Origin: a virus
Taxonomy: Duplodnaviria > Heunggongvirae > Uroviricota > Caudoviricetes
Virus record (IMG/VR): IMGVR_UViG_3300029705_006930
DNA length: 64,000 nt
Strand: one strand, 5' to 3'
A program made the translations under genes and the position numbers. The notes below the pieces were generated by a model, which ran no database searches, was not told the origin of the DNA, and worked only from the letters and a program-made list of their open reading frames with translations. This document shows positions 1 through 64,000 of the stretch, piece by piece (within the stretch, counting starts at the first letter, position 1; the number at the start of each line of letters is the position of its first letter).

Positions 1-109
1 TTGTATCTACCCCGCCACAAAATTCATACAGGGCGCAATTTTCACAATTGCAATATTCATCGAACAATATAAGCAATTTCCTCCTTTGCTATATTTTTGT
101 ACTTTAACT

Positions 110-1411
110 CTATATCTCATTTTCAATCTCCTCATCTTCATCGTTATATCGTATCGGACTACCTACGGGAAGCATCTCTAAAAATGCTGCTCCAGGCAAC
201 CAATATTTACTTCCATCATTTGTTCTTTTTGCAACTGAAAAATGTATGTGTGCTATGCGTCCTAAATAATCATCTCTGTGTTCCCAAAATTCTTTGCGTT
301 CTTCATCGCTATATCCAAGAGGCAGCACGACGTTGCTACCTTTATAATCAACTATAAAACTCTGCAGTATATCTTCATTTTCTTTTTTTGTGTAATCAAC
401 TATCATCAAATCTGCTTCATGCATTTGTCTTAGGTATAAGAAACTTTCACTGTTCTGTCGGTATTTATATAAGTCATAATCAAGATTAACTAAAATTCCT
501 GCGTATCCTTTTTCTTTGGCTACTCTGAATGCTTTTAAAATATTTCCTCTGTAACGTCCATTAAATAAAATCGGGGCAAGTTGTATATGTTCGGTAGGTG
601 TAAAATTCGTCTCTAAAAATGTTCGTCGGTCTTTATATATGTTTTTACATGTCTTACGGTTAAATTCTTTCAAAGATAATATGTCATAGATATAAAATAT
701 AATGTCACTTTTATCGCGCTCTGGCAGTCGGACTATCCATCGCTCTTTCATTCGGCGGTCATAAGGGGAGAGGTCTTTTGCATCCTCACCTTTATAAACA
801 AGTTCGCCATCAAATACCACTTCATCAAACGGCAAGTCATTAAATTCCTGCAAGAGTTCATCGAAGCCCTCAAGGACAATGCCGAAGCGTGTATACATTC
901 TTGCTTCGCCACATTCTTTGATAACAGCGCAGCGGGTGCCATTGTACCAACCGGAAACTGTGAACTGTCGCTGACGCACATAGTCTTCGTTACCATAGTA
1001 CAGCCCCGGCATCATCAATGGGATTTCATAAACAGTTCCCGCGCCATATACTGTATTGACCTGTTTGGCTGAAACATTTATTTCAAGGTCTCTCAGCACC
1101 GCATCAATCAAAAAGTCGTGGAGCTCAGCGGGGTAGAGGGTAAGAGAACCATGTATCTTTGCCACAGCTTTTTTATTACCCGCCCCCATATATGTCAGAT
1201 ATTCAAGCAGGTCATCACCTTCGCCTGTCACAAACGGCACAACGTCTTCGGCTGTAATTTCGGACGGCGCCCATTTATCAAAGATAAGGAAACGGCTTAA
1301 CCCAAGACGCGTTTTCCCAAACTGATACAATAAAAAGTCTGTCCACTTGGTATTTGTTGCATTACGGCGCAATATGCGTATTTTTTCATCATAAGATGTT
1401 GTGGCCGCCAA
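110..1411 (-). CDS. ATP-dependent ligase-like nucleotidyltransferase, probably catalytically altered paralog
   Basis: 433-aa ORF. Ligase motifs III (FDGELVY), IIIa (FYIYDIL), IV-like (AGILVN) and V-like (MIVDYTKK) present. Motif I reads SGWYNGTR where the intact ligase at 55427 reads SQKLNGFH, so the adenylated Lys is replaced by Trp. Confidence 0.5.
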   Translation of the reverse strand: MAATTSYDEKIRILRRNATNTKWTDFLLYQFGKTRLGLSRFLIFDKWAPSEITAEDVVPFVTGEGDDLLEYLTYMGAGNKKAVAKIHGSLTLYPAELHDFLIDAVLRDLEINVSAKQVNTVYGAGTVYEIPLMMPGLYYGNEDYVRQRQFTVSGWYNGTRCAVIKECGEARMYTRFGIVLEGFDELLQEFNDLPFDEVVFDGELVYKGEDAKDLSPYDRRMKERWIVRLPERDKSDIIFYIYDILSLKEFNRKTCKNIYKDRRTFLETNFTPTEHIQLAPILFNGRYRGNILKAFRVAKEKGYAGILVNLDYDLYKYRQNSESFLYLRQMHEADLMIVDYTKKENEDILQSFIVDYKGSNVVLPLGYSDEERKEFWEHRDDYLGRIAHIHFSVAKRTNDGSKYWLPGAAFLEMLPVGSPIRYNDEDEEIENEI

Positions 1412-1455
1412 CGCATCTGCAATTTGTTTAATTTCGTGTATTTATATCGCCCCCT

Positions 1456-2382
1456 TTAAAATAATTCATCATCTGATATATCAGCGGAAATCTCTGCGAC
1501 TGCTTTTTGCGCATCAAGATATTCCTTAATTTCTGGCGGTAACTGTGATGTTACATATGTACGTTCATCAACAGTCATATTTCCAAGCTGTTTTTTGAAT
1601 TGATGATAGAATGCATTACAGTATTCCTGCTGCCAACAATAATTAGGCCGCAACAGATTGCTTGTATTGACAAAAATTGTCTTATGATTATGAAAAACAC
1701 CTTGTACAACAGCACTCATTGGTTTACCAAAGAATATCAATCCAAGCTCTTTTAACAATCCACATATTTCAGAAGTTGTTGATGAACTGTTATAACCTAG
1801 CCCATCCGCAATTTCACCTCGTGATATATACGCATAACGAGGTTGTTTTGACTGTGACTTGCGTTCATCTGCTACTTTGCCCTGATATATTAAAAATTTA
1901 ATATAGATATAATGTAACAATAAAGCTCGAAAGCCATATTTTTTGCCGACACCTAAAGACGCCGTCATCAAAGTCATATATTCACCCTGGGTAATAACTC
2001 GAAAGAACACTTTTATATTCTTATCTGTTTGTCCATTAAAAAACACTGGATTAAGACGGACTATTATTGCGGAACGATTGTCCTGAAATTTTGCTGCATT
2101 TAGAATGACATTGTTAGCATAGAAAAAATCAAGTACAGCATTTAAATTTTCAATATGAGCTTTGCGCACACTCTGAGCATGAATCCCGATATAATTGCAT
2201 AATATTTCAGGATTCACAATACTGATATTGCCATGAGTTTTACAAAACTGTAATCCACAAAATACTGTCAAACTGTTTGGTATAGCTAATTCCGCATCAA
2301 TCATCATTTGCGGAATAAATATTTTTAAATCTTTACAATCGTCTTGAATTGCCTCAGATAATATCTTTAATTCTTCTGTCAT
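1456..2382 (-). CDS. hypothetical DNA-binding protein, possible replication initiator (winged-helix-like segment)
   Basis: ORF track 1456..2409 (TTG). Start moved to internal ATG preceded by GAAGGAGGG. Adjacent to iteron-like repeats. No recognisable catalytic motifs. Confidence 0.3.
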   Translation of the reverse strand: MTEELKILSEAIQDDCKDLKIFIPQMMIDAELAIPNSLTVFCGLQFCKTHGNISIVNPEILCNYIGIHAQSVRKAHIENLNAVLDFFYANNVILNAAKFQDNRSAIIVRLNPVFFNGQTDKNIKVFFRVITQGEYMTLMTASLGVGKKYGFRALLLHYIYIKFLIYQGKVADERKSQSKQPRYAYISRGEIADGLGYNSSSTTSEICGLLKELGLIFFGKPMSAVVQGVFHNHKTIFVNTSNLLRPNYCWQQEYCNAFYHQFKKQLGNMTVDERTYVTSQLPPEIKEYLDAQKAVAEISADISDDELF

Positions 2383-2442
2383 AAACCCTCCTTCATTTTT
2401 AGATGTCAAAAATCTGCGCCTGCGTCGAAGATATATATACCT

Positions 2443-2488
2443 ATATAAAGAGATACGTATATAAAGAGAAACCTATATAAAGAGATAC
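2443..2488. repeat. iteron-like tandem direct repeats, 3 x TATATAAAGAGA(T/A)AC
   Basis: Three contiguous 15-bp copies starting 2443, 2458, 2474, preceded by ATATATATAC and followed by an A/T tract and a GT-rich tract. Located between the Rep-like and integrase genes. Confidence 0.6.
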
Positions 2489-2620
2489 GATACTCATATT
2501 TTTTATAAATAAAAAATATTCGTCCTGTGCCGTTGTGTTGTTGTTTGTTGCGTCGTGTTTTTTGCCGTTGTCACTGTGCCTTGTATGGTTACTGTGGGCT
2601 TTGTCTGTGTTCCTGTGTGC

Positions 2621-3442
2621 CTACCCATTTAATGCGCTGTCAATACTGTCCGCCATCGCATTAATTTCGCCCTGTGTTATTGTAAGGTATGTTTTTGTTA
2701 CGCGCTGGTCACTGTGCTTGTACTTTGCCTGCAAGATGTCCATAACACTGTCGTTGTTCATTGTTTTGCGCGCTGTGTATCCGTATGTTTTGCGCAGTGT
2801 ATGTGTTGCCACGTTCTGTGTGAGGCCCGCCGCCTTTGCACCTTTCTTTAAAATGTCCCACATTTGGTGCAGGCTCATTTGCCCGCCATTGTCACTTTTC
2901 TGGGACTTGATAAGGTAGTCGCTCATTGTATAGTTGCCGTTGAGATGTTCAATGTACATTTCAATGGCTTTTTTTGCGCCCGCTGTTATTTTGTTGCGAT
3001 TGTACTTGCCGGTCTTTTGTTCGTACACATCATAGTAATCTTTTACTGTACCATCCTCATTGAGAACGTCACTGATGCGCGCTCTGAGCAGGTCACTGCC
3101 TCTGTCCCCAATGGTGCAGCCAAACACTACCATCATATAATTGCGGTACTTGTGTCGGCCCCCATGTTCAAGGAAGTAGTTTGCGAGACGCTGAAATTCG
3201 TCCGCGCTGTAAAGAGGCTCTGCACTCTGTGCCTTTTTCACGCCATTGCTTTTGTAAGGCGACGCTGTTCTTGGTGCACGCTGTTTTGGCGCTGGCTTTG
3301 CTGCGGCCATTGCCTGAGCCACTGCATTTGCTATGATGCTCTGGAGCTCGTCCTGTGTCATTTGGAGCTTTGGTGCTGCCGCCTGTGCAGGAAAGTTGAT
3401 TGTATTATTCTGTACGTTTTGTTCTTTTGGCTGAGCGTTCAT
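2621..3442 (-). CDS. tyrosine-type site-specific recombinase (integrase-like)
   Basis: GDRGSDLLRARISDV Arg box; KTGKYNRNK beta-hairpin Lys; HTLRKTYGY (H-x-x-R); KHSD...TKTYL catalytic Tyr region. N-terminal ~60 aa is A/P/Q-rich. Confidence 0.6.
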   Translation of the reverse strand: MNAQPKEQNVQNNTINFPAQAAAPKLQMTQDELQSIIANAVAQAMAAAKPAPKQRAPRTASPYKSNGVKKAQSAEPLYSADEFQRLANYFLEHGGRHKYRNYMMVVFGCTIGDRGSDLLRARISDVLNEDGTVKDYYDVYEQKTGKYNRNKITAGAKKAIEMYIEHLNGNYTMSDYLIKSQKSDNGGQMSLHQMWDILKKGAKAAGLTQNVATHTLRKTYGYTARKTMNNDSVMDILQAKYKHSDQRVTKTYLTITQGEINAMADSIDSALNG

Positions 3443-3599
3443 AGGTGCCTCCTTGTTTGGATTTTTGTTTCCTCTTTTATTGTCTATATTATACCATGAG
3501 AGGGGCTCTTTGATAACGGGGTTTTTGAAAAAACCAAAGAACTTTTTTAAATTTTTTGTGGCGCTTTATATATGTTAATGTATATAAGGAAAGGTTGAT

Positions 3600-4240
3600 G
3601 CGGTTGTTGCGGGGCAGTGTGATTTGGCGCAAAATTAGGCGATTTTTAGGGTGTTTGCAATTGTGTAAGGTCTGGTGTTGGAAATTTGGAAAGGTGTCTT
3701 AATGCCTGAATTTGAGGCTCTGGTGGGGTTATTCTATCACAGTGCTGACGCACTGTGGCGTCGCTGTGCTCCTTTATCTTATCAACGATGAAATGTTTGT
3801 TATTATGTTGCGCGAGAGAGGGTGTGGGGCGCGAAATTTGGGGGCCGGAGAGGTGGGAGGCGCGGTTTTGGGGCGAAATTGGGGCCCGGGTGGCCGGGGC
3901 TAAAATGGGCGTTTCCGGGGGTGTTTTGAGGGGTGTTTGGATAAGTTGCACAAAAATAGAAAAGCCACAGCCGGCTCTGTATGGGGCTAGCTGTGGTTCT
4001 TGTTGTTTATGGGCGTGATTTTGTTGTTTTTATAGTGTTTTGTGGCAAAAATGGTGAAAAAATGTGTAAAAAGGCGCGAAAATGCGTCAAAATGTGTGAT
4101 TTTTGATGATTTTTGGGTGGATTTGGTGTGGAATCAGGGCGAAATGGTGTGGAATGTTGTGTTTGGAGGGTGTTGTGGGGGTGAAAAGTGGACAAATATT
4201 GCTTTTTATGAGCCGAGAGTGAGATATAGCGACGCGTAGC
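3600..4240. repeat. G+T-skewed repeat-rich non-coding region with GCGAAAT(T)-GGGG direct repeats and many G4-G5 runs
   Basis: Top strand nearly C-free over long stretches. Repeats GCGCGAAATTTGGGGGCCGG (~3830), GGCGAAATTGGGGCCCGG (~3871), GGGCGAAATGGTGTGG (~4137), GCGCGAAAATGCG (~4075). ORFs inside are low-complexity. Confidence 0.4.
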
Positions 4241-4359
4241 TTATTATATACATTAAATCTGTCGCAAAGTCAAAATATCCCCCTACGGCAGTTTAAACCG
4301 CTTTATATCGGTAAATATCAACCTTTGTGAAAAGTTGATATTTTTTGTACAAAATTTTT

Positions 4360-4376
4360 CGATTTTTCAAAAATCG
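4360..4376. promoter_or_regulatory. perfect palindrome CGATTTTTCAAAAATCG (candidate operator); adjacent TTGTACAA palindrome at ~4345
   Basis: 8-bp arms around a single C, 15 bp upstream of the -35 box of the 4391 promoter. Confidence 0.35.
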
Positions 4377-4390
4377 GACGCTTGTTGCTA

Positions 4391-4419
4391 TTGACAATCT
4401 GTCGCTCAGGATTTACAAT
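4391..4419 (+). promoter_or_regulatory. sigma-70-type promoter TTGACA-N17-TACAAT
   Basis: Consensus -35 TTGACA (4391-4396), 17-nt spacer, -10 TACAAT (4414-4419). Drives rightward transcription towards the 4546 gene. Confidence 0.55.
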
Positions 4420-4424
4420 TTTAA

Positions 4425-4446
4425 GTGTAAACCGACAAGTTTACAC
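4425..4446. promoter_or_regulatory. palindromic operator-like site GTGTAAAC-N6-GTTTACAC
   Basis: Perfect 8-bp inverted arms immediately downstream of the -10 box, overlapping the predicted transcription start. Confidence 0.4.
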
Positions 4447-4545
4447 CTACAATTCAATATATCTGTTGTGATTGTTCAAAGGGGGGTACAGATACACAAT
4501 CACAAAATCACACACTATTCAATATTTAAAGGAAGGTATTTATCT

Positions 4546-5241
4546 ATGAAAAAACTCACAAGAAAACAGCTTAAAGCAATAAAAAACACATCAAGCTACA
4601 AATATTTTGAACAATTGAAAACCCTTAAAGGCTCAATGCCGGCAGACAGCAAAAAAACCTATATAGAGCCAAATTCAGACCTTGAAAAATTCGCAAAATT
4701 GCAAGTTATGACCTTAAACAAATATATCCGCCAAGACGGCAAGGGACACAACTTGGCAGCACAAGTTTTGCAAGATTTACAACAGCAAGCTTGTTTGCTT
4801 ATTCTGGAAAACCCTTTAAGCCTTGACTGCTTTACAACAGAACAAGATAAACAGACAGAACAACAGCAACAAGCATTTAAGGCGGTTAAAAATGGTTTAT
4901 ATAGGTATTATTATCACAACTATACAAGCCGCAGCACATCTAAAATTCACAATAACCCGTCAAGTTACATTGCAACAGCTACATATCAAGCAACCGACGA
5001 TATCGGCAAAGATGCACGCGACAGCTATCAAATGGACCTTTACAAATTACATCTGGATGCAATTTTGACAATTTTAACAACGGATGAAAAATACATCTTT
5101 AATGGTTTATTTGTTGAAAACTTAACACAAAAACAACTTGCCGAAAAACTCAATAAATCACAAACTTATGTAGCAAAAACACTTGCAAATATCCGTAGCA
5201 AAATCAAAGCAAATGACCTTGATACACCGATAAACAATTAA
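4546..5241 (+). CDS. sigma-70 region-4-like HTH protein (putative phage sigma factor or transcription regulator)
   Basis: ATG at 4546 with AAAGGAAGG RBS. C-terminal LTTDEKYIFNGLFVENLTQKQLAEKLNKSQTYVAKTLANIRSKIK matches sigma-70 region 4 architecture. Confidence 0.5.
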   Translation: MKKLTRKQLKAIKNTSSYKYFEQLKTLKGSMPADSKKTYIEPNSDLEKFAKLQVMTLNKYIRQDGKGHNLAAQVLQDLQQQACLLILENPLSLDCFTTEQDKQTEQQQQAFKAVKNGLYRYYYHNYTSRSTSKIHNNPSSYIATATYQATDDIGKDARDSYQMDLYKLHLDAILTILTTDEKYIFNGLFVENLTQKQLAEKLNKSQTYVAKTLANIRSKIKANDLDTPINN

Positions 5242-5254
5242 ACCATTATATAAA

Positions 5255-5286
5255 AGGCGGTCACATTTGTGACCGCTTTTTTGTTG
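5255..5286 (+). terminator. rho-independent terminator
   Basis: GCGGTCACA-TTTG-TGTGACCGC hairpin followed by TTTTTTGTTG, 14 nt after the stop of the 4546 gene. Confidence 0.6.
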
Positions 5287-6053
5287 TTCAGGTTATCAAA
5301 AAACATATAAATTATGTACAATTGTTGTAAAATATGGATAAATAAACCATTTTAAACTTTTTGGTAATATTTTTGAGTTTTCATTCAATATATATGCGAC
5401 AGCTAATAGCGGTTAGCGGTTAGGGTGTTAAGCCTTGCCCGCTTGACCGCTTTTTGTCTGTCTGTTTTGCTATGCTTAATTTGTAAGTATAGGACAGGAC
5501 AACCTACCAAGTAGGGACAGCCCAAACGCACAATGTTAGCGTGTTTTGGTTGAAAAAATTTCGGTTTTTTCTTACCTATTGATTGTGTCCCTTTAAAAAA
5601 GGACAGCGGTTCACTCCGCAAGCAAGCCGTCGAGAGATAGTAGATGTTGACACCCTCTTATAAACTGCAAGTAAGGTAGTAAAACAAAAGCCGTAAACGG
5701 CTTGGCTCTTTAAGGTGCCGTTTAGCTAACGGATAAGCGGAAATTGTTCAAAAAAATAATTTTTGTTTGTGAGCGGTTCATTGTGAATATCCAAGGATGT
5801 ACACAACCAAAATGAATTGCCGTCATTACATCTTAGGATGTAAAGGTGGTTACGCAAACGAACAAAAACGAAATTTTCAACAAGAGTATGTGAGAATGTT
5901 TACGATATTTCCAAAGCCGACAGTGAAATGATATATCTGTCGGCTTTTCTTGTAAGCGAATAAGCTCAATAAAAAGTTTGTTCTCTTACAAGATTGTACA
6001 CTCGGTACAGTCTCATTGTAAACATACGCTACATATTCCAAGGAGTAACAATT

Positions 6054-6920
6054 ATGAAACTTAACGAAAAGAAAAACGAAATTTTGTCCGCTATTTCCGC
6101 ACTTAACAAGTTGCTTGTAAACAACGAAAGCAAAAAAGCCGATATCGACAAGGCTCTTGAAAACATCCAGAGCGAAATCAAAGCCTACAATGCCGAAAGA
6201 ACAAGGCTCACTTTTGTTGGGTTGGCTCAGACTGATGAACCTGTTAAAAACGCAATCATTCAGTTGAATTTTGACATCATCAAACTGAAAACAAACAAAG
6301 ACAAGGACACAGATAAAGTGTCATATGAACTTGTAAATGCGAAAAAACAAATCGAATTGCTTGAATTTTCAAAGTATCTCGGTAAAGCAAGTTTTGCAGA
6401 CGAAAACTGGAAATACAAAGTGGAAAAATTCAATCAGCTTATCACATTCAAAGCGGTAAAAGATTTGAATGGCGATATGAACACAATCGCAAAAAGTTTC
6501 TACATCAGCAAACTTGCTGAAAGTGTTGATTTGGGCAAAACACCAACATCAAACACACAGGTTCTCAAACAGTTGCAGACTGTTGTGGACGCAATCATTC
6601 ACGAAAACAAAAGCGAGAATGATGACACAAACAAATTCAAAGTACTGTCTCACGATGTTGCATACATCGTAAAATTGATGTGTAAACGTGCCGACAGCGG
6701 AAAAATCGTAATGCCAAAAGTTTCCTCAATGCACACATTGGTGATGGATGTACTTCACCGTATTGTATGCGACCTCGATTACAAAATCGAATATTCCAAG
6801 AAAAAGGAAGAAGAAACTGCACAGGCTGAAGCCGAAAATGAAATCGAAGCAGCTCAGGAAGAACCAAAAGCTGTAGATGAAAATGCTGAAGAAAAAACAG
6901 CAAAACCAAAAGCGAAATAA
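6054..6920 (+). CDS. hypothetical protein with Lys/Glu/Ala-rich C-terminal tail
   Basis: AAGGAG RBS 8 nt upstream. 288 aa with coiled-coil-like body and KKKEEETAQAEAENEIEAAQEEPKAVDENAEEKTAKPKAK tail. Confidence 0.5.
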   Translation: MKLNEKKNEILSAISALNKLLVNNESKKADIDKALENIQSEIKAYNAERTRLTFVGLAQTDEPVKNAIIQLNFDIIKLKTNKDKDTDKVSYELVNAKKQIELLEFSKYLGKASFADENWKYKVEKFNQLITFKAVKDLNGDMNTIAKSFYISKLAESVDLGKTPTSNTQVLKQLQTVVDAIIHENKSENDDTNKFKVLSHDVAYIVKLMCKRADSGKIVMPKVSSMHTLVMDVLHRIVCDLDYKIEYSKKKEEETAQAEAENEIEAAQEEPKAVDENAEEKTAKPKAK

Positions 6921-6964
6921 TCGAAAACAAAAATCAAAAATGAATTCAAATCAAAGCTGAATGT

Positions 6965-7018
6965 GTCACAGCGGGCAAAAGCTCGCTGTGTATCATTGAG
7001 CTTTTATTTTTTAAGGCA
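6965..7018 (+). terminator. possible terminator hairpins after 6054 gene
   Basis: CACAGCGGGCAAAAGCTCGCTGTG hairpin, then AAGCTC...GAGCTT stem followed by TTATTTTTT. Confidence 0.3.
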
Positions 7019-7075
7019 CATCATAGACGCATATGGTGAGCGAAAATGGTTCAAAAAAATTTTTGGAGGTCAAAA

Positions 7076-7243
7076 ATGAAATCATCTTATAAACGCAAAC
7101 TGCGTAAACAAAAACGAGCTGGTTTATTTGCATTTGTTGCTGGCACAATCGGCAGCATCCTTGTAAGCAACTGGTTTGTCGCAATGCTTTTTTATCCATT
7201 GGCTTGGATATTGTTAACCACAAAGGAAATCATTTGGGAGTAA
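7076..7243 (+). CDS. small membrane protein (basic N-terminus, one TM helix)
   Basis: Internal ATG preceded by GGAGG; protein MKSSYKRKLRKQKRAGLFAFVAGTIGSILVSNWFVAMLF... Confidence 0.4.
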   Translation: MKSSYKRKLRKQKRAGLFAFVAGTIGSILVSNWFVAMLFYPLAWILLTTKEIIWE

Positions 7244-7302
7244 AATGATTTGCAAATCTCTCTCATATATGATAAAATCTAAAACGAAAGGGGGAGATAA
7301 AA

Positions 7303-7845
7303 ATGTACAACGAAAATGAAAAACCATTGGGAATGTCCGATGAAGAATGGGACGAATTAAACAAGCAAGCCTTCTTTCAGCAATGTCCTGACGAAGTAAA
7401 AGAAATTATCCGTAAACAAGGCATAAATCTTACCGATGAAGAACATGAACAAATATGGCAAGATTTACCAAAGTATTTTGCACATCTGCGCAAAGAACAT
7501 AAAAAGAAAAAAATCATAACTATGTTTACACCAGATGGTTTAAATAAAATTTCGCAGTGCATTAGCATTATAAAAACCATAGGTACTCTAATCAATGAGG
7601 ATGTAAAGATTGAACTTGCTCCAATTGAAACAATTTATCGAGCAAACCAAACAGTTTCTCAATTGATTATCGTAGTAATAAACGAAATTAAGTTTGGACA
7701 AGAAGTTGTAGATGGCAAATGTGGCAATTTATTGTCACAGCTCAATGAAATTGCGGATGTAATTAGTTTGTCCACTGATTATAGTGGAGAAAATATTTCA
7801 ATGCACATTTATATAAACGATGCAGTTGTTGTAAAGGAAATATAA
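7303..7845 (+). CDS. hypothetical protein
   Basis: AAAGGGGGAG RBS; 180-aa ORF with no recognised motif. Confidence 0.5.
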   Translation: MYNENEKPLGMSDEEWDELNKQAFFQQCPDEVKEIIRKQGINLTDEEHEQIWQDLPKYFAHLRKEHKKKKIITMFTPDGLNKISQCISIIKTIGTLINEDVKIELAPIETIYRANQTVSQLIIVVINEIKFGQEVVDGKCGNLLSQLNEIADVISLSTDYSGENISMHIYINDAVVVKEI

Positions 7846-7846
7846 A

Positions 7847-8071
7847 ATGGAATACGCAGATTTGATAAACAATTTAATTGCATATCGAAAAAGTCAGAAT
7901 ATTACAACTGTCGAACTTGCTCAAAAAATGAATGTAAGTCGACAATCAGTATATAATATTGAAACTTTGAAAAAAGCTGCACCAGATGAAACTTTGCAAA
8001 AAATGTGTCAAGCATTAAATTTGGAACTTGAAATTGTCCCAAAGCAATACAACATCAAATCCCAAAAATGA
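7847..8071 (+). CDS. XRE-family HTH transcriptional regulator
   Basis: ITTVELAQKMNVSRQSVYNIE helix-turn-helix pattern; 74 aa; start codon 2 nt after upstream stop. Confidence 0.6.
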   Translation: MEYADLINNLIAYRKSQNITTVELAQKMNVSRQSVYNIETLKKAAPDETLQKMCQALNLELEIVPKQYNIKSQK

Positions 8072-8093
8072 ATTTAATTCCAACAACAAGAAA

Positions 8094-8123
8094 AGCTCAC
8101 GGCTCAGGCTGTGGGCTTTTTTG
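8094..8123 (+). terminator. rho-independent terminator
   Basis: AGCTCACGGC-TCAG-GCTGTGGGCT stem (10 bp with 2 G-U) followed by TTTTTTGG. Confidence 0.5.
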
Positions 8124-8261
8124 GTTGCTGTAACAACCACAATGAAAACATCTCATTGAGCCATTAGGGTAAACTGCGACCTCTTTTGACCTCCTGTGTC
8201 GCAGTTCTCCTCAGTGCCTCAAGAATTTTTTCATATTTACTACCTCTTTCGTAATTGATTG

Positions 8262-8300
8262 GAGAGCCTATGACTACGGTTGTAGGCTCTCTTGTTTATT
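8262..8300 (+). terminator. hairpin with U-tract (possible terminator or sRNA 3' end)
   Basis: GAGAGCCT...AGGCTCTC 8-bp stem followed by TTGTTTATT. A third hairpin CTGCGAC...GTCGCAG sits at ~8171-8205 in the same 270-bp gap. Confidence 0.4.
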
Positions 8301-8342
8301 ACGAACACACACACTACATCAACGCGAAAGGAGAATAAAAAA

Positions 8343-8639
8343 ATGAAACCAAAGCGTCTTAAAGCGCGCATCAGCTACGAGTCCGCAGCCGGTGTGCCAG
8401 TAACTTTTGACCGCAAAAATCTCAAAGCTTGGATAGACTTTGAAAATGAAACCTTTACATATACCATTCTTGAAGACGGTGACGTTATAGTGCCGGCTGA
8501 TTTCGGCAAAGACCACGACTACATCAGTGTGCTCACAGGGCAGGTATATGTTTTGGTGCACGAAGTAATTTGGAAACCAGGTGAAGAAATGCCACACGCA
8601 AGACTTATCGGCTATGCAACCGATTGGCAGTACATTTAA
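8343..8639 (+). CDS. hypothetical protein
   Basis: Internal ATG with GAAAGGAGAATAAAAAAATG RBS; 98 aa. Confidence 0.45.
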   Translation: MKPKRLKARISYESAAGVPVTFDRKNLKAWIDFENETFTYTILEDGDVIVPADFGKDHDYISVLTGQVYVLVHEVIWKPGEEMPHARLIGYATDWQYI

Positions 8640-8651
8640 AGGGAGAAAACT

Positions 8652-8975
8652 ATGGAAGGAAAATTTTTGCTCAATCAGTACACAATTCTGATTGATAAAC
8701 ACGAACTTGCTGAACGCATTGCCGAGTGCGAAAGCACCGCTGTGCTCGAATGTGAACTTATCAACCGCGCCACAACTATGCAACCACAGATACTGCGTAG
8801 TGAAAATAGCTACAGAGAAGCAACAGAACACCACATATATTATCGCAACTCAATTAGCCTTGAACGCAATGCATATAAGGTCACTGTTGTTGGTCTGCAC
8901 AGTCCCGACGGGCTTGAAGAATATGCTATGTTCAACAACACCTTGCGAGATGTCTATATTTCGCTCAAGACATAG
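8652..8975 (+). CDS. hypothetical protein
   Basis: AAAGGGAGAAAACT RBS; 107 aa. Confidence 0.45.
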   Translation: MEGKFLLNQYTILIDKHELAERIAECESTAVLECELINRATTMQPQILRSENSYREATEHHIYYRNSISLERNAYKVTVVGLHSPDGLEEYAMFNNTLRDVYISLKT

Positions 8976-9172
8976 GCGAGCGATTGACAAGCAAAATTTT
9001 TTAGCATAAAATACAACCAATGGTTGTTAATATGCAAATATGCAATAGTTTTGCATAAATATTCATATGCAAAATGTCAACTTTGTGCACTTTGTACAGT
9101 TGATATTTCCATATATTACCAGCAACCAAGCGGTAATGTATACGTTATGATATATGAAAAGGGGGATTAAAT

Positions 9173-9622
9173 ATGGAAATTGAAAATGTAAATAAAAAGT
9201 CGGAGAAAACAACTCAGTATTACAAGGTAAGAGTAATCATATATAGACGTTTGCTGTTTGGATATTATGAAACTTACACAAATTTGATTGATGATGCAGT
9301 ACAGACTGCTGTCACTCAGATGTCGCCAGAGATAATGCATCAAATGTTAGGTGGCAAAGAATACAGTAAATTTTGTAAATGTGTTTATGATATCAAAGGG
9401 TGTAGATGCTATGACATTAATGATGCTCAGGGAATATATTGCTATATTGATTGTGTTGAACAGCCCCGAAAAGATATTGCAAGACAAATTGGTTGGCTTG
9501 AATGTCATTGCAAAGATGATAAAGAAAAAGCATTGCGCAAACATCTGCTTACAATAATCGATACATCAAGAATGAAAGATGGCTTGCGACCAATGTTTGC
9601 CAAACAAATATTAAAATTTTGA
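9173..9622 (+). CDS. hypothetical Cys-rich protein (paralog of 9640 gene)
   Basis: AAAAGGGGGATTAAAT RBS. Shares YYETYTNLIDDA segment with the next ORF (YYRTYTNTIDEA). Very AT-rich. Confidence 0.45.
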   Translation: MEIENVNKKSEKTTQYYKVRVIIYRRLLFGYYETYTNLIDDAVQTAVTQMSPEIMHQMLGGKEYSKFCKCVYDIKGCRCYDINDAQGIYCYIDCVEQPRKDIARQIGWLECHCKDDKEKALRKHLLTIIDTSRMKDGLRPMFAKQILKF

Positions 9623-9639
9623 TAACGAGGTAAACAATT

Positions 9640-10038
9640 ATGGCAAATTCTATAAATGATGAAAAAGTAGTCAAAGTAGAAATGATAAAAAAATTACCTA
9701 ATCATTTTGCTTATTATAGAACATATACTAATACAATTGATGAAGCACAGAAAATAATGATAACAGATACGTACAATAGTATTTTGTATTGTATGATGAA
9801 TTATAAATCAGCGAGAACTATATTAAAACCGGGAGAAATTCATTGTTATACTTTGCATAACCTTCGTGGAAGTTGGTGTTGGTGTTCCATTGTTTCTAAA
9901 GAAGATGCTAATAATAATCCAGCAACAGAAGTAGATATCCCATCACTTAATCAAGAAGACATTGATAATTATTGGCATATAATATGTAAATTTGTAAAGC
10001 AACATAACAAAGAATTTAAGGAACAAATATTTGGTTAA
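9640..10038 (+). CDS. hypothetical protein (paralog of 9173 gene)
   Basis: Tandem paralogy with the upstream ORF; 132 aa. Confidence 0.45.
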   Translation: MANSINDEKVVKVEMIKKLPNHFAYYRTYTNTIDEAQKIMITDTYNSILYCMMNYKSARTILKPGEIHCYTLHNLRGSWCWCSIVSKEDANNNPATEVDIPSLNQEDIDNYWHIICKFVKQHNKEFKEQIFG

Positions 10039-10042
10039 ATAT

Positions 10043-10069
10043 AGCACTCATACTGAGTGCTCTTTTTAT
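10043..10069 (+). terminator. rho-independent terminator
   Basis: AGCACTCA-TAC-TGAGTGCT perfect hairpin followed by CTTTTTAT, 5 nt after stop. Confidence 0.55.
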
Positions 10070-10087
10070 ATAAAAAGGAGGTCAACT

Positions 10088-10339
10088 ATGAAAAATGTAA
10101 TTAGTCCAAACAATCACCTTGGTGATACAGCAGAACAGGCTCTTGCCAATGCAATCATTGTTAAGGCTGCTGAAGACTATCGTGCTGCAAAAACAATCTT
10201 GCAGAAACAGCCGGACAATAAGGGAGCACTGATTGAAATTGACAGTCTGCTGAAATTTTTCCGCAGTGATTGGTTTAAAGTACTCACAAAAGTCAAGGCT
10301 GAATTTCTTATCAGCAAACTTGATGCTGAATTTGCATAA
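10088..10339 (+). CDS. hypothetical protein
   Basis: AAAAGGAGGTCAACT RBS before internal ATG; 83 aa. Confidence 0.4.
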   Translation: MKNVISPNNHLGDTAEQALANAIIVKAAEDYRAAKTILQKQPDNKGALIEIDSLLKFFRSDWFKVLTKVKAEFLISKLDAEFA

Positions 10340-10481
10340 GGGGGCGGTACCAATGAAAATAAAACGTAAGCTCCTGAGGGCAATCCGCAAAACATACAAA
10401 CACTTGCACTATGCTTTTTGGGATGTATGCAATGCAGACTACTAATGTCACACACAATATGAGCAAAGGGGGAGAATAAAA

Positions 10482-11450
10482 ATGTTCACCAATATGACAG
10501 AGTTTGTGCGAGCGTACAGACAGGGCTGTCGATTTTTATATGCATCATTTGGTTTTGATTTTTCAAAGCCAGTAATTTTTTACAAGACGCGAGGGCCGAT
10601 AACAATTCGCAAACTGGTGCAAAACATTGGCATCTCACACGAGACACATAAAATCGTTATGATAATGCAACAGCCAAATGCAGGACGCACTTGGGAGCGG
10701 AGTCCAAGACTTATAGAAATAAATGCAGAAAACAATTTTGAAATCAATAATTTTAGGCGCAACTATTCTGACCGTCGTATCTCGTATCTGTTTGATAATT
10801 TTAACAGAAAAATAGATGCAAACACTTGGCGTCGTCTAGAAGAAACTATAATTTGGGTTGTAGCTCAACGCAAAGAGCATATTAAAGAAGCACAACCATA
10901 TAGAACACAGCCACAGCCAGAACCATATGTGCGTTATCAGCCGTATACATTGCGCAGTGCTACTAGTTACTCAAGTATAACATTGATACCATATGACAGA
11001 AACAAAGTGTCTGTTTATAAAGGTTTTCAGCCCGGAAAATGGCCACATAAATTGTCAGAAATACAAGACAAAAATGGCTACTACATATATGATATGCGCA
11101 CCAAGTATGCCAACAAAGTAGAAGAAATAAAAGCACAGCGTCGCAAACGCTTGGTTGACAATTATCCCTTTGACGGTATTATTGAAAAGTTTGAAGCTGA
11201 ATATATGGCAGCCAAAAATGAAGTAGCATATTGTATTTTATCGACAGATAACTATACAGTATTGTCTTTAGCTTCGACCGCATTGGGATACATATCATCG
11301 ACGAATAATGCAATCAATACGTTTAAATATCAGGTACAGAAGAAAGTATTCAAAGATATGGACGAAGCCAAACGACGTCGTGCAGATGTTGAAAATAAAA
11401 TAGTTTCGATGAAACGCAGTGTTGCAAATATGCGTTCAACAATGTACTAA
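10482..11450 (+). CDS. hypothetical protein
   Basis: AAAGGGGGAGAATAAAA RBS; 322 aa with no recognised motif. Confidence 0.5.
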   Translation: MFTNMTEFVRAYRQGCRFLYASFGFDFSKPVIFYKTRGPITIRKLVQNIGISHETHKIVMIMQQPNAGRTWERSPRLIEINAENNFEINNFRRNYSDRRISYLFDNFNRKIDANTWRRLEETIIWVVAQRKEHIKEAQPYRTQPQPEPYVRYQPYTLRSATSYSSITLIPYDRNKVSVYKGFQPGKWPHKLSEIQDKNGYYIYDMRTKYANKVEEIKAQRRKRLVDNYPFDGIIEKFEAEYMAAKNEVAYCILSTDNYTVLSLASTALGYISSTNNAINTFKYQVQKKVFKDMDEAKRRRADVENKIVSMKRSVANMRSTMY

Positions 11451-11500
11451 AGCGCAAGCTTAAAATAAAAAATTTTATTCACATGAAGGAGAACACAACA

Positions 11501-11866
11501 ATGAATGATTTTATTCAGATGGCAGAAAATCTTATGAGAGAAAATGCTGAACTCAGAGCAGAAAATGCGCGCTATAGAGAGCGCTTGAACGAGGCGCACG
11601 AAGTGACTGCGCCAATTGAACCGCAGAAATGTCTGCGTGATATCATCGCACCACTTGTGGAAAAATACGATGACAAAACAATTCACAATGTAAGCACATT
11701 CCGTCGTGTCTATGAAGAAATGGACATTGACTGGTCGGCTGAAGTTGTGAACTGTATTAAGGCACACAACCTGACACGTATTCCACATAAGGCATACATA
11801 GTAGAAGTTTCACCAGTTTTGACCGCCGAGTTTGAACGCGTGGTGCATTTGCTCTTGGCACAGTAA
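11501..11866 (+). CDS. hypothetical protein (coiled-coil N-terminus)
   Basis: GAAGGAGAAC RBS before the second ATG; 121 aa. Confidence 0.45.
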   Translation: MNDFIQMAENLMRENAELRAENARYRERLNEAHEVTAPIEPQKCLRDIIAPLVEKYDDKTIHNVSTFRRVYEEMDIDWSAEVVNCIKAHNLTRIPHKAYIVEVSPVLTAEFERVVHLLLAQ

Positions 11867-11952
11867 AGGAGAATACATATGAAAAAGATTTTTTAATTTT
11901 TTAAAAAAAGCTATTGACAAATTGATATGTAAAGTGTATTATGTAGTTGAAA

Positions 11953-12080
11953 TAACATACAGCTCATCTTTTTGAGACTGCTTTATTTTTTACAATAATA
12001 ACATACAAATCATCTTTTGTAGCTTTTAATCCTTGATTAAGGAAATATTTTTTTTAAGCAAATAACACACAAATCATCTG
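11953..12080 (+). promoter_or_regulatory. three direct copies of the ~20-nt motif ATAACA(T/C)ACA(A/G)(A/C)TCATCT(TTT); same motif recurs at 39955-40031
   Basis: Copies at 11953-11974, 11998-12018, 12062-12080 in a 230-bp AT-rich gap upstream of the 12099 small ORF and the Ubl/E1/JAB cassette. Confidence 0.4.
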
Positions 12081-12098
12081 TCAAAAGGAGAAATTGCA

Positions 12099-12224
12099 AT
12101 GTTACGTATTGTTAATGATAGGGGACACCTCCTCGCATATTGCGGAAACAAATTTCTTGTTTCGGCAGACAACGAGCGCGAAATGCAAAAAGAACTTGCA
12201 GAGCTCGGTTACACAATGACATAA
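12099..12224 (+). CDS. small hypothetical protein (41 aa)
   Basis: AAAAGGAGAAATTGCA RBS; MLRIVNDRGHLLAYCGNKFLVSADNEREMQKELAELGYTMT. Not in ORF track because below 60 aa. Confidence 0.35.
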   Translation: MLRIVNDRGHLLAYCGNKFLVSADNEREMQKELAELGYTMT

Positions 12225-12280
12225 AGGCAAGCCGGCCTTTATATATACAAACACTATTTTTTATAAAAGGAGATTTTAAA

Positions 12281-12727
12281 ATGGCAAAACTTAATCTTAC
12301 AGCAAATGTGCTGTCCCTTGAATCCGCACTTAAACTCGAAGATATCAAAAACGCAATGCGTTGGTGTCCAGATGCTCTCACAGTTATGGACGAAAAAGGC
12401 GAAGAAGAACTCTTCTCTGTTGCTGCAGGTACTTCAAAAGGTTATATCTCACCATACGGCATCACATTTGCTGCTGCAACAGTTCGTGGTGGTAAAGCTT
12501 GCTACACACGCGAAGTTGCACCAGGCACAGAAATGAAAGATATTGCTGAAGTTGTGCTCGCTGAATATGACAAACCAAAAGCATATCTTGAAGTTGTTGA
12601 AGCTCAGGTTGCTGAAGCTCTCGCAAAAGTTGCTGAACGTAGAACAGCTATTATGGCTGAACTTGCTGGCGAATGCGAATGTCCAGACTGCACACCAGAC
12701 TGTCCAACAGCACAGGGCGAAGAATAA
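12281..12727 (+). CDS. hypothetical protein, first gene of the Ubl/E1/JAB cassette (PRTRC protein E position)
   Basis: AAAAGGAGATTTTAAA RBS at internal ATG of ORF 12140..12727. Codon usage markedly more biased and GC-richer than neighbours. C-terminal CECPDCTPDC Cys cluster. Confidence 0.5.
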   Translation: MAKLNLTANVLSLESALKLEDIKNAMRWCPDALTVMDEKGEEELFSVAAGTSKGYISPYGITFAAATVRGGKACYTREVAPGTEMKDIAEVVLAEYDKPKAYLEVVEAQVAEALAKVAERRTAIMAELAGECECPDCTPDCPTAQGEE

Positions 12728-12850
12728 TCTTCGCCCAACCTAAACAAACTTATCCGCAATTTAACCCAATATTTTCCATTAACATTAACAAACTTTTAAA
12801 CCGAAATCGTTAACAAACAAACTTAAACACATAAAAGGAGATTAAATATT

Positions 12851-13078
12851 ATGCTTAGAATTTATGTTGGTACAAACACAAACCGTACAGCTTACACACT
12901 TTCCCCAGAAACAACCCTCAGAGCAGCTTTTGAAACTGCAGGCGTGAACTATGAAATGGGTACCGCAACTCTTGATGGTTCCACACTTCAGCCGGGCGAC
13001 CTTGACAAGTCTTTTGCAGACTTCGGCATCACAGGTACAGCTTACCTCCTGAGCATTGTTAAAGCAAACAACGCTTAA
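12851..13078 (+). CDS. small beta-grasp (ThiS/MoaD/ubiquitin-like) protein candidate
   Basis: 75 aa; MLRIYVGTN...TLDGSTLQPGDLDKSFADFGI pattern typical of ThiS/MoaD-type beta-grasp proteins. Ends ...SIVKANNA with no terminal GG. Strong RBS; high-expression codon bias. Confidence 0.45.
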   Translation: MLRIYVGTNTNRTAYTLSPETTLRAAFETAGVNYEMGTATLDGSTLQPGDLDKSFADFGITGTAYLLSIVKANNA

Positions 13079-13094
13079 TTGATTTTACCTATAG

Positions 13095-13116
13095 GGGCGG
13101 GAGCAATCCTGCCCCA
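13095..13116 (+). promoter_or_regulatory. GC-rich hairpin between Ubl-like gene and downstream genes (possible attenuator)
   Basis: GGGGCGGGAG-CAATC-CTGCCCC stem-loop 17 nt after stop, followed by a weak A/T tract. Confidence 0.3.
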
Positions 13117-13139
13117 ATCTTTAAAGAGAGGAGCTCAGT

Positions 13140-14540
13140 ATGGCACACACATTTAAAAAATGGATGATAAAAGCCATTCCATATGACAACTTGTTTGACA
13201 TATCGGTGGACTTTGAGAATCCATTCCCGACCGATAATCGTCGCGATGCTACACTCGCGGCTGCATTTCACTGTTTGATTAAAGACAGAATTCCAGAGGG
13301 GGTTAATCGCATTGTAGTGCGTGATATCCACTCATATGACTGCAACGTGAGAGACATTTTTGACTATTATGAGGTTGAAAATGGTTTCAAAAGTTGTATT
13401 TTTTACTACGCAGATTGGGACAATGTGAATCTGCAGAGCAAAATTACATTGCCAAATGAATGGGAAGCTCAGGAAATTGCAAGCAAATTTACTGGATGTT
13501 ATGTTACAAATCACGTATCAAAACAATTGATGGTTATCTTTATTCCGAGCAACTATAACCTTGAAACTTGGCATAGACTTGGTGCATTGTTACCAAAATA
13601 TCCAGTGCTCGAGGATATGTGGGCAGCAAAACCACTTACCGAAGATGAACTCAAGATGTTGAAATCACTGTCAACAGACGGTGTAGATTTTGACACATAT
13701 ATAAAAGCGTGGATTGCGACACTCGACCTGCGCACATCCGCAATCAAAAAAATGTTCAACAAATTCATTATTGATAACATCGAGGAACAGATACGCAATG
13801 CCGAAGATAGACGTAGAAGCCTTGAAAACAATATCACAGACTATGCTGCGAGACTGGCAAGGCTGTATAGCGACCTTGACGGTGTTATTGAAATGATAAA
13901 CCGTCTTATGATAGGTGATGACACTGTTGAAGAAAAAGAAAAGAGACTTATCGAATTCTTGTTAACAAACAAAAATGTTGAGCCAATCAGACGTCGCAAT
14001 GACCGCGTTGAATTCAATGTTCACGCAGCAATTGACTGTTGGGATAACGATATGTTCTCATCTTATATCAATAATCACAACAGTTTATTGTATCGCCATA
14101 CAAGCAGATATTCATATGACCAGTTGAAACGTTTTTATGAGCAGGCATTGTTTGCCGGTCGCTTTAAAATTCAGGGCATTGCTAAATTTGAAATTGCAGC
14201 AACAGGTAATGTGAGACCAATTTCAAAAAATGGGCATTGGCCATCAGCTGAAATCGAAAACTGTATTCCAAATACACATGTGGATAAATTCACTTGTATT
14301 GGTAATCACAGACGTATGCTGGATGATGCTGCAAAAATTCGTGACTATGAACAGGCAATTTTGATTGCTATTCAGATTACACAGTCAGTTAACTGGTCGG
14401 ATGGTGCAGTTATGAATCACTTTATTCCTGAAGTGTTGCACTGTGAACGTCCAATTCTTACAGACAGAACAGGCAATACATACACTGTTGCACAGGTAAT
14501 AAGCATACTTGATGCCGAAATAAAGGAGGTTGAAAAATAA
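13140..14540 (+). CDS. hypothetical 466-aa protein of Ubl/E1/JAB cassette (PRTRC protein B position; possible E2-like or adaptor)
   Basis: AAAGAGAGGAGCTCAGT RBS. Stop overlaps start of JAB gene (ATAATG). No motif recognised by eye. Confidence 0.5.
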   Translation: MAHTFKKWMIKAIPYDNLFDISVDFENPFPTDNRRDATLAAAFHCLIKDRIPEGVNRIVVRDIHSYDCNVRDIFDYYEVENGFKSCIFYYADWDNVNLQSKITLPNEWEAQEIASKFTGCYVTNHVSKQLMVIFIPSNYNLETWHRLGALLPKYPVLEDMWAAKPLTEDELKMLKSLSTDGVDFDTYIKAWIATLDLRTSAIKKMFNKFIIDNIEEQIRNAEDRRRSLENNITDYAARLARLYSDLDGVIEMINRLMIGDDTVEEKEKRLIEFLLTNKNVEPIRRRNDRVEFNVHAAIDCWDNDMFSSYINNHNSLLYRHTSRYSYDQLKRFYEQALFAGRFKIQGIAKFEIAATGNVRPISKNGHWPSAEIENCIPNTHVDKFTCIGNHRRMLDDAAKIRDYEQAILIAIQITQSVNWSDGAVMNHFIPEVLHCERPILTDRTGNTYTVAQVISILDAEIKEVEK

Positions 14541-15475
14541 TGAAACCAATAAGATTGACCGATGATGTAAAAGCGGCTATTCTTGATAAATTTGCAAAAC
14601 AGCTGAGCACGGTTGTACGTGCTTCAACTATTACATTCACACATACGCCAACAGTGGTAAGCACACCGTTAGGCAAAGATGAAAAAGTGCTGATTACTTA
14701 TACAGCAGAAGCATTCCGCAAGCAGCAGATGCTTATTCAGAGTTTTGACAGTGAAGTGGCTTGGCACGGTGTTGTTGAACGTGAAGATGCAAAGCATTTT
14801 ATTATTACAGATATCGTAGTATATCCCCAGACTGTTACCGGCTCAACTGTTGAGATGGACGAAGACAAATATGCTCTTTGGACAATTCAGTTCGGTCGTG
14901 AACACGGCGAAGAAACATTCCAGAAACTGCGTATGCAGGGACATAGCCACGTGAATATGGAATGTTTTGCAAGTGGTACAGACTCTAAACACCAGGATGA
15001 CATCTTGGCAACAACTGACCCAAATGGGTTCTATATTTTCATTATTGCCAATAAAAAAGGCAAATTCTGGAGCACTATTTTCGACCTCGAAGCAAATGTT
15101 CAGTATGAAAATGCTGACATCGAAATCGAGTATGAGGAAGATGAGTACGATGAATTTGTAAGTGCAGCAGAAAGTGTGGTTGTAAAAAAGACTTATACAC
15201 CACCTTACAACTATGGCAATGGCTATCACAACAACGGAGCAGGGTATTCATACGGGGCAAGCGCTTATTCTCAGAAGCCACCTCAGACTCCGCCTATGCC
15301 AGTGCTTCCGACAAATACACAGCCAAAAACAAGCACAAACGAAACAAACACAAAGGCAAACACAAACACAAAAAAGGACGATAAATCCATTGAAGAAGAT
15401 ATCACCAATCTTATTCAGATGTCATTGAACGATATGGAATGGGATGAAGTTGGTGGATGGACAAGCAAAATGTAA
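14540..15475 (+). CDS. JAB/MPN (JAMM) metallopeptidase-domain protein with Tyr/Gly/Asn-rich low-complexity C-terminal region
   Basis: HSHVNMECFASGTD matches the JAMM motif H-x-H-x7-S-x2-D, with upstream Glu residues. C-terminal 110 aa low complexity, ending ...NDMEWDEVGGWTSKM. Confidence 0.6.
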   Translation: MKPIRLTDDVKAAILDKFAKQLSTVVRASTITFTHTPTVVSTPLGKDEKVLITYTAEAFRKQQMLIQSFDSEVAWHGVVEREDAKHFIITDIVVYPQTVTGSTVEMDEDKYALWTIQFGREHGEETFQKLRMQGHSHVNMECFASGTDSKHQDDILATTDPNGFYIFIIANKKGKFWSTIFDLEANVQYENADIEIEYEEDEYDEFVSAAESVVVKKTYTPPYNYGNGYHNNGAGYSYGASAYSQKPPQTPPMPVLPTNTQPKTSTNETNTKANTNTKKDDKSIEEDITNLIQMSLNDMEWDEVGGWTSKM

Positions 15476-15484
15476 GGAGAAATT

Positions 15485-16174
15485 ATGGACTTAAGTAAAT
15501 CACTTGACTGGTTTAATCCAGACAGCGTTTCGGAACGCATACATATTATCGGATGCGGTAGTGTAGGTAGTACAGTTGTGGAACTGTTGGCAAGATTCGG
15601 TCTTACAAAGTTCACTCTGTATGATTTTGACCTTGTTGAACCTCACAATATCGCAAACCAGATGTTCAGAAAAACGGACATTGGTAAAACAAAAGTTGAA
15701 GCATTGCAGCAGATTGTATGTGAAATCAATCCAGAGGCGGGCAAAGATATTAAACTTGAACCAGAAGGTTGGCACGGACAGCAGTTGTCTGGCTATGTAG
15801 TTCTTGCTGTTGATAGCATTGAATTGCGTAAAAAGATTTGTGAAGGTTTGCAGATGAATATCTTTGTTAAAGCTGTGTTTGATTTCCGTACAAGTTTGCT
15901 CAACGCACAGCATTATGCAGCCAATTGGCAGGACAAAAAACATCGTGATGACCTCATTGCAACAATGCAGTTCACCGATGAAGAAGCTGCGGCTGAAAAC
16001 CCAGTATCAGCGTGTGGTGTAACACTTGGTGTCGCACCAACAGTAAGACTGATATGCACACTAGGCGTAAGCAATATGATGAACTTTTTCAGAGAAAAGA
16101 AATTGAAAAAAGTTGTATTGGCAGACGCATTTAATTTTGATGCTGACCCTATGGTATTACCTATGGGTCAATAA
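15485..16174 (+). CDS. ThiF/MoeB/HesA-family E1-like adenylyltransferase
   Basis: IIGCGSVGS Rossmann GxGxxG; YDFDLVEPHNIANQMF (D-x-D...N-x-x-R-Q-like) signature of ThiF/E1; Cys in ENPVSACG. Confidence 0.7.
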   Translation: MDLSKSLDWFNPDSVSERIHIIGCGSVGSTVVELLARFGLTKFTLYDFDLVEPHNIANQMFRKTDIGKTKVEALQQIVCEINPEAGKDIKLEPEGWHGQQLSGYVVLAVDSIELRKKICEGLQMNIFVKAVFDFRTSLLNAQHYAANWQDKKHRDDLIATMQFTDEEAAAENPVSACGVTLGVAPTVRLICTLGVSNMMNFFREKKLKKVVLADAFNFDADPMVLPMGQ

Positions 16175-16198
16175 TACACAATAAGAGAAATGTTTATG

Positions 16199-16500
16199 GT
16201 GAATATTGCACATTGTATGGCAAGCTTTTGCTGTTAGCAGAAGTAAAGAAATGGTAGAGAACATAGAGGCAGGCGCTTAAGGAGCACGCTGAGGTGATTC
16301 CTAAGTACTGCAGCTTCTTGCATCCGACGAGCTCTGAAAAGGTAGGTTTAACAGGAGGATTGGATTACTTACAAGTGAAATTAACCAGTTCAAACCGTAA
16401 AGCTCATCTGAAATTAACGATAAATCCCAGATTTGCATCTCTTTTATCCGGGAATGAAGGGCTTAAAACTATAGCTAGACCATAAACAAGATAGGGAGGA
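16199..16500 (+). ncRNA. candidate structured ncRNA unit A, upstream of RT
   Basis: Non-coding 330-bp gap. Boxes TGAATATTGCACATTGT, TTGCTGTTAGCAG (16228), GAAATGGTAGAGA (16248), AACAGGAGGATTGG (16350), CCAGTTCA (16385) are shared with units at 17873 and 18398. Confidence 0.35.
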
Positions 16501-16504
16501 CATT

Positions 16505-17860
16505 ATGGTTTATATCACATATCCAGCACCTAACAAATTTCATCAGATTACATTTGAAGAAATGATGTCGGGCAATGTTAATACAGATAAATTAAGAATT
16601 TTAGGCGGACATAATACGCTTACTTTGCATCTTAACGATGTACCTGCAAACTTAAAAGGTCAGACTTCTGTACGCAAAATGATTGCAGATTTGCAGTATT
16701 TTGTAGGTGTATATTATGACACACTGATGCCACAGATAAAAGAATTTGAGAAGCTTTCAGATGCTCAGCGTCGCAGCGTCAAACAGCGTGACAAGATTGA
16801 AAATTATTTTGAACAGATGGGCGCAACTGCAAATGATGAAGACTTGCAGAAAATCACTGAACAGGTAGATGCGCTGCAGTGTGAAGTTGCAGAACAGCAG
16901 TATAAATATGCTTACTATACATTCGATTTGCGCAAAAGTTCAGCGCCGGAACACATTCCATTGTGGCGACTGCCAAAAGAATACAGACGTACAATCAATG
17001 CTCCGAACATACATCTTAAAAATGCGCTATATGAACTTAAAGAACTGTTTGAAAATATGATGATACGTACATATCATACTGCATCATTTGCGTATGTTAA
17101 ACATCGTGGAACTTTGGATGCTGTAAAACGTCATCAGAGCTGGGAAAGCAAATGGTTTGCAAAGTTTGACTTTTCAGATTTCTTTGGTAGCACAACAATT
17201 GACTTTGTTATGCAACAGTTCTCTCAAATATATCCGTTTAATATGATTTGTGCATATAAAGATGGTAAAGAAGCTCTTTATAAAGCATTGCAGTTGTGTT
17301 TTTTGGACGGTGGACTTCCACAGGGCACACCTATTAGTCCTCTCATCACAAACATAATGATGATACCATTTGACCACGCAATGTCAAAAGCTCTTAAAGA
17401 ATTTAAATATCCAAACAAACACGGTAGTGAACGTTTTGTGTATACAAGATATGCTGATGACCTGCTTATCAGTTGCCGTGTGGATTTTAAAGTGGAAATT
17501 ATTCAGGCATTTATTCTGGAAACTTTAAAATCAATGAATGCGCCTTTTAGCCTTAACGTTAAGAAAACTCGTTACGGTTCTAGTGCAGGTAGCAACTGGA
17601 ATCTTGGGGTGATGCTTAACAAAGACAATAAAATTACAATCGGTGCAGAAAACAAGCGCAGACTTAAAGCTTCTTTGAATTCATTTATCCTTGATATGAA
17701 GAATGAAAAACCTTGGGATATTTCTATGGTGTATAGACTCAGAGGTCAGATTTCTTATTATCGTAATGTGGAAAGGGAAGCAACAAATAACATCATTGCA
17801 GCGATGAACACAAAATATGGTGTTGATGCAGAAGCAATGATGAAATCTATTATAAGTTAA
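16505..17860 (+). CDS. reverse transcriptase (retron/DGR/UG-Abi clade)
   Basis: GATAGGGAGG RBS; motif 1-2 region YYTFDLRKSS...RRTINAPNIHLKNALYEL; motif A FDFSDFFGS (DFFxS type); motif B' LPQGTPISPLITNI; motif C YTRYADDLLIS. ~130-aa N-terminal extension. Confidence 0.8.
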   Translation: MVYITYPAPNKFHQITFEEMMSGNVNTDKLRILGGHNTLTLHLNDVPANLKGQTSVRKMIADLQYFVGVYYDTLMPQIKEFEKLSDAQRRSVKQRDKIENYFEQMGATANDEDLQKITEQVDALQCEVAEQQYKYAYYTFDLRKSSAPEHIPLWRLPKEYRRTINAPNIHLKNALYELKELFENMMIRTYHTASFAYVKHRGTLDAVKRHQSWESKWFAKFDFSDFFGSTTIDFVMQQFSQIYPFNMICAYKDGKEALYKALQLCFLDGGLPQGTPISPLITNIMMIPFDHAMSKALKEFKYPNKHGSERFVYTRYADDLLISCRVDFKVEIIQAFILETLKSMNAPFSLNVKKTRYGSSAGSNWNLGVMLNKDNKITIGAENKRRLKASLNSFILDMKNEKPWDISMVYRLRGQISYYRNVEREATNNIIAAMNTKYGVDAEAMMKSIIS

Positions 17861-17872
17861 TTTAATTTTTAT

Positions 17873-18150
17873 ATATTGAATATCACAGTCATTGTGAAGT
17901 GTTGATGTTATCGGCACTAACGAAATGGTAAGAAAGTATGGCAGGAAGGCCCGCAGGTTCATGATGAAGACGCGTGCGAGCTTACAGCTCCAGCATAAAA
18001 ATTAGAAATGCTGGTACAATGAAAAGGAAGAAAATCATGAACGAAAGCCATACTTTCCAACATCCACAAAACCACGAATTTAAAACGCTTCATTACTCCG
18101 CGACCCTCCGCCAGGAGGGCCCGGGCGCGGTAAAGCGTCAAATAAATAAT
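17873..18150 (+). ncRNA. candidate structured ncRNA unit B, downstream of RT
   Basis: TATTGAATATCACAGTCATTGT, TTGATGTTATCGGCA, GAAATGGTAAGAAAG (17925) homologous to unit A. Ends with GC-rich compound hairpin CCGCG-ACCCTCCGCCAGGAGGG-CCCGGGCGCGG (18097-18129) and box ATTGAGAATA (18148). Confidence 0.3.
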
Positions 18151-18167
18151 TGAGAATATATAAAAAA

Positions 18168-18350
18168 ACTTTATTGAATATCTTTAAATTTGTACATAAA
18201 TTTAAGAACTGTTGCTGTTAGCAGCAGTGTCAAACGAACAGGATAAATAAAGAAATACAAATTTCTTTATTTAAATAACTTCTTAGCGTCGTAAGGCGCG
18301 ATGCTCCGACATCGCTCATGACGACGCCAAAGTTATTGAGAATAAAGTTA
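18168..18350 (+). repeat. degenerate partial copy of the ncRNA unit
   Basis: TATTGAATATC (18171), TTGCTGTTAGCAGCAG (18210), GC-rich hairpin GCGTCGT...ACGACGC (18285-18326), box ATTGAGAATA (18334). Confidence 0.25.
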
Positions 18351-18397
18351 AAAAAATAATAAGAAAAATAAACAGTGTATATTTGCATAGCAAAGCT

Positions 18398-18760
18398 ATT
18401 GATGTAATCAGTAGTACAGAAATGGTAGGAAAGATTACACGGGACGGTGTCGCCGGTGAGGAGCCACCTCCTTTGCAAACCCCTGCAATATTTCTAAAAC
18501 CTAATTAAAACTATGTCCGAATGGTCAAACATAACAGGAGGACTGAGAAACATCACCTGAAGGATACCAACTGAACCCCCAGTTCAGATGACACGACAGC
18601 TGGAGAAATCTAGACCCATGGGATGGTGATTCAACATTAAATTACAATTCAGACTGTTTATTGCTTTATAGTTTTTGCCAAGCTACGAAAACTCCAAATA
18701 ATGAGTAGTGTGTGACATAAAAGCCAAGCCTCGTCAACTCCCTTTCGGGGCTTGGTAAAG
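18398..18760 (+). ncRNA. candidate structured ncRNA unit C
   Basis: TTGATGTAATCAG...GAAATGGTAGGAAAG (18420), AACAGGAGGACTG (18532), CTGAAC-CCCCA-GTTCAG hairpin (18570-18590), terminal hairpin GCCAAGCC...GGCTTGG (18722-18757). Confidence 0.3.
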
Positions 18761-18797
18761 ACTATAAAACAAACAATTTAAGTAAAGGAGAATATAT

Positions 18798-19187
18798 ATG
18801 ACAAAAGCAGAAAAAGCAGCTGGCAGGCTGTTAAGAAGAATGAATAAAGAATACTTGGGTGAGGTAGAAGCATTGATAAAAATGTGTCGACAGCCTAAAG
18901 TTGACCTTTCTGAAATCAGTATTCAGTCCTACAAAGTAACAGTTTTGGCAGAGCTCAAAGACGAATTTTTTGCAATCAAAATGACAGAAGATGAAATGGA
19001 GTATATTTATGACCTCTATGCTTGTCTTGATGCTCCTTTGAATTATTTGTGGGAATGTTGGCGTGATGATGAAGGCTATAACATTTCTGACTCCATTGGT
19101 GATTTAGTTTCTGATATTATAAGCCAGGATATCGAATGTATTTCAGAAGATAACTTAATCGAGGTGAATATGGATGAGACTGAATGA
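18798..19187 (+). CDS. hypothetical protein
   Basis: AAGTAAAGGAGAATATATATG RBS; 129 aa; acidic. Confidence 0.45.
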   Translation: MTKAEKAAGRLLRRMNKEYLGEVEALIKMCRQPKVDLSEISIQSYKVTVLAELKDEFFAIKMTEDEMEYIYDLYACLDAPLNYLWECWRDDEGYNISDSIGDLVSDIISQDIECISEDNLIEVNMDETE

Positions 19188-19416
19188 TAAACTCACAATT
19201 TATTTAGACAATGGCAATAAATTGGTTGCTGAATTATATAATCATGCAGGTATAGAAAAAGAAATCTCCGTACATATTGAAAACGCTTCAGGTGTATGTA
19301 TTCAAGATATTTGCACCGTAAAAGCAGTAGAAGAAATTGAATGTTTAGTATGGGGAGATGAAAATTCTGAAGATTATACAGACGAGTTCTATATACCGCT
19401 TTATAAGGAGGTCTAG
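19174..19416 (+). CDS. hypothetical protein
   Basis: GAGGTGA RBS; overlaps upstream stop; 80 aa. Confidence 0.4.
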   Translation: MRLNDKLTIYLDNGNKLVAELYNHAGIEKEISVHIENASGVCIQDICTVKAVEEIECLVWGDENSEDYTDEFYIPLYKEV

Positions 19417-19418
19417 CT

Positions 19419-19832
19419 ATGATTTCAGATGAATATAGGCGTAGAACAACAGCCGAATTGCTAAATATGGCATCATCAGTGTGGAACAATATGGACACAT
19501 TTTTAAAAACAGTAGATGATTTTCAATATGATTGGATGAAAAATACGCAAATAAATGTATTTGCGCTTGAATTTATGGAACCAATCATGGTTTATGACGG
19601 TTTTTGTATTATGCGTGATAGAACCTATCGCGATTATTATTACATAAGCGAAGATAAAATCGTTAAAGTTATTCCTGAACATATTTTGGCATCAGCTCCA
19701 GATACCGAATACTATGATGAAAATAATAAATTGATTGATACTGAACAGTTGTTGCAGCTACACGACAGTGATGTTTGTGGTGAGACAGATGATTGCCAGT
19801 ATTATGTATGGTTCAGTGAGGTATCACAATGA
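19419..19832 (+). CDS. hypothetical protein
   Basis: AGGAGGTCTAGCT RBS; 137 aa. Confidence 0.45.
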   Translation: MISDEYRRRTTAELLNMASSVWNNMDTFLKTVDDFQYDWMKNTQINVFALEFMEPIMVYDGFCIMRDRTYRDYYYISEDKIVKVIPEHILASAPDTEYYDENNKLIDTEQLLQLHDSDVCGETDDCQYYVWFSEVSQ

Positions 19833-19916
19833 GTACAACTAATGTAATTGCTGGACTGGTCGCAGTCGGACTGGTCTTGTTTCAAAGTATGAAAAGTATT
19901 GCGGAGGATGAAGAAA

Positions 19917-20294
19917 ATGAAGAAAATTAATTATGATGTTGCATTGCAGATGCGTAATGAAGGCATAACATATGCTGCAATTGCAGAGATGTTTGGAGTA
20001 TCAAAACAGGCCGTACAGCAATTATTGTCAAGGTCTAAGTTTGACCCAAATGATATGCATTCACGCCACAGAAAAGAATTGTTTGAAAGATGTGTTTTCC
20101 CCGGGTTGGCCAGTGCTATAAAAGAACGCTTTCCCAGTATTTCTGATTTTAGCCGTGCATCCGGCATTCCATATACAACTTTATACTATATTTTTATAGG
20201 CAATGTTGAACCGCGTACTTCAACAATCAATGCATTGTGTCAATATTTGGGAAAAACATATGAAGAACTTTTTACAAAGGAAGTGAATGTATGA
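19917..20294 (+). CDS. HTH DNA-binding protein
   Basis: GGAGG then ATG 9 nt downstream (third in-frame ATG of ORF 19899); ITYAAIAEMFGVSKQAVQQLLSRSK helix-turn-helix. Confidence 0.45.
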   Translation: MKKINYDVALQMRNEGITYAAIAEMFGVSKQAVQQLLSRSKFDPNDMHSRHRKELFERCVFPGLASAIKERFPSISDFSRASGIPYTTLYYIFIGNVEPRTSTINALCQYLGKTYEELFTKEVNV

Positions 20295-20626
20295 GGTTGA
20301 CAGAACAGACCCCAATAGAAGTTGCGCAGGCATTAAAAAATGCAGACATATCAATTATATATGGTTTAGCGGACGGTATTATGGCAGAAGCAGCTCGCGA
20401 ATATCGTAAAGCGCGAATAATAGTAGAGAGTAAGGCTGTTGTACTTGACAGTGAATTAAAGCGAGCAAAGAAAAAAATTGCAGCTCTGGACAGGTTTTTC
20501 AATTCAAATCGAGCAGTTGTTCTGTGTCGTGAAGAAAAAACCAGGGATTATATTGTATCAAAACTGAGGGCAGAAACGGTTTCAGAGATGCGTGAAAACT
20601 TATATACATATAAAAATAACAATTAA
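20291..20626 (+). CDS. hypothetical protein
   Basis: ATGA overlap with upstream gene; 111 aa. Confidence 0.4.
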   Translation: MRLTEQTPIEVAQALKNADISIIYGLADGIMAEAAREYRKARIIVESKAVVLDSELKRAKKKIAALDRFFNSNRAVVLCREEKTRDYIVSKLRAETVSEMRENLYTYKNNN

Positions 20627-20643
20627 AAAATTAGGAGGACAGT

Positions 20644-20883
20644 ATGGACGGATTAGTTAATATTATGCAAACAGACCTTGAACAGATTCCAACAGGAACA
20701 CTTATTGCATTTGGAAAAGAGTGCTGGAACAAGCGTTACTGTTCAAACTGTCCTCTTGATAAGTATTGCAGAGTCACCAACTGCGTAATGTTTCAGGATT
20801 CCTTTATGGGGTGTGATGATGTGTTGCGTATTGAATTGGCTAACAGACTTGAAAAATATCTTGGAAAGGAGACAAACATATGA
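20644..20883 (+). CDS. hypothetical Cys-containing protein
   Basis: TTAGGAGGACAGT RBS; CWNKRYCSNCPLDKYC. Confidence 0.4.
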   Translation: MDGLVNIMQTDLEQIPTGTLIAFGKECWNKRYCSNCPLDKYCRVTNCVMFQDSFMGCDDVLRIELANRLEKYLGKETNI

Positions 20884-21314
20884 GATACGAAGAGTGGAAC
20901 AATAAAAAGCAGAAAGCATTTGATGCACTTCCGATTAAATTTGCATTCAGTGAAGAACAGTTTGACCGTGTGTTGAGCGAGTTCGGATTGACAAGAGATA
21001 ATTGTGCTGAATATTTGGCTCGCATTACAGGTAATGGCTTTATGCTTAAAAAAGATGTGCATTTGCTGGGCGAAGTTAGTCAGCAGTATGAAGAAGAACT
21101 TAAAGAATTATTGAAGGATGATGTTTTCGTAGTTGATATGTTCGTCTACGAAATGAAAAATCACGAATATCAGTATACAGAAGAAGATGAGGAAATCACA
21201 GATGCGTGTGGAATAGGCTATGAGCAGTTTAAAGCAGATAAGCGTTTGCGGAAGTTGTTTGCAGAAGCTCGTACACAGTTTTGGAAATTCTGTGCTGATA
21301 ATGATTGGTTTTAA
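20880..21314 (+). CDS. hypothetical protein
   Basis: ATGA overlap; 144 aa. Confidence 0.45.
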   Translation: MRYEEWNNKKQKAFDALPIKFAFSEEQFDRVLSEFGLTRDNCAEYLARITGNGFMLKKDVHLLGEVSQQYEEELKELLKDDVFVVDMFVYEMKNHEYQYTEEDEEITDACGIGYEQFKADKRLRKLFAEARTQFWKFCADNDWF

Positions 21315-21326
21315 GGAGGACAGGCT

Positions 21327-21506
21327 ATGTACGATAAATATGTTGTTAAATATGTTGTAACAACTTTTGATAAAGAGGGCCAGGAATTATTTGAAAGATA
21401 TCATACAAATGAAGAGACTGCTGTTAAAGAAGCTAAGGCTGCTTTAGCATTAGGTCTTAGAGCTAAAATTATTCAGCATAGTGAACTGACTGGTTGGGAG
21501 GAATGA
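21327..21506 (+). CDS. small hypothetical protein (59 aa)
   Basis: AAGGAGGACAGGCT RBS; fills the gap between annotated ORFs; stop overlaps the next start. Confidence 0.35.
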   Translation: MYDKYVVKYVVTTFDKEGQELFERYHTNEETAVKEAKAALALGLRAKIIQHSELTGWEE

Positions 21507-21703
21507 ATGTGAAGTATTTAATTACAGCCATGTATAACGGTCATGAAGTATTTTCGGCAGACCTCACATTTGTTCCACGTCAACATGAACAGTTGAAAAT
21601 TGGAAGAAATTTGTTTGTTATAAGACATGTTCGTTATCACATAGAAGAAGGAACATCATTGTCAACAATGGCCGTAACTTTATATTTAGAGAAGGTTGCA
21701 TAG
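21503..21703 (+). CDS. small hypothetical protein
   Basis: TTGGGAGGA RBS then ATG (MNVKYL...). Confidence 0.4.
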   Translation: MNVKYLITAMYNGHEVFSADLTFVPRQHEQLKIGRNLFVIRHVRYHIEEGTSLSTMAVTLYLEKVA

Positions 21704-21715
21704 GGAGAATCATAT

Positions 21716-21895
21716 ATGAAATACGGAATATATACTGAAAATGGCTCAGGCCAAGAATTTTCTACAAAGGAAGCCATTCTTAAAGAAATTAGTCTTATGA
21801 TTGATGACTGTATCACAAACGGTGGTACACAGTTTGATATTGAGGTGTATGCTAATGCTTCATGTTTCAATACAGATGAGGAGGAAGAACAATGA
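21716..21895 (+). CDS. small hypothetical protein (59 aa)
   Basis: AGGGAGAATCATAT RBS; stop overlaps the start at 21892. Confidence 0.35.
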   Translation: MKYGIYTENGSGQEFSTKEAILKEISLMIDDCITNGGTQFDIEVYANASCFNTDEEEEQ

Positions 21896-22242
21896 AATTT
21901 TATTTTGACGTAAAAGAAACACACACAAAAACAATTGCTATTGAAGCAGACAATCTTGCTGATGCAGAGAAACGAGTGCGCAATGCATATCAGTATAGAG
22001 AATTTGAAATTGATTATGACATAGCTGATGATGTACAGTTCATTTGTGTTGAAGAGGATGATATTTTCGAGGAAGAAAATGTTGAACACTTTGATTGTCA
22101 CAACGTCATTTATGACGAAGATGATGATTCTTATGTGTGTCCTATTTGCAGCACATATATTTGCTGCGGAGATACTATCAAAGATATGGACTGTTCATTA
22201 CCAAGCTATTGCGATACTTGCGGTGCTAAACTGCATTATTAA
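21892..22242 (+). CDS. hypothetical protein with C-terminal zinc-ribbon
   Basis: CPICSTYICCGD...CDTCGAKLHY. Confidence 0.45.
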   Translation: MKFYFDVKETHTKTIAIEADNLADAEKRVRNAYQYREFEIDYDIADDVQFICVEEDDIFEEENVEHFDCHNVIYDEDDDSYVCPICSTYICCGDTIKDMDCSLPSYCDTCGAKLHY

Positions 22243-22268
22243 CATCTATGTCTGGACGGAGGTTTATT

Positions 22269-22457
22269 ATGAATAAAATCATTATTATCGAAGTTACAGA
22301 ACAACCTGATGAACAAAAATACTGGAGTTATCCTTTGGAAGAAATTCCATATTTAATGGCCGAAATTAAAAACGGAGATAGAGATAATAATTATATTTTC
22401 CACCTGTATGAAGGCAGACTTTATGAAACAGAGGAAACACATATAGGGTGGCCTTGA
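22269..22457 (+). CDS. small hypothetical protein
   Basis: GGACGGAGG RBS before internal ATG. Confidence 0.4.
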   Translation: MNKIIIIEVTEQPDEQKYWSYPLEEIPYLMAEIKNGDRDNNYIFHLYEGRLYETEETHIGWP

Positions 22458-22487
22458 TATAAAAATGTAATTTTATGAGGTGGTAAT

Positions 22488-22772
22488 ATGAACGAAGAAA
22501 TTAAGCAATACACTATTGAAGATGCCTATACTGATAATACTGAAATAAAAATGTATGAAAAAGGTAAGTTGGTTGATAGAAAGATTATTTCTAATTGGAA
22601 ATTATATGCTTATCTCGAAAGGTTGATAGATGAAGGTTATCAGCAAGCATATGATGTAAAAAAATATGAAAAAGCCGTTCAGAAAGCGAAAGAATCTCTT
22701 ATGCAAGCTGAACTGGAACTTGAAATGGCAAGAGCTAATAAATTATATAGTGAAGAAGAATTGGCTGAATAA
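22488..22772 (+). CDS. hypothetical coiled-coil protein
   Basis: GAGGTGGTAAT RBS; 94 aa. Confidence 0.4.
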   Translation: MNEEIKQYTIEDAYTDNTEIKMYEKGKLVDRKIISNWKLYAYLERLIDEGYQQAYDVKKYEKAVQKAKESLMQAELELEMARANKLYSEEELAE

Positions 22773-22798
22773 ATGATAACTTTTACAGGTACAGATAT

Positions 22799-23164
22799 AT
22801 GAAAATTTATTTTGAAGATGGCGAATTAAAACATCATACACAAATTCCGTTTGAAGTGGATGTGGTAGTGCAAGCAAGTCGTGGTGTAACACAGAACATA
22901 AAAATGTTGGATGCGTTTGCTGAACATTCGTATGACGCAACGGTTTATACCAATTCAATTTTTGCATTTAATAATATATATGCTTGGAATGAAGAACTTG
23001 GAGTGCCGGAAATTTATATTCGTGAAGCTGACAATATGGTATTTACACGTATTGATAGATTAACCAATAGAAAGCTTAAACAAGGACATAATCTTGCAAA
23101 AATGTATGTTGCAGGAGAATTTGATAATGGTGTTGTAGATAAATTTAATCATATAAAAGAGTGA
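22799..23164 (+). CDS. hypothetical protein
   Basis: 121 aa ORF; co-directional; weak RBS. Confidence 0.35.
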   Translation: MKIYFEDGELKHHTQIPFEVDVVVQASRGVTQNIKMLDAFAEHSYDATVYTNSIFAFNNIYAWNEELGVPEIYIREADNMVFTRIDRLTNRKLKQGHNLAKMYVAGEFDNGVVDKFNHIKE

Positions 23165-23206
23165 ATTTAAGAGGATATTAGAAAAAATATGTAGGGAGGA
23201 TTAATT

Positions 23207-23395
23207 ATGTCGCTTACTGAAATGAAAAGAGAAATCCTATTTAAATATCATAAAGATATAAATTACTGGTGGAAGTTGCTTGGCGAAATGTTTGAAGGGA
23301 CTGATGGGTTTACAAAAGAATATACAATTAAACGCACCCTTGATGGTTCAACTTGTCACATAACATGGAATAATTATAGCTGGACTATTGAATAA
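23207..23395 (+). CDS. small hypothetical protein
   Basis: GTAGGGAGGATTAATT RBS. Confidence 0.4.
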   Translation: MSLTEMKREILFKYHKDINYWWKLLGEMFEGTDGFTKEYTIKRTLDGSTCHITWNNYSWTIE

Positions 23396-23422
23396 ACAAG
23401 TGATAGTTGATGAGGTGATATT

Positions 23423-23593
23423 ATGGGCATACAGAAAAAATATCGTATGTATTACGCAAATATAAATAATGGTCGAGAATTTTACATTGAAGTAAATAAC
23501 TCTGCCGATATTCAAAAAGCTTTGAATAAAAGACCAGAGTATCTTGCTGACCCGGACAGCTGGGAATGCATTGACCAGGAAGAAATAAAATAA
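23423..23593 (+). CDS. small hypothetical protein (56 aa)
   Basis: GATGAGGTGATATT RBS; below ORF-track size cutoff. Confidence 0.3.
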   Translation: MGIQKKYRMYYANINNGREFYIEVNNSADIQKALNKRPEYLADPDSWECIDQEEIK

Positions 23594-23647
23594 CTGAGGT
23601 TTTTATGTTCAGTACAGATATCATATTGCAATGAAGTAGGTGATTTT

Positions 23648-24100
23648 ATGGATTATTACAAACAGATTACATTTGATGAATTTAATCGTCTTAAAGAAGG
23701 CGATGTTGTCTATGTCAAATGCGGTAATCAATTTTTCAAAAGCAAAATAGTCAGCGAACCATTTTTTAACTTTGGTACAGAAGAACCAGATTGGGAAGTA
23801 GAAACTACAAATGGTTTTTGTGACCAATACAGCTTGTACAACCCTTGTACATATACCATTTACACCCGCGACGAAGCAGCGCGTATTGTCGAACTTTTTG
23901 ATAATATTCTCTGTGAACATAACATCAAAGTTCCAAGCCCTGAAGATGCTGAACGTGAACCGGACAACAATGCTGCACTTTACGGCACAGTATACAGCGC
24001 CCTGCTGGATGATGTCGAACTTGCTCTAACCGAGATTATCTCACAGGCAAGGCGTGATGATGTCGGTGTTATTCCACACGAGTTTTCAGGAGATTTTTAA
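23648..24100 (+). CDS. hypothetical protein
   Basis: GTAGGTGATTTT RBS; 150 aa. Confidence 0.45.
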   Translation: MDYYKQITFDEFNRLKEGDVVYVKCGNQFFKSKIVSEPFFNFGTEEPDWEVETTNGFCDQYSLYNPCTYTIYTRDEAARIVELFDNILCEHNIKVPSPEDAEREPDNNAALYGTVYSALLDDVELALTEIISQARRDDVGVIPHEFSGDF

Positions 24101-24114
24101 ACAAGGAGACAATA

Positions 24115-24222
24115 ATGACAAAAATCATCATAACAGGTGTTGCAATTTTTATCATTGGTATTCTGATTGGTGCCTACGCAACAGTTAAAGCAGTGAATCA
24201 AATACACTTGGAGGACAGGTAA
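24115..24222 (+). CDS. very small membrane peptide (35 aa)
   Basis: CAAGGAGACAATA RBS; one hydrophobic helix IIITGVAIFIIGILIGAYA. Confidence 0.3.
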   Translation: MTKIIITGVAIFIIGILIGAYATVKAVNQIHLEDR

Positions 24223-24224
24223 TT

Positions 24225-24536
24225 ATGAAGATATGGGTTGATGATATAAGACCTGCCCCAGAAGGATATGTATGGTGCAAAAGTGTAAACGAAGCAAAGA
24301 TAGTTATAAAACATCCTGACTTATACGCAACTAGAAGACAAAGGAATATTGAAGTTATAGATACAGACCATGACGCTGGGGCATATGCTTATGACGGAGG
24401 AGACTACATTAAACTTTTAGATTGGTTAGAGGAAACAAATAGGAATTATCCAATCAGAATTCACAGTATGAATCCTGTCGGAGTTGCAAATATGAGAGCC
24501 ATTATTCAGAAAAATGGTTGGAAGGAGATTTTATAA
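24225..24536 (+). CDS. hypothetical protein
   Basis: GGAGGACAGGTAATT RBS; 103 aa. Confidence 0.45.
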   Translation: MKIWVDDIRPAPEGYVWCKSVNEAKIVIKHPDLYATRRQRNIEVIDTDHDAGAYAYDGGDYIKLLDWLEETNRNYPIRIHSMNPVGVANMRAIIQKNGWKEIL

Positions 24537-24871
24537 TGTTACAAGCCAAAGAAATCTATGAAAATGCCTTAGCCCTTAATCCGAAATCAAATCCTGATAA
24601 ACCATATAAAGAGAGTTATGTCGTTGATATGATAAATCAGGTTTTAGAACAATCACAGAGATACAATCAGCGTATAAGGACACTAAAGAGAAAAGATGAA
24701 CAACCGGGCGTGCCATATATTAAAGGCATACATAACGAGATTGATTTTGAAATCGAATTTTATGCCCCATTGAGTTATGGTCTAGCAGCATTGATTGCAG
24801 AAGACCTTGGCGATACGCGTCTTGGGCTATTGTATCAAAAACAATTTATGACTTTGCTTACGATGTTTTAA
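24536..24871 (+). CDS. hypothetical protein
   Basis: GGAAGGAGATTTTATA RBS before internal ATG. Confidence 0.4.
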   Translation: MLQAKEIYENALALNPKSNPDKPYKESYVVDMINQVLEQSQRYNQRIRTLKRKDEQPGVPYIKGIHNEIDFEIEFYAPLSYGLAALIAEDLGDTRLGLLYQKQFMTLLTMF

Positions 24872-24908
24872 AATTTGTCACACAATAAAAAATGAAAGGG
24901 AGATTTAT

Positions 24909-25262
24909 ATGCAAGAGGTTAGATTTTTACTTGATTTTTATGTGCCTTTTAACAGGTGGAAAATAGCTTTGATGAATGTTCCCGAAGAACAATATAAAAT
25001 CAATCCAGGTTTAGGAATATCTCTTACACAGTTTGCATATGATGAACACTTGTCCGAAGGTGGTAATCATTATGAATTTGCGTGTCAGGTGCCAAAGCGA
25101 TTTTATAGATTGCTTAGATTACATCCGGATTGGGAGCCTGTAGATGCTGTAGAACTTGCGAGAATGCTTGAAGGTTATATTAAAGCTGATTGGTCTATTG
25201 AATATAATCCTCCAATTATTACATATGAAACAAGCTTTGAGGAACTGATGGGAGGAGTTTAG
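24909..25262 (+). CDS. C-terminal-motif family member 1 (tail ...TYETSFEELMGGV)
   Basis: AAAGGGAGATTTATATG RBS; conserved C-terminal acidic/hydrophobic motif followed by GG. Confidence 0.5.
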   Translation: MQEVRFLLDFYVPFNRWKIALMNVPEEQYKINPGLGISLTQFAYDEHLSEGGNHYEFACQVPKRFYRLLRLHPDWEPVDAVELARMLEGYIKADWSIEYNPPIITYETSFEELMGGV

Positions 25263-25263
25263 T

Positions 25264-25590
25264 ATGGAAGAAATGAGTTCAACCAGACTAGCCATTACTC
25301 CGCTGATTGACAAAACACGATATGGATGCGGAGTTGTAGGTGCAGGATATCCATGCGAAATTACATCAGATGCCGTTGAATTTATTAGTAGCATAGCAAC
25401 AGAAACATATACGACGGGAACAGGCCGTGTGGATTATACAATATCACATCCAGCATCCATATATAATGATGTCGTCTCTGAAGGAAGATGTTTGACACAA
25501 GCAGTGTTAGATTATATTTTTAATCATGTATTAATCCAAGGTATTGATTATGAAATGAATTTTGAAGAACTTATGAAAGGAGAGCCATAA
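25264..25590 (+). CDS. C-terminal-motif family member 2 (tail ...DYEMNFEELMKGEP)
   Basis: GGGAGGAGTTTAGT RBS; abuts upstream stop. Confidence 0.5.
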   Translation: MEEMSSTRLAITPLIDKTRYGCGVVGAGYPCEITSDAVEFISSIATETYTTGTGRVDYTISHPASIYNDVVSEGRCLTQAVLDYIFNHVLIQGIDYEMNFEELMKGEP

Positions 25591-26057
25591 TGGAGATACA
25601 GAATTTTTGTGAATATTTTAATATTCCAACCAACGCAGATATCTCTGTACAACGTGCTGATGACCCATTTGAACGAATGCAGATAGTAGCAGAATATTTT
25701 TCAGGTGGTGGTTGTAAATGTGAACATATAATTAATTTCGATATGGCTCTTTTATATGCTCAACCAAATGAGGCAGTTTACTCTATTTTATATATTGCTA
25801 ATAATATGATACTGAATATTCCAAAACAGTTATTTGATGCAATATTTATTGAATCAAATAATTTTGAGACTGCATCAAATATACCACATTATATAGCTGT
25901 ATTCTCACAATCATCAATGAATTTAGCACAACGAAAAACACAAGTTGAGGAATTGATAAAAAAACATCAGGAGATATTGCATAATCATCATATACCAGAA
26001 ATTATATATGACTTGGATTTTGATAACTTAATGATAGGAGGTAATGCATCATGTTAG
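25590..26057 (+). CDS. C-terminal-motif family member 3 (tail ...IYDLDFDNLMIGGNASC)
   Basis: Start overlaps upstream stop (TAATGG). Confidence 0.5.
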   Translation: MEIQNFCEYFNIPTNADISVQRADDPFERMQIVAEYFSGGGCKCEHIINFDMALLYAQPNEAVYSILYIANNMILNIPKQLFDAIFIESNNFETASNIPHYIAVFSQSSMNLAQRKTQVEELIKKHQEILHNHHIPEIIYDLDFDNLMIGGNASC

Positions 26058-26473
26058 ATTTTTACGAGCATTTTGGATTATCTGAAGATGTTCGGGTAAC
26101 AGCTGAATCTGTAGATGATGAACTACGTATAGTTTGTTGGGATAATGAGACAAAATATATTGTTCCGTTTGATATGATTATCTTGCCAGAGTGGTGGGGT
26201 GATGAAAAAAATGCATATATCCTGACTAAAAATGATACATTTATTCGTATGCCTCATGGTTTGGCTGTAAATGTTTTTGAAAGAGCGCGTGGTGGTTATT
26301 GGCATTATGACAATGATAAATGGGTAGCTGTGTCCTCATGTTATTTAGGTTATGAAAGAATTCAGAAGAAAGCATCTATTTTGCTGCGAAATATAAATAA
26401 TATTTTAATGGAAGAAGATAGTCATAGAAGCTCAATATCTTATGATGTTGAGTTTGATGCATTATTTAAATAA
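26051..26473 (+). CDS. C-terminal-motif family member 4 (tail ...SYDVEFDALFK)
   Basis: Overlaps upstream gene by 7 nt. Confidence 0.5.
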   Translation: MLDFYEHFGLSEDVRVTAESVDDELRIVCWDNETKYIVPFDMIILPEWWGDEKNAYILTKNDTFIRMPHGLAVNVFERARGGYWHYDNDKWVAVSSCYLGYERIQKKASILLRNINNILMEEDSHRSSISYDVEFDALFK

Positions 26474-26483
26474 AGGAGAACAA

Positions 26484-26813
26484 ATGAATATAACATTTTA
26501 TATACATAGTACAGGGCGTCAATATTTTTTAACTGCGCTGGGCGGTGCAGCCGTGCGTATCAGTCAAAATATGTATACAAGATTACAAAGACATTCTGTG
26601 GATGCAGGCGATGAAATGGTTAACCGAAGAGTTCGCACCAAACGTATTTTAAATATTGAAGATTTAAATTTCGAGAACAATTATAACTACAATACATATC
26701 GTTTGTATGATTTCTTAGAAAGAAATTACAGGTCATGGCGTAACTACACCACAATCACCTCAGAAATTGTTTATGACGAAAATGCTCTATCTTGGGACGC
26801 TCTTTTTCAGTAA
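26484..26813 (+). CDS. C-terminal-motif family member 5 (tail ...YDENALSWDALFQ)
   Basis: AAAGGAGAACAA RBS before internal ATG; motif more degenerate. Confidence 0.4.
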   Translation: MNITFYIHSTGRQYFLTALGGAAVRISQNMYTRLQRHSVDAGDEMVNRRVRTKRILNIEDLNFENNYNYNTYRLYDFLERNYRSWRNYTTITSEIVYDENALSWDALFQ

Positions 26814-26825
26814 AGGAGATAATAT

Positions 26826-27185
26826 ATGAACGAACATAAACGGATTTTACCAGAAGAGGGTGCCTATGAGGAACGATTTGCTGTTTATCCAAACCCTAAA
26901 GAACCAACTACATATGTGATGGATGTAAGGTCGCTGACAAGATACAATCCAGCGAGCAGTTTGGTTATTGATGATGCAGTTTTGGAATCACTCAGTATAT
27001 TGTCTTACCACAGTTTTGAAGCTGTACGTCCAGATACAACAGTATATTGCATGTTTATAAAAGATGCAGAAAAAGACAATTTTTTAAAAGACCCTGTGCA
27101 TTGGTTGCTACAAACACAAGTTATGAATACTCCAAGAATGGAATATGAGTTGGATTTTGACACACTGATAGGAGTGATAAAATGA
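26826..27185 (+). CDS. C-terminal-motif family member 6 (tail ...EYELDFDTLIGVIK)
   Basis: AAAGGAGATAATAT RBS. Confidence 0.5.
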   Translation: MNEHKRILPEEGAYEERFAVYPNPKEPTTYVMDVRSLTRYNPASSLVIDDAVLESLSILSYHSFEAVRPDTTVYCMFIKDAEKDNFLKDPVHWLLQTQVMNTPRMEYELDFDTLIGVIK

Positions 27186-27646
27186 GAAACTTTGAAGAAG
27201 TTTTCCCAATTGATTCTAATATTGAGTGTTATATAGCGCATCAAACATTGGTGAATTTGAAGTTGGCAATAGCAAATAAATATGACACATCACAAATAAT
27301 GACGACAATAGCTTTTGATTATGTGATACGTATATTCCCGGCGTCCCATCTTGATAACCCAATTACAATTATTAGTATAAATGGGCGCAAATATTGGTTA
27401 TCTTATAAGTTATATACCAAAATATTTATGCGCAGCCGCAGAAATCAGCGTGTGTTGTTTAATGAAGACAATCAACAAGAGGATATTGGACTGGTTATTA
27501 TGATTAGCAATAGTCCGGTGCATTTAGACAACGTATCGGATATTGTAACGGAAATTATTGAGCAAAAATGGTCAGGGCCCATAGGCATAATGAATGAGTT
27601 ACAGCAAATTGAATATATAGGGAGTTTTGAAGATTTATTAAAGTAA
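27182..27646 (+). CDS. C-terminal-motif family member 7 (tail ...EYIGSFEDLLK)
   Basis: ATGA overlap with upstream. Confidence 0.5.
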   Translation: MRNFEEVFPIDSNIECYIAHQTLVNLKLAIANKYDTSQIMTTIAFDYVIRIFPASHLDNPITIISINGRKYWLSYKLYTKIFMRSRRNQRVLFNEDNQQEDIGLVIMISNSPVHLDNVSDIVTEIIEQKWSGPIGIMNELQQIEYIGSFEDLLK

Positions 27647-27658
27647 GGAGATGATTTT

Positions 27659-28144
27659 ATGGCACACATAGATTTAGGCAATGAATATTATACACATGTT
27701 ATCTCGGAAATCAGAATTACGCCTCCAGAATCTGTAAATGATATGTTGATTCCAAGCAGAGCAATTCATTGTAACCCTTATACAGACAACGTATGGGCAC
27801 AAATCAGATTTCACTTACATAATCAATTATGTCACCGTGGCTATATATATTGGATTGAAAATGCAATATCTAAACCAGATGGTATGGTGTATTTAAATTT
27901 GTCTCCATATCCTGTATTAGGTCGTGATAAGCAATGTTGTATGAGTAAAGAATTGTTTGAAATGCTTCTTGAATATGCAAGAAATATCAAGCACTATGGT
28001 AGCTTACACAGTACTTGTGATTGGCAAAGCAGGGAATATACAATGCTGAAAGTGCGCGAGACAATTTCTGCAATGCTTAAAAAAATAGAATATGCAATGG
28101 ATTTTGATGAGCTCTTAGGAGGTCAGAAATATGACAGCGATTGA
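27659..28144 (+). CDS. C-terminal-motif family member 8 (tail ...EYAMDFDELLGGQKYDSD)
   Basis: AAGGAGATGATTTT RBS. Confidence 0.5.
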   Translation: MAHIDLGNEYYTHVISEIRITPPESVNDMLIPSRAIHCNPYTDNVWAQIRFHLHNQLCHRGYIYWIENAISKPDGMVYLNLSPYPVLGRDKQCCMSKELFEMLLEYARNIKHYGSLHSTCDWQSREYTMLKVRETISAMLKKIEYAMDFDELLGGQKYDSD

Positions 28145-28499
28145 TTTATTAACACAAAAGGATGTACCTAAAGGAGCATATCGAGTATTGATAGTATGTG
28201 ATGCCACTATAGGTTTTGTGTGTAAGCATTATGCATTGATAGAAAATGAAAACAAAACTTGTCAATATATTATCGAGTGTCAAATACAAGGGGATTTGGA
28301 AAAGTTTTATAGTGCCACATATCAAGGCTTGAAGATGGAATTCTATCGGGTTACTACAGTTGAACAGCCTGCAATAACCGAGGATTCACTTGAAATTCAG
28401 AGGATGATAGATTTCTTATTTCAGGTATATCACATAAATTTAAAGTACGAAAATATGTGTTATGAAATTGATTTTGACCAGTTGATGGGAGGAATATAA
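28131..28499 (+). CDS. C-terminal-motif family member 9 (tail ...CYEIDFDQLMGGI)
   Basis: Overlaps upstream gene. Confidence 0.5.
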   Translation: MTAIDLLTQKDVPKGAYRVLIVCDATIGFVCKHYALIENENKTCQYIIECQIQGDLEKFYSATYQGLKMEFYRVTTVEQPAITEDSLEIQRMIDFLFQVYHINLKYENMCYEIDFDQLMGGI

Positions 28500-28951
28500 T
28501 GTTTGCAACAATGGTAAATGGTGAAAAACATCTGATAACGCAAGTTGATTGGAGGCCTATATTTAATGATGATGGAAAATGTATTGAAAGAGAAATTTCT
28601 ATAAAGTTCGACTATGATGAATCATTGCGAGCAGCAAAATATAGAGTTGGCTGGTTTGTTGATGAGCATGTAAATAACGAAATACAAGTACATTTAAAAT
28701 TGCGTAATGATAAAACAATTCCAGTTATGATTCCTACGATACTCGCAGAAGCAATGGTGGAATATCAACGCAAATTGCAAAAAGAAGGGTTCTGTGGTTT
28801 GGCTACAGGAGCTCCAGAGTGGTTGTTGACATGGTATTCTGAACAACAACTGAAATTTGGAACTGAAAATGTATTTCATTTTAATAGAACAAATGAAATT
28901 AAGACAATGACTTATGAAGTGGATTTATTTGAGGAGTTGATAAACAGTTGA
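28499..28951 (+). CDS. C-terminal-motif family member 10 (tail ...TYEVDLFEELINS)
   Basis: ATAATG overlap with upstream stop. Confidence 0.5.
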   Translation: MFATMVNGEKHLITQVDWRPIFNDDGKCIEREISIKFDYDESLRAAKYRVGWFVDEHVNNEIQVHLKLRNDKTIPVMIPTILAEAMVEYQRKLQKEGFCGLATGAPEWLLTWYSEQQLKFGTENVFHFNRTNEIKTMTYEVDLFEELINS

Positions 28952-29238
28952 ACAAACAAGATGAAGGATATGCCACACTGGGTGATATGACTGCAATATT
29001 TGCAACCATAAATGACCGGACAGACTATTTGGAACATCTGGCGAATTCATCAGCAGCCCGTATTATGGATATAGAGTCAAAAAGTGATTGTTATATAACT
29101 CAATCTTCGCTATATTGTATGCGCGATGACCTCTTACAGCAGATTAGTGAGCTTCGAGAGACAGTGAACATTTTGCTGGACAAGTATAATGCACTAAACC
29201 CACCTATCAGCTTTGATGAAATGATGGAAGGAGAATAA
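28948..29238 (+). CDS. C-terminal-motif family member 11 (tail ...PPISFDEMMEGE)
   Basis: TTG start overlapping upstream stop with GGAGG 11 nt upstream (alternative ATG at ~28984). Confidence 0.4.
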   Translation: MNKQDEGYATLGDMTAIFATINDRTDYLEHLANSSAARIMDIESKSDCYITQSSLYCMRDDLLQQISELRETVNILLDKYNALNPPISFDEMMEGE

Positions 29239-29239
29239 T

Positions 29240-29530
29240 ATGCATTTTAATGAACATCTTCGTAGGGTATGGGAGCGAACTACTGCTGCAATAACTACAT
29301 CTGACCATACGGAAAATACAGTGACTTCGTATGTTACAACAAGAAGTGTTCCTGATTATTGTACTACAAGCTGGACAGCACAACCATCATATAAACAATG
29401 GGTACATAAAGATGATTTGGATGCATTAAGATATTCCCTTGGCTGGGCAACGTCAAATCCGGCAGTAAAAGAGCCAGTATCACCGAAATACGATATGGAG
29501 TTTGAAGATTTGTTCAAGGAGGAGACATAA
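29240..29530 (+). CDS. C-terminal-motif family member 12 (tail ...KYDMEFEDLFKEET)
   Basis: GGAAGGAGAATAAT RBS. Confidence 0.5.
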   Translation: MHFNEHLRRVWERTTAAITTSDHTENTVTSYVTTRSVPDYCTTSWTAQPSYKQWVHKDDLDALRYSLGWATSNPAVKEPVSPKYDMEFEDLFKEET

Positions 29531-29763
29531 TGCCGCCGAGACCAACATTTTTTGATGAGTTTACAGAAAATATAGTGCACAACACAATGCGAGAATTATC
29601 TGAATATGCAGCCCACTCCACGTTATCAATGGAAGACTCATTAGCTGATTTGAAAGAAACGTTGAAACGACTAAACATAAGTATTAATTTTGTAGAAACA
29701 GAATCTTTGACAGAAATTACATATGAGGCAGAATTTGAAGATTTAATGAAAGGAGATAAGTAA
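29530..29763 (+). CDS. C-terminal-motif family member 13 (tail ...TYEAEFEDLMKGDK)
   Basis: AAGGAGGAGACATAATG; overlaps upstream stop. Confidence 0.5.
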   Translation: MPPRPTFFDEFTENIVHNTMRELSEYAAHSTLSMEDSLADLKETLKRLNISINFVETESLTEITYEAEFEDLMKGDK

Positions 29764-30311
29764 TGTATTTTATTGGTGATACACATTTTGGCCATAAAAA
29801 TATTTTGGCCTATGATAACAGGCCTTTTAGTTCTATTGAACATCATGATGGCGAAATAATTCGACGCTGGAATAATAAGGTTACAGATATGAATGCAGAC
29901 GTTTATATGCTTGGTGATGTATCTTGGTATGGCGTTGAAAAAACAGTTGAAATTTTGAATCAGTTGAATGGTAAGAAGCATTTGATTGTGGGCAACCATG
30001 ACCATGCATTGCTTAAATCTAAAGCATTTAGAGATTGCTTTGTTGAAATTGCGGACTATAAAGAATTATATCTTGACAAAAAGACCGCAATTGTTTTGTC
30101 ACATTATCCAATTCCTACATATCGTAACTGTTACCACGGTTGGTATCATTTTTATGCTCATGTACATAACGGTTATAAACATAATATGATTTTAAAAATT
30201 AAGCAGCAGATGTGTGACTTGTATCAGAAACCACATAATATGTTTAATGTTGGAGCAATGATGCCGTGTTGTAATTTTGCACCGGTCGCCTTGGACGAAA
30301 TTGTGAGGTAA
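29763..30311 (+). CDS. calcineurin-like metallophosphoesterase (phage Ser/Thr phosphatase-like)
   Basis: GDTHFGH ... LGDVSWYG ... GNHDH metallophosphatase motifs I-III. Confidence 0.6.
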   Translation: MYFIGDTHFGHKNILAYDNRPFSSIEHHDGEIIRRWNNKVTDMNADVYMLGDVSWYGVEKTVEILNQLNGKKHLIVGNHDHALLKSKAFRDCFVEIADYKELYLDKKTAIVLSHYPIPTYRNCYHGWYHFYAHVHNGYKHNMILKIKQQMCDLYQKPHNMFNVGAMMPCCNFAPVALDEIVR

Positions 30312-30317
30312 TTACAT

Positions 30318-30671
30318 ATGATTAAACTTACTTTGACAGATGAGCAGGCACAGATTGTTGCTCAAGCTTGTGAATTTTATGCACGTGTAAGATATGGCCA
30401 GTTTAATGAAATCATTATAACAACATTGGAATGTGAACGTCCTTTTCCAAAAGATTTTAATGAGAGACGTGATGCCGCGCAGACATTGCTATTTGAGGCA
30501 CGCAAGTATTTACTTCCTGAATTGCACGGAGTTGGGCACAGCTATGGACTGGGACACGATGAAGTAAGTGATAAAGCCTATGACGTATATCAGGTTCTAA
30601 GAAAAGAACTTGGTGACAGTAGAGAACCATTTAGCTATTATGATTTGCCCAAAACAGAACGTTGTGAATAA
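30318..30671 (+). CDS. hypothetical protein
   Basis: 117-aa co-directional ORF. Confidence 0.4.
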   Translation: MIKLTLTDEQAQIVAQACEFYARVRYGQFNEIIITTLECERPFPKDFNERRDAAQTLLFEARKYLLPELHGVGHSYGLGHDEVSDKAYDVYQVLRKELGDSREPFSYYDLPKTERCE

Positions 30672-30684
30672 GAGGTGATGGTTT

Positions 30685-31164
30685 ATGAAAAAATCATTTA
30701 ATCATTTAAGTTGGGTTGTTGTTTATTATGATTGCAATGCACAAAAAATCAAACCTTATGATATTTTAAAAAGTCGCGAAGACTTTATTAAACAGCTCAA
30801 AAAGAGATGTGCAACCAAAGAAGAGTTTTCAGAGCGTATGCGCGGCGAAATGATGTATCGTTATTGGTCTAAATGTGAGTGGGAACTTATCATTGAAATT
30901 GATGAAAATGACCACATTTGGTTAAAACCCTGGGTAGGATGTCGAGACCCCGAAAATTGTAACATTGATGTAACGGATTGGGAAAATGGATTTGACTGGC
31001 GAAAATTTGCTAAAAAACATATTGGTGACCAGGTGTACCGAAATAAAGCTAAAATTGATGTTTATGACCAGCTACGATGGCGATGGGACGAATTCATTGA
31101 TTATTGCTGGTATACAAGACTTAGATATGAACGTGACGATGCAAAGTTTCATAGAGAGCTATAA
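30685..31164 (+). CDS. hypothetical protein
   Basis: AAGAGGTGATGGTTTATG RBS. Confidence 0.45.
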   Translation: MKKSFNHLSWVVVYYDCNAQKIKPYDILKSREDFIKQLKKRCATKEEFSERMRGEMMYRYWSKCEWELIIEIDENDHIWLKPWVGCRDPENCNIDVTDWENGFDWRKFAKKHIGDQVYRNKAKIDVYDQLRWRWDEFIDYCWYTRLRYERDDAKFHREL

Positions 31165-31167
31165 ATT

Positions 31168-31395
31168 ATGAATTTATATGGTGATTATATGAATAAAAAG
31201 ATGGAAGGAAAGATTGAAGAATCTTATAGGCATATTAAACCGTATCTTAAAGACCAAGAAATTTTAAAAGATATGTGTGAGCGTTGCGAGAGGTATTGTG
31301 GTAGGCAGCACGATTATGAAGAATGTTTGGATATGCCTTGTTTCAAATGTTTCTTGGGATATTCATATCTTCAATGGGAAACATCATGGGAATAA
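31168..31395 (+). CDS. small Cys-rich protein
   Basis: CERCERYCGRQHDYEECLDMPCFKC. Confidence 0.4.
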   Translation: MNLYGDYMNKKMEGKIEESYRHIKPYLKDQEILKDMCERCERYCGRQHDYEECLDMPCFKCFLGYSYLQWETSWE

Positions 31396-31419
31396 AAACA
31401 AACTTTTATGAGGTGAATT

Positions 31420-31725
31420 ATGGAAGTAAAAGAAGCAATTAAATACATTAATGATATTTTATCCTCTGATTATCATTATGATGAAACATTGGGATATCAA
31501 CTAACTTCAGATGATATTGAATGGTTAGAGATAGCAAAAGAAGCTCTTGAAAAACAGATTCCAAAGAAGCCTGAGAAGCTGACGTATAAGTTGCTGATTG
31601 ATGATGGTTGGATGTATGGATGTCCTACTTGTGGGTGTGCTTGTGGAGAAAACAAGTATCATCCAGACGTTACCAAAGGTGATATTTATTGTACACAGTG
31701 TGGGCAGATGTTGGATTGGAAGTAA
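31420..31725 (+). CDS. zinc-ribbon protein
   Basis: GAGGTGAATTATG RBS; CPTCGCACGEN...CTQCGQ. Confidence 0.45.
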   Translation: MEVKEAIKYINDILSSDYHYDETLGYQLTSDDIEWLEIAKEALEKQIPKKPEKLTYKLLIDDGWMYGCPTCGCACGENKYHPDVTKGDIYCTQCGQMLDWK

Positions 31726-31746
31726 TAAAAATAAAATTTTAAGAGG

Positions 31747-31971
31747 TTGATTATGGTTAAAGCGTATTCAAGAGGTTGGGAAATTTATTATGATGGCGAG
31801 AACTGGAGATATGTAGACAACAACGAAATCGAAAACGATTCTCGTCCTTGTAAGAAATGTGGATGTGTGCCGACAAAAGAAGGTTATGATGCTTGTTTAG
31901 GGCATATCAAAGGAGCAAAGTCTGCTTGTTGTGGGCATGGTGCAGAAGAACCATATATTATATATGAATAA
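31747..31971 (+). CDS. small Cys-rich protein
   Basis: AAGAGGTTGATTATG RBS; CKKCGC...CCGHG. Confidence 0.4.
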   Translation: MIMVKAYSRGWEIYYDGENWRYVDNNEIENDSRPCKKCGCVPTKEGYDACLGHIKGAKSACCGHGAEEPYIIYE

Positions 31972-31988
31972 TAAAAATAGAGTTTTAA

Positions 31989-32174
31989 TTGAGGCAATTT
32001 ATGAAATACATAGCGACTATACGAATCCCAACACAAATTCCAAATAAAAATAGGATGGTATTTTCAGTAGAATGTGCATTTAAACAATTAGAAGATATAA
32101 AGAAACAATATAATGTGTTGCGGTCAAAATGGATTGACGGCGATTTAGTGGTAGAGTTTGAGGTAGAAATATGA
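31989..32174 (+). CDS. small hypothetical protein
   Basis: GAGGCAATTTATG RBS. Confidence 0.35.
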   Translation: MRQFMKYIATIRIPTQIPNKNRMVFSVECAFKQLEDIKKQYNVLRSKWIDGDLVVEFEVEI

Positions 32175-32440
32175 AGTATAAAGTAATTAATATTTGTACA
32201 AATGAAGATGTAACAAATAAATATCCTTGGGTTATCACACCAAATGGAAATCTTTATTATCTGGATGGCGGAGATTTAACAGGTGATTTTGACGCTGAAT
32301 ATATTATTGAAGGAATTTATTTGCCTAATGATAAAATCCCAGAAAAAGATGAGTATTATCTTGACATGTCTGAAACTTCTGCTGCTTATGTTAATGGCTG
32401 GAATGATTGTCTTGAAGAAATTTTGGAGAGAAGCAAATAA
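32171..32440 (+). CDS. hypothetical protein
   Basis: ATGA overlap. Confidence 0.4.
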   Translation: MKYKVINICTNEDVTNKYPWVITPNGNLYYLDGGDLTGDFDAEYIIEGIYLPNDKIPEKDEYYLDMSETSAAYVNGWNDCLEEILERSK

Positions 32441-32457
32441 AAATGAAGTTTTAAGAG

Positions 32458-32736
32458 GTGGAAAATATGTTTGATATGAGTAAAGTATGCGAATATGCGT
32501 GTGATAGATATTATCAGGTGGTATATAGTTTAGGTCAGTACGATGTCGAGCAAAGCGTTCATGGTCTACTTCTGAATTATTATAGTGGCAATGTGGTTTT
32601 ATTGTCTGAAAAGGGAATATATCATATTAAGTATAAAGACATTGTTTTTATGAGACCAGTTGAACCACTCACAAATAAACTTAGTAAAGAGTTTAATGAG
32701 CTATTGGAATCTTTTAGAGAAGATAATATATCTTAA
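32458..32736 (+). CDS. hypothetical protein
   Basis: AAGAGGTGGAAAATATG RBS. Confidence 0.4.
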   Translation: MENMFDMSKVCEYACDRYYQVVYSLGQYDVEQSVHGLLLNYYSGNVVLLSEKGIYHIKYKDIVFMRPVEPLTNKLSKEFNELLESFREDNIS

Positions 32737-32761
32737 AACATACATTTATATGGTGATGAAT

Positions 32762-33109
32762 ATGAAATATATAATTGATTTAGATGCATTTAAAGATTGT
32801 TTGCATTTGCTAAGACACCCGATATTAAAATATGGCATTATAGACGCAGTCTATGTGAATGATGTAATCGAATTACTCGATAAATTCCCAAAAGAAAAAT
32901 ATGGCAATGAATGTATGGATATGCTTGAAAAGTTAGCTGATATTAATGAAGAAAATAATAATGATAAGTCAGAAAATTCACCAATTACAGCAATGAAATG
33001 TTGTGAATCAGAATCTGAGCATGAGTGGGTAGAATTAGTGTCATTATCTTATCCGCAGACAAGCGAAACCTATTGTAAAAAATGTGGTAAAAGGAGAGAT
33101 AATTTATGA
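32762..33109 (+). CDS. hypothetical protein with CxxC pair
   Basis: Third in-frame ATG of ORF 32660, chosen because the upstream gene ends at 32736. Confidence 0.35.
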   Translation: MKYIIDLDAFKDCLHLLRHPILKYGIIDAVYVNDVIELLDKFPKEKYGNECMDMLEKLADINEENNNDKSENSPITAMKCCESESEHEWVELVSLSYPQTSETYCKKCGKRRDNL

Positions 33110-33360
33110 AAAAGATTTTAGTAATTATTTCAATGATAGCAATGTTCTTATTTGGTGCTTGCAGTGCTACAAATGTAGGTGCCGAACAGGATAATCCAAT
33201 TAAGATTTGGTTTGAAAATCATAATGGTAACCTTCTAACCTGTAAAGTTGTTGATGATAATACTGGAGTTAATTATATAGTTGTTGCATCAAATTACGAT
33301 GGAAGTGTAACAATCACACCACGCCTTAATGCTGATGGTACTTTGTATGTAAGTAAATAA
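33106..33360 (+). CDS. putative lipoprotein
   Basis: Signal peptide MKKILVIISMIAMFLFGAC with lipobox LFGAC. Confidence 0.5.
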   Translation: MKKILVIISMIAMFLFGACSATNVGAEQDNPIKIWFENHNGNLLTCKVVDDNTGVNYIVVASNYDGSVTITPRLNADGTLYVSK

Positions 33361-33374
33361 AGGAGAATTCATAC

Positions 33375-33658
33375 ATGAAAAGGCACCATCGGAACAACAA
33401 AGTAAATATGTCAGAGATATTATTAGATGGTTAGGCAAGGAGCCTCCTCACGAATTTTCTGCAGCGGCATATTATCAGTTTATAAGAGAAAATATTGACG
33501 AGCTGAAAAAAGTTCAGGCACATTATTACGAAGAACGTGGTAAAACATTGTGGGTAAGTCCATATAAAAAGAGCGGACAAAGTAAACATCATTATTATTC
33601 TGTTATGGATGAAGAAGAGGATGCTGATTGGCGAGCCAGCATGGATTTTGATTGGTAG
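33375..33658 (+). pseudogene. possible frameshifted remnant of a small gene
   Basis: AAAGGAGAATTCATACATG RBS but ATG frame stops after 19 codons. The coding-like reading continues in two other + frames (EKAPSEQQSKYVRDIIRWLG... then IDELKKVQAHYYEERGKTLW...DFDW), switching at A-runs. Confidence 0.25.
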
Positions 33659-33668
33659 GTGATTTCTG

Positions 33669-33962
33669 ATGAATATTATTGAAAATGTTATAGTTGGCAA
33701 TCCAACTTTGAACCCAGCAACTGTTTTTGCTTATGATACAGAAGATTGGGAGCTGATTGAAAAGCCTAAAACTTTGTTCACAGCAGAACGTTATCTGCCC
33801 AAAATTATGAAAGATGTTGGCATTGTAAACAGCATTTCAGAGGTTAGACGAAATCAGCCCGGCCTCTGCATAACATTGGAGCAAGAAGAATTCCGGACTA
33901 TAAAATGGGGCAAAAAATTTTTATTCATCCTTGTTGGAGAGGAAACTGATGGAAACCATTAG
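33669..33962 (+). CDS. hypothetical protein
   Basis: 97-aa ORF. Confidence 0.4.
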   Translation: MNIIENVIVGNPTLNPATVFAYDTEDWELIEKPKTLFTAERYLPKIMKDVGIVNSISEVRRNQPGLCITLEQEEFRTIKWGKKFLFILVGEETDGNH

Positions 33963-34203
33963 AGATATCTTATATGAATATATTTTAGATTTAAAACAGC
34001 GGAAACGTATATATAAAGTACCAAGTGTTCAAAGTCCTACAATTACATTTTATACTTCAGACTTTAAAAGAATGTTGAATCTCATTGATAAATATATAGA
34101 TGAAATCAAATGTCGAGATTCACTTTATTGCGAATATTTCTGCAATAAGAAAGGAAACAAAAATGCCCGAAGAAAAGAAACAAAATCCATGCGAGACTTG
34201 TGA
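33949..34203 (+). CDS. hypothetical protein
   Basis: GGAGAGGAAACTG RBS before internal ATG. Confidence 0.4.
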   Translation: METIRDILYEYILDLKQRKRIYKVPSVQSPTITFYTSDFKRMLNLIDKYIDEIKCRDSLYCEYFCNKKGNKNARRKETKSMRDL

Positions 34204-34300
34204 ACGCAGTTGTGATGGTTGGGAGGCTATGTTTTGTTGCGCTCGTTGCCATTATTTAGGCATTGAAGATTGTGACAGATGCGACCCATGGGATATATAG
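34163..34300 (+). CDS. small Cys-rich (zinc-ribbon-like) protein
   Basis: AAAGGAAACAAAAATG; CETCERSCDGW...CCARCHYLGIEDCDRCDPW. Confidence 0.35.
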   Translation: MPEEKKQNPCETCERSCDGWEAMFCCARCHYLGIEDCDRCDPWDI

Positions 34301-34308
34301 GAGGAAAT

Positions 34309-34518
34309 ATGAAACAAGAAAAAACAATTTCAGAAATGATTGCTGAATACACAGCTAAAGGATATACGATGTATACAAAAGGCGAAGGAGACAACATTAT
34401 TGGCTATCGTTTTGGTGAACCTATTGAAGCTATGGCCCTATGGGTTGATGATGGCTTTAAAACACCTGAAGAAGCTTTTATGTATTGGTACAATCAACAT
34501 AAGGAGAAGAAATCATGA
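34309..34518 (+). CDS. small hypothetical protein
   Basis: GGAGGAAATATG RBS. Confidence 0.4.
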   Translation: MKQEKTISEMIAEYTAKGYTMYTKGEGDNIIGYRFGEPIEAMALWVDDGFKTPEEAFMYWYNQHKEKKS

Positions 34519-35006
34519 TAGGATTAATACTCACAATTTTTAGCATTGGTTTTATATATATGACAATTTGTGTCATTGCTTCATATAACCGCTTACACAA
34601 GAAATGGCGTAAATTTGAAAAAACACCGTATGTAAGATATGCAGTATATGATGCAGGAGATTTGCATCTCAAATATTCGCAGATTGATAATTTGCTTGAA
34701 TACTTCTATGACGGCGGAGAAGCTGAGATGATTGTATCAGGTAATATTGGTGTTATCAAACCAACTCAAATGAATTGTGATGCGTTTCATCTCAATTATC
34801 ATACTAGAGGTAATATGGTGGCACCTGTAACAAAGCAGTATAAAGTAAGATTTTCATTTATAGATTATCTAAAATATTGCAATAAGATTACCAAAATTGA
34901 ACAGATGCGAAAGCATGAAGAAGCAGTCCGTGAAAAAAATAAAAATAATGAAACGGTTGAATTGATTGCTATTTTAAACCAAGGAAAAGCCAAAATGAAA
35001 GGATGA
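34515..35006 (+). CDS. hypothetical membrane-anchored protein
   Basis: N-terminal TM helix GLILTIFSIGFIYMTICVIASY. Confidence 0.45.
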   Translation: MIGLILTIFSIGFIYMTICVIASYNRLHKKWRKFEKTPYVRYAVYDAGDLHLKYSQIDNLLEYFYDGGEAEMIVSGNIGVIKPTQMNCDAFHLNYHTRGNMVAPVTKQYKVRFSFIDYLKYCNKITKIEQMRKHEEAVREKNKNNETVELIAILNQGKAKMKG

Positions 35007-35010
35007 TTGT

Positions 35011-35412
35011 ATGAGCTCCTGGACACATATTGTTGCAGCAATGGCGGTTAATACATATGAGCGGAAAGACGATATTGCTGCTTATGTTCGTCACATTATG
35101 CGCGACGCTCCTAAAATTACAGGTAGTGAAAGTGATGCTGACATTTTTGTAGTCGAAAGACCGGGCCATGATATTGGCTGCTATCCTGATTGTGGACGGT
35201 GTCCATATGAAAATAGTGAAGGATGTAATCCACCTGAAGAATATGTATGCAAGAATGGGCATTATACAACTACGGTAATCATTACTGTTTTTGGTAATTT
35301 AAGAGACCGTCTAAAAGACCGTACCAAGCAAGAATATAAGGAGTTCAAAAAATATATCAAACAGCAAGGATGGTCTATTGAATATCAAACTTGCAATATT
35401 GAAGGATGGTAA
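35011..35412 (+). CDS. hypothetical protein
   Basis: 133-aa ORF. Confidence 0.4.
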   Translation: MSSWTHIVAAMAVNTYERKDDIAAYVRHIMRDAPKITGSESDADIFVVERPGHDIGCYPDCGRCPYENSEGCNPPEEYVCKNGHYTTTVIITVFGNLRDRLKDRTKQEYKEFKKYIKQQGWSIEYQTCNIEGW

Positions 35413-35413
35413 T

Positions 35414-35770
35414 ATGATAACACGAGAGAAATCTGTAGCAGAACTTTATCCTAACCTTGATGCTATTTGGACTGTTATGGTTATGGAAAAAGTAGAAAAA
35501 GATAAAGTTACTGGGCTAATTGATACTGGTTGTACAGTTGTTTGGGGCTGGTATAAAAATTACGAAGATGCTAAGCGAGCTGTAATAAATAATATTACTG
35601 ACATTTGGGAAGGTATTTATCACTATGCAGTCGTCCAGCGCATCACAGAAGGTATCATTCCTGTACCTCTTGATGAGGAGCACTGGTTTAAATATAATCG
35701 TTACACTCATCAGTACGATGAGATTAAAACGCCCGACCTTGGGCACTGTATGATTAGGTCAATAGGATAA
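35414..35770 (+). CDS. hypothetical protein
   Basis: Internal ATG adjacent to upstream stop. Confidence 0.4.
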   Translation: MITREKSVAELYPNLDAIWTVMVMEKVEKDKVTGLIDTGCTVVWGWYKNYEDAKRAVINNITDIWEGIYHYAVVQRITEGIIPVPLDEEHWFKYNRYTHQYDEIKTPDLGHCMIRSIG

Positions 35771-35776
35771 ACGGAG

Positions 35777-36598
35777 GTGAATCCAATGATAGATTGTAAA
35801 TTTAATGTTGAAAGACGACTTCAGCATCTTGCTGATTATGTAAAGGTAAATGACTTGACGGATAAAAAGCTTGCAGTTTTGCAGGTGGGAGATAATCCAG
35901 CTTCTAATTCTTACATAAAAGGCAAGAAAAAAGATGCGGACAAAGTAGGAATAACAGTACATCATATTAAATACGAGAACGACATCACGACTGATAAAAT
36001 TATTGAAGATATCAAACAGCTCAATAATAATGATGATGTGCTGGGCATTATTGTTCAGATGCCAATTCCAGAACATCTGGACAAAGAAAAGATTATTTCA
36101 ACTATTATTGACAATAAAGACGTTGACGGTTTTAAAAAGACAAGTCCATTCTTGCCATGCACACCGCTTGGTATTATATCAATTTTGGACGACATTAAGT
36201 ATGATGTTAAAGGCAGGACTGTATGCATTTTAGGACAGGGTCATGTGGGACGACCATTGACTCAGCTTCTGATGGATAGAGGGGCAACAATTGTTAGCTG
36301 TAATAGCAAGACACCTTTGCTGCAACGCAATTGTTATATGCGAACAAGTGATGTCCTTATTAGTGCAGTTGGACGCAAAGATTTGGTATTGCCAGGTAAT
36401 TTTTGGGATATGTTTTCTCAACGTTATGAATTTCCAGAAGTAATGATTGATGTTGGCATTAATCGCGATGAAAATGGTAAATTGTGCGGAGACTTTAGCC
36501 CAGAACTTTATGATTATGTAGAGAAAATTACTCCAGTGCCAGGTGGAGTCGGTCTTTATACAAGAGTCTCACTGCTTGAGAACACTATATATAAATAA
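35777..36598 (+). CDS. folD: bifunctional methylenetetrahydrofolate dehydrogenase/cyclohydrolase (FolD)
   Basis: LQVGDNPASNSYIKGKKK; DVDGF; LPCTPLGII; GQGHVGRP motifs typical of FolD. Confidence 0.65.
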   Translation: MNPMIDCKFNVERRLQHLADYVKVNDLTDKKLAVLQVGDNPASNSYIKGKKKDADKVGITVHHIKYENDITTDKIIEDIKQLNNNDDVLGIIVQMPIPEHLDKEKIISTIIDNKDVDGFKKTSPFLPCTPLGIISILDDIKYDVKGRTVCILGQGHVGRPLTQLLMDRGATIVSCNSKTPLLQRNCYMRTSDVLISAVGRKDLVLPGNFWDMFSQRYEFPEVMIDVGINRDENGKLCGDFSPELYDYVEKITPVPGGVGLYTRVSLLENTIYK

Positions 36599-36613
36599 GT
36601 ATATAAAGGGGGA

Positions 36614-36811
36614 ATGTCAATGAGTGTAATGCAGTGTAAAAATCCAAACTGCAACATTGAATTTGAAGCTGGAAATAATTCAAGAAATACTAAATATTGT
36701 GAACGCTGCAGAAAAGAGATGCGGGATGCATATATGAAACAGTATCGTGCAACCCATCGACAGAAGAATATTGAGTATCAAAAACTGTATCGACGACATG
36801 CGGCACTTTAA
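36614..36811 (+). CDS. small zinc-finger protein
   Basis: AAAGGGGGAATGTCAATG RBS; CKNPNC...CERC. Confidence 0.4.
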   Translation: MSMSVMQCKNPNCNIEFEAGNNSRNTKYCERCRKEMRDAYMKQYRATHRQKNIEYQKLYRRHAAL

Positions 36812-36876
36812 TTTGTTCTTGCAAAGAAAGTATGAAAAGAGTACTATGGAAGTAAGAACAGAAATGAGGTGTAGTT

Positions 36877-37770
36877 ATGATATTTGATTGGATTTTGGCA
36901 ACTGGGTTGGGAGCAGCATTGTTTGGCAAGACAATCAGTGAACAAGCTAATAAAAAAATAATCATGCAATCACAAATTGATAAGGAAAAGAAAATTGCAG
37001 ATGCTAAAGCCAGTTTGAAAGATGAATACATTAAGACATTTCATCATTATTGGTCTCATCCAGAATTGGCACCAGTTTATTTAGGCCGCTATTTTGTTAG
37101 AGCAACAACTAAGGAAGAAATATGTGAAATTCTGAATAAAGAACTCAAAGATTTTATTCTAAGTTATGCAAAAGGCAACCATAAAAATTGTGTTGTGGAT
37201 TCAGTATTGTATCCTGAAAATACATCAGCTATTTATATTTTAGAATCTATGCCTTTGATTATGACCAAAGAAGAACAAGAAAGAATCTTACAAGAAACCA
37301 ATTACAATCCTCCTGCATTAAGACGCAGAGATTTTCTAACGCCAGATTTTTTTTCAGAAGAATATCCAGATGATATCATTATAGATATGAATGAATATTG
37401 TTATTATGGAGCACAGCCTTGGAAATATATGAAATTTACCACAGGTTCACCATATGCTATGTATCATCAAAAGCACTGTATAAAAACAAAAATATATTTA
37501 CAGCATGAAAATGACCCCAAGTTTCGCCGGGCGGCCAATGGGTTAGGCAGAATGCCTCTTACACCAGAAGAAATGAGAACGCCTAAAGATATAAAACGGT
37601 CATATCCATACAATAGAAATAATCAAGAAGAACGCAAGTTTTACGCTGTTGCTCTTACAGATGAATATTATCGTTTAAAAGGGGAAACTATATCGATAGC
37701 TGACCTGAAACTACTATTGCGTTATGCAAATATTAGTGAGGAATATCAGAAACAACACATTATTTGGTAA
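36877..37770 (+). CDS. hypothetical protein
   Basis: 297-aa ORF. Confidence 0.45.
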   Translation: MIFDWILATGLGAALFGKTISEQANKKIIMQSQIDKEKKIADAKASLKDEYIKTFHHYWSHPELAPVYLGRYFVRATTKEEICEILNKELKDFILSYAKGNHKNCVVDSVLYPENTSAIYILESMPLIMTKEEQERILQETNYNPPALRRRDFLTPDFFSEEYPDDIIIDMNEYCYYGAQPWKYMKFTTGSPYAMYHQKHCIKTKIYLQHENDPKFRRAANGLGRMPLTPEEMRTPKDIKRSYPYNRNNQEERKFYAVALTDEYYRLKGETISIADLKLLLRYANISEEYQKQHIIW

Positions 37771-37905
37771 ACATTTCCAGTTGAAATTGGATAATTTAGG
37801 AAGATAATTAGAATATACAATGCTGGCAGTATCGTAAATAATTTTAACAACTATTGGTTGTGAGGTTTTATCACACAGCCTTCTAAAATTATGAGGTGAG
37901 CCAAA

Positions 37906-38322
37906 ATGTGTATTCTAATTATTATTTTTCTATTGAATTTTGGCAGTAAAAGGTATAATATTAGTTATACAATAACAACTAATGGTTGTAAAATTTCTAT
38001 GAAAGGAAAACACAATATGCCGAAATACTGTCTCAAAGATGTTTTTGCATCAATTACAGGTTGCATAAATGCAAACAATAAAAATTCAGCCACCAGTTGT
38101 TTATTGCGAGTCTTATTATTTTGTAATGAAGATTGTTGTGTAGAATTATATATTGATAATATAATTTATAATTCAGCTTCATACATAGAAAATGAGCATT
38201 TAATATTTACAGCAGGTAAAATGAATCAATTAAAAATATTTAAAATAAATAAATTTGAAACTAAAGGCGACAAAATATTTCTACAGGTAAACGATAATAC
38301 CGATATTATAATTTGCACATAA
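37906..38322 (+). CDS. hypothetical Cys-rich protein in very AT-rich island
   Basis: TGAGGTGAGCCAAAATG RBS; strongly AT-rich relative to surroundings. Confidence 0.35.
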   Translation: MCILIIIFLLNFGSKRYNISYTITTNGCKISMKGKHNMPKYCLKDVFASITGCINANNKNSATSCLLRVLLFCNEDCCVELYIDNIIYNSASYIENEHLIFTAGKMNQLKIFKINKFETKGDKIFLQVNDNTDIIICT

Positions 38323-38420
38323 ATTATTTAAAAAAGTTCTTCGGAACTTTTTAAAAACCTATTATCAAAAGATGGTTTGTGTGTTATTATTATAGTAGAA
38401 AACAGGAAAGGAGAAAGTGT

Positions 38421-38861
38421 ATGGGATTTAAGTTTATACCTACAACAACAATTCCAAAGTCGGGCGAAATTCGGCTTGGATATGTAAATGCAGATAATGG
38501 CAACCATAAATATACTGGTATCAGACCATATTTGATTGTATCAAACAATGTGTACAATAACACATCAAACCACGCGGAAGTAATTCCTTTTACAACACGT
38601 AGATTTGACAGTAAAAATCCTGTACACATTCAGTTTCCAAAGGGTGAAGTTAAAGGCTTAAATGAAAATTCAACATTAGTAATTGAAGGCCGCACAACTC
38701 TGCCACATAACCAATTAACCGAACCAATTGGTTATTTCAATAGTGATAATTGGAAGAAGGCTGCGACTGGTCTTCTGTATCAGAATCCTCATATTAAATA
38801 TGCCTTTGATGAAGGAGTGCACAATACATTATTTTTTAATCATTTATTGACTGCTAAATAA
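38421..38861 (+). CDS. MazF/PemK-family endoribonuclease toxin-like protein
   Basis: AAAGGAGAAAGTGTATG RBS; GEIRLGYV...GIRPYLIVSNNVYNNTSNHAEVIPFTTRR matches the PemK/MazF core pattern. Confidence 0.5.
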   Translation: MGFKFIPTTTIPKSGEIRLGYVNADNGNHKYTGIRPYLIVSNNVYNNTSNHAEVIPFTTRRFDSKNPVHIQFPKGEVKGLNENSTLVIEGRTTLPHNQLTEPIGYFNSDNWKKAATGLLYQNPHIKYAFDEGVHNTLFFNHLLTAK

Positions 38862-38891
38862 AACGACATCACCATATTTCATCTTGAAAAA

Positions 38892-38919
38892 TTTACATAT
38901 TATTGTTATTATGTAAATT
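38892..38919. promoter_or_regulatory. perfect inverted repeat ATTTACATA-N10-TATGTAAAT (operator-like)
   Basis: 9-bp perfect arms, 20 nt upstream of the 38939 start codon. Confidence 0.4.
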
Positions 38920-38938
38920 ATAAGATGAGGTGAAATAC

Positions 38939-39931
38939 ATGGATTATACTCGATTAATTGATGAATTTTTAGATGCAGTTGCAAGAAATGAAAATCCAAA
39001 ACAGCATTATAATTATATAAAAGTATTTTCTATCATTAAGAACTATGTTATTGAGAAAAATAAAAGCCTGGAAGAAATGAACCTAAAAGAGCTGGATGAA
39101 TTATTTTTCACTCGCTTCACAGGCAGAGCAGATAGTATCAAGCGCATAGTCACTTATTGTCGTCGATATATAAGATGGCTGCAAACAACGGGCCATTTAT
39201 CTTTTAGGGACGCTGAAAGTCATATTTTATTTGACTTAAGATATTATAATACAAGTTATATTACATCACATAAATTGTATCGTGCAGCTAAATTAAGCAG
39301 TGTGTTTTTTAGTACCGAAGAATATGTTGATTATATGTCTACTGTTTTCGATGAAAAATTAACACAAGGCGACAACACTCGTTATTATACCGATATCGCA
39401 GTTTTTTATTTAAGCTGGTTGGGATTTACAATTGATGAAATGCTGAAATTGAAGAAAAATGATTTTGATTTTTCATCGCGAACTATTGCCGGCAAATATA
39501 TCTCTGATGAGCGAATGCTTACCTTTTTAAACAAGTATAACCAATCTGATACTTATGAAAAATTACGCAAAGGCCATAATTTCACAACAGAAGAATATGT
39601 TTATAATGAATATGAGTTTTTAAAAGGGAAAACGACAGCTTTAAATGAGATGGCCATTTATAACATATTCCGAACAACACGACAACGTATCAATGAATTT
39701 AACAGGGATAATATAGATAATCAAATTGAAAATAAAGTTGATTTCAACAATATTAAAAAATCTGCACTGTTTGAATATATTTATACAGTCCAGAAGATTT
39801 CATATTTTGAAACAACAACTTCTGGTGTTGCTCTTTTCGCTTCGTTTATTAAAGATGAAATACCGACAAGTGCAATTATGCCGTTAATTGAAGATTATAA
39901 TCTATGGGTAGAAATTAGAGGCTCGCTGTAA
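38939..39931 (+). CDS. hypothetical protein
   Basis: GAGG RBS then ATG; 330 aa; stop embedded in GCTCGC-TGTAAA-GGCGAGC hairpin. Confidence 0.45.
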   Translation: MDYTRLIDEFLDAVARNENPKQHYNYIKVFSIIKNYVIEKNKSLEEMNLKELDELFFTRFTGRADSIKRIVTYCRRYIRWLQTTGHLSFRDAESHILFDLRYYNTSYITSHKLYRAAKLSSVFFSTEEYVDYMSTVFDEKLTQGDNTRYYTDIAVFYLSWLGFTIDEMLKLKKNDFDFSSRTIAGKYISDERMLTFLNKYNQSDTYEKLRKGHNFTTEEYVYNEYEFLKGKTTALNEMAIYNIFRTTRQRINEFNRDNIDNQIENKVDFNNIKKSALFEYIYTVQKISYFETTTSGVALFASFIKDEIPTSAIMPLIEDYNLWVEIRGSL

Positions 39932-39954
39932 AGGCGAGCTTCTAAATCACTCAA

Positions 39955-40031
39955 ATAACATACAAACCATCTTTTAATATAGGTTATGTATGTTCTTTTT
40001 TAAAACTTGTATAACATACAAATCATCTTGG
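39955..40031 (+). promoter_or_regulatory. two copies of the ATAACATACAAA(T/C)CATCTT motif (same as 11953-12080)
   Basis: Copies at 39955-39975 and 40011-40031 with a partial inverted copy GGTTATGTATGTT between them. Confidence 0.4.
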
Positions 40032-40207
40032 GAAAAGGGGCTGACAATATGAAATGAACCATAAGAAGAGGAAGACGATTTTCCTCATGTATTTTATGTA
40101 CGTTTTTAATTTTAATATTTTCAATTTGTCCCACAGTTAATGCTTACGCATACAATGAGGGCACAAATTCAGATGTATATTCATTATATGGCAATTTTGA
40201 TATCAAG

Positions 40208-40738
40208 TTGAAGAAATATGCTTATTTGCAATGTCGACAAAATAATTTGTCATACTCCATGTTTTTAGCAGTCGTATACAACGAAAGCAGATTTCAGACA
40301 GATGCCGTGCACATAAATCAAAATGGTTCGATAGATAGAGGATTGTGTCAGATTAATGATGCTTGTTTTGACTTTTTATATAACAAGGGTGTTTTGAATT
40401 CAAAAGAAGAATTATTTAATCCTTATATAAATATCGACTGTTATATAGCACTGATGAAGTATCACAAAACGTATACAAGAGACGATAGCAAGGCATTACT
40501 TAGATATCAGGTAGGCGAAGGTAAATATCGCCGTAAATATAATGAAGGCACACTGACTAACCCAACACATCAAAGGGTTTTAGATTTGGAATTAAAATAT
40601 CGTACATATTTAAATTCTCTTTCAGCACAGTTAGAACTTCAGAATGTTATTACAACACCTTATTTGTTGAATGATTATCCGGAGTTAAATCGATTGTTGC
40701 TTTTTAAAATATATGACACACATAACATACTAATTTGA
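40208..40738 (+). CDS. lytic transglycosylase (SLT domain); N-terminus probably extends upstream via a frameshift
   Basis: NESRFQTDAVHINQNGSIDRGLCQIND matches the SLT catalytic region. ORF track uses TTG at 40208. In-frame upstream sequence encodes a signal-peptide-like stretch with no start codon; ATG at 40054 is in the +1 frame. Confidence 0.55.
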   Translation: MKKYAYLQCRQNNLSYSMFLAVVYNESRFQTDAVHINQNGSIDRGLCQINDACFDFLYNKGVLNSKEELFNPYINIDCYIALMKYHKTYTRDDSKALLRYQVGEGKYRRKYNEGTLTNPTHQRVLDLELKYRTYLNSLSAQLELQNVITTPYLLNDYPELNRLLLFKIYDTHNILI

Positions 40739-40756
40739 AGGGATAGGTGACACAAA

Positions 40757-40945
40757 ATGTTAACAGGAAAAGTATATTGCGCTAATTGTGGTAAAGAACT
40801 CACAGAAATTGAAATAATGAATATGCAGCCAATGCAAATAACATTTCCTTTTGGAACTGAACATGATAGTGAGAATTTTACATTTAGTTTTTGCCATACT
40901 TGTTTAGACCATTTTGCTGATACATATTGTTCAATACCTAATTAA
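40757..40945 (+). CDS. small zinc-ribbon protein
   Basis: GGGATAGGTGACACAAAATG; CANCG...CHTC. Confidence 0.4.
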   Translation: MLTGKVYCANCGKELTEIEIMNMQPMQITFPFGTEHDSENFTFSFCHTCLDHFADTYCSIPN

Positions 40946-41006
40946 TTTACTCTTTGTTTTTTCGGCAAAAGCCTGAAAATAAATATTTTAAATGAAAAGG
41001 AGATTT

Positions 41007-42227
41007 ATGGAAACAAGATTTAGTTTTACCGGGAAACTTGTATTCCCAAAAGAAGGCTCTAAACAGCCTTTTGTGGTGTCCTCATCATACAAAGATGCTG
41101 GCTCACAGAAAGAAATTCCATCTTTGCGAATGAATGTCGGCATCCGCGAAGGTGAAGCAAATACTGCTTATATCAGTGCGTTTGGTTCAGCAGATAATGG
41201 CAGAGATATTTTCTCAATAGACAAAGACAATAACAAGATTTCGGTTGCTTGGAAAGACCGATTTGATGCAGATGTTATTGAATCTGTAGCTTCTTATCGT
41301 CTTTATACTGTTGACTTAGCTGACCCAGAACAGAAGGCAGATTTGCGAGAAGCACTTAAAACCGATGACTATTCTATTGTGTCTGAAAAATATGGTGTAA
41401 CAAATAAAGATGGTGCTGATGCAATGCTTAAAGCTTTGCAGTCAGAACGTAAACAGTTTATTACTTCATATGATTTTATTGAATACCTGTCAAAAGAACT
41501 TCCTAAATGCAAACACAAAGTAACTGCAACAGGTCGAGTACGTAAAAGATTTTATAAGGACAGATATTCTGATAATTTTGAAGTTACAGCTATTTATGCT
41601 GTAACCAATGACACAAAAGAAAAACTGAGTCTCACAATGGACTTGTACTACAACAAAGATTGTGTTGATGCAACTGACCTGGAAACTGAAAAACGTATTT
41701 ATGTAAACGGTTATGTGCAGCAGTACATCAATAAAGATGAGGGTAACAAAATGATGCCTCAGCAGGCAATTCTTGATTTGTCAAAGTATCAGCTTGAAAC
41801 AAACCCGCGACATAAACAGTTGGCTGACTATAAACGTAGCTATCTTGAAGGCTTAGACGAAGAATATGTACATATGAATTGGGAAGTGCGCTATCTCAAT
41901 GGTGCAGATGTGGTTGAGTTTACAAAAGATTTGCTTACTCCGGCACAGCTTGCTCAGGTGGAACTTGGCATAAAAAATGTGGAAGATTTTAAACCACGCG
42001 GAAACATTTTTGGTGAACGAGTTGTCGAATATCGTCTTGCTGACCCAAAACTTATGGGTGATTTTGCTGATGGTTTGGTAAAAACAGGTGAGTATCCAAA
42101 TGAATTTGAAGCTCAGATTTATGTTCCTAACAAGACAGTAAATATTGAAGCAGAAGTTGCAAAAGTTACAGCACCTAAAGAAACTAAAAAAGCAATTGAC
42201 GAAATCAGTGAAGAAGACCTCTTTTAA
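41007..42227 (+). CDS. putative ssDNA-binding/recombination protein of the replication module
   Basis: AAAAGGAG RBS; N-terminus METRFSFTGKLVFPKEG resembles gp2.5-like phage SSB N-termini. Precedes phage-type AAA ATPase; assignment tentative. Confidence 0.3.
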   Translation: METRFSFTGKLVFPKEGSKQPFVVSSSYKDAGSQKEIPSLRMNVGIREGEANTAYISAFGSADNGRDIFSIDKDNNKISVAWKDRFDADVIESVASYRLYTVDLADPEQKADLREALKTDDYSIVSEKYGVTNKDGADAMLKALQSERKQFITSYDFIEYLSKELPKCKHKVTATGRVRKRFYKDRYSDNFEVTAIYAVTNDTKEKLSLTMDLYYNKDCVDATDLETEKRIYVNGYVQQYINKDEGNKMMPQQAILDLSKYQLETNPRHKQLADYKRSYLEGLDEEYVHMNWEVRYLNGADVVEFTKDLLTPAQLAQVELGIKNVEDFKPRGNIFGERVVEYRLADPKLMGDFADGLVKTGEYPNEFEAQIYVPNKTVNIEAEVAKVTAPKETKKAIDEISEEDLF

Positions 42228-42238
42228 GGAGAAAGTAA

Positions 42239-43393
42239 ATGGGATTTGGTAAAAAGAACAGAGTGGACTTGAATCCGCTTCATTATAATATAGGCCTTTT
42301 GGGTGAAGGTGGTATCGGTAAAACTACATTGTTTAAAGAAGTTTGTGAAACTCTTGCGCCAGAAGTAAATGGTGCAAGCGGATATCTTCATTTGGACATT
42401 GGTAAAGAGGATGGTTCAGAAGCGCTCGAAGGTCTTAATTCAGAAAAGGTTCGTAATTGGGCAAAATTTGCAGCAGTTGTAGATGATATTGTAAAGAATA
42501 AATATACTGACCCTGATTATGCCAATTTGCAAACAGTTATTGTGGATACATGGGATGAACTTATTAAAATTACAGAACCTGAAGTAATCCGTTTACACAA
42601 TAAAGAAAATCCAGATAAACCTAAAATTACTTCTATTAAACAGGCATATGGTGGATTCTCTGGTGGCCCGGATAAAGTAACTGAGCTCATTTTGGATAAA
42701 CTTTGGGAACTTAAAGAAGTTGATGTGCACTTTATGACAATTATCCACACAAAATCTAAGGAAGTAGATGACCCTGTTACTGGTGCATCATATTCAATTC
42801 TGACATCAGATACTACTCAGAGATATTTCAATGCTCTGAAAAATAAACTGCATTTCCTTGGTGTTGCTTATGTCGACAGAACCATTGTCAAGGAAAAAAC
42901 TGGCAAGAAAGATATTATGACTAAGAAGGATATTGAACGTAGTATTGTAACAGATGAAAAGCGTGTAATTAAATTCAGAGATAATAACTATAGTGTGGAT
43001 GCAAAATCACGTTTTGCAGAAATTACAGATAGTGTACCTTTTGATAAAGATGAATTCATTAAAGCTATCCAGGATGCAATCCTTGCTGAAAGTGCAAAAG
43101 GTAATCGTACAGAAGAAGAAAATAAAAAGCTACAGAAGGAAGCAGACGCAAAGAAAACAGAACAGGCAAAATCATATGCAAAATCTAAGGTGGAAGCTGA
43201 AGACTATGCTGAAAAATCCAATGAATATATTGCATATATCAAAGACAATTTCACCAAATGTACTGCTGCAACCAAAGCAGAAGTAAAAGCAACTATGGCT
43301 GAATACAACTTTGAAAAATTTACTGATGACAATATTCCGCTTGAGGCATTGGAAAAGATTACCAATATTATTTCAGCTTCATTGAAAGGTTAA
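42239..43393 (+). CDS. AAA-family ATPase (phage nucleotide-binding protein, RecA-like P-loop)
   Basis: Walker A LLGEGGIGKTT; Walker B-like TVIVDTWDE. Confidence 0.55.
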   Translation: MGFGKKNRVDLNPLHYNIGLLGEGGIGKTTLFKEVCETLAPEVNGASGYLHLDIGKEDGSEALEGLNSEKVRNWAKFAAVVDDIVKNKYTDPDYANLQTVIVDTWDELIKITEPEVIRLHNKENPDKPKITSIKQAYGGFSGGPDKVTELILDKLWELKEVDVHFMTIIHTKSKEVDDPVTGASYSILTSDTTQRYFNALKNKLHFLGVAYVDRTIVKEKTGKKDIMTKKDIERSIVTDEKRVIKFRDNNYSVDAKSRFAEITDSVPFDKDEFIKAIQDAILAESAKGNRTEEENKKLQKEADAKKTEQAKSYAKSKVEAEDYAEKSNEYIAYIKDNFTKCTAATKAEVKATMAEYNFEKFTDDNIPLEALEKITNIISASLKG

Positions 43394-43397
43394 AAGA

Positions 43398-43916
43398 ATG
43401 GCAAGAATAGTTACTTGTGCTGTGACAAAAGAAAAAGGAACCAGTGATGTTTTTTATAAGGCGGACAATGGAAAATGGTATAAGAGCGAATCTGTATTTC
43501 GTCAGTTTCAGAAAGATAAACACACCAGAGAAACTATTCAACGTGTTTTACTTACATATCTTGGATATCAGAAAGGAGAGCCATTTCCGGCTCTCCTCAA
43601 CAAAAAGATAAAAGAATATTCTTTTTATTCACCAGAAGTATTGCTTGAAACAATTACAAAGTGTGAAAAAGACATTACATGGGCATTCAATAATAAAGAA
43701 TTTTCTTCTACACAAGGCAAAATATTTTATATGTTTGCAATCATTTCAAATCATATCAGTGATGTGAATAGACAAAACAATAAAGTGAATGAGCTAAGAA
43801 ATAAACAAACTCAAAAACACATCGATACCATCCAAGAAATGGACATTTCAACCATCGGCACATCAAAAAAAGGTAAAGATATTACGGATTTCTTGGAGGA
43901 TGATTTATGGAATTAG
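43398..43916 (+). CDS. hypothetical protein
   Basis: 172-aa ORF. Confidence 0.4.
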   Translation: MARIVTCAVTKEKGTSDVFYKADNGKWYKSESVFRQFQKDKHTRETIQRVLLTYLGYQKGEPFPALLNKKIKEYSFYSPEVLLETITKCEKDITWAFNNKEFSSTQGKIFYMFAIISNHISDVNRQNNKVNELRNKQTQKHIDTIQEMDISTIGTSKKGKDITDFLEDDLWN

Positions 43917-45379
43917 ATGTATTGTTGCAAAAAATTAATGAACATCGTGGTGAAATTGAAGCCCCATTTGTTTTTTGTTTATGGAAGAATCCGGATTTAT
44001 ATGATGATTATAAATTTGTAAACGAAAAAGAAGACGATATCATTCGTAATCCTGATGCACAGTTTTATTTCAATTTAGGTAGAGCACTGTATAAAGCTGG
44101 ATATCGCAATTTTGACCATATTGCTGTCTACACTTTTCTTCAAGACAAAGAAACAATAAAAAAGCAGTTTGACAGTTATGGTGGTTTCAAAGAAGTTGAA
44201 GAATTTAAAGGCTTAGTCAGCATAGAGAATGTTAATGCATATTTTGATAAAGTAGCAAGACTTAATATTCTTGATGAAATGTGCAAGATGATGTTTTCAT
44301 CATTTGATAAACTTGAAAAGTTTGATAGGATGACAAGTCAGCAGATTTACGATTATTTTGAGTACAAATTAAATGACATTAGTATCACCGCAACGCATGA
44401 TGTTGAAGAAGAAAGTTTGGTCATTGATGATGCTTTTATTGAAGAGTGCAATAGCGGTGATACTGTTGGAATCAGTTATGGCAAGCAGTGCCCATTATTG
44501 AATTATTTAACATTAGGAGTTCCACTTGGTGAAATGTATATGATTGCTGGACATAGTGGTGCAGGCAAATCTAGTTTTGCATTTGAAAATATGGCTATTC
44601 CAATGGCCCAAGACGGCATAAAGGTAGCTATTGTTTCTAATGAAATGCGAAGCAAAGATTATAAAGTAATGTTACTTGCCCATATATTAACAAAAGACCT
44701 AAATTATTGGGGCTTGACACGCAAACAAATAAAAATAGGCCACTTTACAGACGAACAAAAGATAATGATTGCCAAGGCACAAAAAATTAGTAAAGAAAAA
44801 TATAGCAATCTCAAATTTGTGAAACTGTTTGATAATGATGTTTCTAAAGTTATGAAATACATCAAGATGAACGCCAAAAAAGGTTATCAGGTTTTTCTAT
44901 GGGACACAATGAAGAGTGATGATAGTCTTGATGAAAAAATGTTTTTGCAATTATTAGTCAATAGCAGAAAGGTTTTTCAGTTGGCATCAAAAGAAAACAT
45001 TGCAATTATTACAACTTATCAGTTGGCACTATATACCGTTAATCAAAGATATTTGGATGCGGGATGTCTTGCAAATGGTAAACAGATAAAAGAAGTGTTT
45101 TCTGAAATGGTTTACATGCGTACTTTATGGGATGACGAATACACAGGCAAAAAATTTGATTGTCGACCATACAATTTACAGCGTAATGCAGAGGGCAAAT
45201 ATACTGGTGTTAAGCAATATGTTGAATTAAACCCAGATAATAAATATATAGTTGTCTTTTTGGATAAGACTCGCAATGATGAAGACAAGCAGCAGGTTTT
45301 ATACGAAGTAAACGGTCGTTTTAATAGCTGGAAAGAAATTGGCCGTTGCAACATAGTTAATGAACATGGAAGGTATTAA
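43907..45379 (+). CDS. DnaB-like replicative DNA helicase
   Basis: Walker A IAGHSGAGKSSFA; RecA-like C-terminal domain preceded by N-terminal helical domain; 490 aa. Confidence 0.6.
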   Translation: MELDVLLQKINEHRGEIEAPFVFCLWKNPDLYDDYKFVNEKEDDIIRNPDAQFYFNLGRALYKAGYRNFDHIAVYTFLQDKETIKKQFDSYGGFKEVEEFKGLVSIENVNAYFDKVARLNILDEMCKMMFSSFDKLEKFDRMTSQQIYDYFEYKLNDISITATHDVEEESLVIDDAFIEECNSGDTVGISYGKQCPLLNYLTLGVPLGEMYMIAGHSGAGKSSFAFENMAIPMAQDGIKVAIVSNEMRSKDYKVMLLAHILTKDLNYWGLTRKQIKIGHFTDEQKIMIAKAQKISKEKYSNLKFVKLFDNDVSKVMKYIKMNAKKGYQVFLWDTMKSDDSLDEKMFLQLLVNSRKVFQLASKENIAIITTYQLALYTVNQRYLDAGCLANGKQIKEVFSEMVYMRTLWDDEYTGKKFDCRPYNLQRNAEGKYTGVKQYVELNPDNKYIVVFLDKTRNDEDKQQVLYEVNGRFNSWKEIGRCNIVNEHGRY

Positions 45380-45381
45380 CA

Positions 45382-46188
45382 ATGAGCAGAAAAGTAAGAA
45401 ACAAAACTGGAGCTGTTTGTTTTAACACCGATGGTAAAGAATTTACATATCTTGATGATGGCACTCGTGATAGACATAACAATATTTTATATAAGGTGAT
45501 ATTCAAAAGTGGATATTCAACTTATGTTCAGGCTAACAAAATAGTCACTGGAAATATTCATGATTATGGCAGTCCAACAATACATGGCGTTGGATGTACT
45601 GATTACAAAGGCGCGTCTTACGAGCCAGAATATAAACTGTGGATTAAAATTTTTCACAGATGTTACAGTACTTCATATCATAAGAGATTTCCATCATACA
45701 CTAATTGTTCAGTTGATTTAAGATGGCATCACTATTCTCATTTTAAAAATGACATCAATAAAATTTGTAATTATAAAGAATGTTTACAATATAATGATGG
45801 GAAACGCCTTGTTATTGATAAAGATATCTTAGTTTATAAAAATAAACAATACTCATTACAAACTTGTTGTATAGTTCCTGAGCCCATCAATATTTTTATC
45901 ACTAATGTTAAATCTGACAATACATCTGGTTTAATCGGAGTGCATAAACGTCATAGTCACTATGTTGTCGTGTTTTCATATAAAAATCAGACAATACAGG
46001 GAGGAACATATAGCAATCCTGTTGATGCTGTCAATGCATATTATCAGCATAAATTATGCAAACTAGCAGATTTGTTAATTCAATATGATTGGATTGATGA
46101 CCGAGTAAAAACAGGATTATATGCATATTTTGATAAACAAAAAGAAGAGCAGCTTCGCATTGCTTTAGCACTTCAAAAAATCAGATAA
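45382..46188 (+). CDS. putative homing endonuclease with AP2-type DNA-binding domain
   Basis: SGLIGVHKRHSHYVVVFSYKNQTIQGGTYSNPVDAVNAYYQ resembles AP2 domains of phage HNH/NUMOD endonucleases. Inserted between helicase and primase genes. Confidence 0.4.
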   Translation: MSRKVRNKTGAVCFNTDGKEFTYLDDGTRDRHNNILYKVIFKSGYSTYVQANKIVTGNIHDYGSPTIHGVGCTDYKGASYEPEYKLWIKIFHRCYSTSYHKRFPSYTNCSVDLRWHHYSHFKNDINKICNYKECLQYNDGKRLVIDKDILVYKNKQYSLQTCCIVPEPINIFITNVKSDNTSGLIGVHKRHSHYVVVFSYKNQTIQGGTYSNPVDAVNAYYQHKLCKLADLLIQYDWIDDRVKTGLYAYFDKQKEEQLRIALALQKIR

Positions 46189-46217
46189 GGCGGTGAGGCT
46201 TTATCAATGTATTACAA

Positions 46218-47234
46218 TTGAATGATTATCTGCAAGCACGTCCGGACGACGTACTTAAAGTCCTTAATTCATTGGGATTACCTAATTTGTCACATAACAG
46301 AGGACGAAATGAAATCAGATATTCATCAAGAGTAGGTAGCAATCCTACCTCAAATATTTTTTATTTAGATACACTTAGGTATTACAGCTTTTCAATGGGT
46401 GAAAGTGGAAATCTTTACACATTGGTGATGAACAATCAGAATTGTAATTTCCCGCAAGCCTTAGAATATGTGGCGCAAGTAGTTGGACTTTCCAAAAATG
46501 AATTCAATACTGAAATCAAATTACCATTTGGTGGCTTCTATAAAAAACTCATAAAACAACAGCGCGAACCTGAGTTGGACATACCTACATATCCTGATTC
46601 GCTCCTTGAGGAATACAACGGGCAGCTAAGTCTACAATTTTTTAATGATGGCATCAATTTCCAAACACAAGAAAAATATCATATTGGGGTTGATTTTTCT
46701 GCAATGCGCATAGCAATTCCACAATGGACAATTAATGGTCAGTTATGCGGAATTATGGGCAGAGCAATGGGAAAAGATGTACCGCATGAAGAACGTTGGC
46801 TACCTATTATTCCGTGCACGAAAAGCTACACATTATTTGGCTATCATCAAAACTATCATAAAATTCAAGAAAAAAATATGTGCATTGTATTTGAAAGTGA
46901 AAAAGCTGTATGTCAGCTTGATAGTTTTGGTTGTTATATTGGACTTGCAACAGGGGGATGTCATATTTCTTCAACACAAGCCAAATATTTGCGTGCATTA
47001 AGAGTTGAAAAAATTATTATTGCTTATGATGAGGGCCTTGATGAAGAACATATTATTGCCCAGGCACAAAGACTTCGCAGTAATGAAAATCAGCTTGTTA
47101 GAGGAGCGAAGATAGGATATATCTGGGACGATAATAATACATATTTGCCACTTGGCAGCAAAATGAATGCAGCTGATGTTGGTAAAGAAAAATTTATAAA
47201 ATTAATCAAAGAAAAAGTGAGGTGGCTCGAATAG
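46218..47234 (+). CDS. DNA primase (TOPRIM domain)
   Basis: TTG start per ORF track; TOPRIM-like EKIIIAYDEGLDEE acidic motif with upstream E in FESEKA; genomic context between helicase and nuclease. Confidence 0.45.
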   Translation: MNDYLQARPDDVLKVLNSLGLPNLSHNRGRNEIRYSSRVGSNPTSNIFYLDTLRYYSFSMGESGNLYTLVMNNQNCNFPQALEYVAQVVGLSKNEFNTEIKLPFGGFYKKLIKQQREPELDIPTYPDSLLEEYNGQLSLQFFNDGINFQTQEKYHIGVDFSAMRIAIPQWTINGQLCGIMGRAMGKDVPHEERWLPIIPCTKSYTLFGYHQNYHKIQEKNMCIVFESEKAVCQLDSFGCYIGLATGGCHISSTQAKYLRALRVEKIIIAYDEGLDEEHIIAQAQRLRSNENQLVRGAKIGYIWDDNNTYLPLGSKMNAADVGKEKFIKLIKEKVRWLE

Positions 47235-48325
47235 CTGTAAGAGAAAAAGATATAACACTTGAAGAATTACAAAAACAAGGTAAAAAATTATATTCAATTT
47301 CAAAAGCAGACACAATTGACCAGTGTCATTATCAGGCATATCTTGCATACATCGTACACAGTAAATCGGTTCCTAATATTTATTCATTAATGGGTTCTAA
47401 AATTCATGACACTTTAGAAGGCATTATGAATCAGAAAAATACAACGGAAGATTTGATTGTAGCTCTAGATAATGAGCTTGAAGATATGCAAATGCTTGGA
47501 TTTGATTTTCCTCGCGATAGCAGAGGAAAAACATCTATCCGTGATAATTGGATAAAAAATATGCGTCATTTCTGTAGCAATTTTATACCGCCACGAGGCG
47601 AGTTTGAAACTGAACAGTTATTTATATATCCACTCACAAAAGACAGATATGTACGAGGTTATATTGACCTTGTTCAGCATCTGGATAAAGATACAAAAAC
47701 AATTTCAATTTGGGACTGGAAAACTTCCTCACAATTTTCTCAGGAAACATTATTGGAACACGGCAGACAGCTTGTTATATATGCCATTGCAAAAGAAGCA
47801 GAAGGCTATACCGTCAAAGACGTAGGCTGGATAATGCTTAAATATGTTGAAATTGTTTTTCAAGGCAAATTGCGCAGAAATTCTAAAGAAAAAACTAAGA
47901 TTACCAAAGTTTGTGACCGTTATAAGATAGTACAAACATTGCAGCCATATTTAGAGCAAGAGCTGATAGAAGCTGGCTATGATGATATAGATATTGAAAT
48001 GTTTATGATAGATGCACTGGAAAATAATTCATTGGATAAGCTTCCAAATGAAATTCGTTCCAAATTTATCATTAAACCATATGTAAGGCGCTATCCGATA
48101 ACCGAAAAGCTCAAACAGGAAACCTTAGATTACATAAATCATCAGGCTGATATTTTTGAGTCATTGCCTAAAAATGATAAATCAGCCTGGAAGCCTAAAG
48201 TGATTGATAAAGGCAATGAATTTTTCTGCAATTATCTTTGTGATTATAAGTCTTCTTGCGAATATATTGCCAGATATAATCTTGAAAAACAGTTGGCAAA
48301 AACTTCAGATGAAGAATTATTTTAG
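47222..48325 (+). CDS. PD-(D/E)XK nuclease, Cas4/RecB-like with C-terminal Cys cluster
   Basis: GYIDLVQH...ISIWDWKTSS (D...D-x-K motif); C-terminal CNYLCDYKSSCEY. Confidence 0.55.
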   Translation: MARIAVREKDITLEELQKQGKKLYSISKADTIDQCHYQAYLAYIVHSKSVPNIYSLMGSKIHDTLEGIMNQKNTTEDLIVALDNELEDMQMLGFDFPRDSRGKTSIRDNWIKNMRHFCSNFIPPRGEFETEQLFIYPLTKDRYVRGYIDLVQHLDKDTKTISIWDWKTSSQFSQETLLEHGRQLVIYAIAKEAEGYTVKDVGWIMLKYVEIVFQGKLRRNSKEKTKITKVCDRYKIVQTLQPYLEQELIEAGYDDIDIEMFMIDALENNSLDKLPNEIRSKFIIKPYVRRYPITEKLKQETLDYINHQADIFESLPKNDKSAWKPKVIDKGNEFFCNYLCDYKSSCEYIARYNLEKQLAKTSDEELF

Positions 48326-48333
48326 GAGGAAAT

Positions 48334-49029
48334 ATGCAGAATTATCATTGCCATACCAGTTATAGTAATTTGTTTTCATTTGACTCTATTGCATCTTATG
48401 AAGATTATGCAAAACGAGCTCAGGAACTTGGGCACAAAGTTATTTCATCTGTCGAACACGGCTGGCAATGTAATTATTATGTACCATATGGCATAGCTCA
48501 AAAATATGGATTGAAATTTGTTTTTGGTACAGAAGCATATTGGGTAAAAGACAGGATAGAAAAAGATAATAAGAATAACCATATTATTATTCTTGCAAAA
48601 AATGAAAACGGCAGACAAGCCATAAATGATATTTTAGCAGAAGCTAATATTACAGGTTACTATTATAAACCACGTTTGGATACAAAACTGATTCTGTCTT
48701 TACCCGCCAATGATGTCTTTATTACAACAGCATGTGTTGGATTTTATGGATATGGTTTTGAAGAAAGTGAAAAATTTATTGTTCAGTTGCATAAGCACTT
48801 TAAAAATAATTTTATGCTTGAAATTCAAAATCATAATACTGACAAGCAAAGAGAATTAAATAACCAAATTAAAAAGTGGTCAAAAAAATACAATATTGAA
48901 ATGATTGTTGGGTTAGATAGTCATTATATATATCCAGAGGATGCTGGTCTTCGTGATGAAGCTCTTAAATCAAAAGGCATTATTTATGAAGATGAATCTG
49001 GTTGGTATTCTAAATGCCGTTTAATTTAG
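48334..49029 (+). CDS. DNA polymerase III alpha-like, PHP-domain part (N-terminal segment)
   Basis: CHTSYS...SVEHG...HIIILA...DSHY PHP-domain His/Asp motifs. Confidence 0.6.
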   Translation: MQNYHCHTSYSNLFSFDSIASYEDYAKRAQELGHKVISSVEHGWQCNYYVPYGIAQKYGLKFVFGTEAYWVKDRIEKDNKNNHIIILAKNENGRQAINDILAEANITGYYYKPRLDTKLILSLPANDVFITTACVGFYGYGFEESEKFIVQLHKHFKNNFMLEIQNHNTDKQRELNNQIKKWSKKYNIEMIVGLDSHYIYPEDAGLRDEALKSKGIIYEDESGWYSKCRLI

Positions 49030-49277
49030 TAATAAATTAAATAATTACTGGGGAAAATCGGTGAAGTCCTCCAATGATATAGGATAATACCGAGGTAAAC
49101 AATAAAATTGCGTAAGGTTTATTGTCACCGTAGAGCATAGATAGTGAATAAATATAATCTATCCAAGAGTCTCCAGCATCCCACCTAAATATAGAGGATG
49201 AAAATATATGCCGAGCTTACATAATGGAAAAATGTAAGAACTATGGGGTAAAAAACCTATAGGATAACAAAACTGAT
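49030..49277 (+). other. 248-nt non-coding interruption inside the Pol III alpha gene; candidate small group I intron
   Basis: ORF1 tail (..ESGWYSKCRLI) and ORF2 head (MDYPSDNECIKRF..) both align to the FYLKSPAEM region of DnaE. Gap contains R-like CAAGAGTCTCC and S-like AAATATAGAGGATG elements and duplicated TATAGGATAA. Confidence 0.35.
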
Positions 49278-51809
49278 ATGGACTATCCCTCTGACAATGA
49301 ATGCATAAAGCGTTTTTTAGACCAAGGAATTTTTACTGAGACAGAAATTCAACGTGCAATGGATAACACAGATATCTGCTTAACATTTGAGAATTTTTAT
49401 TTTAGTAAAGATATTAAACTACCAACTTTATATCCAGACAAGACTCAAGAGGAAAAGAACAAGATATATTCAAGACTGATTACAAAAAAGTTTAAAGAAT
49501 ATATGAAATATGTTCCTGCTGAAGACTATGACAGATATTATCAAGGTGTTAAAGAAGAAGTTCAGGTATATAAAGATACTGGTATGGTTGACTATCCGCT
49601 AATCAACTATGAAGTTATTAAGCGCGGGATTGAATTGGGCGGGGTAATTACAGATAGTGGACGTGGTTCCGCTGTTGGCTTCTTCACAAACACATTGTGT
49701 GGATTCTCAAAAGTTGACCGTTTTACATCTGCAATTCATCTTTATCCAGAGCGCTTTATGTCAACAAGCCGAATATTAGAGTCCGGCTCCCTACCAGATA
49801 TTGACTTTAACGTAGCTAATACTGAGCCTTTTGAACGAGCACAAAAAGAAATACTTGGAGAAGAACATTCATATCCAATGATTGCATTTGGCACTTTGAA
49901 AAAGAAATCTGCTTTTAAGCTTTATGCAAGAGCAAAAGATGTGCCAGCTGCCATTGCAAATGAAATCACAAAACAGATTGAAAAATATGAAAATGATTTA
50001 AAACATGCCGATGATGATGACAGGCGCGATATAAATATCTATGACTATGTAGATGAACAGTATCATGACCATTTGAGACAGAGTGAATCATATTGGGGTA
50101 TCATTTCTGACCGCAAAAAAGCTCCATCGGCACATCTCTTATATCAAGGCAATATTCGTAAAGAAATTGGGCTCATTAAATGTAAGAGTGAAAGTACCAA
50201 GAAGGAATGCATCACTTGTGTTATTGATGGTGCAGTCGCAGAAGAATATAAATTTTTGAAAAATGACCTGCTCACTGTAAATGTGGTGGATATTATTGAC
50301 CGTGTTTTTAAACGTATTGGCATTGAGCATTTTAATGTAAATACATTGTTGGGACTTATTAAAAATGATAAACCGACTTGGGATATTTATGCTAAAGGTT
50401 TGACTATAGGTGTTAACCAATGTGAAAAAGCCTCAACAACAAAAAAAGCAATGCGATATAAACCACGAAACCCATCTGAGCTCTCGGCATTTATAGCAGG
50501 TATTCGTCCAGGCTTTAAATCAATGTATCCGATTTTTGAAAGTAGACAGCCGTTCTCATATGGAGTTGCTACACTGGATAATCTGCTGATTACCGAAGAA
50601 CTTCCGATTCCCTTTATGATTTTCCAGGAACAGACAATGAAAGTCCTTAACTATGCTGGATTTCCAATGGACGAATGCTATGGTCTTATTAAAGCTATCA
50701 GTAAAAAGAAACCAGAAAAGGTAAAAGCAATCAAAGATGATTTTATTAAAAATTTCTGCAAACAAATTCAAGAAGATAATGGACTTGATTTTGAAATTGC
50801 ACAAAATAACAGTGAAAAAGTATGGACAGTAGTAAATGATAACTCAGGTTATGCATTTAACAGTTCTCATGCATACTGTATGGCGTTGGATAGCTTATAT
50901 TGTGCTTATCTCAAATCTCACTATCCTTATGAATTTTATGAGGTACTTCTCACATTTTATTCCAACAAAGGCAACAAAGATAAAGTTGCTGAACTGAAAA
51001 GAGAAATGCTCCAAGGTTTTGGTATCAGAGAAGGCAAGTTTAAGTTTGGCAATGATAATCGCAGCTTTAAAGCCGACAAAGAAAACGGTGTTATATATTC
51101 ATCACTATTATCATTAAAAAATATGAACCAGAAATGTTCTGAGGACTTATATGCTTTATCACAAAAAAAACAATATACAAACTTTTTTACACTGCTCAAA
51201 GATATTAAACAACTTAAGAGTCTGAAATCTGACCAGCTTAATATTTTGATTAATATTGGATATTTTGATGATTTTGGTACAGTCCCACAGATTCAGACAT
51301 TTGTAAAAGCATATGACGACCTTTATGGACGAGCTCAATTTTCCAAAGATAATCTGGATGCTAATTATGCAGCACTTATTGCTGCTGACAGTACGCAGAC
51401 TGAAAAACAATATCGCAACTTTGATTATGAAAATGCATTGCATAAATTGTGGATGCAAATTCCGCCAATTAAATTAGGTTTGCATCAGAAAATTAAAAAC
51501 GAACTTGAATATTTTGGATACATACAAACAATCATACCAAAGCTCTCAGATGAATATGTAGTCGTAACTGATAAGATTGACAAATATTCGAAACTGACGG
51601 TCACGGTTTATGTATTACAGACTGGAGCAATTCATACTTATCGAATGCGAAGCAGAGTTGCAGAGCAATGCGGAACAATTAATGTGGGCGATATTATTAA
51701 ACTGATGAAGTTTAGCGAAGAAAAGAAATGGACAAAAAATGTCAACGGAGATTGGGTACACACAGATGAAACCGAAACACTCATTAAAAAATATGCACTG
51801 ACAAGATGA
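49278..51809 (+). CDS. DNA polymerase III alpha-like catalytic core (C-terminal segment)
   Basis: GRGSAVGFF motif (GRGSAAGS of DnaE palm); 843 aa. Confidence 0.65.
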   Translation: MDYPSDNECIKRFLDQGIFTETEIQRAMDNTDICLTFENFYFSKDIKLPTLYPDKTQEEKNKIYSRLITKKFKEYMKYVPAEDYDRYYQGVKEEVQVYKDTGMVDYPLINYEVIKRGIELGGVITDSGRGSAVGFFTNTLCGFSKVDRFTSAIHLYPERFMSTSRILESGSLPDIDFNVANTEPFERAQKEILGEEHSYPMIAFGTLKKKSAFKLYARAKDVPAAIANEITKQIEKYENDLKHADDDDRRDINIYDYVDEQYHDHLRQSESYWGIISDRKKAPSAHLLYQGNIRKEIGLIKCKSESTKKECITCVIDGAVAEEYKFLKNDLLTVNVVDIIDRVFKRIGIEHFNVNTLLGLIKNDKPTWDIYAKGLTIGVNQCEKASTTKKAMRYKPRNPSELSAFIAGIRPGFKSMYPIFESRQPFSYGVATLDNLLITEELPIPFMIFQEQTMKVLNYAGFPMDECYGLIKAISKKKPEKVKAIKDDFIKNFCKQIQEDNGLDFEIAQNNSEKVWTVVNDNSGYAFNSSHAYCMALDSLYCAYLKSHYPYEFYEVLLTFYSNKGNKDKVAELKREMLQGFGIREGKFKFGNDNRSFKADKENGVIYSSLLSLKNMNQKCSEDLYALSQKKQYTNFFTLLKDIKQLKSLKSDQLNILINIGYFDDFGTVPQIQTFVKAYDDLYGRAQFSKDNLDANYAALIAADSTQTEKQYRNFDYENALHKLWMQIPPIKLGLHQKIKNELEYFGYIQTIIPKLSDEYVVVTDKIDKYSKLTVTVYVLQTGAIHTYRMRSRVAEQCGTINVGDIIKLMKFSEEKKWTKNVNGDWVHTDETETLIKKYALTR

Positions 51810-51868
51810 GGTGATATTGTATAGCATTTACAGCAAAAGAAATTGAATATTTACAACAACATATTACA

Positions 51869-52339
51869 GTGCTTGTCGATACACGTGAAAAGGTATGGGA
51901 ACATATTAGGCAATATCTTATTGCAAATGATATTCCATATAAAATGCAAACACTGCAAAGTGGTGATTATTCCTTCATTTTGGAATATGACGACCAAGTA
52001 CATATATTTGTAAAGCAGATAGTAATTGAACGCAAGAATTCTTTAACAGAACTAGCAGCTTGTTTTTCTACAGAGCGAGCCAGATTTGAACGTGAATTTG
52101 AACGACTTAAAAAATCTAAAACCATGTGTTTTTTACTTGTAGAGAATAGTTCATTCGATGGTATATACAAGGGCAACTATCGCACACAAATGAATCCGAA
52201 ATCATATGAAGCCAGCTTAATATCTTGGCTTACAAAGTATAATATCATTCCAATTTTTTGTGATAAAGAAAATAGTGGACGGGTTATTCATAATATTTTT
52301 AAACAATACTTGCGGAATTACTTGTTAGATAAAATTTAA
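51869..52339 (+). CDS. ERCC4 (XPF/Mus81/Hef)-type nuclease, probable Holliday-junction resolvase
   Basis: LVDTREK...GDYSF...VIERKNSLTELAA matches ERCC4 G-D-x(n)-E-R-K-x3-D. GTG start, no upstream in-frame ATG. Confidence 0.5.
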   Translation: MLVDTREKVWEHIRQYLIANDIPYKMQTLQSGDYSFILEYDDQVHIFVKQIVIERKNSLTELAACFSTERARFEREFERLKKSKTMCFLLVENSSFDGIYKGNYRTQMNPKSYEASLISWLTKYNIIPIFCDKENSGRVIHNIFKQYLRNYLLDKI

Positions 52340-52358
52340 TCATAAAGGAGCAATCACT

Positions 52359-52592
52359 ATGGGAAGAAGAATGGTCAACAATAATGATTTATTTAGCAAC
52401 ACTATACCGATGGAAACTATGTTTCATACTGTTGATGATGAAACTGTTCGGCCATTATATATGATAAGACGAAATCAGATGGGAGAATATTCCTTCTGGG
52501 TTCCTCTTGATGAAACCTGTACAGGATGGAAACACATCAATTCTTCCTATAGCGGTGCTTTTGAAAAGGAGAGAATTAAGTGGGGAAAATAA
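52359..52592 (+). CDS. small hypothetical protein
   Basis: AAAGGAGCAATCACTATG RBS. Confidence 0.4.
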   Translation: MGRRMVNNNDLFSNTIPMETMFHTVDDETVRPLYMIRRNQMGEYSFWVPLDETCTGWKHINSSYSGAFEKERIKWGK

Positions 52593-52798
52593 TAATTTTC
52601 AAAGAAGCAGTCTTTGATACTGTTGTAACTGATACCGAAGAATTTGAAGCACTGATATGGATTGCTAATAAAAAATATAAAGTTTGTGATGAACATAAAT
52701 ATTTTTACATATTGGAAAATGATTTTGATGATACAAAACGTGGTATTTCAAAAGATTTTGAAAACGAACTATATGATGTAATGGAGGTAGATAAATGA
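52580..52798 (+). CDS. small hypothetical protein
   Basis: Overlapping co-directional ORF. Confidence 0.35.
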   Translation: MGKIIIFKEAVFDTVVTDTEEFEALIWIANKKYKVCDEHKYFYILENDFDDTKRGISKDFENELYDVMEVDK

Positions 52799-53475
52799 AA
52801 GTAACATTGATTGCACATACGCCAAATCCAGAAAATGTTGTGGCAACTGCAGCAAAGCTTTGTTATAGCTCTAAAACTTTAACAGAGCTATATGACGAAA
52901 CAATCAATAAAGACAACGAAAAATATTTAAACAAACTTGCAGAACTGGGACATACAAGCCCATTGGAACATGCGACTTTCACCTTTGGCATCGAAGGTGT
53001 TTCCCGCGCTTTGCTTGCACAGATAACACGCCACAGAATTGCATCCTACAGTGTTAAATCTCAACGTTATGTGTCTGAAGTAAATAGTCACTATGTAATT
53101 CCAGATGAAATTATGAAATCATCAGAAGCCCGAATTATCTATGCTGACGCTCTTGATAAAGTTTCAAAAGCCTATGACCAACTTTCAAAACTTGGTATCG
53201 AAAAAGAAGATGCTCGTTTTGTGCTTCCAAATGCAACAGCTACTCAGATGATTGTCACAATGAATGCCCGTAGTTTGTTAAATTTCTTTGGATTGCGTTG
53301 TTGTAACCGAGCACAGTGGGAAATACGAGCACTCGCTGATGAAATGTTGAAATTGTGCCTTGAGGTTGCACCAACATTGTTTGGTAAAGCAGGAGCTTCC
53401 TGTGTGTACGGTACCTGTTCAGAAGGAGCTATGTGTTGTGGCCATCCAAGAAAGGCAGAAGAATATGCAAGATAA
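52795..53475 (+). CDS. thyX: flavin-dependent thymidylate synthase
   Basis: ITRHRIASYSVKSQRY contains the ThyX RHRxxxxxxS motif; 226 aa. Confidence 0.7.
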   Translation: MKVTLIAHTPNPENVVATAAKLCYSSKTLTELYDETINKDNEKYLNKLAELGHTSPLEHATFTFGIEGVSRALLAQITRHRIASYSVKSQRYVSEVNSHYVIPDEIMKSSEARIIYADALDKVSKAYDQLSKLGIEKEDARFVLPNATATQMIVTMNARSLLNFFGLRCCNRAQWEIRALADEMLKLCLEVAPTLFGKAGASCVYGTCSEGAMCCGHPRKAEEYAR

Positions 53476-54025
53476 TTTTATTATTCTTCTTGTTGGTAAA
53501 AGTGGTTCTGGCAAATCAACTATTGCAAATGAACTGGACAATCAGTTTGGTTGGACACAGGTTCAGTCATATACTACACGTCCAAGACGCCATCAGAATG
53601 AAACAGGACATATATTTGTTAACGACGAACAATTTGATAAATTATCTGATTTTGTAGCTTATACAGAATTCAATGGTTTTAGATATGGGGCTACTCAACA
53701 GCAAGTCGAAGATAACCAGATTTATGTTATTGACCCTGCCGGAATCAAATATTTTCAAGAACAATATACAGGCAAAAAAAATATTTACATATATTACATT
53801 GATGTACCCGTACAGACTCGTCTTGAAAGAATGATAAAACGAGGAGACTCTGCAGGTAAGGCATTAAGTCGTCTTAAACATGATAAAGAAGCATTTAAAA
53901 CAATTGATGATATTGAGAATGTAATTTATATCAACAATGAAAATTTATATGATGCTGTATCAAAAGTTCATATTTCTGTTGTGGTACAACAGTGTATGCA
54001 AGATATACAAAAAGAAAAAGACTAA
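53465..54025 (+). CDS. guanylate-kinase-like (d)NMP kinase
   Basis: P-loop GKSGSGKST; YTTRPRR (GMP-kinase TTRxPR motif); start overlaps thyX end. Confidence 0.55.
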   Translation: MQDNFIILLVGKSGSGKSTIANELDNQFGWTQVQSYTTRPRRHQNETGHIFVNDEQFDKLSDFVAYTEFNGFRYGATQQQVEDNQIYVIDPAGIKYFQEQYTGKKNIYIYYIDVPVQTRLERMIKRGDSAGKALSRLKHDKEAFKTIDDIENVIYINNENLYDAVSKVHISVVVQQCMQDIQKEKD

Positions 54026-54040
54026 CTTTGGAGGAATTAT

Positions 54041-54289
54041 ATGCGCTATACAATTAAAAACATTGAGCGTGATGATGCAATGAGACATATACATAAGATG
54101 ATACTTGGGTGTGAATGCGAATTTGATATCAGAATGTTTGATGTAGGTGAAAGTCTGTATTTTAAAGTTTTTACCGAAGATGAAATTCATCGTGAAATCG
54201 TCACAAGCCATATCGAATCAATTACTGAATATGACAATAAACTCATTGTTCAGACACGTAATACAAAATACACTTTTGAAAAAGTTTAA
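54041..54289 (+). CDS. small hypothetical protein
   Basis: TGGAGGAATTATATG RBS. Confidence 0.4.
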   Translation: MRYTIKNIERDDAMRHIHKMILGCECEFDIRMFDVGESLYFKVFTEDEIHREIVTSHIESITEYDNKLIVQTRNTKYTFEKV

Positions 54290-54300
54290 GGAAAATAATA

Positions 54301-54480
54301 ATGAATATATTTTTTTGGCTGCTTGTAATTATTGCAGCAATCATATTGTGGTTTACCCTGCGCAAAATCTTCACTTGCACAGGCAAATATATCAATAAGG
54401 TTTTAGATGACACAAAAGAAATTATGTCATTTGAAGATAAAGAAGATAAAGAAGAAACAAAGAAAAAGGAGATTAACTAA
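54301..54480 (+). CDS. small membrane peptide (59 aa)
   Basis: TM helix IFFWLLVIIAAIILWF then K/E-rich tail; stop overlaps start of SPFH gene. Confidence 0.35.
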   Translation: MNIFFWLLVIIAAIILWFTLRKIFTCTGKYINKVLDDTKEIMSFEDKEDKEETKKKEIN

Positions 54481-55373
54481 TGAAGAAAAACGGTTTTGTT
54501 GGTGGTGTTCTTGCCGCAGCAATTATTGTAATTGCGCTTTTAGGGATAATCACTTGTATTGAAAAAATTCCAACAGGGTACGTTGGCGTTGTATATAAAA
54601 TGTCCGGTGGTGTGCAGGACGAAATTCTCACACAGGGCTGGCATATTGTTTCTCCAACCAAAAAGGTTAAGGAATTTACTGTTGGTAATGAGCAGATTGT
54701 TATGACAAAAGACGAACGCGATGGCAGCAAAGGTGATGACAGCTTTGCTGTAGCTACAGCAGATAATGCAAATATTGATATTAGTTTTCAGATGTTATAC
54801 AGATATGATGCTCAAACAGTTGTGAATACATTTAAAGATTATAAAGGCATGAGCGGTGAAGATATTGTTAATAACCGAGTGCGTACATTACTTAAATCTA
54901 AAATTTCCGAAGTTACAACCGATTACACAATGATGGATATTTACTCTGGTGACAGAACGACAATCAATCAGGAAATCACAGAACATCTCAATGAAGAATT
55001 CCATCGTCAGTTTGGTATCAATGTTTTGGATGCTTCTATTGTTGATGTACATCCAAGCGAACAACTGCAGGACACAATTAACAAACGTGTAGATGCAATC
55101 CAGAAAAAACAGGAGGCAGAAGCAAATCAGGAACGTATTAAAGTAGAAAAAGAAACAGAACTTATTCAGGCAGAAGCAGATGCAAAAATTGCCGAAGCAA
55201 AAGCACAGGCAGAAGCACGAGTAATCGAAATTGAAGCACAGGCAGAAGCCGAAGCAAATCGTCTTATTGCACAGAGTATTACCCCAGAACTTATCGCTAT
55301 GAAAGAAGCCGAAGCTCGTCTTGTTCACGGCTGGGTGGAAATCACAGGCTCAGAAGCCGTAGTAGTTAAATAA
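54480..55373 (+). CDS. SPFH/band-7 (stomatin/prohibitin/flotillin-like) membrane protein
   Basis: N-terminal TM helix, SPFH core (GYVGVVYKMSGG...), C-terminal Ala/Glu coiled coil AEAKAQAEARVIEIEAQAEAEANRL. Confidence 0.6.
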   Translation: MKKNGFVGGVLAAAIIVIALLGIITCIEKIPTGYVGVVYKMSGGVQDEILTQGWHIVSPTKKVKEFTVGNEQIVMTKDERDGSKGDDSFAVATADNANIDISFQMLYRYDAQTVVNTFKDYKGMSGEDIVNNRVRTLLKSKISEVTTDYTMMDIYSGDRTTINQEITEHLNEEFHRQFGINVLDASIVDVHPSEQLQDTINKRVDAIQKKQEAEANQERIKVEKETELIQAEADAKIAEAKAQAEARVIEIEAQAEAEANRLIAQSITPELIAMKEAEARLVHGWVEITGSEAVVVK

Positions 55374-55426
55374 TAAATTGAATAACAATCTCCGCAGGGG
55401 AAACTCTGTGGAGAACAAGGATAACT

Positions 55427-56749
55427 ATGAGACAAATATTAAATATGAGAGAAACATTAACGCGAGTAAGTTTTTTATTTAAGACTATTGCGAGTACACC
55501 AAGGACAACTGAAAAGAAACGATTGTTGCGTTATATCAACAGCTCAGAACCAGAGAATGTATGTGAAATGTTTCTGTATACTTTACGATTTTTATTGGAT
55601 AACAATGTAACAACAGGTATCGATAAAAAGAAACTCAAAGCTCAAATTAATATGCCTGATATTAATTTTCCAATGAAATGGTCACATATGTTGGAATATA
55701 TCAAAGAAAACAATACAGGAAGGCATGAAGATATTCGCAGAGCACAGCTCTTTATCGAAGATAATCCCGAGAATGCGGAATTTATTGCTGATATTATAAC
55801 AAAATCATATAGGTTAGGACTGACAGCCAAAACAGTAAATGAAGTTTATGAAGATTTTATTCCTGTTTGGTCAGTACAGCAGGCATATCCTTTGGAAAAA
55901 TATCCGCTTAAGGACGGAGAATGGTTTTCTTTATCACAAAAGCTTAATGGGTTCCATGCCTCATATTACAAGGGTAAATTAATAAGCCGACAAGGAAAAG
56001 AAATCAAAGGTTGTAAGCACGTTATTAACGCAATAAACAACTTTAAACTTCAAGATTTCTTTATTGATGGCGAGCTTATCCGGCGTAATGATATTGAACC
56101 TCATCTCTCAGACGAAGAAAATTTTCGACAGACTGTTTCAATTGCGAATTCTGATTCTGACGACAAAACAGACCTGTGTTTTATTTATTATGATATCATT
56201 CCAGCTGATGATTTTGACAAAGGCAAATGTGAAATAACATATCGCCAACGTCTTAATGACATGCATAAATTAAACAGTATAATTCTGCAGACTCCATTTT
56301 ATAAAACGTTTCATATGGTGAAATGGTTTTATCACGGCAATGACCAAAAGAAAATTCAGTTTTGGCTTGATTATGCAAATGAAAATGATATGGAGGGTCT
56401 TATGTTAAATAAGGATACTGTATATCAATGCAAACGTAATTCAGGCATTTTAAAGGTAAAAAGTTGGAAACATTGTGACCTTAGAGTAACGGGCGTTGAA
56501 GAAGGCGATGGCAAATACAAAGGAACCCTTGGAAAACTGATTGTGGACTATAAAGGAAATACTTTGGGATTAAGTGGAATGAGCGATGAGGAACGTTATA
56601 TATTTTGGAATAATCCACAGGACATAGTTGGGAAGATTGTGCTCGTTAAATATAAACAGGAAACAAAAGACAAAACAGGTAAACGTAGTTTGCAGTTCGC
56701 AACCTACCAAGGTGTTAGAACTGATAAAGATGAAGTCAGCTACAATTAA
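55427..56749 (+). CDS. ATP-dependent DNA ligase
   Basis: Motif I KLNGFHA; III FFIDGELI; IIIa FIYYDII; IV EGLMLNK; V ILKVK. Confidence 0.7.
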   Translation: MRQILNMRETLTRVSFLFKTIASTPRTTEKKRLLRYINSSEPENVCEMFLYTLRFLLDNNVTTGIDKKKLKAQINMPDINFPMKWSHMLEYIKENNTGRHEDIRRAQLFIEDNPENAEFIADIITKSYRLGLTAKTVNEVYEDFIPVWSVQQAYPLEKYPLKDGEWFSLSQKLNGFHASYYKGKLISRQGKEIKGCKHVINAINNFKLQDFFIDGELIRRNDIEPHLSDEENFRQTVSIANSDSDDKTDLCFIYYDIIPADDFDKGKCEITYRQRLNDMHKLNSIILQTPFYKTFHMVKWFYHGNDQKKIQFWLDYANENDMEGLMLNKDTVYQCKRNSGILKVKSWKHCDLRVTGVEEGDGKYKGTLGKLIVDYKGNTLGLSGMSDEERYIFWNNPQDIVGKIVLVKYKQETKDKTGKRSLQFATYQGVRTDKDEVSYN

Positions 56750-56765
56750 TAGATGGGGGAATAAA

Positions 56766-58065
56766 ATGAACGTAAAAGATTGGCTTGGAGAAGAAAATCA
56801 GCTCGGCATTGATATTGCTACAAAAAAATATATTAAAAACGAATCCTTTGATGAATTTATCGGAAGAATTTCAAATAATAATCCAGAAATTAAAAGAATT
56901 ATTTTAGAAAAGAAATATCTGCATGGTGGCAGAACACTCAGTAACTACAATACGGGTAATGGTGCATCCACATCCAACTGTTATTCAAGTGGTTACTGCC
57001 CGGATGATACAGCAGGTATTCTGGAGCTAAATAAAAATATAGGTCTTACATATAAAGCACAGGGTGGGCAGGGTTTATCTCTGAGTAAAATCCGTCCAAA
57101 GGGCTGTAAAATCAGCAAAGGTGGATATGAAACTGATGGCATCATTCCATTTATGCAGATGTTTGATACTACAACAGCAAGTATTTCACAGGGCGGTTCA
57201 AGAAAAGGAGCTCTGATGATGTCTCTTGACTGCTGGCATAAAGAGGTTAAAGATTTTATCACAATCAAAACCGATACAAATCTTATTACAAAAGCAAATC
57301 TGTCAGTTGAAATTGACGATGAATTTATGACCTGTGTCAGAAAATATTATGATGAAGGCTTGGTATTTGAAAAACAAGTAAACTTTACTTATGATGGCGG
57401 TGAAACCAGATATATGGTGAAACCTATTGAAGTATATCAGCTGATTTGTAAAACGGCTCATGAATATGCTGAGCCAGGCATTATCTATACTGAGCAGTTT
57501 CGCAACTATAATTTAATGCAGTACGATGATGAATATCAGATTGTAACTGGTAACCCATGTGGAGAACAGCCTTTGCCACAGAATGGGGCGTGCAATCTGG
57601 GCAGTATTAACCTTGCAGAATTTGTAAAACACCCATATTCATCAGAATCAGAGTTTGATTTTGTAGATTTCCGCAATACAGTAGAAATTGCAATCAGAGC
57701 ATTGGATGACGTACTGGATTATGGTGCTGAACTTCATGCTTTGCCAGAACAGAGAGAAATGGCAAAGAATTATCGCAATATAGGTCTTGGCATTATGGGC
57801 CTTGCTTCAATGCTTTTTAAGATGGGCATTAAATATGGCAGTGATGAATCTCTCCATCTTGTAGATACCATTGGCTATACAATGTTTAGAACTGCTTTGG
57901 AGACATCTACTGAGCTCGCAAAAGAAAAAGGAACTTTCCCAAAATATAAAGATGTTGTTTTTGATGCAGAAATTATTAAGGCACATTTTAATGCAGACGA
58001 AATCGCAGAGCTCCGCAAATATGGTCTTCGCAACTGCTCATTGCTTTCAATCGCTCCAAGTGGGT
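56766..58065 (+). CDS. ribonucleotide reductase catalytic subunit, exon 1 (likely class II-like; no NrdB seen)
   Basis: GATGGGGGA RBS; NPCGEQPLPQNGACNLGS active-site Cys/Glu loop. Reading frame ends in the conserved SIAPSG segment, 18 nt before the in-frame stop. Confidence 0.6.
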
Positions 58066-59266
58066 TGACTAACTGGCTCACATAAAACATTTTTAATTGC
58101 TGGAACATCCTTAGAGCTTCATAAACTACAACATAATGATGAAATATACATAAGTGTGAATGTTTGAAAATTATGAAGATTGGATAATCAGCAGCGAAGC
58201 TCTGAATAGGAGAACGTTCAACGACTATCCCTTAATGGGAGTACACTGCAAGTGATTGGCAGTGGAAATAAAATGTACTAATTATTTATAAACTTAGGTA
58301 AAAGTAATAATAGAATTAAAAAATATAACATATGACGACATATATAATTTATATATAACACAACAAAAATCACAGCGACAAGTAGCAAACATACTTCACA
58401 TTGGGCAAACATCGGTTAGAAGGTTGTTACAAAAATATAATATTCCATCTAGGACTTCAGAAGAAAGCAAACAAACTCCAGATTTCATTGCTCGTCAAGC
58501 AGAACTTGCTCATAGATATCAAAATGAGTATAGAAAAATAATTGTCAAACAGTGTAAATGGTGTGGAAAAGATTTCGAAGTAGATGGTGAACATAAAAGA
58601 AAAAAATATTGCTCCCCAGAATGTGTTTCTATGTCTCAAAAATCTAAAACCAAAACACAATTTTGCCAGCGTTGTGGTAAAGAAATAAAAATATCATCTG
58701 GAAGACATTATAAAAGAATCTATTGTGATGAATGTAATGTTGTTGGCAGAAGTGAAAAGCAAATTAATAAGATACAAACTACTTGTGGATATTGTGATGC
58801 AAAAATCGAAGTAATTCCAAGTGTATATAAGGCAAATCGTTTTTGTTATTGCGATATGAATTGCATGGCTAAGCATTACGCAGAAATATATAGCGGGGAA
58901 AATAATCCCTCTTGGAAAGGTGGAAAATCACATCATTACACAGGTGGGTTTTATAATGCTCGGCAAAAGGCAAGAGAAAGAGATAAATATACTTGTCAAA
59001 TATGTGGAATTACGGAAACTGACTTTGGTCAACAAATGAGTGTGCACCATATCAAAAATTATAGATTATTTGAAGATAAGGCTGAAGCAAATAAACTTGA
59101 TAATTTAATATGTCTATGTGAACCTTGTCACCGATTTGTACATTCGAACAATAATAAAGAAGGATTGTTTATAAATAATTAGTAAAGATATAGTCTCAAC
59201 TTATATGAAAATATAAGCAGCCAGAAGATGGCGGCGATGGTGTAGCGAACCATCGCGAAGACATTG
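58066..59266 (+). mobile_element. group I intron with embedded HNH homing endonuclease
   Basis: Canonical R element GTTCAACGACTA (58215-58226) and S element AAGATATAGTC (59185-59195). 5' exon ends in T, intron ends in G. Splicing restores the conserved ...SIAPSGSIGTMLNVTTGCEPAF. Boundaries +/- a few nt. Confidence 0.6.
58424..59182 (+). CDS. HNH homing endonuclease (intron-encoded)
   Basis: C-terminal CQICG...HHIKNY...NLICLCEPCHRFVH HNH motif plus several CxxC pairs. TTG start in track; in-frame upstream sequence encodes an HTH (SQRQVANILHIGQTSVRRL) with no ATG. Confidence 0.6.
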   Translation: MLQKYNIPSRTSEESKQTPDFIARQAELAHRYQNEYRKIIVKQCKWCGKDFEVDGEHKRKKYCSPECVSMSQKSKTKTQFCQRCGKEIKISSGRHYKRIYCDECNVVGRSEKQINKIQTTCGYCDAKIEVIPSVYKANRFCYCDMNCMAKHYAEIYSGENNPSWKGGKSHHYTGGFYNARQKARERDKYTCQICGITETDFGQQMSVHHIKNYRLFEDKAEANKLDNLICLCEPCHRFVHSNNNKEGLFINN

Positions 59267-60246
59267 CAATTGGCACAATGCTCAATGTGACAACAGGATG
59301 TGAACCTGCATTTAGATTGTCATATAAACGTAAAACAGAAAGCTTACATAAAGATAAAGAAGTTTATTACGATGTATTTCTTCCGGAAATAGAAGAATTT
59401 AAACGTCTTTACCCAAACAAAGAATTGCCAGAGTACTTTGTATCAAGTGAAAATATTTGCTGGGCAGACCGAGTAAAAATGCAGTCAGTATTGCAGGAAC
59501 ATATTGATACAGCTATTTCATCAACAGTAAATCTGCCAAATTCAGCAACAATTGAAGATGTTGAAGACCTGTATTTGTATGCTTGGGAACAAGGTCTTAA
59601 GGGTATTACAATCTACCGTGATGGCTGTGCAAGAACTGGTATTCTCACAACAGATAAAACTGGTAAAAAAGAATCACCTGAAACATCGGAAAAGATAATA
59701 TCAGCTGAATTGCCAAGAGGCTACATTATGGATGTAAGTGACGACCTTATTGGTTATAAACGTAAACTTAATACAGGTTGTGGTTCAATTCATATGGAAG
59801 TATATTTCGATGAAATATCTGGTGAACCACAAGAAACCTTTGTCAACATTGGCTCTAGCGGCGGCTGTGAACGTAATTATCAACTCATCTCACGCCTTAT
59901 ATCTCTTGCATTAAGAGGTGGTGTTCCAATTGAATCTATCATTGACCAAACAATGAGTATTCGCCCTTGCACAGCTTATATCAACAGAACAAAAGCAAAA
60001 GGGGATACTTCAAAGGGAACTTCTTGCCCGAGCGCCATAGGCTATGCTTTACAAGAATTACAAAAGAAAATTAATGATAGGTGTTTTGGTTGCGAAGAAG
60101 AAATTGCAGAATCAGAATGCAATTGTAATATAGAAGACAAAGCAAGAATAAGTACATATACACCTTGTCCAGAATGTTCATCCCAATTGCAATTTGAAGG
60201 TGGTTGTATTATCTGTAAAAATTGTGGGTGGTCAAAATGCGATTAA
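59267..60246 (+). CDS. ribonucleotide reductase catalytic subunit, exon 2
   Basis: SSTVNLPNSATIEDVEDLYLYAWEQGLKGITIYRDGC conserved RNR C-terminal region; C-terminal Cys cluster CPECS...CKNCGW. Confidence 0.6.
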
Positions 60247-60773
60247 AGCAATGTAAAAAATGTAAACAAGAACTACCTACTTCTATGTTCTATAAAAGTT
60301 CTTACACAAAAGATGGATTTAGAGATTATTGTAAAGAATGTTGTAAACAAAACAATAAAAATTATTATGTAAAACATAGAACAGAGATAATTGAAAGAAC
60401 TAAACAGTATGTTGACAACAATAAAGAAAAAATTAAAGAGTATCAGAATCAATATTCTTATGTACATAGAGATGATAGAAAAGAATATCAAAAAATATTA
60501 TTTGATGATAAAAGAGAATTTTTAAATTCTTTAAAATACCCTTGTGTAAAATGTGGAGAGGACAGGCCATGGATAATTGATTTTCATCATATAAATCCTA
60601 AAAATAAATGTTTTACGGTTGGAAATAAATATCGTGGAAATATAGAAGTAATACAAGCAGAAGTTGAAAAATGTATATGCTTATGTAGAAATTGTCATGC
60701 TGAATTTCATTGGATATATGGCGCTGTTCCAAAATATCCTGAATTAGCATTAAATGAATATTTAGCGCAATAA
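60237..60773 (+). CDS. free-standing HNH endonuclease
   Basis: CVKCG...HHINPKNK...CLCRNCHAEFH HNH motif; overlaps the end of RNR exon 2. Confidence 0.55.
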   Translation: MRLKQCKKCKQELPTSMFYKSSYTKDGFRDYCKECCKQNNKNYYVKHRTEIIERTKQYVDNNKEKIKEYQNQYSYVHRDDRKEYQKILFDDKREFLNSLKYPCVKCGEDRPWIIDFHHINPKNKCFTVGNKYRGNIEVIQAEVEKCICLCRNCHAEFHWIYGAVPKYPELALNEYLAQ

Positions 60774-60819
60774 ACAATACAGAGGGCTGGGAACTCCAGC
60801 CCTCCCAAAAGGAGAAATA

Positions 60820-61197
60820 ATGTATATAGTTTTAGTATATATCGGCGTTTTCATTGTGATATGGAGTATTCTTTTCGTCATCTTGAAATTATGTGCTGAT
60901 ATTGATAAGCAATGGCGTATAAGCTATCCAGTCATTAATTTTAATATATTTATGAATGCATATACGTTAGCCTCTGAACAATGGGAACTAGATGAGCGTA
61001 CAGTAACCTTTTGGGATATGAGGTACTACGGAACATTTAGAACTACGTTCAAATTTAATTATTTGGATTATAGAAAATATAAAAAATGGAGAGAAACCTG
61101 TAAAACCGAAGAATGGAACAATAAACAGTATCAGGTTTTAGACCAGATTATTCAAAAATATAAGGAGAATAATAATGCATCAGCATATAAAGGTTAA
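60820..61197 (+). CDS. hypothetical membrane protein
   Basis: N-terminal TM helix [22 protein letters not shown]; AAAGGAGAAATAATG RBS. Confidence 0.45.
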
Positions 61198-61609
61198 ATA
61201 CTTTACAGATAAAATTGATAATCTTGCAAGCATTAAAAAAGGTAATTGGATTGATTTGCGAGCAGCTGAGGATGTAGAACTGAAAGCTGGCGAATTTAAG
61301 CTTATTCCACTTGGTATTGCAATGCAGCTTCCAGAGGGCTACGAAGCACATATTGTCCCTCGCAGTTCTACATTTAAAAACTTTGGCATAATTCAGACAA
61401 ACCATTGTGGTATTATCGACAACTCATACTGCGGAGACAATGACCAGTGGCTTTTCCCTGCATATGCGTTGCGTGACACTGTAATTAAAACAAATGACCG
61501 TATTTGTCAGTTTCGTATAATGGAAATTCAGCCAGAAATTACTTTTGAAGAAATATCAGTACTGAGCGGCCCAAACCGTGGTGGATTCGGTTCAACAGGA
61601 ATTAATTAA
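61175..61609 (+). CDS. dut: dUTP diphosphatase (trimeric dUTPase)
   Basis: [24 protein letters not shown]; [10 protein letters not shown]; FRIMEI dUTPase motifs. Confidence 0.6.
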
Positions 61610-61620
61610 GGAGAAAGAAT

Positions 61621-62118
61621 ATGAGTGTTGTAGCCGCAAAAGTTTATCCCGATAAGGTTGTTATCGCAGCTGACTCTATTATGATAAAAGGCTGGTCAAA
61701 ACGCAATACAAATGTGACAAAATTAGCAGAAATCAATGAAATGATTATTGGTGGTGTGGGCACCGCACAGGAAGACAGTTTGATGTGGCACTATATGCGC
61801 ACCCATAAACCACTATCCGCGACCGAAAAAGATATCCTTGCCTTTATTATTGAATTCTCTCAGTGGAAAAATACTATGATAGGGAACAGCAATATTGAAA
61901 ATGAATATTTGCTAATTTTCCAAGGACATTTATTCCAGATTGATAATATGTTTGTAAATGAAATAACAGACTATTCAGCAATTGGTGCAGGTGAAGACTA
62001 TGCGTTGGCAGCACTTTACCTTGGGCATACCCCTAAAGAGGCCACAAAAGTTGCCTGTGAATTGTCTTGTTATGTTTGTGAACCTATTATTGAATATGAA
62101 ATGAAAAAGGAAAAATAA
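61621..62118 (+). CDS. HslV/proteasome beta-like Ntn-hydrolase candidate
   Basis: N-terminus (M)SVVAAKVYPDKVVIAADS resembles HslV TTIVSVRRNGHVVIAGDG; GGVGTAQEDS resembles the GSTADA motif; tentative. Confidence 0.3.
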   Translation: MSVVAAKVYPDKVVIAADSIMIKGWSKRNTNVTKLAEINEMIIGGVGTAQEDSLMWHYMRTHKPLSATEKDILAFIIEFSQWKNTMIGNSNIENEYLLIFQGHLFQIDNMFVNEITDYSAIGAGEDYALAALYLGHTPKEATKVACELSCYVCEPIIEYEMKKEK

Positions 62119-62204
62119 AATAATTACTGCAAAAAAATATATGTCCGTGAACTTTGTTTGGTGAACACGAGGCTCCCTTTATTCACCTTCATATGATTTA
62201 GCAA

Positions 62205-62232
62205 TAGAGCCGTCAGATAAGCGGCGGCTCTA
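62205..62232. promoter_or_regulatory. AGAGCCG-TCAGATAAGCGG-CGGCTCT hairpin in the gap upstream of serine recombinase (possible att or terminator element)
   Basis: 7-bp perfect stem; preceded by GTGAACTTTGTTTGGTGAACAC partial inverted repeat. Confidence 0.25.
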
Positions 62233-62267
62233 TAATATAATACATTATTATACAAGGAGGTATTTTT

Positions 62268-62411
62268 ATAGGAGAAGATTTTAATTATACATATCAAAAT
62301 AATTACACACTTGTTACTTTTGACGATGAAACTAATTTACATATCATTTTAAAATTTACCGATGACTCCAACGATATGTTCGACATGTTTGTCGAGGAGC
62401 TTATATCATAG
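62268..62411 (+). CDS. small ORF carrying the family C-terminal motif (...NDMFDMFVEELIS), apparent non-ATG (ATA) start
   Basis: Perfect AAGGAGG 7 nt upstream of ATA at 62268. In-frame ORF open from 62241 to TAG at 62409-62411. Only in-frame ATG is 11 codons from the end. Confidence 0.3.
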   Translation: MGEDFNYTYQNNYTLVTFDDETNLHIILKFTDDSNDMFDMFVEELIS

Positions 62412-62419
62412 GAGGCTAT

Positions 62420-64000
62420 ATGAAAAGAGTTGCATGTTTATATCGTGTTTCAACAAAAGGACAAGTTGATAAAGATGACATTCCTATGCAGCGTAAAGAA
62501 TGCAGTGAATTTATTAAAAAACAGGGATGGCAATTAGTCAATGAATATTATGAAAAAGGTGTCAGTGGCTATAAAAAATCAGCAGACCAACGTGATGTAT
62601 TGCAAACAATCAAGAATGATGCTTTAAATAATCAGTTTGACATTCTGCTTGTCTATATGTTTGACAGATTAGGACGACGCGAAGATGAAACTCCATTTAT
62701 TCTTGAATGGTTTACAAAACAAGGTATAGAAATGTGGAGTGTTAAAGAAGGCCAACAGTCCTTTTCACAACATATTGATAAATTACTTAACTACATACGT
62801 TTCTGGCAAGCCAGCGGTGAAAGTCATAAGACTTCTATGCGTGTTGATAGTAGCCATAGGCAAATGGCTGAAGAAGGCAAATTTAGAGGCGGCGATGCAC
62901 CATATGGATATATGCTTGTAAAAACAGGTGTATTCAATAAAAAGAAAAAAGAATTATTAAAATTAGTCATCAATACCATTGAGGCCCCTATTGTGCAGCT
63001 TATATATAAGTTAGCTTTGGAGGGATATGGTCAAACAAAAATAGCCAAATATTTAAATGAGCACGGCATAAAAACTCGAAACAATAAAATGTGGAATAGT
63101 GGTACAATTGGTTATATCCTAAAAAATCCAATTTATAAAGGTTATCCTGCATATAGAAAGAAAACAGGACAAGGAGAGGGAGTTCATAATTTGCCAAGTT
63201 CAGAATGGATATTATCTTCGGCACAGCAAATTGAGCTTGTTATAATTTCAGAGAATGATTGGGATAGAGTGCAGGAATTACGTACACAACATCATAATTC
63301 TCCTAATCATAACACAATCACAAATTCACCATTATTATTAGTTGGGTTGACTTACTGTGGATGCTGTAAAAGTCCATTGACTACCACTTATTCATATAAG
63401 TACAATAAAGATAAAACAAAGGTATATCAGCGACCAAAATATCGTTGCTCTGGTAAGGCAAATGCAAAAGCACTCTGTGATGGACAAACCGTTTATAGCG
63501 CAGAGAAATATGAAAAAGCTGTTTTAAATCAGATTGATATTTATTTAAATAAAATCAAAAATACACCACAATCTCAACAAGATACAACAGCTAATGATTT
63601 TCAAAAAAATATTAAATCTCTCGAGCATAAATTAGCAAAAATCAATAATATGATAGAAATATTATCTGATGAAGTTGGTAATGCCTTGATAGGAGAAAGT
63701 CGATTTACACCAGAAGTTTTGGCAGAACAAATTAACAAAAAACAACAAGATAAAATTTTAATACAAAATGAACTTGACAAAATAAAACAAGAGGCAGATA
63801 ATTATAACCATGAACAAATCAATACACAGCAATTAAACCAAGTTATTCCAATCTGGAAAGAAAGGTTTGACGGATTTTCAACTGAAAAGAAAAAACGTTT
63901 ATTGCGTATCTTGATTTCACGCATTGAATTTAATAGAGATACAATTATTATAGATTTTAATACAACTATTCAATGCTTTTTAGATGCTATCACTGCATAA
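62420..64000 (+). CDS. large serine recombinase (phage integrase type), truncated at window end
   Basis: N-terminal resolvase catalytic domain AC(L)YRVSTKGQ with Ser nucleophile; recombinase domain; Cys-rich zinc-ribbon CGCCKSP...C; coiled-coil C-terminus. Confidence 0.7.
   Translation: MKRVACLYRVSTKGQVDKDDIPMQRKECSEFIKKQGWQLVNEYYEKGVSGYKKSADQRDVLQTIKNDALNNQFDILLVYMFDRLGRREDETPFILEWFTKQGIEMWSVKEGQQSFSQHIDKLLNYIRFWQASGESHKTSMRVDSSHRQMAEEGKFRGGDAPYGYMLVKTGVFNKKKKELLKLVINTIEAPIVQLIYKLALEGYGQTKIAKYLNEHGIKTRNNKMWNSGTIGYILKNPIYKGYPAYRKKTGQGEGVHNLPSSEWILSSAQQIELVIISENDWDRVQELRTQHHNSPNHNTITNSPLLLVGLTYCGCCKSPLTTTYSYKYNKDKTKVYQRPKYRCSGKANAKALCDGQTVYSAEKYEKAVLNQIDIYLNKIKNTPQSQQDTTANDFQKNIKSLEHKLAKINNMIEILSDEVGNALIGESRFTPEVLAEQINKKQQDKILIQNELDKIKQEADNYNHEQINTQQLNQVIPIWKERFDGFSTEKKKRLLRILISRIEFNRDTIIIDFNTTIQCFLDAITA

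What the first reader, a model, noticed from the sequence alone, without database searches (positions are those of the whole stretch)
12099..16174. Phage-borne ubiquitin-like conjugation cassette (Ubl, 466-aa unknown, JAB/MPN peptidase, ThiF-type E1) in PRTRC-like gene order
Five co-directional, translationally coupled genes: a 149-aa protein, a 75-aa beta-grasp candidate, a 466-aa protein of unknown fold, a JAMM-motif JAB protein (HSHVNMECFASGTD) and a minimal ThiF/MoeB E1 (GCGSVGS, DFDLVEPHNIANQ). The sizes and order (E? / small Ubl / large B / JAB / ThiF) match my recollection of the poorly characterised PRTRC (ParB-related, ThiF-related) cassettes. They also match Ubl-E1-JAB operons now linked to phage defence and counter-defence (Bil/Bub-type). 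Here the Ubl lacks a terminal Gly-Gly (ends ...SIVKANNA). No E2-like UBC motif is obvious; the 466-aa protein may hold that role. No ParB partner is present. The first two genes show much stronger codon bias than the rest, implying high expression, and a GC hairpin at 13095 may set stoichiometry. Function in a phage is open: virion or tail modification, anti-defence, or cargo defence.
Basis: partly seen in the sequence, partly recalled or inferred. Interest (0 to 1): 0.8.

Follow-up and report, generated by a model that had tools for sequence, protein, structure and literature searches.

The report
Phage ubiquitin-like system coupled to retron
A family of uncultivated gut phages carries its own ubiquitin-like protein-tagging machinery (tag, E1, E2-like protein, removal protease), always next to a retron-type reverse transcriptase and its structured RNAs, a combination that I could not find described anywhere.

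Summary

In 108 of 109 related loci with enough DNA, the cassette is followed by a retron-type reverse transcriptase. In the reverse direction, 67 of 68 RT-anchored loci carry the cassette upstream. Flanking genes are otherwise not conserved. About 300-nt RNA elements sit beside the RT, three of them in this window. They show retron msr-msd hallmarks: terminal inverted repeats, two opposing G residues and covarying hairpins.

Best reading: one phage module in which an RT-msDNA complex is coupled to Ubl conjugation. The targets and the biological role are unknown.

The parts
11914..11942 (+). sigma-70-like promoter candidate (TTGACA-17-TATTAT) in front of the module
   Evidence: 11 of 12 consensus match. 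It lies after the stop of the preceding gene at 11866. This is a consensus match only; function is inferred.
11952..12079 (+). three copies of the 18-nt motif ATAACAYACANNTCATCT (11952, 11998, 12062), a possible operator or leader element
   Evidence: 7 copies in the window against 0.24 expected. Other copies sit at 39955, 40011, 38370(-) and 3786(-).
12281..12727 (+). p148: abundant partner protein of unknown fold, always first gene of the module
   Evidence: Present together with the 466-aa gene in 114 of 115 loci with enough upstream DNA. Duplicated together with the Ubl gene in L109 and L053. No Pfam, PDB, PHROG or NCBIfam match. Strong codon bias.
12851..13078 (+). 75-aa ubiquitin-like beta-grasp protein (Ubl) with a conserved C-terminal ...VVKA[DN]NA tail
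13094..13115 (+). GC-rich hairpin between the Ubl and E2-like genes (attenuator or 3'-end stabiliser candidate)
   Evidence: 9-bp stem, -21.8 kcal/mol for the region, z=-2.4. Analogous hairpins of unrelated sequence occur after the Ubl gene in about half of 23 diverged loci (mean -13.6 against -9.1 shuffled).
13140..14540 (+). 466-aa protein: N-terminal alpha/beta domain, coiled coil (about 209-258), C-terminal UBC/RWD-like domain with invariant H380 and C386 (candidate E2)
14540..15475 (+). 311-aa JAB/MPN+ (JAMM) metallopeptidase with an N-terminal extension and a low-complexity C-terminal tail
   Evidence: Invariant E72, H135, H137, S145 and D148. The profile hits Rpn11 at E=1.5e-4. 49 of 56 family members hit PADLOC JAB models, best 3e-7.
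15485..16174 (+). 229-aa single-domain ThiF/UBA5-type E1 adenylation enzyme with conserved Cys177
   Evidence: PF00899 at 74 bits. Nearest models are the Cap2 E1 domain and 6A-MBL cap2_3. Nearest PDB chains are UBA5, Uba1, MccB and Cap2. C177 in PVSAC177G is 97% conserved. Its equivalence to UBA5 C250 is judged by eye against UBA5 and ThiF sequence recalled from memory.
16191..16488 (+). ncRNA-1: retron msr-msd-like element directly upstream of the RT (a1 TGTTTATGGT 16191-16200, G 16201, P1, P2, a2 ACCATAAACA 16479-16488)
   Evidence: CM hit at 46 bits. The MFE fold closes with a1/a2. The inverted repeat with opposing Gs is shown.
16505..17860 (+). 451-aa retron-type reverse transcriptase with a family-specific N-terminal domain of about 140 aa
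   Evidence: NCBIfam retron St85 at 159.5 bits, below the 235 cut-off. PADLOC RT_II-A at 140 bits, and all top hits are retron RT types. YADD is present. The RT follows the cassette in 108 of 109 loci.
17866..18166 (+). ncRNA-2: second msr-msd-like element (12-nt a1/a2)
   Evidence: CM hit at 41.7 bits. Fold z=-4.7 with a closing a1/a2 stem, P1 and P2. It is paralogous to ncRNA-1 and ncRNA-3.
18190..18245 (+). weak, possibly truncated fourth copy of the 5' RNA module
   Evidence: CM hit at 26.6 bits, E=0.005. No terminal repeat was found for it.
18367..18662 (+). ncRNA-3: third msr-msd-like element (10-nt a1/a2)
   Evidence: CM hit at 47.4 bits. nhmmer similarity to ncRNA-1. Fold z=-2.5 with a closing stem, P1 and P2.

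Best explanation
The finding is the protein-conjugation half of a larger conserved phage module: p148, Ubl, E2-like protein, JAB peptidase, minimal E1, retron-type ncRNA(s) and a retron-type RT. It is probably transcribed early from a host-type promoter.

Most likely mechanism:
1. The homodimer-type E1 adenylates the C-terminal carboxylate of the 75-aa Ubl. The mature end is probably ...KA(D/N)NA, an Ala rather than Gly-Gly. The E1 then takes the Ubl as a thioester on Cys177.
2. The Ubl passes to Cys386 of the UBC/RWD-like domain of the 466-aa protein. That protein's N-terminal domain and coiled coil choose the target, with no separate E3, as proposed for Bil.
3. The JAMM peptidase trims Ubl precursors that carry C-terminal extensions and/or removes conjugates.
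4. The RT copies part of each roughly 300-nt ncRNA into msDNA, primed from the conserved G next to the a1 stem. By analogy with every characterised retron, the RT-msDNA complex binds and gates, or scaffolds, the associated proteins. Here those proteins are the conjugation machinery.
5. p148 and the Ubl are made in excess over the enzymes, through codon bias and a hairpin after the Ubl gene.

Shown: folds, motifs, gene linkage and RNA architecture. Inferred: thioester chemistry, msDNA synthesis, RT-Ubl coupling and targets. I favour a core infection function, such as tagging host or phage proteins for take-over or counter-defence, because the module is vertically conserved across a deeply diverged phage group.

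For: E1: PF00899 at 74 bits, with UBA5, Uba1, MccB and Cap2 as the nearest structures. The GxGxxG and DNxxxR motifs are present, and Cys177 is 97% conserved at what I judge to be the UBA5 C250 position.

JAB: invariant JAMM motif, Rpn11 profile hit, and PADLOC JAB hits in 49 of 56 members.

Gene order Ubl-E2-JAB-E1 equals the Bil order.

Linkage: 104 of 127 loci have all six genes, 99 of them in the same order. 108 of 109 loci with enough downstream DNA have ThiF+RT. In 26 representatives below 60% JAB identity, only these families are shared; the next family is in 15 of 26 and the rest in 6 or fewer. 67 of 68 RT-anchored viral loci have p466+JAB+ThiF upstream. In L075 and L101 the RT sits between JAB and ThiF.

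Retron features: all top RT hits are retron models. All 142 of 142 CM hits are on the module strand. P2 shows changes on both sides in 7 of 7 pairs. A P1 hairpin is present in 49 of 50 elements. The a1/a2 repeats average 9.1 nt against 6.9 in the null, and the element median is 296 nt. G follows a1 in 53 of 55 elements and G precedes a2 in nearly all. This matches the 'two opposing G residues' of retron msr-msd (PMC7736814).

Expression: promoter-like site, codon bias, and a recurrent hairpin after the Ubl gene.
Against: - No biochemical data exist, and no cultured phage carries the module. Only one unannotated GenBank phage record matches.
- The Ubl has no Gly-Gly.
- The E1 family has Asn where E1s have the Arg of NxxRQ.
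- The RT scores below the curated cut-off of the nearest retron family. Its NAxxH and VTG motifs are variants, DAVKRH and NLG.
- One RT with several ncRNAs is not typical of retrons.
- All loci come from one broad phage lineage, so conserved synteny could partly reflect shared ancestry rather than function.
- One locus (L086) has the cassette and an ncRNA but no RT within 9 kb.
- No target is identified.
Confidence: 0.6

Rival explanations
1. Same machinery, different role. The module is defence cargo: a new retron-type system in which RT-msDNA is the sensor and the Ubl pathway is the effector. The phage uses it against competing phages or other mobile elements, for example by tagging a rival's virion proteins as Bil does.
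For: Every characterised retron and every characterised bacterial Ubl-E1-E2-JAB operon (Bil, Bub, CBASS Cap2/3) is linked to antiphage immunity. The E1 and JAB are closest to the Cap2, Cap3 and 6A-MBL profiles. The module lies in a hypervariable early region.
Against: Among the retrieved relatives, which were found by searching for module genes, the module keeps its gene order down to 20-45% protein identity, unlike sporadic defence cargo. p148 and the Ubl carry highly-expressed-gene codon usage. No toxin-like effector is present.
Confidence: 0.2
2. The Ubl cassette and the retron are functionally independent neighbours. They are kept together only by shared ancestry and by co-transcription in the early region.
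For: All loci derive from related gut phages. Unrelated genes such as DUF6273 can be inserted between ThiF and the RT, with gaps up to 7 kb. L086 lacks an RT within 9 kb.
Against: Flanks turn over almost completely while the six genes stay together. The association is reciprocal, at 67 of 68. The RT is found inside the cassette in L075 and L101. ncRNA elements lie inside the cassette in L078, representative of the L078-L085 group. L205 keeps the RT next to p148 and Ubl after losing the enzymes.
Confidence: 0.12
3. The E1 and the small beta-grasp protein do carboxylate-activation chemistry other than protein tagging. Options are sulfur-carrier chemistry (ThiS/ThiF, MoaD/MoeB, CysO type) or MccB-like C-terminal Asn modification after removal of the last Ala.
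For: The best whole-protein NCBIfam hits of the E1 are ThiF models (75 bits, all below cut-off), and MccB is among the nearest PDB chains. The tail ...DNA has an Asn at position -2. JAB plus ThiS/MoaD-like operons exist in sulfur assimilation.
Against: No Gly-Gly, and no rhodanese, ThiG/H, MoaE, cysteine-synthase or transporter genes nearby. A large partner protein with a UBC/RWD-like domain and an invariant Cys is always present. The Ubl is structurally closest to a conjugated Ubl, BilA. The position after Asn is nearly invariably Ala and is the natural stop in most homologs.
Confidence: 0.04
4. It is a PRTRC (ParB-related, ThiF-related cassette) system.
For: There is a superficial resemblance in gene sizes and order. 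A sub-threshold hit of the E1 to TIGR03736 scores 31 bits.
Against: The TIGR03736 cut-off is 144.75 bits. No PRTRC A, B, C, D or E profile hit appears at E<=0.1 for any window protein or for 35 Ubl and 56 JAB family members. No NCBIfam or Pfam ParB hit among the eight proteins scanned around the cassette.
Confidence: 0.02

Closest known systems
Bil (bacterial ISG15-like) systems, type I/II BilABCD
   Different: The E1 is a 229-aa single adenylation domain, not IAD-AAD-CYS. The E2-like protein is 466 aa with extra domains. The Ubl ends in Ala, not Gly. No PADLOC or PDB sequence-profile match to any defence model (which would include a Bil model, if the library holds one) was found for the Ubl or E2. 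The system is encoded by phages rather than defence islands. It is linked to p148 and a retron.
Type II CBASS Cap2 (E2-E1 fusion) / Cap3 (JAB), and the 6A-MBL family
   Same: The E1 domain and the JAB are closest in sequence to these: PADLOC E1-E2 at 61 bits, NCBIfam 6A-MBL cap2_3 at 67 bits, and PADLOC JAB in 49 of 56 family members. The E1 is a minimal homodimer type.
   Different: There is no CD-NTase. A dedicated beta-grasp Ubl is the likely substrate. E2 and E1 are separate genes with the JAB between them.
Bub (6E/DUF6527) systems
   Different: Bub uses fusions (Ubl-E2, JAB-E1 or E2-E1), a DUF6527 serine protease and oxyester chemistry without catalytic cysteines. Here the genes are separate, conserved Cys residues are present in both the E1 and the E2-like protein, and no Pfam family of any kind, DUF6527 included, was detected in the proteins scanned.
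Retrons (nearest: St85/type II-A RT clade)
   Same: The RT is most similar to retron RTs. A contiguous ncRNA has a1/a2 repeats, two opposing Gs and 5' msr-like hairpins, with a2 abutting the RT ribosome-binding site (PMC7736814). Associated genes sit in one operon-like unit, like the tripartite retron systems.
   Different: The associated genes are a Ubl-conjugation pathway, which is not among the 13 retron types of Mestre et al. and not found in literature searches. There are several ncRNA copies per RT. The ncRNA is about 300 nt. The RT has an extra N-terminal domain and variant NAxxH and VTG motifs. The system is a conserved feature of phage genomes.
UBA5-UFM1 / ThiF-ThiS / MoeB-MoaD minimal E1 pairs
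   Same: A single adenylation domain, a cysteine at the end of the crossover loop, and a small beta-grasp partner.
   Different: There is no Gly-Gly, no sulfur-transfer or cofactor genes, and it is coupled to a JAB and an E2-like protein in a virus.
PRTRC system
   Same: A ThiF-family protein sits next to small and mid-sized uncharacterised proteins on a mobile element.
   Different: None of the PRTRC profiles match above threshold, and no NCBIfam or Pfam ParB hit among the eight proteins scanned around the cassette.

Membership tests
Bil (BilABCD) | Beta-grasp Ubl (BilA) | tested here: met
Bil (BilABCD) | Ubl C-terminal Gly exposed by the DUB for adenylation | tested here: not met
   The family tail is ...VVKA[DN]NA followed by optional extra residues, with no Gly.
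Bil (BilABCD) | Small single-domain E2 (BilB/CEHH) with a catalytic Cys | tested here: inconclusive
Bil (BilABCD) | JAB/JAMM deubiquitinase (BilC) | tested here: met
   Invariant JAMM motif, an Rpn11 profile hit and PADLOC JAB hits.
Bil (BilABCD) | [quoted passage not shown] | tested here: not met
   The protein is 229 aa with one ThiF domain spanning residues 17-204. The Bil E1 chain of entry 8tyz is not among the PDB hits at E<=0.001.
Bil (BilABCD) | Gene order Ubl-E2-DUB-E1 | tested here: met
   The order is as stated in PMC10557695.
Bub (6E) | Ubl-E2 and JAB-E1 (or E2-E1) fusions plus a DUF6527 serine protease | tested here: not met
   The genes are separate, and no Pfam hit other than ThiF and RVT_1 was found in the module.
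Bub (6E) | E1 and E2 lacking catalytic cysteines (oxyester chemistry) | tested here: not met
   Cys177 is conserved at 97% in the E1 and Cys386 is invariant in the E2-like protein. The chemistry itself is not testable here.
PRTRC | Matches to TIGR03735-03741 (PRTRC A, ThiF, B, C, D, E) above cut-off | tested here: not met
   Only TIGR03736 hits, at 31 bits against a 144.75-bit cut-off. Nothing matches the other proteins or 91 family members.
PRTRC | Associated ParB-family protein | tested here: not met
   No NCBIfam or Pfam ParB hit among the eight proteins scanned around the cassette, and none among the called genes with precomputed Pfam hits in related loci L001-L005.
Type II CBASS (Cap2/Cap3) | CD-NTase whose C-terminus is conjugated, plus an E2-E1 fusion | tested here: not met
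   Only the E1 domain of the Cap2 models matches (model positions about 300-370 of 579). No nucleotidyltransferase profile hit was found in the module.
ThiS/ThiF and MoaD/MoeB sulfur carriers | C-terminal Gly-Gly carrier plus sulfur-transfer or cofactor synthase partners; equivalog-level E1 score | tested here: not met
   There is no Gly-Gly. The ThiF and MoeB models score 37-75 bits against cut-offs of 152-376. No partner genes are present.
E1 (ThiF/UBA) superfamily | Rossmann GxGxxG, the DNxxxR Mg/ATP motif, and a catalytic Cys in or at the end of the crossover loop | tested here: met
   GCGSVGS, VD(N/S)IELR and PVSAC177G are conserved. The Arg of NxxRQ is replaced by Asn.
Retron | RT belongs to the retron RT clade | tested here: inconclusive
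   The best NCBIfam and PADLOC hits are all retron RTs, with St85 at 159.5 bits. That is below the curated 235-bit cut-off.
Retron | Contiguous ncRNA whose ends (a1/a2) are inverted repeats | tested here: met
   10-12-nt repeats bound each of the three window elements. Across loci the mean is 9.1 nt against 6.9 in the null, and the span median is 296 nt.
Retron | Two opposing G residues at the inner end of the a1/a2 stem (branching G) | tested here: met
   G immediately follows a1 in 53 of 55 elements, against 19% G in the background. G precedes a2 in nearly all. The feature is as described in PMC7736814.
Retron | One to three short msr stem-loops after the branching G | tested here: met
   P1 is present in 49 of 50 elements (MFE -5.2 against -1.7 shuffled). 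P2 has 7 of 7 pairs with changes on both sides and 91.6% of cells paired.
Retron | NAxxH (region X) and VTG (region Y) motifs in the RT | tested here: inconclusive
   The family has IDAVKRH, with H210 at least 90% conserved and one extra residue, and NLG368 with G invariant. The most conserved residues are kept, but the motifs are not canonical.
Retron | Production of branched msDNA | not testable with these tools
   This needs RT-dependent RT-DNA detection in cells or in vitro.

The most novel reading that the evidence does not exclude
The retron product is not just a regulator but part of the chemistry or the targeting. The other is that each of the several msDNAs made from the ncRNA array acts as a guide or adaptor that directs the E2-like enzyme to a different target. 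Either would make this a nucleic-acid-programmed ubiquitin-like tagging system encoded by a virus.
Probability: 0.12. Interest if true: 0.97.

Novelty: new variant of a known kind. Interest (0 to 1): 0.85.

Why it matters
Complete Ubl-E1-E2-DUB pathways in prokaryotes have so far been described as bacterial antiphage defences (Bil, Bub, CBASS Cap2/3). Here the virus carries such a pathway. At least 102 IMG/VR contigs carry the JAB gene and at least 514 carry a relative of the RT. Their inferred hosts are gut Clostridia, and the module looks like a conserved, highly expressed early function.

Its obligatory partnership with a retron-type RT and an array of msr-msd-like RNAs would define a new retron type with a non-toxin effector module. 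It would also be the first link between reverse transcription and ubiquitin-like conjugation.

It offers testable entry points to several questions. What are retrons for outside abortive infection? How do minimal E1/E2 pairs choose targets without an E3? How do phages use or subvert Ubl tagging? The compact parts (a 75-aa tag with a non-Gly end, a 229-aa E1, RT plus ncRNA) could also be of interest as tools.

Tried and rejected
- **DGR instead of retron.** No TR/VR-type repeat pair was found in the window, and the RT has the retron/group-II-type LPQGxPxSP motif. Rejected.
- **PRTRC.** Profile searches were negative.
- **p148 as a second Ubl.** hhalign of p148 against the Ubl profile gives probability 1%. 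A merged BLAST cluster most likely reflects over-extended or overlapping ORF calls.
- **p148 identity.** Pfam, PDB, PHROG and NCBIfam searches found nothing.
- **p466 sequence-level E2 signal.** The profile against PDB gives only coiled-coil noise. Foldseek-PDB was negative. The afdb50 library was unavailable.
- **Word-based and pattern-based searches with p466 alone.** These found one and zero relatives. Only the full HMMER scan revealed the family.
- **Rfam.** No family matches the ncRNAs.
- **nhmmer with the window ncRNAs.** It found no other locus. The elements are recognisable only by structure, through CM R1.
- **The 41-aa ORF at 12099.** It has weak homologs elsewhere in a few loci but not at this position, so it is not part of the module.
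- **Family f5 (window 5994-6920).** It is present in 15 of 26 representatives about 7.6 kb upstream. It was treated as phage backbone, not as part of the module.
- **Literature searches.** Queries combining retron with ThiF, JAB or ubiquitin-like, and queries for phage-encoded Ubl pathways, found no description.

Full report
**Context.** The window is part of a large phage genome of about 35% GC with nearly all genes on the + strand. It encodes a B-family DNA polymerase, a DnaB-like helicase, two ATP-dependent ligases, ribonucleotide reductase and a sigma-factor-like protein. It has no tRNA genes and no Rfam match at gathering score. The cassette has almost no counterpart in GenBank phage records. 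One unannotated faecal 'Bacteriophage sp.' record, MT835544, matches.

**The observation.** The five ORFs are at 12281-12727, 12851-13078, 13140-14540, 14540-15475 and 15485-16174.
- The last three are tightly packed, with an ATGA overlap and then a 9-nt gap.
- The first two are followed by 123-nt and 61-nt spacers.
- The reported start at 12099 is a 41-aa ORF that is not conserved at this position.
- A near-consensus sigma-70-like promoter lies at 11914-11942. Three copies of an 18-nt motif precede the unit.
- Codon bias of the first two genes is real: Nc 36.2 against 42.8, and G-ending codons 7-9% against 17-19%.
- The GC hairpin at 13094-13115 is real. Sequence-unrelated stable hairpins follow the Ubl gene in about half of 23 diverged relatives. 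This supports the idea that p148 and the Ubl are made in excess of the enzymes.

**The four conjugation components.**

(i) *E1.* Pfam ThiF scores 74 bits.
- The best NCBIfam and PADLOC hits are ThiF models, the Cap2 E1 domain and 6A-MBL cap2_3, all below curated cut-offs.
- The nearest solved chains are UBA5, Uba1, MccB, Cap2, TcdA and MoeB.
- In 97 family members, GCGSVGS, the VD(N/S)IELR motif and Cys177 in PVSAC177G are conserved. By my own comparison with UBA5 and ThiF sequence recalled from memory, this Cys sits at the position of UBA5 C250 and ThiF C184. The protein is therefore a thioester-capable minimal E1.
- The Arg of NxxRQ is Asn.

(ii) *JAB.* Pfam misses it. However, 427 homologs exist, and E72, H135, H137, S145 and D148 are invariant. 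The family profile aligns to Rpn11 across the MPN core at E=1.5e-4. 49 of 56 members hit PADLOC JAB models.

(iii) *Ubl.* 56 homologs were found.
- AF2 gives pLDDT 93, with secondary structure in the order strand, strand, helix, two short strands, a short helix and a final strand, followed by a flexible tail.
- The family ends in ...VVKADNA (KANNA in the window). Some homologs carry 1-20 extra, unconserved residues after it. This is the pattern expected of a modifier whose C-terminus is matured by a peptidase.

(iv) *E2 candidate.* The 466-aa protein had only one relative by word search, but a full HMMER scan found 1052 cluster representatives of 450-500 aa.
- AF2 gives pLDDT 87. It shows an N-terminal alpha/beta domain, a long helix at 209-258 and a C-terminal domain.
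- The C-terminal domain runs helix, two strands, a two-helix insert, two strands, a loop, then helices.
- The only invariant residues of the family, H380 and C386 in PNPHxxxxxC, lie in the loop after the beta-meander. By my comparison with canonical E2s, this is where E2s carry HPN...C.
- Foldseek-PDB, the profile search against PDB and hhalign against canonical E2s are negative. I rate the E2 assignment at about 0.65.

**What it is not.**
- No PRTRC profile matches the non-E1 proteins or their families, and PRTRC_ThiF scores 31 of the 144.75 bits required.
- PADLOC (2023) and PDB sequence searches give no match of the Ubl or the E2-like protein to any defence-system model or to Bil or Bub chains.
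- The E1 lacks the IAD-AAD-CYS architecture that defines BilD.
- It also lacks the fusions, the serine protease and the cysteine-less chemistry that define Bub.
- The gene order Ubl-E2-JAB-E1 is that of Bil. The system therefore works like Bil but is not a member. Its E1 and JAB are nearer in sequence to the Cap2/Cap3 lineage.

**The larger unit.** Contexts of JAB homologs and 127 JAB-anchored loci from IMG/VR and GTDB genomes show a fixed order: p148, Ubl, E2-like, JAB, E1, RT.
- 104 loci have all six genes, and 99 of them keep this order.
- 108 of 109 loci with at least 4.5 kb downstream have ThiF plus the RT.
- 114 of 115 loci with enough upstream DNA have p466 plus p148.
- The exceptions are informative. 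The p148-Ubl pair is duplicated in L109 and L053. The RT lies between JAB and ThiF in L075 and L101.
- In 26 representatives below 60% JAB identity, these six are the only widely shared families. The next family is in 15 of 26 and all others in 6 or fewer. The module persists while its surroundings turn over.
- In the reverse direction, at least 514 viral contigs encode a relative of this RT. Of the best 80, 67 of 68 with enough upstream DNA carry p466, JAB and ThiF. The 68th keeps p148, the Ubl and a p466 remnant.
- Contigs are 50-150 kb phage genomes or MAG contigs, binned mostly to Clostridia such as Oscillospiraceae, Ruminococcus, Lachnospiraceae and Christensenellaceae.

**The RT and its RNAs.** The 451-aa RT has YADD and LPQGTPISP.
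- Its best matches are retron RT models: St85 family at 159.5 bits (cut-off 235), PADLOC RT_II-A at 140 bits, and other retron types after that.
- It has a conserved N-terminal domain of about 140 aa that lies outside the St85 model's match.
- A spacer of about 300 nt precedes the RT in most loci.
- In the window, three paralogous elements of about 300 nt flank the RT, at 16191-16488, 17866-18166 and 18367-18662.
- Each is bounded by a 10-12-nt perfect inverted repeat and folds with that repeat as the closing stem. The z-scores are -1.8, -4.7 and -2.5.

Across loci the sequences are unalignable (61 clusters), but the architecture is constant.
- A covariance model of the second hairpin finds 142 matches in 77 sources, all on the module strand. 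Typically one is upstream of the RT and one to eight are downstream.
- All 7 pairs of that hairpin show changes on both sides, and 91.6% of cells are paired against 75% in shuffles. The caveat is that this alignment was fitted to the model.
- The first hairpin forms in 49 of 50 distinct elements at a fixed offset, with unrelated sequences.
- The terminal repeats average 9.1 nt against 6.9 for mismatched controls. The element median length is 296 nt.
- A G follows a1 in 53 of 55 elements, and a G precedes a2 in nearly all.
- Inverted repeats at the ends, two opposing G residues and short msr stem-loops are the published signature of retron msr-msd transcripts (PMC7736814).
- In L078, representative of the L078-L085 group where ThiF and the RT abut, such elements lie upstream of p148 and between the Ubl and E2-like genes. 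The RNAs therefore belong to the module as a whole.
- msDNA synthesis itself cannot be tested here.

**Mechanism and role.**
- The conjugation chemistry is inferred from conserved residues and family knowledge: adenylation, then E1 Cys177, then E2-like Cys386, then the target, with the JAB maturing or reversing.
- The coupling to the retron is inferred from linkage, and from the rule that RT-msDNA complexes bind and control their associated proteins.
- I favour a core, early-expressed infection function, because the module is maintained down to 20-45% protein identity and its first two genes look highly expressed.
- A defence or competition role (a retron sensor with a Bil-like effector) is the main rival.
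- Functional independence of the two halves, sulfur-carrier or MccB-like chemistry, and PRTRC membership are less likely, for the reasons given under rivals.
- Literature searches of the held library found no description of a retron associated with ThiF, JAB or Ubl genes. They also found no phage-encoded complete Ubl pathway.

**Verdict.** The true unit is a conserved Ubl-conjugation plus retron module. I class it as a new variant of known kinds, with high interest.

Noticed in passing
window 11952-12079, 39955-40028, 38370-38387(-), 3786-3803(-): An 18-nt motif, ATAACAYACANNTCATCT, occurs 7 times against 0.24 expected. It forms clusters of 2-3 copies spaced 46-64 nt in front of the module and in front of the gene block starting near 40.2 kb. 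It is probably a phage operator or early-promoter element.
   Followed up: partly
window 24909-29530: About a dozen tandem small paralogous genes of 96-161 aa have otherwise diverged. Their products all end in a conserved C-terminal peptide, [IM]-x-Y-[ED]-x-x-F-[ED]-x-L-[MLF]-(G-G/K-G). This could be a shared docking, packaging or recognition tag. The GG partly coincides with the next gene's GGAGG ribosome-binding site.
   Followed up: no
window 56628-60246: The ribonucleotide reductase large-subunit gene is split into 56628-58085 and 59278-60246. The interruption is a group I intron (Rfam RF00028, sub-threshold at 33 and 24 bits, at 58089-58269 and 59183-59215). It carries an HNH homing-endonuclease ORF at 58424-59182.
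   Followed up: partly
window 110-1411(-) and 55427-56749(+): There are two ATP-dependent DNA ligase genes in one phage window, on opposite strands.
   Followed up: no
L109 4987-6481; L053 6599-8148: The p148-Ubl gene pair is tandemly duplicated in some relatives. This suggests the two proteins act as a pair.
   Followed up: no
L078 3992-4301 and 5090-5389 (representative of the L078-L085 group): In the subgroup where ThiF and the RT are 13 nt apart, msr-msd-like elements lie upstream of p148 and between the Ubl and E2-like genes instead of in front of the RT.
   Followed up: partly
L121 2945-11940: One 12-kb MAG contig holds at least nine copies of the ncRNA 5' module on one strand downstream of a single RT. 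This suggests arrays of templates interspersed with small genes.
   Followed up: no
L001-L005, e.g. L001 9618-10418: A DUF6273-family gene is often inserted between ThiF and the ncRNA/RT, and a second copy lies upstream of p148.
   Followed up: no
window 16505-16930 (RT residues 1-140): The RT family has its own conserved N-terminal domain (Y3, T5, T38, T40, L63 and F66 nearly invariant) with no Pfam or NCBIfam match. It lies outside the region matched by the retron St85 model.
   Followed up: no
window 3509-3560 and 38318-38369: A 52-nt imperfect inverted repeat (77% complementary) links two intergenic regions that each also carry a minus-strand copy of the 18-nt motif nearby. These may be related regulatory regions.
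   Followed up: no
window 5994-6920: A 308-aa protein of unknown function is the only flank family shared by many relatives (15 of 26). It always lies about 5-8 kb upstream of the module.
   Followed up: partly

Follow-up and report, generated by a model that had tools for sequence, protein, structure and literature searches.

A phage module that joins a retron-type reverse transcriptase and several msr-msd-like RNAs to a candidate ubiquitin-like conjugation pathway

Prokaryotic immunity has recently been found to include both retrons and bacterial ubiquitin-like systems, two branches that have until now been studied apart. The window analysed here, a stretch of viral DNA of 64,000 nucleotides (IMGVR_UViG_3300029705_006930), raises the question of whether both can work as a single system: it carries a cassette of ubiquitin-like (Ubl), JAB and E1 genes followed by a reverse transcriptase (RT) and non-coding RNA (ncRNA) units, which the original prediction took for a possible composite system of a kind not known to have been described before. 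Our analyses confirm that positions 11914–18772 constitute one co-oriented module, extending from a promoter with three leader repeats to a terminal hairpin (Table 1). In agreement with the claimed novelty, we found no paper in the literature searched that connects an RT or a retron with ThiF, with JAB or with any ubiquitin-like pathway.

The contiguity and co-orientation of the two halves were borne out, as all genes between 12099 and 17860 lie tightly packed on the plus strand, in the order 41-aa ORF, 148-aa protein, 75-aa Ubl, 466-aa E2-like protein, JAB, E1 and RT. The E1 gene ends where it had been placed, at 16174, and the RT does follow the first ncRNA unit, although this unit starts 17 nt after E1 and not about 25 nt as proposed. 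The interval was also said to contain no terminator, and a consensus scan detected no terminator-like site on the plus strand between 15030 and 19400; the same scan detected no promoter-like site between 15486 and 16690, a range that includes the E1–RT interval. We infer that the Ubl cassette and the RT-ncRNA part are transcriptionally coupled. The motif cluster noticed upstream of the cassette corresponds to three repeats that sit just 3' of a strong promoter and are candidate operator or leader elements, which refines the earlier picture by moving the start of the module to this promoter, at 11914. Its −35 element TTGACA is invariant in loci L062, L065 and L067, and relatives display two or three leader repeats of their own sequence (ATACGGnAAAT...) in the same place. 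A 41–42-aa gene is also called at the position equivalent to the first cassette gene in L062, L065 and L067, with 56% identity in L067 (tblastn). At the other end, the DNA 3' of the RT, predicted to resemble non-coding RNA, comprises 937 nt that fold much better than shuffled sequences (z = −6.35) and contain only short, unconserved ORFs (≤82 aa). The hairpin that closes it is not followed by a T-run and was not called as a terminator in the consensus scan; its inner hairpin is kept, with changes, in L062. The first gene downstream of the module begins at 18798.

Table 1. Features of the module, with positions counted from the first nucleotide of the window.
Feature	Position	Strand	Remarks
Sigma-70-type promoter, TTGACA-17-TATTAT	11914..11942	+	11/12 positions match; heads the module
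Three direct repeats, AATAACATACAAATCATCTTTT	11951..12082 (11951, 11997, 12061)	+	repeat family D3; leader
41-aa ORF, first cassette gene	12099..12224	+	gene call
148-aa protein (g148)	12281..12727	+	gene call
75-aa Ubl candidate	12851..13078	+	C-terminus ...VK(A/Q)(D/N)NA conserved, stop codon usually next
466-aa protein, E2-like C-terminal half (putative)	13140..14540	+	N-terminal alpha/beta domain and long helix
JAB/JAMM metallopeptidase, 311 aa	14540..15475	+	JAMM motif at nt 14942-14983
Single-domain E1/ThiF-type adenylating enzyme, 229 aa	15485..16174	+	Pfam ThiF 1.4e-20
ncRNA A	16191..16488	+	a1 16191-16200 / a2 16479-16488; G16201; P2 16224-16244; covariance model (CM) match, 55 bits
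RT, 451 aa	16505..17860	+	YADD at nt 17450-17461; N-terminal extension of about 130 aa
ncRNA B	17866..18166	+	a1 17866-17877 / a2 18155-18166; P2 17898-17918; CM match; fold z = −4.7
ncRNA C (short)	18167..18349	+	a1 18167-18175 / a2 18341-18349; P2 18208-18228; CM match
ncRNA D	18367..18662	+	a1 18367-18376 / a2 18653-18662; P2 18395-18415; CM match; fold z = −2.5
Long terminal hairpin	18661..18772	+	inverted repeat I1; 30-nt arms, inner GC-rich hairpin; ends the non-coding region

The composite reading was supported when neighbourhood conservation, which the original prediction had named as a test, was checked from both the RT and the E1 side, using three independent sets of loci (for the RT search, the best 120 of thousands of scored matches were inspected). 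JAB and E1 lie upstream of the RT in all 60 RT-seeded viral loci with enough flank, the RT lies downstream in all 28 untruncated E1-seeded viral loci, and E1 occurs within 7 kb in 54 of the 57 RT-seeded loci from bacterial genomes and MAGs, so that the three sets together show co-occurrence of E1 and RT in 142 of 145 informative loci. The two genes share a strand in 140/140 cases, and E1 comes first in 139/140. The gap between them has a median of 416 nt; in the L035 group only 14 nt separate the E1 stop from the RT start codon. Pairwise identities of E1 and RT are strongly correlated (r = 0.93 for 123 distinct loci, Mantel p = 0.002), a co-variation that could partly reflect shared phage ancestry. 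The genes flanking the module are conserved in the closest relatives only. The Ubl cassette and the RT-ncRNA part are thus inherited together, in a near-obligate manner, in about 140 related phages.

The RT resembles retron enzymes in every library tried: its top PADLOC matches are all retron RTs (RT_II-A, 2e-41), its best NCBIfam match is retron_St85_RT (1e-46; 159.5 bits, below the 235-bit cut-off), ahead of group II (3e-20) and Drt2 (1.6e-12) models, and its best PDB matches are the RTs of retrons Ec83, Ec78 and Ec86; Pfam assigns it to RVT_1 (3.7e-18). These best matches point to the retron clade, and not to the Abi or UG class 1 enzymes. Retron RTs are characterised by the motifs NAxxH and VTG; at what are presumably the corresponding positions, as judged by eye, this family carries DAVKRH and, where VTG would stand, an invariant N-L-G (N366, L367, G368). 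Retrons consist of an RT, an msr-msd ncRNA and an effector, and have been divided into 13 types (Mestre et al. 2020, PMC7736814). The module, whose RT resembles theirs, shares with them accessory genes conserved beside the RT and an ncRNA that is located directly 5' of it and combines a1/a2 inverted repeats and the adjoining G with msr-like hairpins and a stem-loop resembling an msd. By contrast, its accessory genes (Ubl, E2-like, JAB and E1) are absent from the 2020 classification (PMC7736814), its RT bears the N-terminal extension and scores below the NCBIfam retron cut-off, its ncRNAs have no Rfam match, its carriers are phages of gut Clostridia, and an RT is accompanied by as many as five ncRNA genes, lying both 5' and 3' of it. 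In the literature searched, we found no report of several ncRNA genes on both sides of an RT.

The window contains exactly four copies of the repeated hairpin unit, all on the plus strand and all flanking the RT, one upstream (A) and three downstream (B, C and D). They have the anatomy of retron msr-msd RNAs: each is bounded by an a1/a2 inverted repeat, has a G right 3' of a1 and combines a variable body with a covarying hairpin. This refines the earlier picture of the RT and its RNA, since the RT appears to be of retron type and to be accompanied by four msr-msd-like RNAs, not one. All four units of the window, and most of 25 units from nine loci, show the a1/a2 repeats with the adjacent G, over spans of 183–330 nt. 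Perfect a1/a2 repeats of at least 9 nt (range 9–14 nt) are found in 16 of the 25, compared with 11.8% of random positions (p = 1e-9), and 21 have a G directly 3' of a1 (p = 3e-11). The P2 hairpin is 99.6% paired across 50 units, with compensatory changes in seven of its nine pairs, values matched by none of 500 shuffles; the sequence of the P1 hairpin varies among units, but an alignment inspected by eye always shows the hairpin. Unit C has a long msd-like stem-loop (z = −7.6), and similarly short third units measure 211 nt in L062 and 192 nt in L065. Unit A, whose a1/a2 stem covaries in L065 and L067, has an ordinary fold that is not superior to those of shuffled sequences (z = −1.0 to −1.6). 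More generally, 111 of 113 profile matches are on the RT strand, and units occur on both sides of the RT in 26 of the 41 distinct loci with matches; the ncRNA model detected no units in the L035 group. A diversity-generating retroelement, which would pair a template repeat with a variable repeat at the end of a target gene, was rejected: apart from the 43-nt hairpin modules, which lie in non-coding DNA, no repeats surround the RT, the unit bodies matched nothing in the rest of the window, and the RT best matches retron enzymes.

The protein cassette would encode a full conjugation pathway. Its 75-aa product is a candidate ubiquitin-like protein that aligns collinearly with ubiquitin (residues 16–72 on 15–72) at an hhalign E-value of only 0.026, and whose profile weakly matches TtuB, SAMP2 and a Ubl. 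Its C-terminus reads ...(A/Q)(D/N)(N/C/S)A across 26 sequences, devoid of a conserved Gly. In five loci (L076, L078, L082, L083 and L087) its C-terminus is joined in-frame to the 148-aa protein, which has homologues in many loci and matched no family in our family search. Such fusions would need cleavage and, together with short extensions, indicate that a peptidase is apparently required for the Ubl C-terminus to be exposed. The JAB protein is the candidate for this processing and for deconjugation: the residues of its motif E72...H135-x-H137-x7-S145-xx-D148 are invariant in 20 diverse sequences, and its family profile matches Rpn11 (PDB, E = 0.009) over the motif region, although searches of Pfam and PADLOC with this protein gave no match. 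The 466-aa protein, whose family amounts to 1812 clusters at 50% identity, has a putative UBC/E2-like fold at residues 263–466 (nt 13926–14540) with the motif P377-N378-x-H380...C386-x-G388, including an invariant Cys. Finally, E1 consists of one ThiF domain (Pfam, residues 17–204) with a Cys177, in the motif PVSACG, that at least 95% of 58 sequences retain; it matches the PADLOC E1-E2 (Cap2) model (3e-17), the NCBIfam 6A-MBL cap2_3 model and, in the PDB, UBA5, Uba1, MccB, Cap2 and TcdA. The ThiF models are its best NCBIfam matches (75 bits against a cut-off of 159), and its scores of 33–75 bits against ThiF and MoeB models fall well short of their cut-offs (152–650).

With the putative E2-like protein, a further refinement of the earlier picture, the pathway would be a full Bil-like one. 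BilABCD is a bacterial ISG15-like antiviral ubiquitination operon with the order Ubl-E2-DUB(JAB)-E1, whose DUB pre-processes its Ubl (PMC10557695). The module has the four roles in the identical order (Ubl75, g466, JAB, E1), a JAB/JAMM peptidase, an apparent need for a peptidase to free the Ubl C-terminus, and conserved Cys residues in E1 and the E2-like protein. However, BilD is a multidomain enzyme in which a CYS domain accompanies adenylation domains both inactive and active, unlike the 229-aa single ThiF domain of the module E1; the Bil Ubl ends in a universally conserved Gly and the module one in ...DNA (Ala); the E2-like domain is here the C-terminal half of a 466-aa protein, with a His before the Cys, whereas BilB is described as Cys then His; and the conjugation genes of the module always come together with an RT and ncRNAs, while the term “reverse transcriptase” does not occur in the text of the Bil paper (PMC10557695). 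The single-domain E1 and the Ubl lacking a C-terminal Gly rule out membership in Bil, and the module is therefore Bil-like. Type II CBASS, to which the Cap2-type E1 and a JAB partner bear some likeness, differs in that its substrate is a nucleotidyltransferase and not a small Ubl, and in its E1-E2 fusion; it was discarded since the module E1 is a separate 229-aa protein and neither a CD-NTase nor a cyclic-nucleotide or CBASS effector was found among the seven proteins with PADLOC and Pfam. The ThiS/ThiF and MoaD/MoeB pairs likewise associate a small protein with a ThiF-family enzyme, but without the JAB peptidase and E2-like protein; a sulfur-carrier pair was rejected given the lack of a Gly-Gly terminus, the E1 scores far below cut-offs and the lack of sulfur-transfer or cofactor genes.

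Our best reading of these sequence data is a new type of retron with a Ubl-conjugation effector arm, used in phage-host or phage-phage conflict. We give about even credence to the proposition that the whole is one conflict module borne by phages, a retron in which a complete ubiquitin-like conjugation pathway provides the accessory (effector) arm. Counting against it are the RT score below the NCBIfam cut-off, the N-L-G in the place of VTG, the ordinary fold of unit A, the three loci with no E1 cassette within 7 kb of the RT and the lack of model matches in the L035 group. The mechanism of the module is one that we infer. The promoter at 11914 would drive the operon, with the ncRNAs transcribed together with or just after the protein genes. 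The G following each a1 stem would prime the RT on each msd, generating up to four different msDNAs. JAB would trim the Ubl, or cut the Ubl-g148 fusions, after ...DNA to expose a C-terminal alanine that E1 would adenylate and transfer as a thioester to its Cys177; the Ubl would then pass to Cys386 of the E2-like domain and be ligated to target proteins. By analogy with other retrons, RT-msDNA complexes might restrain or direct this machinery, and a trigger that alters the msDNA (for example a competing phage, or a nuclease or DNA-binding protein of the host) would switch it on. More speculatively, and in our view doubtfully, the four or five msDNAs of one RT might be separate sensors or guides that determine when, or onto what, the Ubl is conjugated or, in a stranger variant, the Ubl might be attached covalently to the RT-msDNA particle. 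If true, msDNA-guided conjugation would amount to nucleic-acid-programmed ubiquitin-like tagging by a virus, and either msDNA sensors or guides or a Ubl-RT-msDNA adduct would for the first time tie reverse transcription directly, at the level of mechanism, to ubiquitin-like conjugation. The module appears to join both branches of immunity and, if so, would represent a new retron type with a new effector class. For multiplexed genome editing with retrons, a single RT that is predicted to work on several template RNAs is of practical interest. The presence of an apparently full Ubl-E2-DUB-E1 pathway in phages of gut Clostridia is relevant to how ubiquitin signalling arose and to how viruses use it.

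By analogy with Bil systems and retrons, we favour a defensive role in which the module would protect the lysogen or phage from its competitors. It is nearly as likely to act on the defences of the host during lytic growth. In such an offensive version of the same composite, which we entertain tentatively as possible, abundant lytic-phase msDNAs would act as decoys or regulators and the Ubl would tag and disable host proteins, for instance defence ones, with no part in shielding a lysogen from other phages. The setting is suggestive in this respect: early and replication genes of the same orientation surround the module, with those for helicase, DNA polymerase, ligase and RNR located 3' of it, and in relatives the genes just 5' of it include NADAR and a weak match to ArdA, both known in anti-defence contexts. 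Its retention in many deeply diverged phages of 56–150 kb would also be unusual for sporadic defence cargo. Against it, all characterised retrons and Bil-type systems are defensive (PMC10557695 and the retron literature), and the module owns a promoter with operator-like repeats. In addition, the phage of the window encodes an integrase and several loci reside in large bacterial contigs (245–430 kb), so that expression from a prophage is possible.

It is unlikely that the phages simply carry, in one accessory island, two independent systems, with the retron and the Bil-like ubiquitination machinery each functioning on its own. Defence genes do cluster in islands, both halves have known stand-alone relatives, and exceptions to the common layout exist: the RT has no E1 cassette within 7 kb in three loci (L109, L115 and L126), E1 is downstream of the RT in L105, and it lies 6 kb upstream in L106. 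Nevertheless, co-occurrence in 142 of 145 loci with fixed order and strand, the 14-nt spacing in one subgroup, the lack of another effector-like gene for the RT and the persistence of the pair while flanking genes change argue against such independence.

We regard as very unlikely that the retron itself is the target of the Ubl machinery, which would place the Ubl on the RT or on msDNA/RNA, or that E1 adenylates a nucleic-acid or peptide substrate, in the manner of MccB or TcdA, to yield a protein-nucleic-acid adduct in place of tagged targets. MccB builds a peptide-nucleotide and TcdA modifies tRNA; the minimal, single-domain E1 has these two enzymes among its PDB neighbours, the Ubl ends in Asn-Ala instead of Gly-Gly, and a tight coupling of RT and E1 would suit a shared substrate. 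The invariant Cys of the E2-like protein and the JAB peptidase point, however, to ordinary protein conjugation.

That the RNA units are not templates but regulatory or processing elements, for instance sRNAs, attenuators or RT-binding sites, with an RT using another template or none, as the ordinary folding energy of ncRNA A and the template-free polymerisation by some related RT classes could suggest, is extremely improbable in view of the recurrence of a1/a2 with the adjacent G, msr-like hairpins and the msd-like stem-loop in 25 units from many phages, and of the likely retron-clade affiliation of the RT. The module family is large, it abounds in gut metagenomes of humans and animals, and isolate genomes contain some of its copies, which makes it experimentally reachable.

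The putative ubiquitin-like (Ubl) cassette and the reverse transcriptase (RT) with its non-coding RNA units form one contiguous, co-oriented block, as originally predicted: the + strand carries all substantial ORFs between 12099 and 17860, with gaps of 0-125 nt between genes and an E1-to-RT interval of 330 non-coding bases. A consensus scan places a near-consensus sigma-70 promoter (TTGACA-17-TATTAT) ahead of the block, followed by three direct repeats that correspond to the motif cluster previously noticed upstream, and the same kind of scan found zero terminator-like sites on the + strand at 15030-19400, a range that includes the junction of E1 and the first RNA unit. The ORF layout, the promoter and repeats, and this lack of terminator-like sites together bear out the original prediction except for one spacing: E1 does end at 16174, but the first RNA unit starts 17 nt further on, instead of about 25 nt. 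Beyond the RT lies a gap of 937 nt holding short unconserved ORFs only, and the following gene starts at 18798. A long hairpin occurs at 18661-18772, 3' of the fourth RNA unit, with 30-nt arms that are 83% complementary and enclose a GC-rich inner hairpin, the latter kept with base changes in the related locus L062; since it has no T-run, it is not a standard terminator. A tRNA/tmRNA scan found none.

Coordinates of the module, of related fusion genes and of a split ribonucleotide reductase
Feature	Position	Strand	Remark
Sigma-70 promoter	11914-11942		consensus scan
Three 22-nt direct repeats	11951, 11997, 12061		downstream of promoter
41-aa ORF	12099-12224	+	
148-aa protein (g148)	12281-12727	+	ATG at 12281
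75-aa protein	12851-13078	+	Ubl candidate
466-aa protein	13140-14540	+	E2-like candidate
311-aa protein (JAB)	14540-15475	+	JAMM motif
229-aa protein (E1/ThiF)	15485-16174	+	Pfam 1.4e-20
ncRNA unit A	a1 16191-16200, a2 16479-16488	+	
451-aa protein (RT)	16505-17860	+	Pfam reverse transcriptase 3.7e-18
ncRNA unit B	a1 17866-17877, a2 18155-18166	+	
ncRNA unit C	a1 18167-18175, a2 18341-18349	+	
ncRNA unit D	a1 18367-18376, a2 18653-18662	+	
Ubl-g148 fusions in related loci	L076:3043-3645; L078:3047-3649; L082:3012-3617; L083:2953-3570; L086/L087:2534-3151		
RNR large-subunit region	ORFs 56628-58085, 58424-59182, 59278-60246		

Gene neighbourhoods, compared from both sides, support the composite system proposed at the outset, with E1 and RT co-occurring in fixed strand and order. 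Among the matches listed for viral contigs, the RT-seeded search yielded 61 loci with an RT identity of about 40%, JAB and E1 lying upstream in all 60 that have flanking sequence; conversely, the E1-seeded search gave 29 loci, and the RT lies downstream in 28 of the 28 untruncated ones. When 185,579 species genomes were searched with the RT as seed, the matches listed comprised 63 loci, and E1 lies within 7 kb in 54/57. Nearly all of these come from Clostridia MAGs of human, ruminant, rabbit, chicken, horse and termite guts, part of them on contigs of 245-430 kb. Locus L141 belongs to a prophage of Clostridiales Family XIII bacterium PM5-7. E1 and RT share one strand at 140/140 loci and E1 is 5' in 139 of them. 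The gap has a median of 416 nt and shrinks to 14 nt from E1 stop to RT start in the L035 subgroup, and the pairwise identities of the two proteins are correlated (r=0.93, 123 distinct loci). Flanking genes are conserved solely in the closest relatives, which argues that the module travels as a unit. These relatives (L062, L065 and L067) retain the whole layout, including the 41-aa ORF, the promoter, leader repeats in a version of their own, and the RNA pattern of A, RT, then B, a short C and D. Three RT loci (L109, L115 and L126) lack the E1/JAB cassette in the surrounding 7 kb. At L115, hairpin units are nonetheless present 3' of the RT, and the MAG of L109 additionally carries a complete module, L117. 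E1 is found 3' of the RT in L105 and 6 kb 5' of it in L106.

Its sequence matches suggest that the RT is retron-type. Every top PADLOC match is a retron RT (best RT_II-A, 2e-41), and the nearest solved structures are the RTs of retrons Ec83, Ec78 and Ec86. In NCBIfam it matches retron_St85_RT at 1e-46 (159.5 bits, under the 235-bit cut-off of that model), group II intron RT at 3e-20 and Drt2 at 1.6e-12. The family shares invariant YADD (catalytic) and LPQGTPISP motifs and a conserved N-terminal extension, MVYITV.QPP.YRQMT.EELLFG. We dropped a group II intron reading. A DGR reading was dropped too, the sole repeats around the RT being 43-nt hairpin modules in non-coding DNA. RT homologues (alignment A2) vary by large insertions: residues ~70-135 are restricted to window-like RTs, and the homologue P0075 has a separate insertion of ~75 aa. 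In L065 an additional 155-aa gene (6531-6998) sits between ncRNA A and the RT.

The 43-nt element occurs in four copies in the window (16222, 17896, 18206 and 18393) and consists of a 9-bp hairpin with a GUU loop and, 3' of it, GAAAUGGUAG. As a strict regular expression overlooked divergent loci, we used instead a covariance model of 14 copies, which, scanned over the 64-kb window, recovered precisely those four sites, all on the + strand. About 20-33 nt 5' of each window hairpin lies a segment of 9-12 nt (a1) whose perfect reverse complement (a2) is found 183-301 nt downstream, and a G directly follows a1 in all four units. Retron msr-msd RNAs are built of an a1/a2 stem, a branch G, msr hairpins and an msd stem-loop, and this is the anatomy predicted for units A-D. 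Across nine loci, 16 of 25 units have perfect a1/a2 repeats of at least 9 nt vs 11.8% of random positions (p=1e-9), and 21/25 have the G after a1 (p=3e-11). The complementarity is kept while the sequences themselves vary between units and between phages, as in the change from TGTTTATGGT/ACCATAAACA in the window to TGTTTGTAGT/ACTACAAACA in L067. Likewise, in 50 units the conserved hairpin shows 99.6% pairing, vs 34-50% in slid controls, and seven of its nine pairs have compensatory changes. Folding is far better than in shuffled sequences for units B and C (z of -4.7 and -7.6), D and A reaching -2.5 and -1.6. No RNA family was found by Rfam in the whole window at the gathering threshold or in 11800-18900 at an E-value threshold, and the unit (msd) bodies had zero target matches over the rest of the window. 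With a profile made from the hairpin-module sequence, 111 of 113 matches fall on the RT strand; the 41 distinct loci with hairpin matches have one to five units each, 5' of the RT in 35, 3' in 32 and on both sides in 26. Weak hairpin-model matches (E about 0.6) at L090:3681-3726 and L092:3685-3730, between the Ubl gene and the 466-aa homologue gene and on the same strand, may be an extra unit within the protein cassette or may be due to chance.

Among the proteins of the cassette, the 41-aa, 148-aa, 75-aa and 466-aa proteins and JAB have no significant match in Pfam, PHROGs, NCBIfam or PADLOC. We consider the 75-aa protein a putative Ubl. Along its full length it is collinear with ubiquitin (residues 16-72 vs 15-72; hhalign, weak E=0.026) and has the same four-residue tail past the last strand, and profile searches gave sub-threshold matches only, to TtuB, SAMP2 and another Ubl; hhalign found no match of the Ubl with MoaD or with the RT family. 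More telling for its identity than the weak ubiquitin alignment is the C-terminus, ...VK(A/Q)(D/N)(N/C/S)A in 26 distinct homologues, which usually runs straight into the stop codon and sometimes carries 1-3 additional residues. In five loci (L076, L078, L082, L083 and L087) a domain homologous to g148 is fused in frame directly 3' of the ...DNA motif, much as in ubiquitin-fusion precursors; the window encodes Ubl and g148 as two genes, in reversed order. Such extensions and fusions would need an endopeptidase, for which JAB is the obvious candidate. Its JAMM motif (E72 and H135-S-H137-x7-S145-x2-D148) is invariant in 20 diverse homologues, and its family profile retrieves from the PDB the proteasomal deubiquitinase Rpn11 (E=0.009). 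The E1 carries a Cys (C177, within PVSACG) that at least 95% of 58 sequences share.

The family of the 466-aa protein is large and evolves fast: a word-indexed homologue search returned the query alone and an alignment query added one protein, and exhaustive HMMER searching yielded 1812 clusters at 50% identity, all of ~480 aa. H145, H380, C386 and G388 are invariant in the family, with the motif PNPH(I/L)xxxxC(L)G. AF2 prediction from a 3-sequence alignment was unusable (pLDDT 45.7); a 100-sequence alignment gave a usable model, in which residues 263-466 form a helix, four strands (with an insertion), the loop PNxH, Cys386 and three helices, by our reading the UBC order. Foldseek with this model found nothing in the PDB and one uncharacterised phage homologue in BFVD, and hhalign of the family with UBE2D2 gave no match. 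Since neither Foldseek nor sequence profiles support it, the E2 assignment is probable rather than established, the fold being moderately supported.

In the antiviral ubiquitination operon BilABCD, the genes are ordered Ubl, E2, DUB, E1, and the DUB pre-processes its Ubl (PMC10557695). The window cassette has this same order and appears to encode a full Ubl pathway, with its E2 step probable but not established. By contrast with Bil, its E1 is single-domain, its E2-like domain sits inside a much larger protein and its Ubl ends in Ala in place of the universal Gly. A sulfur-carrier reading was dropped, the Ubl terminus being ...DNA with no Gly-Gly, as was a CBASS reading, PADLOC and Pfam finding no CD-NTase or CBASS effector among the module proteins. 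In the literature searched, with subscription journals mostly outside its scope, queries linking RTs or retrons with ThiF, JAB, ubiquitin-like proteins or Bil returned only reviews handling both topics apart, as did those on phage-encoded and multi-ncRNA retrons, and ThiF and ubiquitin go unmentioned in the 2020 retron classification (PMC7736814) and the 2021 RT review. By these results, the module would be a virus-carried retron whose effector class is new and whose template RNAs form an array.

From these parts and their observed linkage we infer how the module may work. The operon would be transcribed from 11914, and the RT would produce up to four msDNAs with units A-D as templates. JAB would cut the Ubl after ...DNA; E1 would adenylate the trimmed Ubl and keep it on C177, from where C386 of the E2-like domain would take it over and transfer it to target proteins. 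By analogy with other retrons, RT-msDNA complexes probably restrain or direct the Ubl effector, a control that a trigger altering the msDNA would lift. The module may defend the phage or lysogen from rivals, a role that fits the integrase, the contigs of prophage size and the module's own promoter. Alternatively, it may attack host defences, in keeping with its place among early genes and with the NADAR and ArdA-like genes near it in relatives, both being families with known anti-defence contexts. These genes lie a few kb 5' of the module, L067:1-450 matching NADAR and L062:1201-1728 weakly ArdA.

The phage group of the window is without close relative among the deposited INPHARED records: the sole match among its 50,697 records is a 132-bp stretch inside E1 (15536-15667, 75%), shared with MT835544.1, an unannotated human faecal phage record. 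The tyrosine integrase (2621-3442, - strand) falls within a GC spike at 3001-4000 (0.48 vs about 0.35 elsewhere), which marks the switch point into the long + strand gene run holding the module. Two ATP-dependent DNA ligase homologues lie on opposite strands (110-1411, -; 55427-56749, +). The RNR large subunit is split over two ORFs whose matches to its PHROG profile are consecutive (251-666 and 672-973), with a 252-aa ORF between them; this suggests insertion of an intron, intein or homing endonuclease.

Follow-up and report, generated by a model that had tools for sequence, protein, structure and literature searches.

A divergent phage JAMM peptidase with a disordered C-terminal extension, encoded beside a ubiquitin-like protein, an E1-like enzyme and a retron-type reverse transcriptase

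In the archaeal SAMP/UbaA/JAMM1 system, the peptidase JAMM1 stands beside a ubiquitin-like protein (Ubl) and an E1-like enzyme, and the system has no recognisable E2. The Bil system (BilA–D), type II CBASS with Cap2 and Cap3, and PRTRC likewise combine an E1 and a JAB peptidase with a Ubl or C-terminal tail on mobile DNA. A related combination is found in the Caudoviricetes record IMGVR_UViG_3300029705_006930, in a stretch of 64,000 nt (the window). Six genes follow one another in the order p148, Ubl, p466, JAB, ThiF/E1 and retron-type reverse transcriptase (RT), and of 86 loci in related phages 76 keep this order. The first-pass annotation had placed a JAB peptidase with a low-complexity tail in a Ubl/E1/JAB cassette, and the analysis bears this out. 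No recognisable E2 is present in the cassette.

The JAB gene is a 311-residue ORF on the plus strand (positions 14540–15475, stop codon at 15473–15475), which reads exactly as first quoted. By both motif and MPN fold, its product is a JAMM/MPN+ (JAB) peptidase. The catalytic domain spans residues 1–219 (14540–15196), as assigned from the AlphaFold model, Foldseek and the family profile. It contains the metal-binding motif H135-S-H137-x7-S145-x2-D148 (14942–14983) and the catalytic Glu72 (14753–14755). Glu72, His135, Ser136, His137, Ser145 and Asp148 are invariant in 52 aligned homologues, and the JAMM motif is present in all 121 JAB sequences scanned. The AlphaFold model has block pLDDT values of about 86–98 across residues 1–220, and its top Foldseek matches (lowest E-value 5e-10) are Rpn11 (E = 4.9e-10, target-normalised TM 0.74), CSN5 and the archaeal JAMM1 PfJAMM1 (target-normalised TM 0.75–0.77). 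A profile search of the PDB also matches Rpn11 (E = 4e-4), which the JAB reaches solely via the profile built from its own family. The invariant residues, the profile match and the fold together confirm the identity originally proposed for this protein.

The JAB matches no family model in Pfam, NCBIfam, PHROG or PADLOC, at either E ≤ 0.1 or E ≤ 0.01. A search of the GenBank phage collection gave no match to DNA and one to a protein, from the unannotated record MT835544.1. The clade counts at least 427 metagenomic homologues and at least 100 viral contigs, about 50–150 kb in size; the homologues whose tails were scanned are about 35–45% identical within the domain. The protein belongs to a divergent, uncatalogued clade of phage JAMM peptidases.

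All genes of the cassette lie on the plus strand and are probably co-transcribed. The first, p148 (12281–12727), is found in 81 of the 86 related loci with its order conserved. It is followed by the 75-residue Ubl (12851–13078), which ends in ..VKANNA and was identified from Foldseek and a PDB profile search. Its low-confidence model has a β-grasp fold, and the top 50 Foldseek matches of that model are all ubiquitin, SUMO, NEDD8 or another Ubl, or fusions and complexes that hold them. The best matches of its profile in the PDB are also Ubl domains, none of them significant. The C-terminal sequence K-x-[D/N]-N-A is conserved, and the protein ends in ..K-A-[D/N]-N-A, without Gly-Gly. In homologues it is followed by zero to four variable residues, and the extensions beyond the ..DNA end are R, A, AA, TGMN, NA, ID, GQ or LAA; the Ubl of this phage has no extension left to trim.

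The third gene, p466 (13140–14540), occurs in 86 of 86 loci. Its stop codon overlaps the JAB start codon (TAATG), and the two genes are translationally coupled through this overlap. Residues R50, P152, H380, C386 and N418 of p466 are invariant. A PDB profile search with p466 found no match among solved structures, and a homologue search returned one protein, 98% identical. Downstream of the JAB are the ThiF/E1-like adenylating enzyme (15485–16174; Pfam ThiF, 1.4e-20; 85 of 86 loci), whose nucleotide-binding part is matched by the PADLOC E1-E2 (Cap2-type) models, and the retron-type RT (16505–17860; 84 of 86 loci). The RT matches the NCBIfam retron St85 RT model at 1e-46, which is below that model's cutoff, and the PADLOC model RT_II-A at 2e-41.

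For four of the six cassette genes, Pfam, NCBIfam, PHROGs and PADLOC contain no models; Rfam gave no match, and our literature search found no paper on the cassette. Two assignments to known classes were considered and rejected. A diversity-generating retroelement formed by the RT and a DUF6273 gene would call for a template/variable repeat pair; only a hairpin element of about 42 nt was found, and the RT fits retron models best. Membership of PRTRC is likewise not indicated, as only PRTRC_ThiF gives a match, which scores 31.4 bits where the cutoff is 144.75, and the other PRTRC models (A, B, C, E and F) miss all cassette proteins.

Beyond the catalytic domain, the JAB continues for 92 residues (220–311; 15197–15472). 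About 62 of these are of low complexity and form two blocks; the remainder comprises a predicted helix and, at its end, the tip DMEWDEVGGWTSKM. The figure of about 110 low-complexity residues given by the first-pass annotation was too high. The first block, TPPYNYGNGYHNNGAGYSYGASAYSQ (residues 220–245; 15197–15274), is disordered and rich in Tyr, Gly, Asn, Ser and Ala, with an entropy below 3.0 bits in a 20-residue window and a pLDDT of about 50. At about 26 residues, this Tyr/Gly/Asn stretch is short for a 'prion-like' domain, which is typically at least 60 residues long, uncharged and rich in Q, N, Y, G and S. The second block (residues 246–281; 15275–15382) is also disordered (pLDDT <50; in the model as a whole, values are below 50 for about residues 236–274) and is rich in Thr, Pro, Asn and Lys. 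It is weakly basic, with five lysines among its 36 residues and a net charge of +2. Part of it is encoded by a microsatellite, the tandem repeat (ACAAAC)x4.8 at 15344–15372.

The last 30 residues of the JAB, comprising the helix and the tip, are not of low complexity. DSSP analysis of the AlphaFold model predicts, with moderate confidence only (pLDDT about 65–68), an amphipathic acidic helix KSIEEDITNLIQMSLN at residues 282–297 (15383–15430). The acidic-aromatic tip occupies residues 298–311 (15431–15472). Comparison with P0001, a JAB that is 96% identical, shows how changes are distributed along the protein. Of 11 substitutions, six lie in the 62-residue linker (three in each block), four in the 219-residue domain and one, S283A in the helix, in the last 30 residues. 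The tip is identical in the two proteins, as are the terminal 28 residues as a whole.

Extensions of this kind are a family-wide trait of the JAB, and probably not a borrowed tag. The question raised at the outset of whether low-complexity linkers are conserved in JAB homologues can be answered affirmatively, since 117 of 121 have tails of at least 40 residues (median 84). Across the family, these tails are enriched in Gly (3.2-fold), Pro (2.75-fold) and Tyr (2.6-fold) and depleted of aliphatic residues. Their average layout is a basic segment with a net charge of +3.1, then the last 30 residues, which are acidic-aromatic with a net charge of −2.3. The order of three blocks (aromatic/Gly, basic, acidic-aromatic) is thus kept among homologues, although the sequence itself is not, and the linkers cannot be aligned. 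The C-termini are very variable (..RFDT, ..FQD, ..YIY, ..GGK), and many homologues end in runs of Asp and Glu followed by P-[Y/F]. Distinct terminal motifs, seemingly under selection, are conserved within sub-clades, such as [V/I]D[W/Y]DxE[I/V]FG..RFDT in 30 of 120 homologues, GxGWxG in 28 and IGRSF in 10.

The window also contains an array of 13 small ORFs on the plus strand (24909–29763) that share solely a C-terminal tag; this tail family, to which the JAB terminus had been likened, does exist. The bodies of the tagged proteins are mutually unrelated ORFans of 77–161 residues. The tag consensus is [I/M]-x-Y-[E/D]-x-[D/E/S]-F-[D/E]-[D/E]-L-[M/L/F]. Beyond its L-[M/L/F] core come residues encoded by a ribosome-binding site (GG, KG[D/E], EGE or KEE), the in-frame translation of the Shine-Dalgarno motif GGAGG/AGGAG that belongs to the following gene. 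Tags of the sister lineages end in ..FDELW or ..FEELF-COOH, with no GG, and GG is absent from the tags of lineage L087. In the tag family, GG is therefore a ribosome-binding site translated in frame and not a ubiquitin-like diglycine. This removes an attractive false lead, and with it the description of a common 'acidic-aromatic-GG' tail.

A profile of the tag has five matches only among 1.84 billion proteins, all of them orthologues from the same lineage, and for the member at 27659–28144 a search of 5.8 billion proteins gave just one homologue, at 93% identity. The hydrophobic register of the tag, Phi-[DESTNQ]-x-[DEQSN]-Phi-x-x-[LMF]-Phi-[GKDE] within the last 20 residues, is matched by seven window members and by 8–10 tags in each of L047, L048 and L050; it has no match in 4630 minus-strand control ORFs. 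At least three phage lineages have tags of the form ..F-[D/E]-[D/E]-L-[W/F/L/M], as does a DUF6273 protein embedded in the cassette. The gene for this protein, which in other phages lies between ThiF and RT, ends in ..TDEELFELLG... In L087, the tag array begins directly downstream of the RT; a tag-bearing gene directly follows the RT in L048, and the cassette is flanked by tags on either side in L047, L048 and L050.

The JAB tip and the 13 tags both place an acidic-aromatic sequence near the C-terminus (M-E-W-D-E-V versus M-D-F-D-E-L). The tip differs from the tags in being one residue short, in lacking the Tyr/Phe of position 1 and the second hydrophobic residue, and in belonging to a 311-residue enzyme instead of an ORFan of 77–161 residues. 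The GG codons of the JAB, GGTGGA, lie about 25–30 nt upstream of the ThiF start codon, and the ThiF ribosome-binding site AAGGAG follows the JAB stop codon. Unlike the GG of the tags, that of the JAB is not derived from a ribosome-binding site, so its presence in both is coincidental.

Profile scores give a mixed picture of the resemblance. A 13-column HMM built from the 13 tags gives the C-terminus of the JAB 7.8 bits (members, 12.7–26.6 bits), and an 11-column HMM from which the two GG columns were removed gives it 8.2 bits (members, 10.5–22.6 bits). These scores make it the best non-member among about 90 C-termini of the window, the next scoring 5.1–5.3 bits. Scores as high are reached by 2–5 of 2000 shuffles and, in a background of 1644 C-termini taken from related phages, by three. 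With a 26-column HMM the JAB scores 4.3 bits and ranks 17th, a score reached by 44 of 2000 shuffles; an HMM of 31 tags that covers three lineages of phage gives it 4.9 bits, in the top 2.6% of the background. The register expression finds no match in the last 30 residues of the JAB. The test set by the first-pass annotation, in which a tail HMM should place the JAB above shuffled controls, is thus passed narrowly with the short models and comes close to noise with the long one. Of the likeness that it had proposed, the rank as best non-member stands; the JAB scores below every member. On these measures the JAB tail falls outside the tag family, and what resemblance the sequences suggest is reproducible but marginal and weak.

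The marginal score against the tag core means that the tip, here ..NDMEWDEV.., could be a degenerate motif of the tag class; it would then bind the same hub groove as the tags, and the JAB would be co-recruited with the tagged proteins or compete with them. Recruitment of the JAB to the partner of the tags is possible in these terms, although we consider it unlikely. Besides the scores above, it is favoured by the rank of the tip, fourth of 154 JAB tips against the L087 tags, and by the tag-bearing genes that adjoin the cassette in other phages. The JABs of L087 and of L047, L048 and L050 bear no likeness to their local tags, and a search for co-variation between JAB tips and local tags was negative (own-lineage ranks of 25th, 42nd and 13th of 154), with non-local tips such as 'DWDKEIFGG' outscoring the local tip against the window tags; a conserved receptor would require no such lineage-specific co-variation. 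Against this reading, the tip lies below all true members (at least 10.5 bits), lacks the register Phi1-x3-Phi5-x2-L8-Phi9 and sinks towards noise with the longer and multi-lineage models. The window has about 90 C-termini, and chance alone should yield one score this high in about 15% of cases. Across JAB tails in general, tag-like motifs show no enrichment: with the 31-tag HMM, 6.6% exceed the 95th percentile of the background, and 5% are expected. More specifically, and with rather less probability, the tip and the tags may both be ligands of a single docking site, located on a protein conserved in the clade such as p466 or another cassette component. If so, an E2-less Ubl/E1/JAB machine would be brought to an expandable, fast-evolving set of tagged effectors, and these would be modified or de-modified by it.

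The composition of the tail suggests a different function, in which Tyr/Gly 'stickers' with Lys-rich and acidic blocks drive self-association, form condensates or bind nucleic acid, and the JAB is localised to a compartment of replication or RT products in place of docking on one defined partner. Conservation of the three-block composition in the face of sequence divergence, and of the retron-type RT as a neighbour, is consistent with this. The small size of the Tyr/Gly block here and the weak charge of the basic block are not, and motifs specific to sub-clades argue for specific contacts; we give this reading a low probability, close to that of a single site shared by tip and tags. The extension could also be mostly neutral sequence produced by replication slippage, with no specific function, as might be expected from the (ACAAAC)n repeat, the rapid change of the linker relative to P0001 and the failure of linkers to align between homologues. 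This is improbable to a slightly greater degree, as tails are retained in nearly all homologues despite the divergence of their domains, terminal motifs are conserved inside sub-clades, and the end of the protein is unchanged in P0001. By far the least probable proposal, of which self-processing was originally put forward for this gene, is that the tail is a pro-peptide or pseudo-substrate, either cleaved by the JAB itself after ..EVGG or activated by the E1 at an exposed GG. The GG with its five following residues (GGWTSKM) superficially resembles the end of a Ubl precursor, and GG occurs in the last 15 residues of 33 of 120 homologues. Glycine makes up 13.8% of tail residues, however, so GG is expected from composition, in C-termini that are in any case highly variable. 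The cassette Ubl ends in Asn-Ala, so GG is not the expected cleavage site of the JAB, and the analogy with the tags falls away once their GG is recognised as a by-product of the ribosome-binding site. Self-processing at GG thus finds no support here and is unlikely.

On balance, we lean towards a reading in which nucleotides 15197–15472 encode a disordered, fast-evolving tether that ends in a lineage-specific docking motif. The linker is long and prone to slippage, Tyr/Gly-rich and then Lys/Thr/Pro-rich, and leads to a short, locally conserved element, probably for interaction, composed of the acidic amphipathic helix and the tip ..MEWDEVGGW... To judge solely from the conservation patterns, the linker may tether the JAB while the terminal element docks it on a partner; candidates are a phage hub or a protein of the cassette, for instance p466. 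Docking would raise the local concentration of the JAB near Ubl conjugates. The most likely catalytic task of the enzyme would be to trim or deconjugate the Ubl of its own cassette, whose mature end would be ..K-A-[D/N]-N-A with one to four removable residues following it in sister phages. Because the Ubl of this phage carries no extension to trim, the substrate here would have to be a putative conjugate. If the tail does act as a docking tether, its truncation or use as bait would provide a handle on the targets of the phage Ubl system.

The proposed arrangement resembles that of SSB, in which a folded domain is followed by a disordered Gly/Pro-rich linker and a short acidic-aromatic C-terminal tip (..D-D-[I/L]-P-F-COOH) that recruits partners. 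The JAB similarly has a globular domain, a low-complexity linker and an acidic-aromatic end; this is an analogy only and does not imply homology. Direct mimicry of the SSB tip was rejected: Asp/Glu runs followed by P-[Y/F] are common in JAB tails, but none ends in ..PF-COOH. Compared with Bil, CBASS and PRTRC, the phage cassette has no detected E2 domain and is carried by a phage and not a host. Its E1 has the nucleotide-binding region in common with E1-E2 models of the Cap2 type and, weakly, with that of PRTRC ThiF; none of the defence-system models in PADLOC recognises the JAB, the Ubl, p148 or p466.

In its fold and its E...HxH-x7-S-x2-D zinc site, the catalytic domain agrees with the Rpn11/CSN5/AMSH-type enzymes and archaeal JAMM1 (HvJAMM1 and PfJAMM1-SAMP2). 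Its placement beside a Ubl and an E1-like enzyme, with no recognisable E2, is as in the archaeal system. Where Rpn11 and CSN5 have helical assembly modules, the phage JAB has a disordered extension of about 90 residues. It also differs from the Rpn11, CSN5 and JAMM1 enzymes in being phage-encoded and linked to a retron-type RT, and in that its presumed Ubl ends in Asn-Ala and not in Gly-Gly. The clade thus pairs an Rpn11-like catalytic domain and a long disordered tail with an Asn-Ala-ending Ubl, an E1-like enzyme, p148, p466 and a retron-type RT.

Although the curated libraries Pfam, NCBIfam, PHROGs and PADLOC do not recognize it, the 311-residue JAB protein (ORF 14540–15475, + strand) is a JAMM/MPN+ peptidase. 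An alignment of 52 homologues shows no variation at E72, H135, S136, H137, S145 or D148, and the family profile matches Rpn11 in the PDB (E=4e-4) over an alignment spanning the Glu and the HSH..S..D motif. The AlphaFold model forms a block with pLDDT of ~86–98 over residues 1–220, and its top Foldseek matches are Rpn11 (4.9e-10), CSN5 and Pyrococcus JAMM1. A search of 5.8 billion proteins returned 427 homologues, every one metagenomic.

The folded domain stops at approximately residue 219 and is followed by a 92-residue extension (nt 15197–15472). A Tyr/Gly/Asn/Ser/Ala block (residues 220–245) leads into a Thr/Pro/Asn/Lys block (residues 246–281; pLDDT <50), with an (ACAAAC)x4.8 repeat at 15344–15372 supplying part of its coding sequence. 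Next come a helix modelled with moderate confidence (residues 282–297, KSIEEDITNLIQMSLN) and the 14-residue tip (residues 298–311, DMEWDEVGGWTSKM). The first-pass annotation of 15250–15475, corresponding to residues 237–311, described ~110 residues of prion-like low complexity. The strings it quoted, YTPPYNYGNGYHNNGAGYSYGASAYSQKPPQTPP..TNTKANTNTKK and ..NDMEWDEVGGWTSKM, are present in the ORF and the low complexity is genuine, but it extends over ~62 residues, which fall into two blocks of different composition; the final 30 residues have ordinary sequence and carry a net charge of -5.

Extensions of this kind are typical of the family. The JAMM motif is present in all 121 JAB sequences surveyed, of which 117 carry a tail of 40 residues or more (median 84); the tails show enrichment of Gly (3.2x), Pro (2.75x) and Tyr (2.6x). 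The typical order is a Tyr/Gly-rich segment, a Lys-rich segment (net +3.1) and an acidic-aromatic segment (net -2.3 over the last 30 residues). The linkers cannot be aligned between homologues, yet the terminal motifs, which differ by sub-clade, are kept within each: [V/I]D[W/Y]DxE[I/V]FG..RFDT occurs in 30 of 120 homologues, GxGWxG in 28 and IGRSF in 10. Relative to its 96% identical homologue P0001, JAB carries 11 substitutions, six in the 62-residue linker and four in the 219-residue domain, with none across the last 28 residues. This pattern is what would be expected of a flexible linker with a selected terminal interaction motif.

JAB is embedded in a cassette within the window, a 35% GC phage genome segment that also encodes an integrase, ligase, DnaB-type helicase, PD-(D/E)XK exonuclease and further replication genes. 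Of 86 related loci drawn from IMG/VR and metagenomes, 76 keep the cassette order p148-Ubl-p466-JAB-ThiF-RT. The p466 stop and JAB start overlap in TAATG, and ThiF begins 9 nt past the JAB stop, preceded by its own AAGGAG. The 75-residue product of 12851–13078 is a predicted β-grasp Ubl: the top 50 Foldseek matches to its low-confidence model are all ubiquitin, SUMO, NEDD8 or other Ubl structures, and Ubl domains rank best, none significantly, when its profile is compared with the PDB. The Ubl has a conserved C-terminus, ..K-A-[D/N]-N-A, to which homologues add 0–4 variable residues (R, A, AA, TGMN, NA, ID, GQ or LAA), a pattern that reads as the signature of a precursor with a mature end of Asn-Ala, not Gly-Gly. 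No E2 is recognizable among the cassette genes. The p466 protein (13140–14540), found in 86 of 86 related loci, has invariant R50, P152, H380, C386 and N418 and the motif PNxH[I/V]D-x3-C-x-GN; comparison with solved structures and curated families gave no match, and the protein could be the cassette's missing catalytic or scaffold component.

Several further features of the cassette were observed. The p148 protein (12281–12727) has a Cys-rich C-terminal extension (..GECECPDCTPDCPTAQGEE) that is absent from its L003 and L006 homologues. Read by eye, the ThiF/E1 protein (15485–16174) has ..DFDLVEPHNIANQ.. in place of the canonical E1/MoeB ..SNLxRQ, so that the usually conserved Arg appears to be replaced by Asn across the whole clade; a conserved Cys lies within ..PVSACG... 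The RT (16505–17860) is retron-type (NCBIfam retron St85, 1e-46; PADLOC RT_II-A, 2e-41). An element of ~42 nt is found both upstream and downstream of its gene (16222–16264, 17896–17938, 18206–18248 and 18393–18435) and is conserved across phages, including L003 (12461, 13969, 14247) and L006 (12524, 13179). Its small hairpin stays paired, with compensatory changes at four of six pairs. The repeated sequence, which has no match in Rfam, may be a non-coding RNA or DNA element associated with the RT; the 940 nt at 17861–18797 contain no convincing ORF. NAD-salvage-type genes (NAMPT/NAPRTase, a phosphoribosyltransferase and an isochorismatase-family gene, in some cases with NAD synthase or RtcB) lie a few kb downstream of the cassette in related phages (L003/L004/L005, 18100–20900; L006, 19000–20900; L089, 14700–19500). 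L003 also has two tRNA-like direct repeats (8227–8310, 8414–8497) between its Ubl and p466 genes; the window contains no tRNA genes.

The 13 small ORFs at 24909–29763 (+ strand) share a C-terminal tag alone; their bodies are unrelated, and a search of the 5.8 billion proteins with one member gave a single homologue. Within the 10 kb readable on either side of JAB in related phages, beyond which arrays would escape detection, comparable arrays adjoin the cassette in two further lineages. L087, the nearest (JAB 46% identical), has at least nine tags at 5533–10528 (e.g. ..MSFDELW, ..MGFEELF, ..MEFDELWKQ), and L047/L048/L050 have 8–11 at ~1800–6050 and 13336–16550 (e.g. ..FEDELMALLGG and ..DFSKELFNLLGV). 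Many other phages encode, between ThiF and RT, a DUF6273 protein with the ending ..TDEELFELLG[M/L/V]A.. (L023, 11635–12441; L003, 11618–12418; L056, 3772–4596). A single common-register regex covers the window and L047/L048/L050 tags with no matches in 4630 control ORFs, and an L047-type HMM places 7 of the 13 window tags within the top 4% of background. The functional core of the tag, as read from these sequences, is Phi-x3-F-[D/E]-[D/E]-L-[W/F/L/M]. In all three arrays (24909–29763 here; L048, 13336–16545; L087, 7763–10528), what follows the hydrophobic pair is the next gene's Shine-Dalgarno sequence read in frame. GGAGG/AGGAG lies 10–15 nt ahead of the start codon of the tightly packed next gene and yields GG, KG[D/E], EGE, KEE or WEE (GGAGG as Gly-Gly, AAAGGAGA as Lys-Gly-Asp/Glu, TGGGAGGAA as Trp-Glu-Glu); where a tag terminates earlier, the RBS follows the stop codon. 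The tag GG is therefore a dual-coding by-product and not a ubiquitin-like diglycine.

The resemblance of the JAB tail to these tags, proposed in the first-pass annotation, is marginal with a short HMM and weaker under the other models. With the 13-column HMM the tip scores 7.8 bits (8.2 bits without the GG columns), the highest of any non-member in the window and reached by 2–5 of 2000 shuffles and by three of the 1644 C-termini used as background; true members all score above it (at least 10.5 bits), and among ~90 window C-termini one match at this level is expected by chance ~15% of the time. The tip falls in the noise of a 26-column HMM, reaches 4.9 bits (top 2.6% of background) with a three-lineage HMM and does not match the common-register regex. 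The L087 and L047/L048/L050 JABs do not resemble their own local tags, and no enrichment of tag-like motifs is seen across JAB tails as a whole. At most, the likeness is suggestive. Co-recruitment of JAB with tagged proteins is improbable, with some indirect plausibility lent by the tag-bearing genes that abut the cassette or sit within it in other phages.

JAB self-processing at GG is unlikely, because the cassette Ubl lacks a terminal GG, the C-termini of JABs are widely variable and the GG of the tags is an RBS artefact. In the best-supported reading, the extension combines a family-typical disordered linker, which would serve as a tether, with a lineage-specific terminal element, which would serve for docking, and the cognate substrate of JAB would be the cassette's ..NA-ended Ubl.

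A separate set of acidic ends occurs elsewhere in the window. Three proteins terminate in D-[D/E]-[D/E]-L-F-COOH, an ending similar to SSB-type acidic tips: 1456–2382 (- strand; ..SDDELF), 40992–42227 (+; ..SEEDLF) and 47390–48325 (+; ..SDEELF). One is a PD-(D/E)XK exonuclease, and another is encoded beside an AAA_24 ATPase and a DnaB-like helicase.
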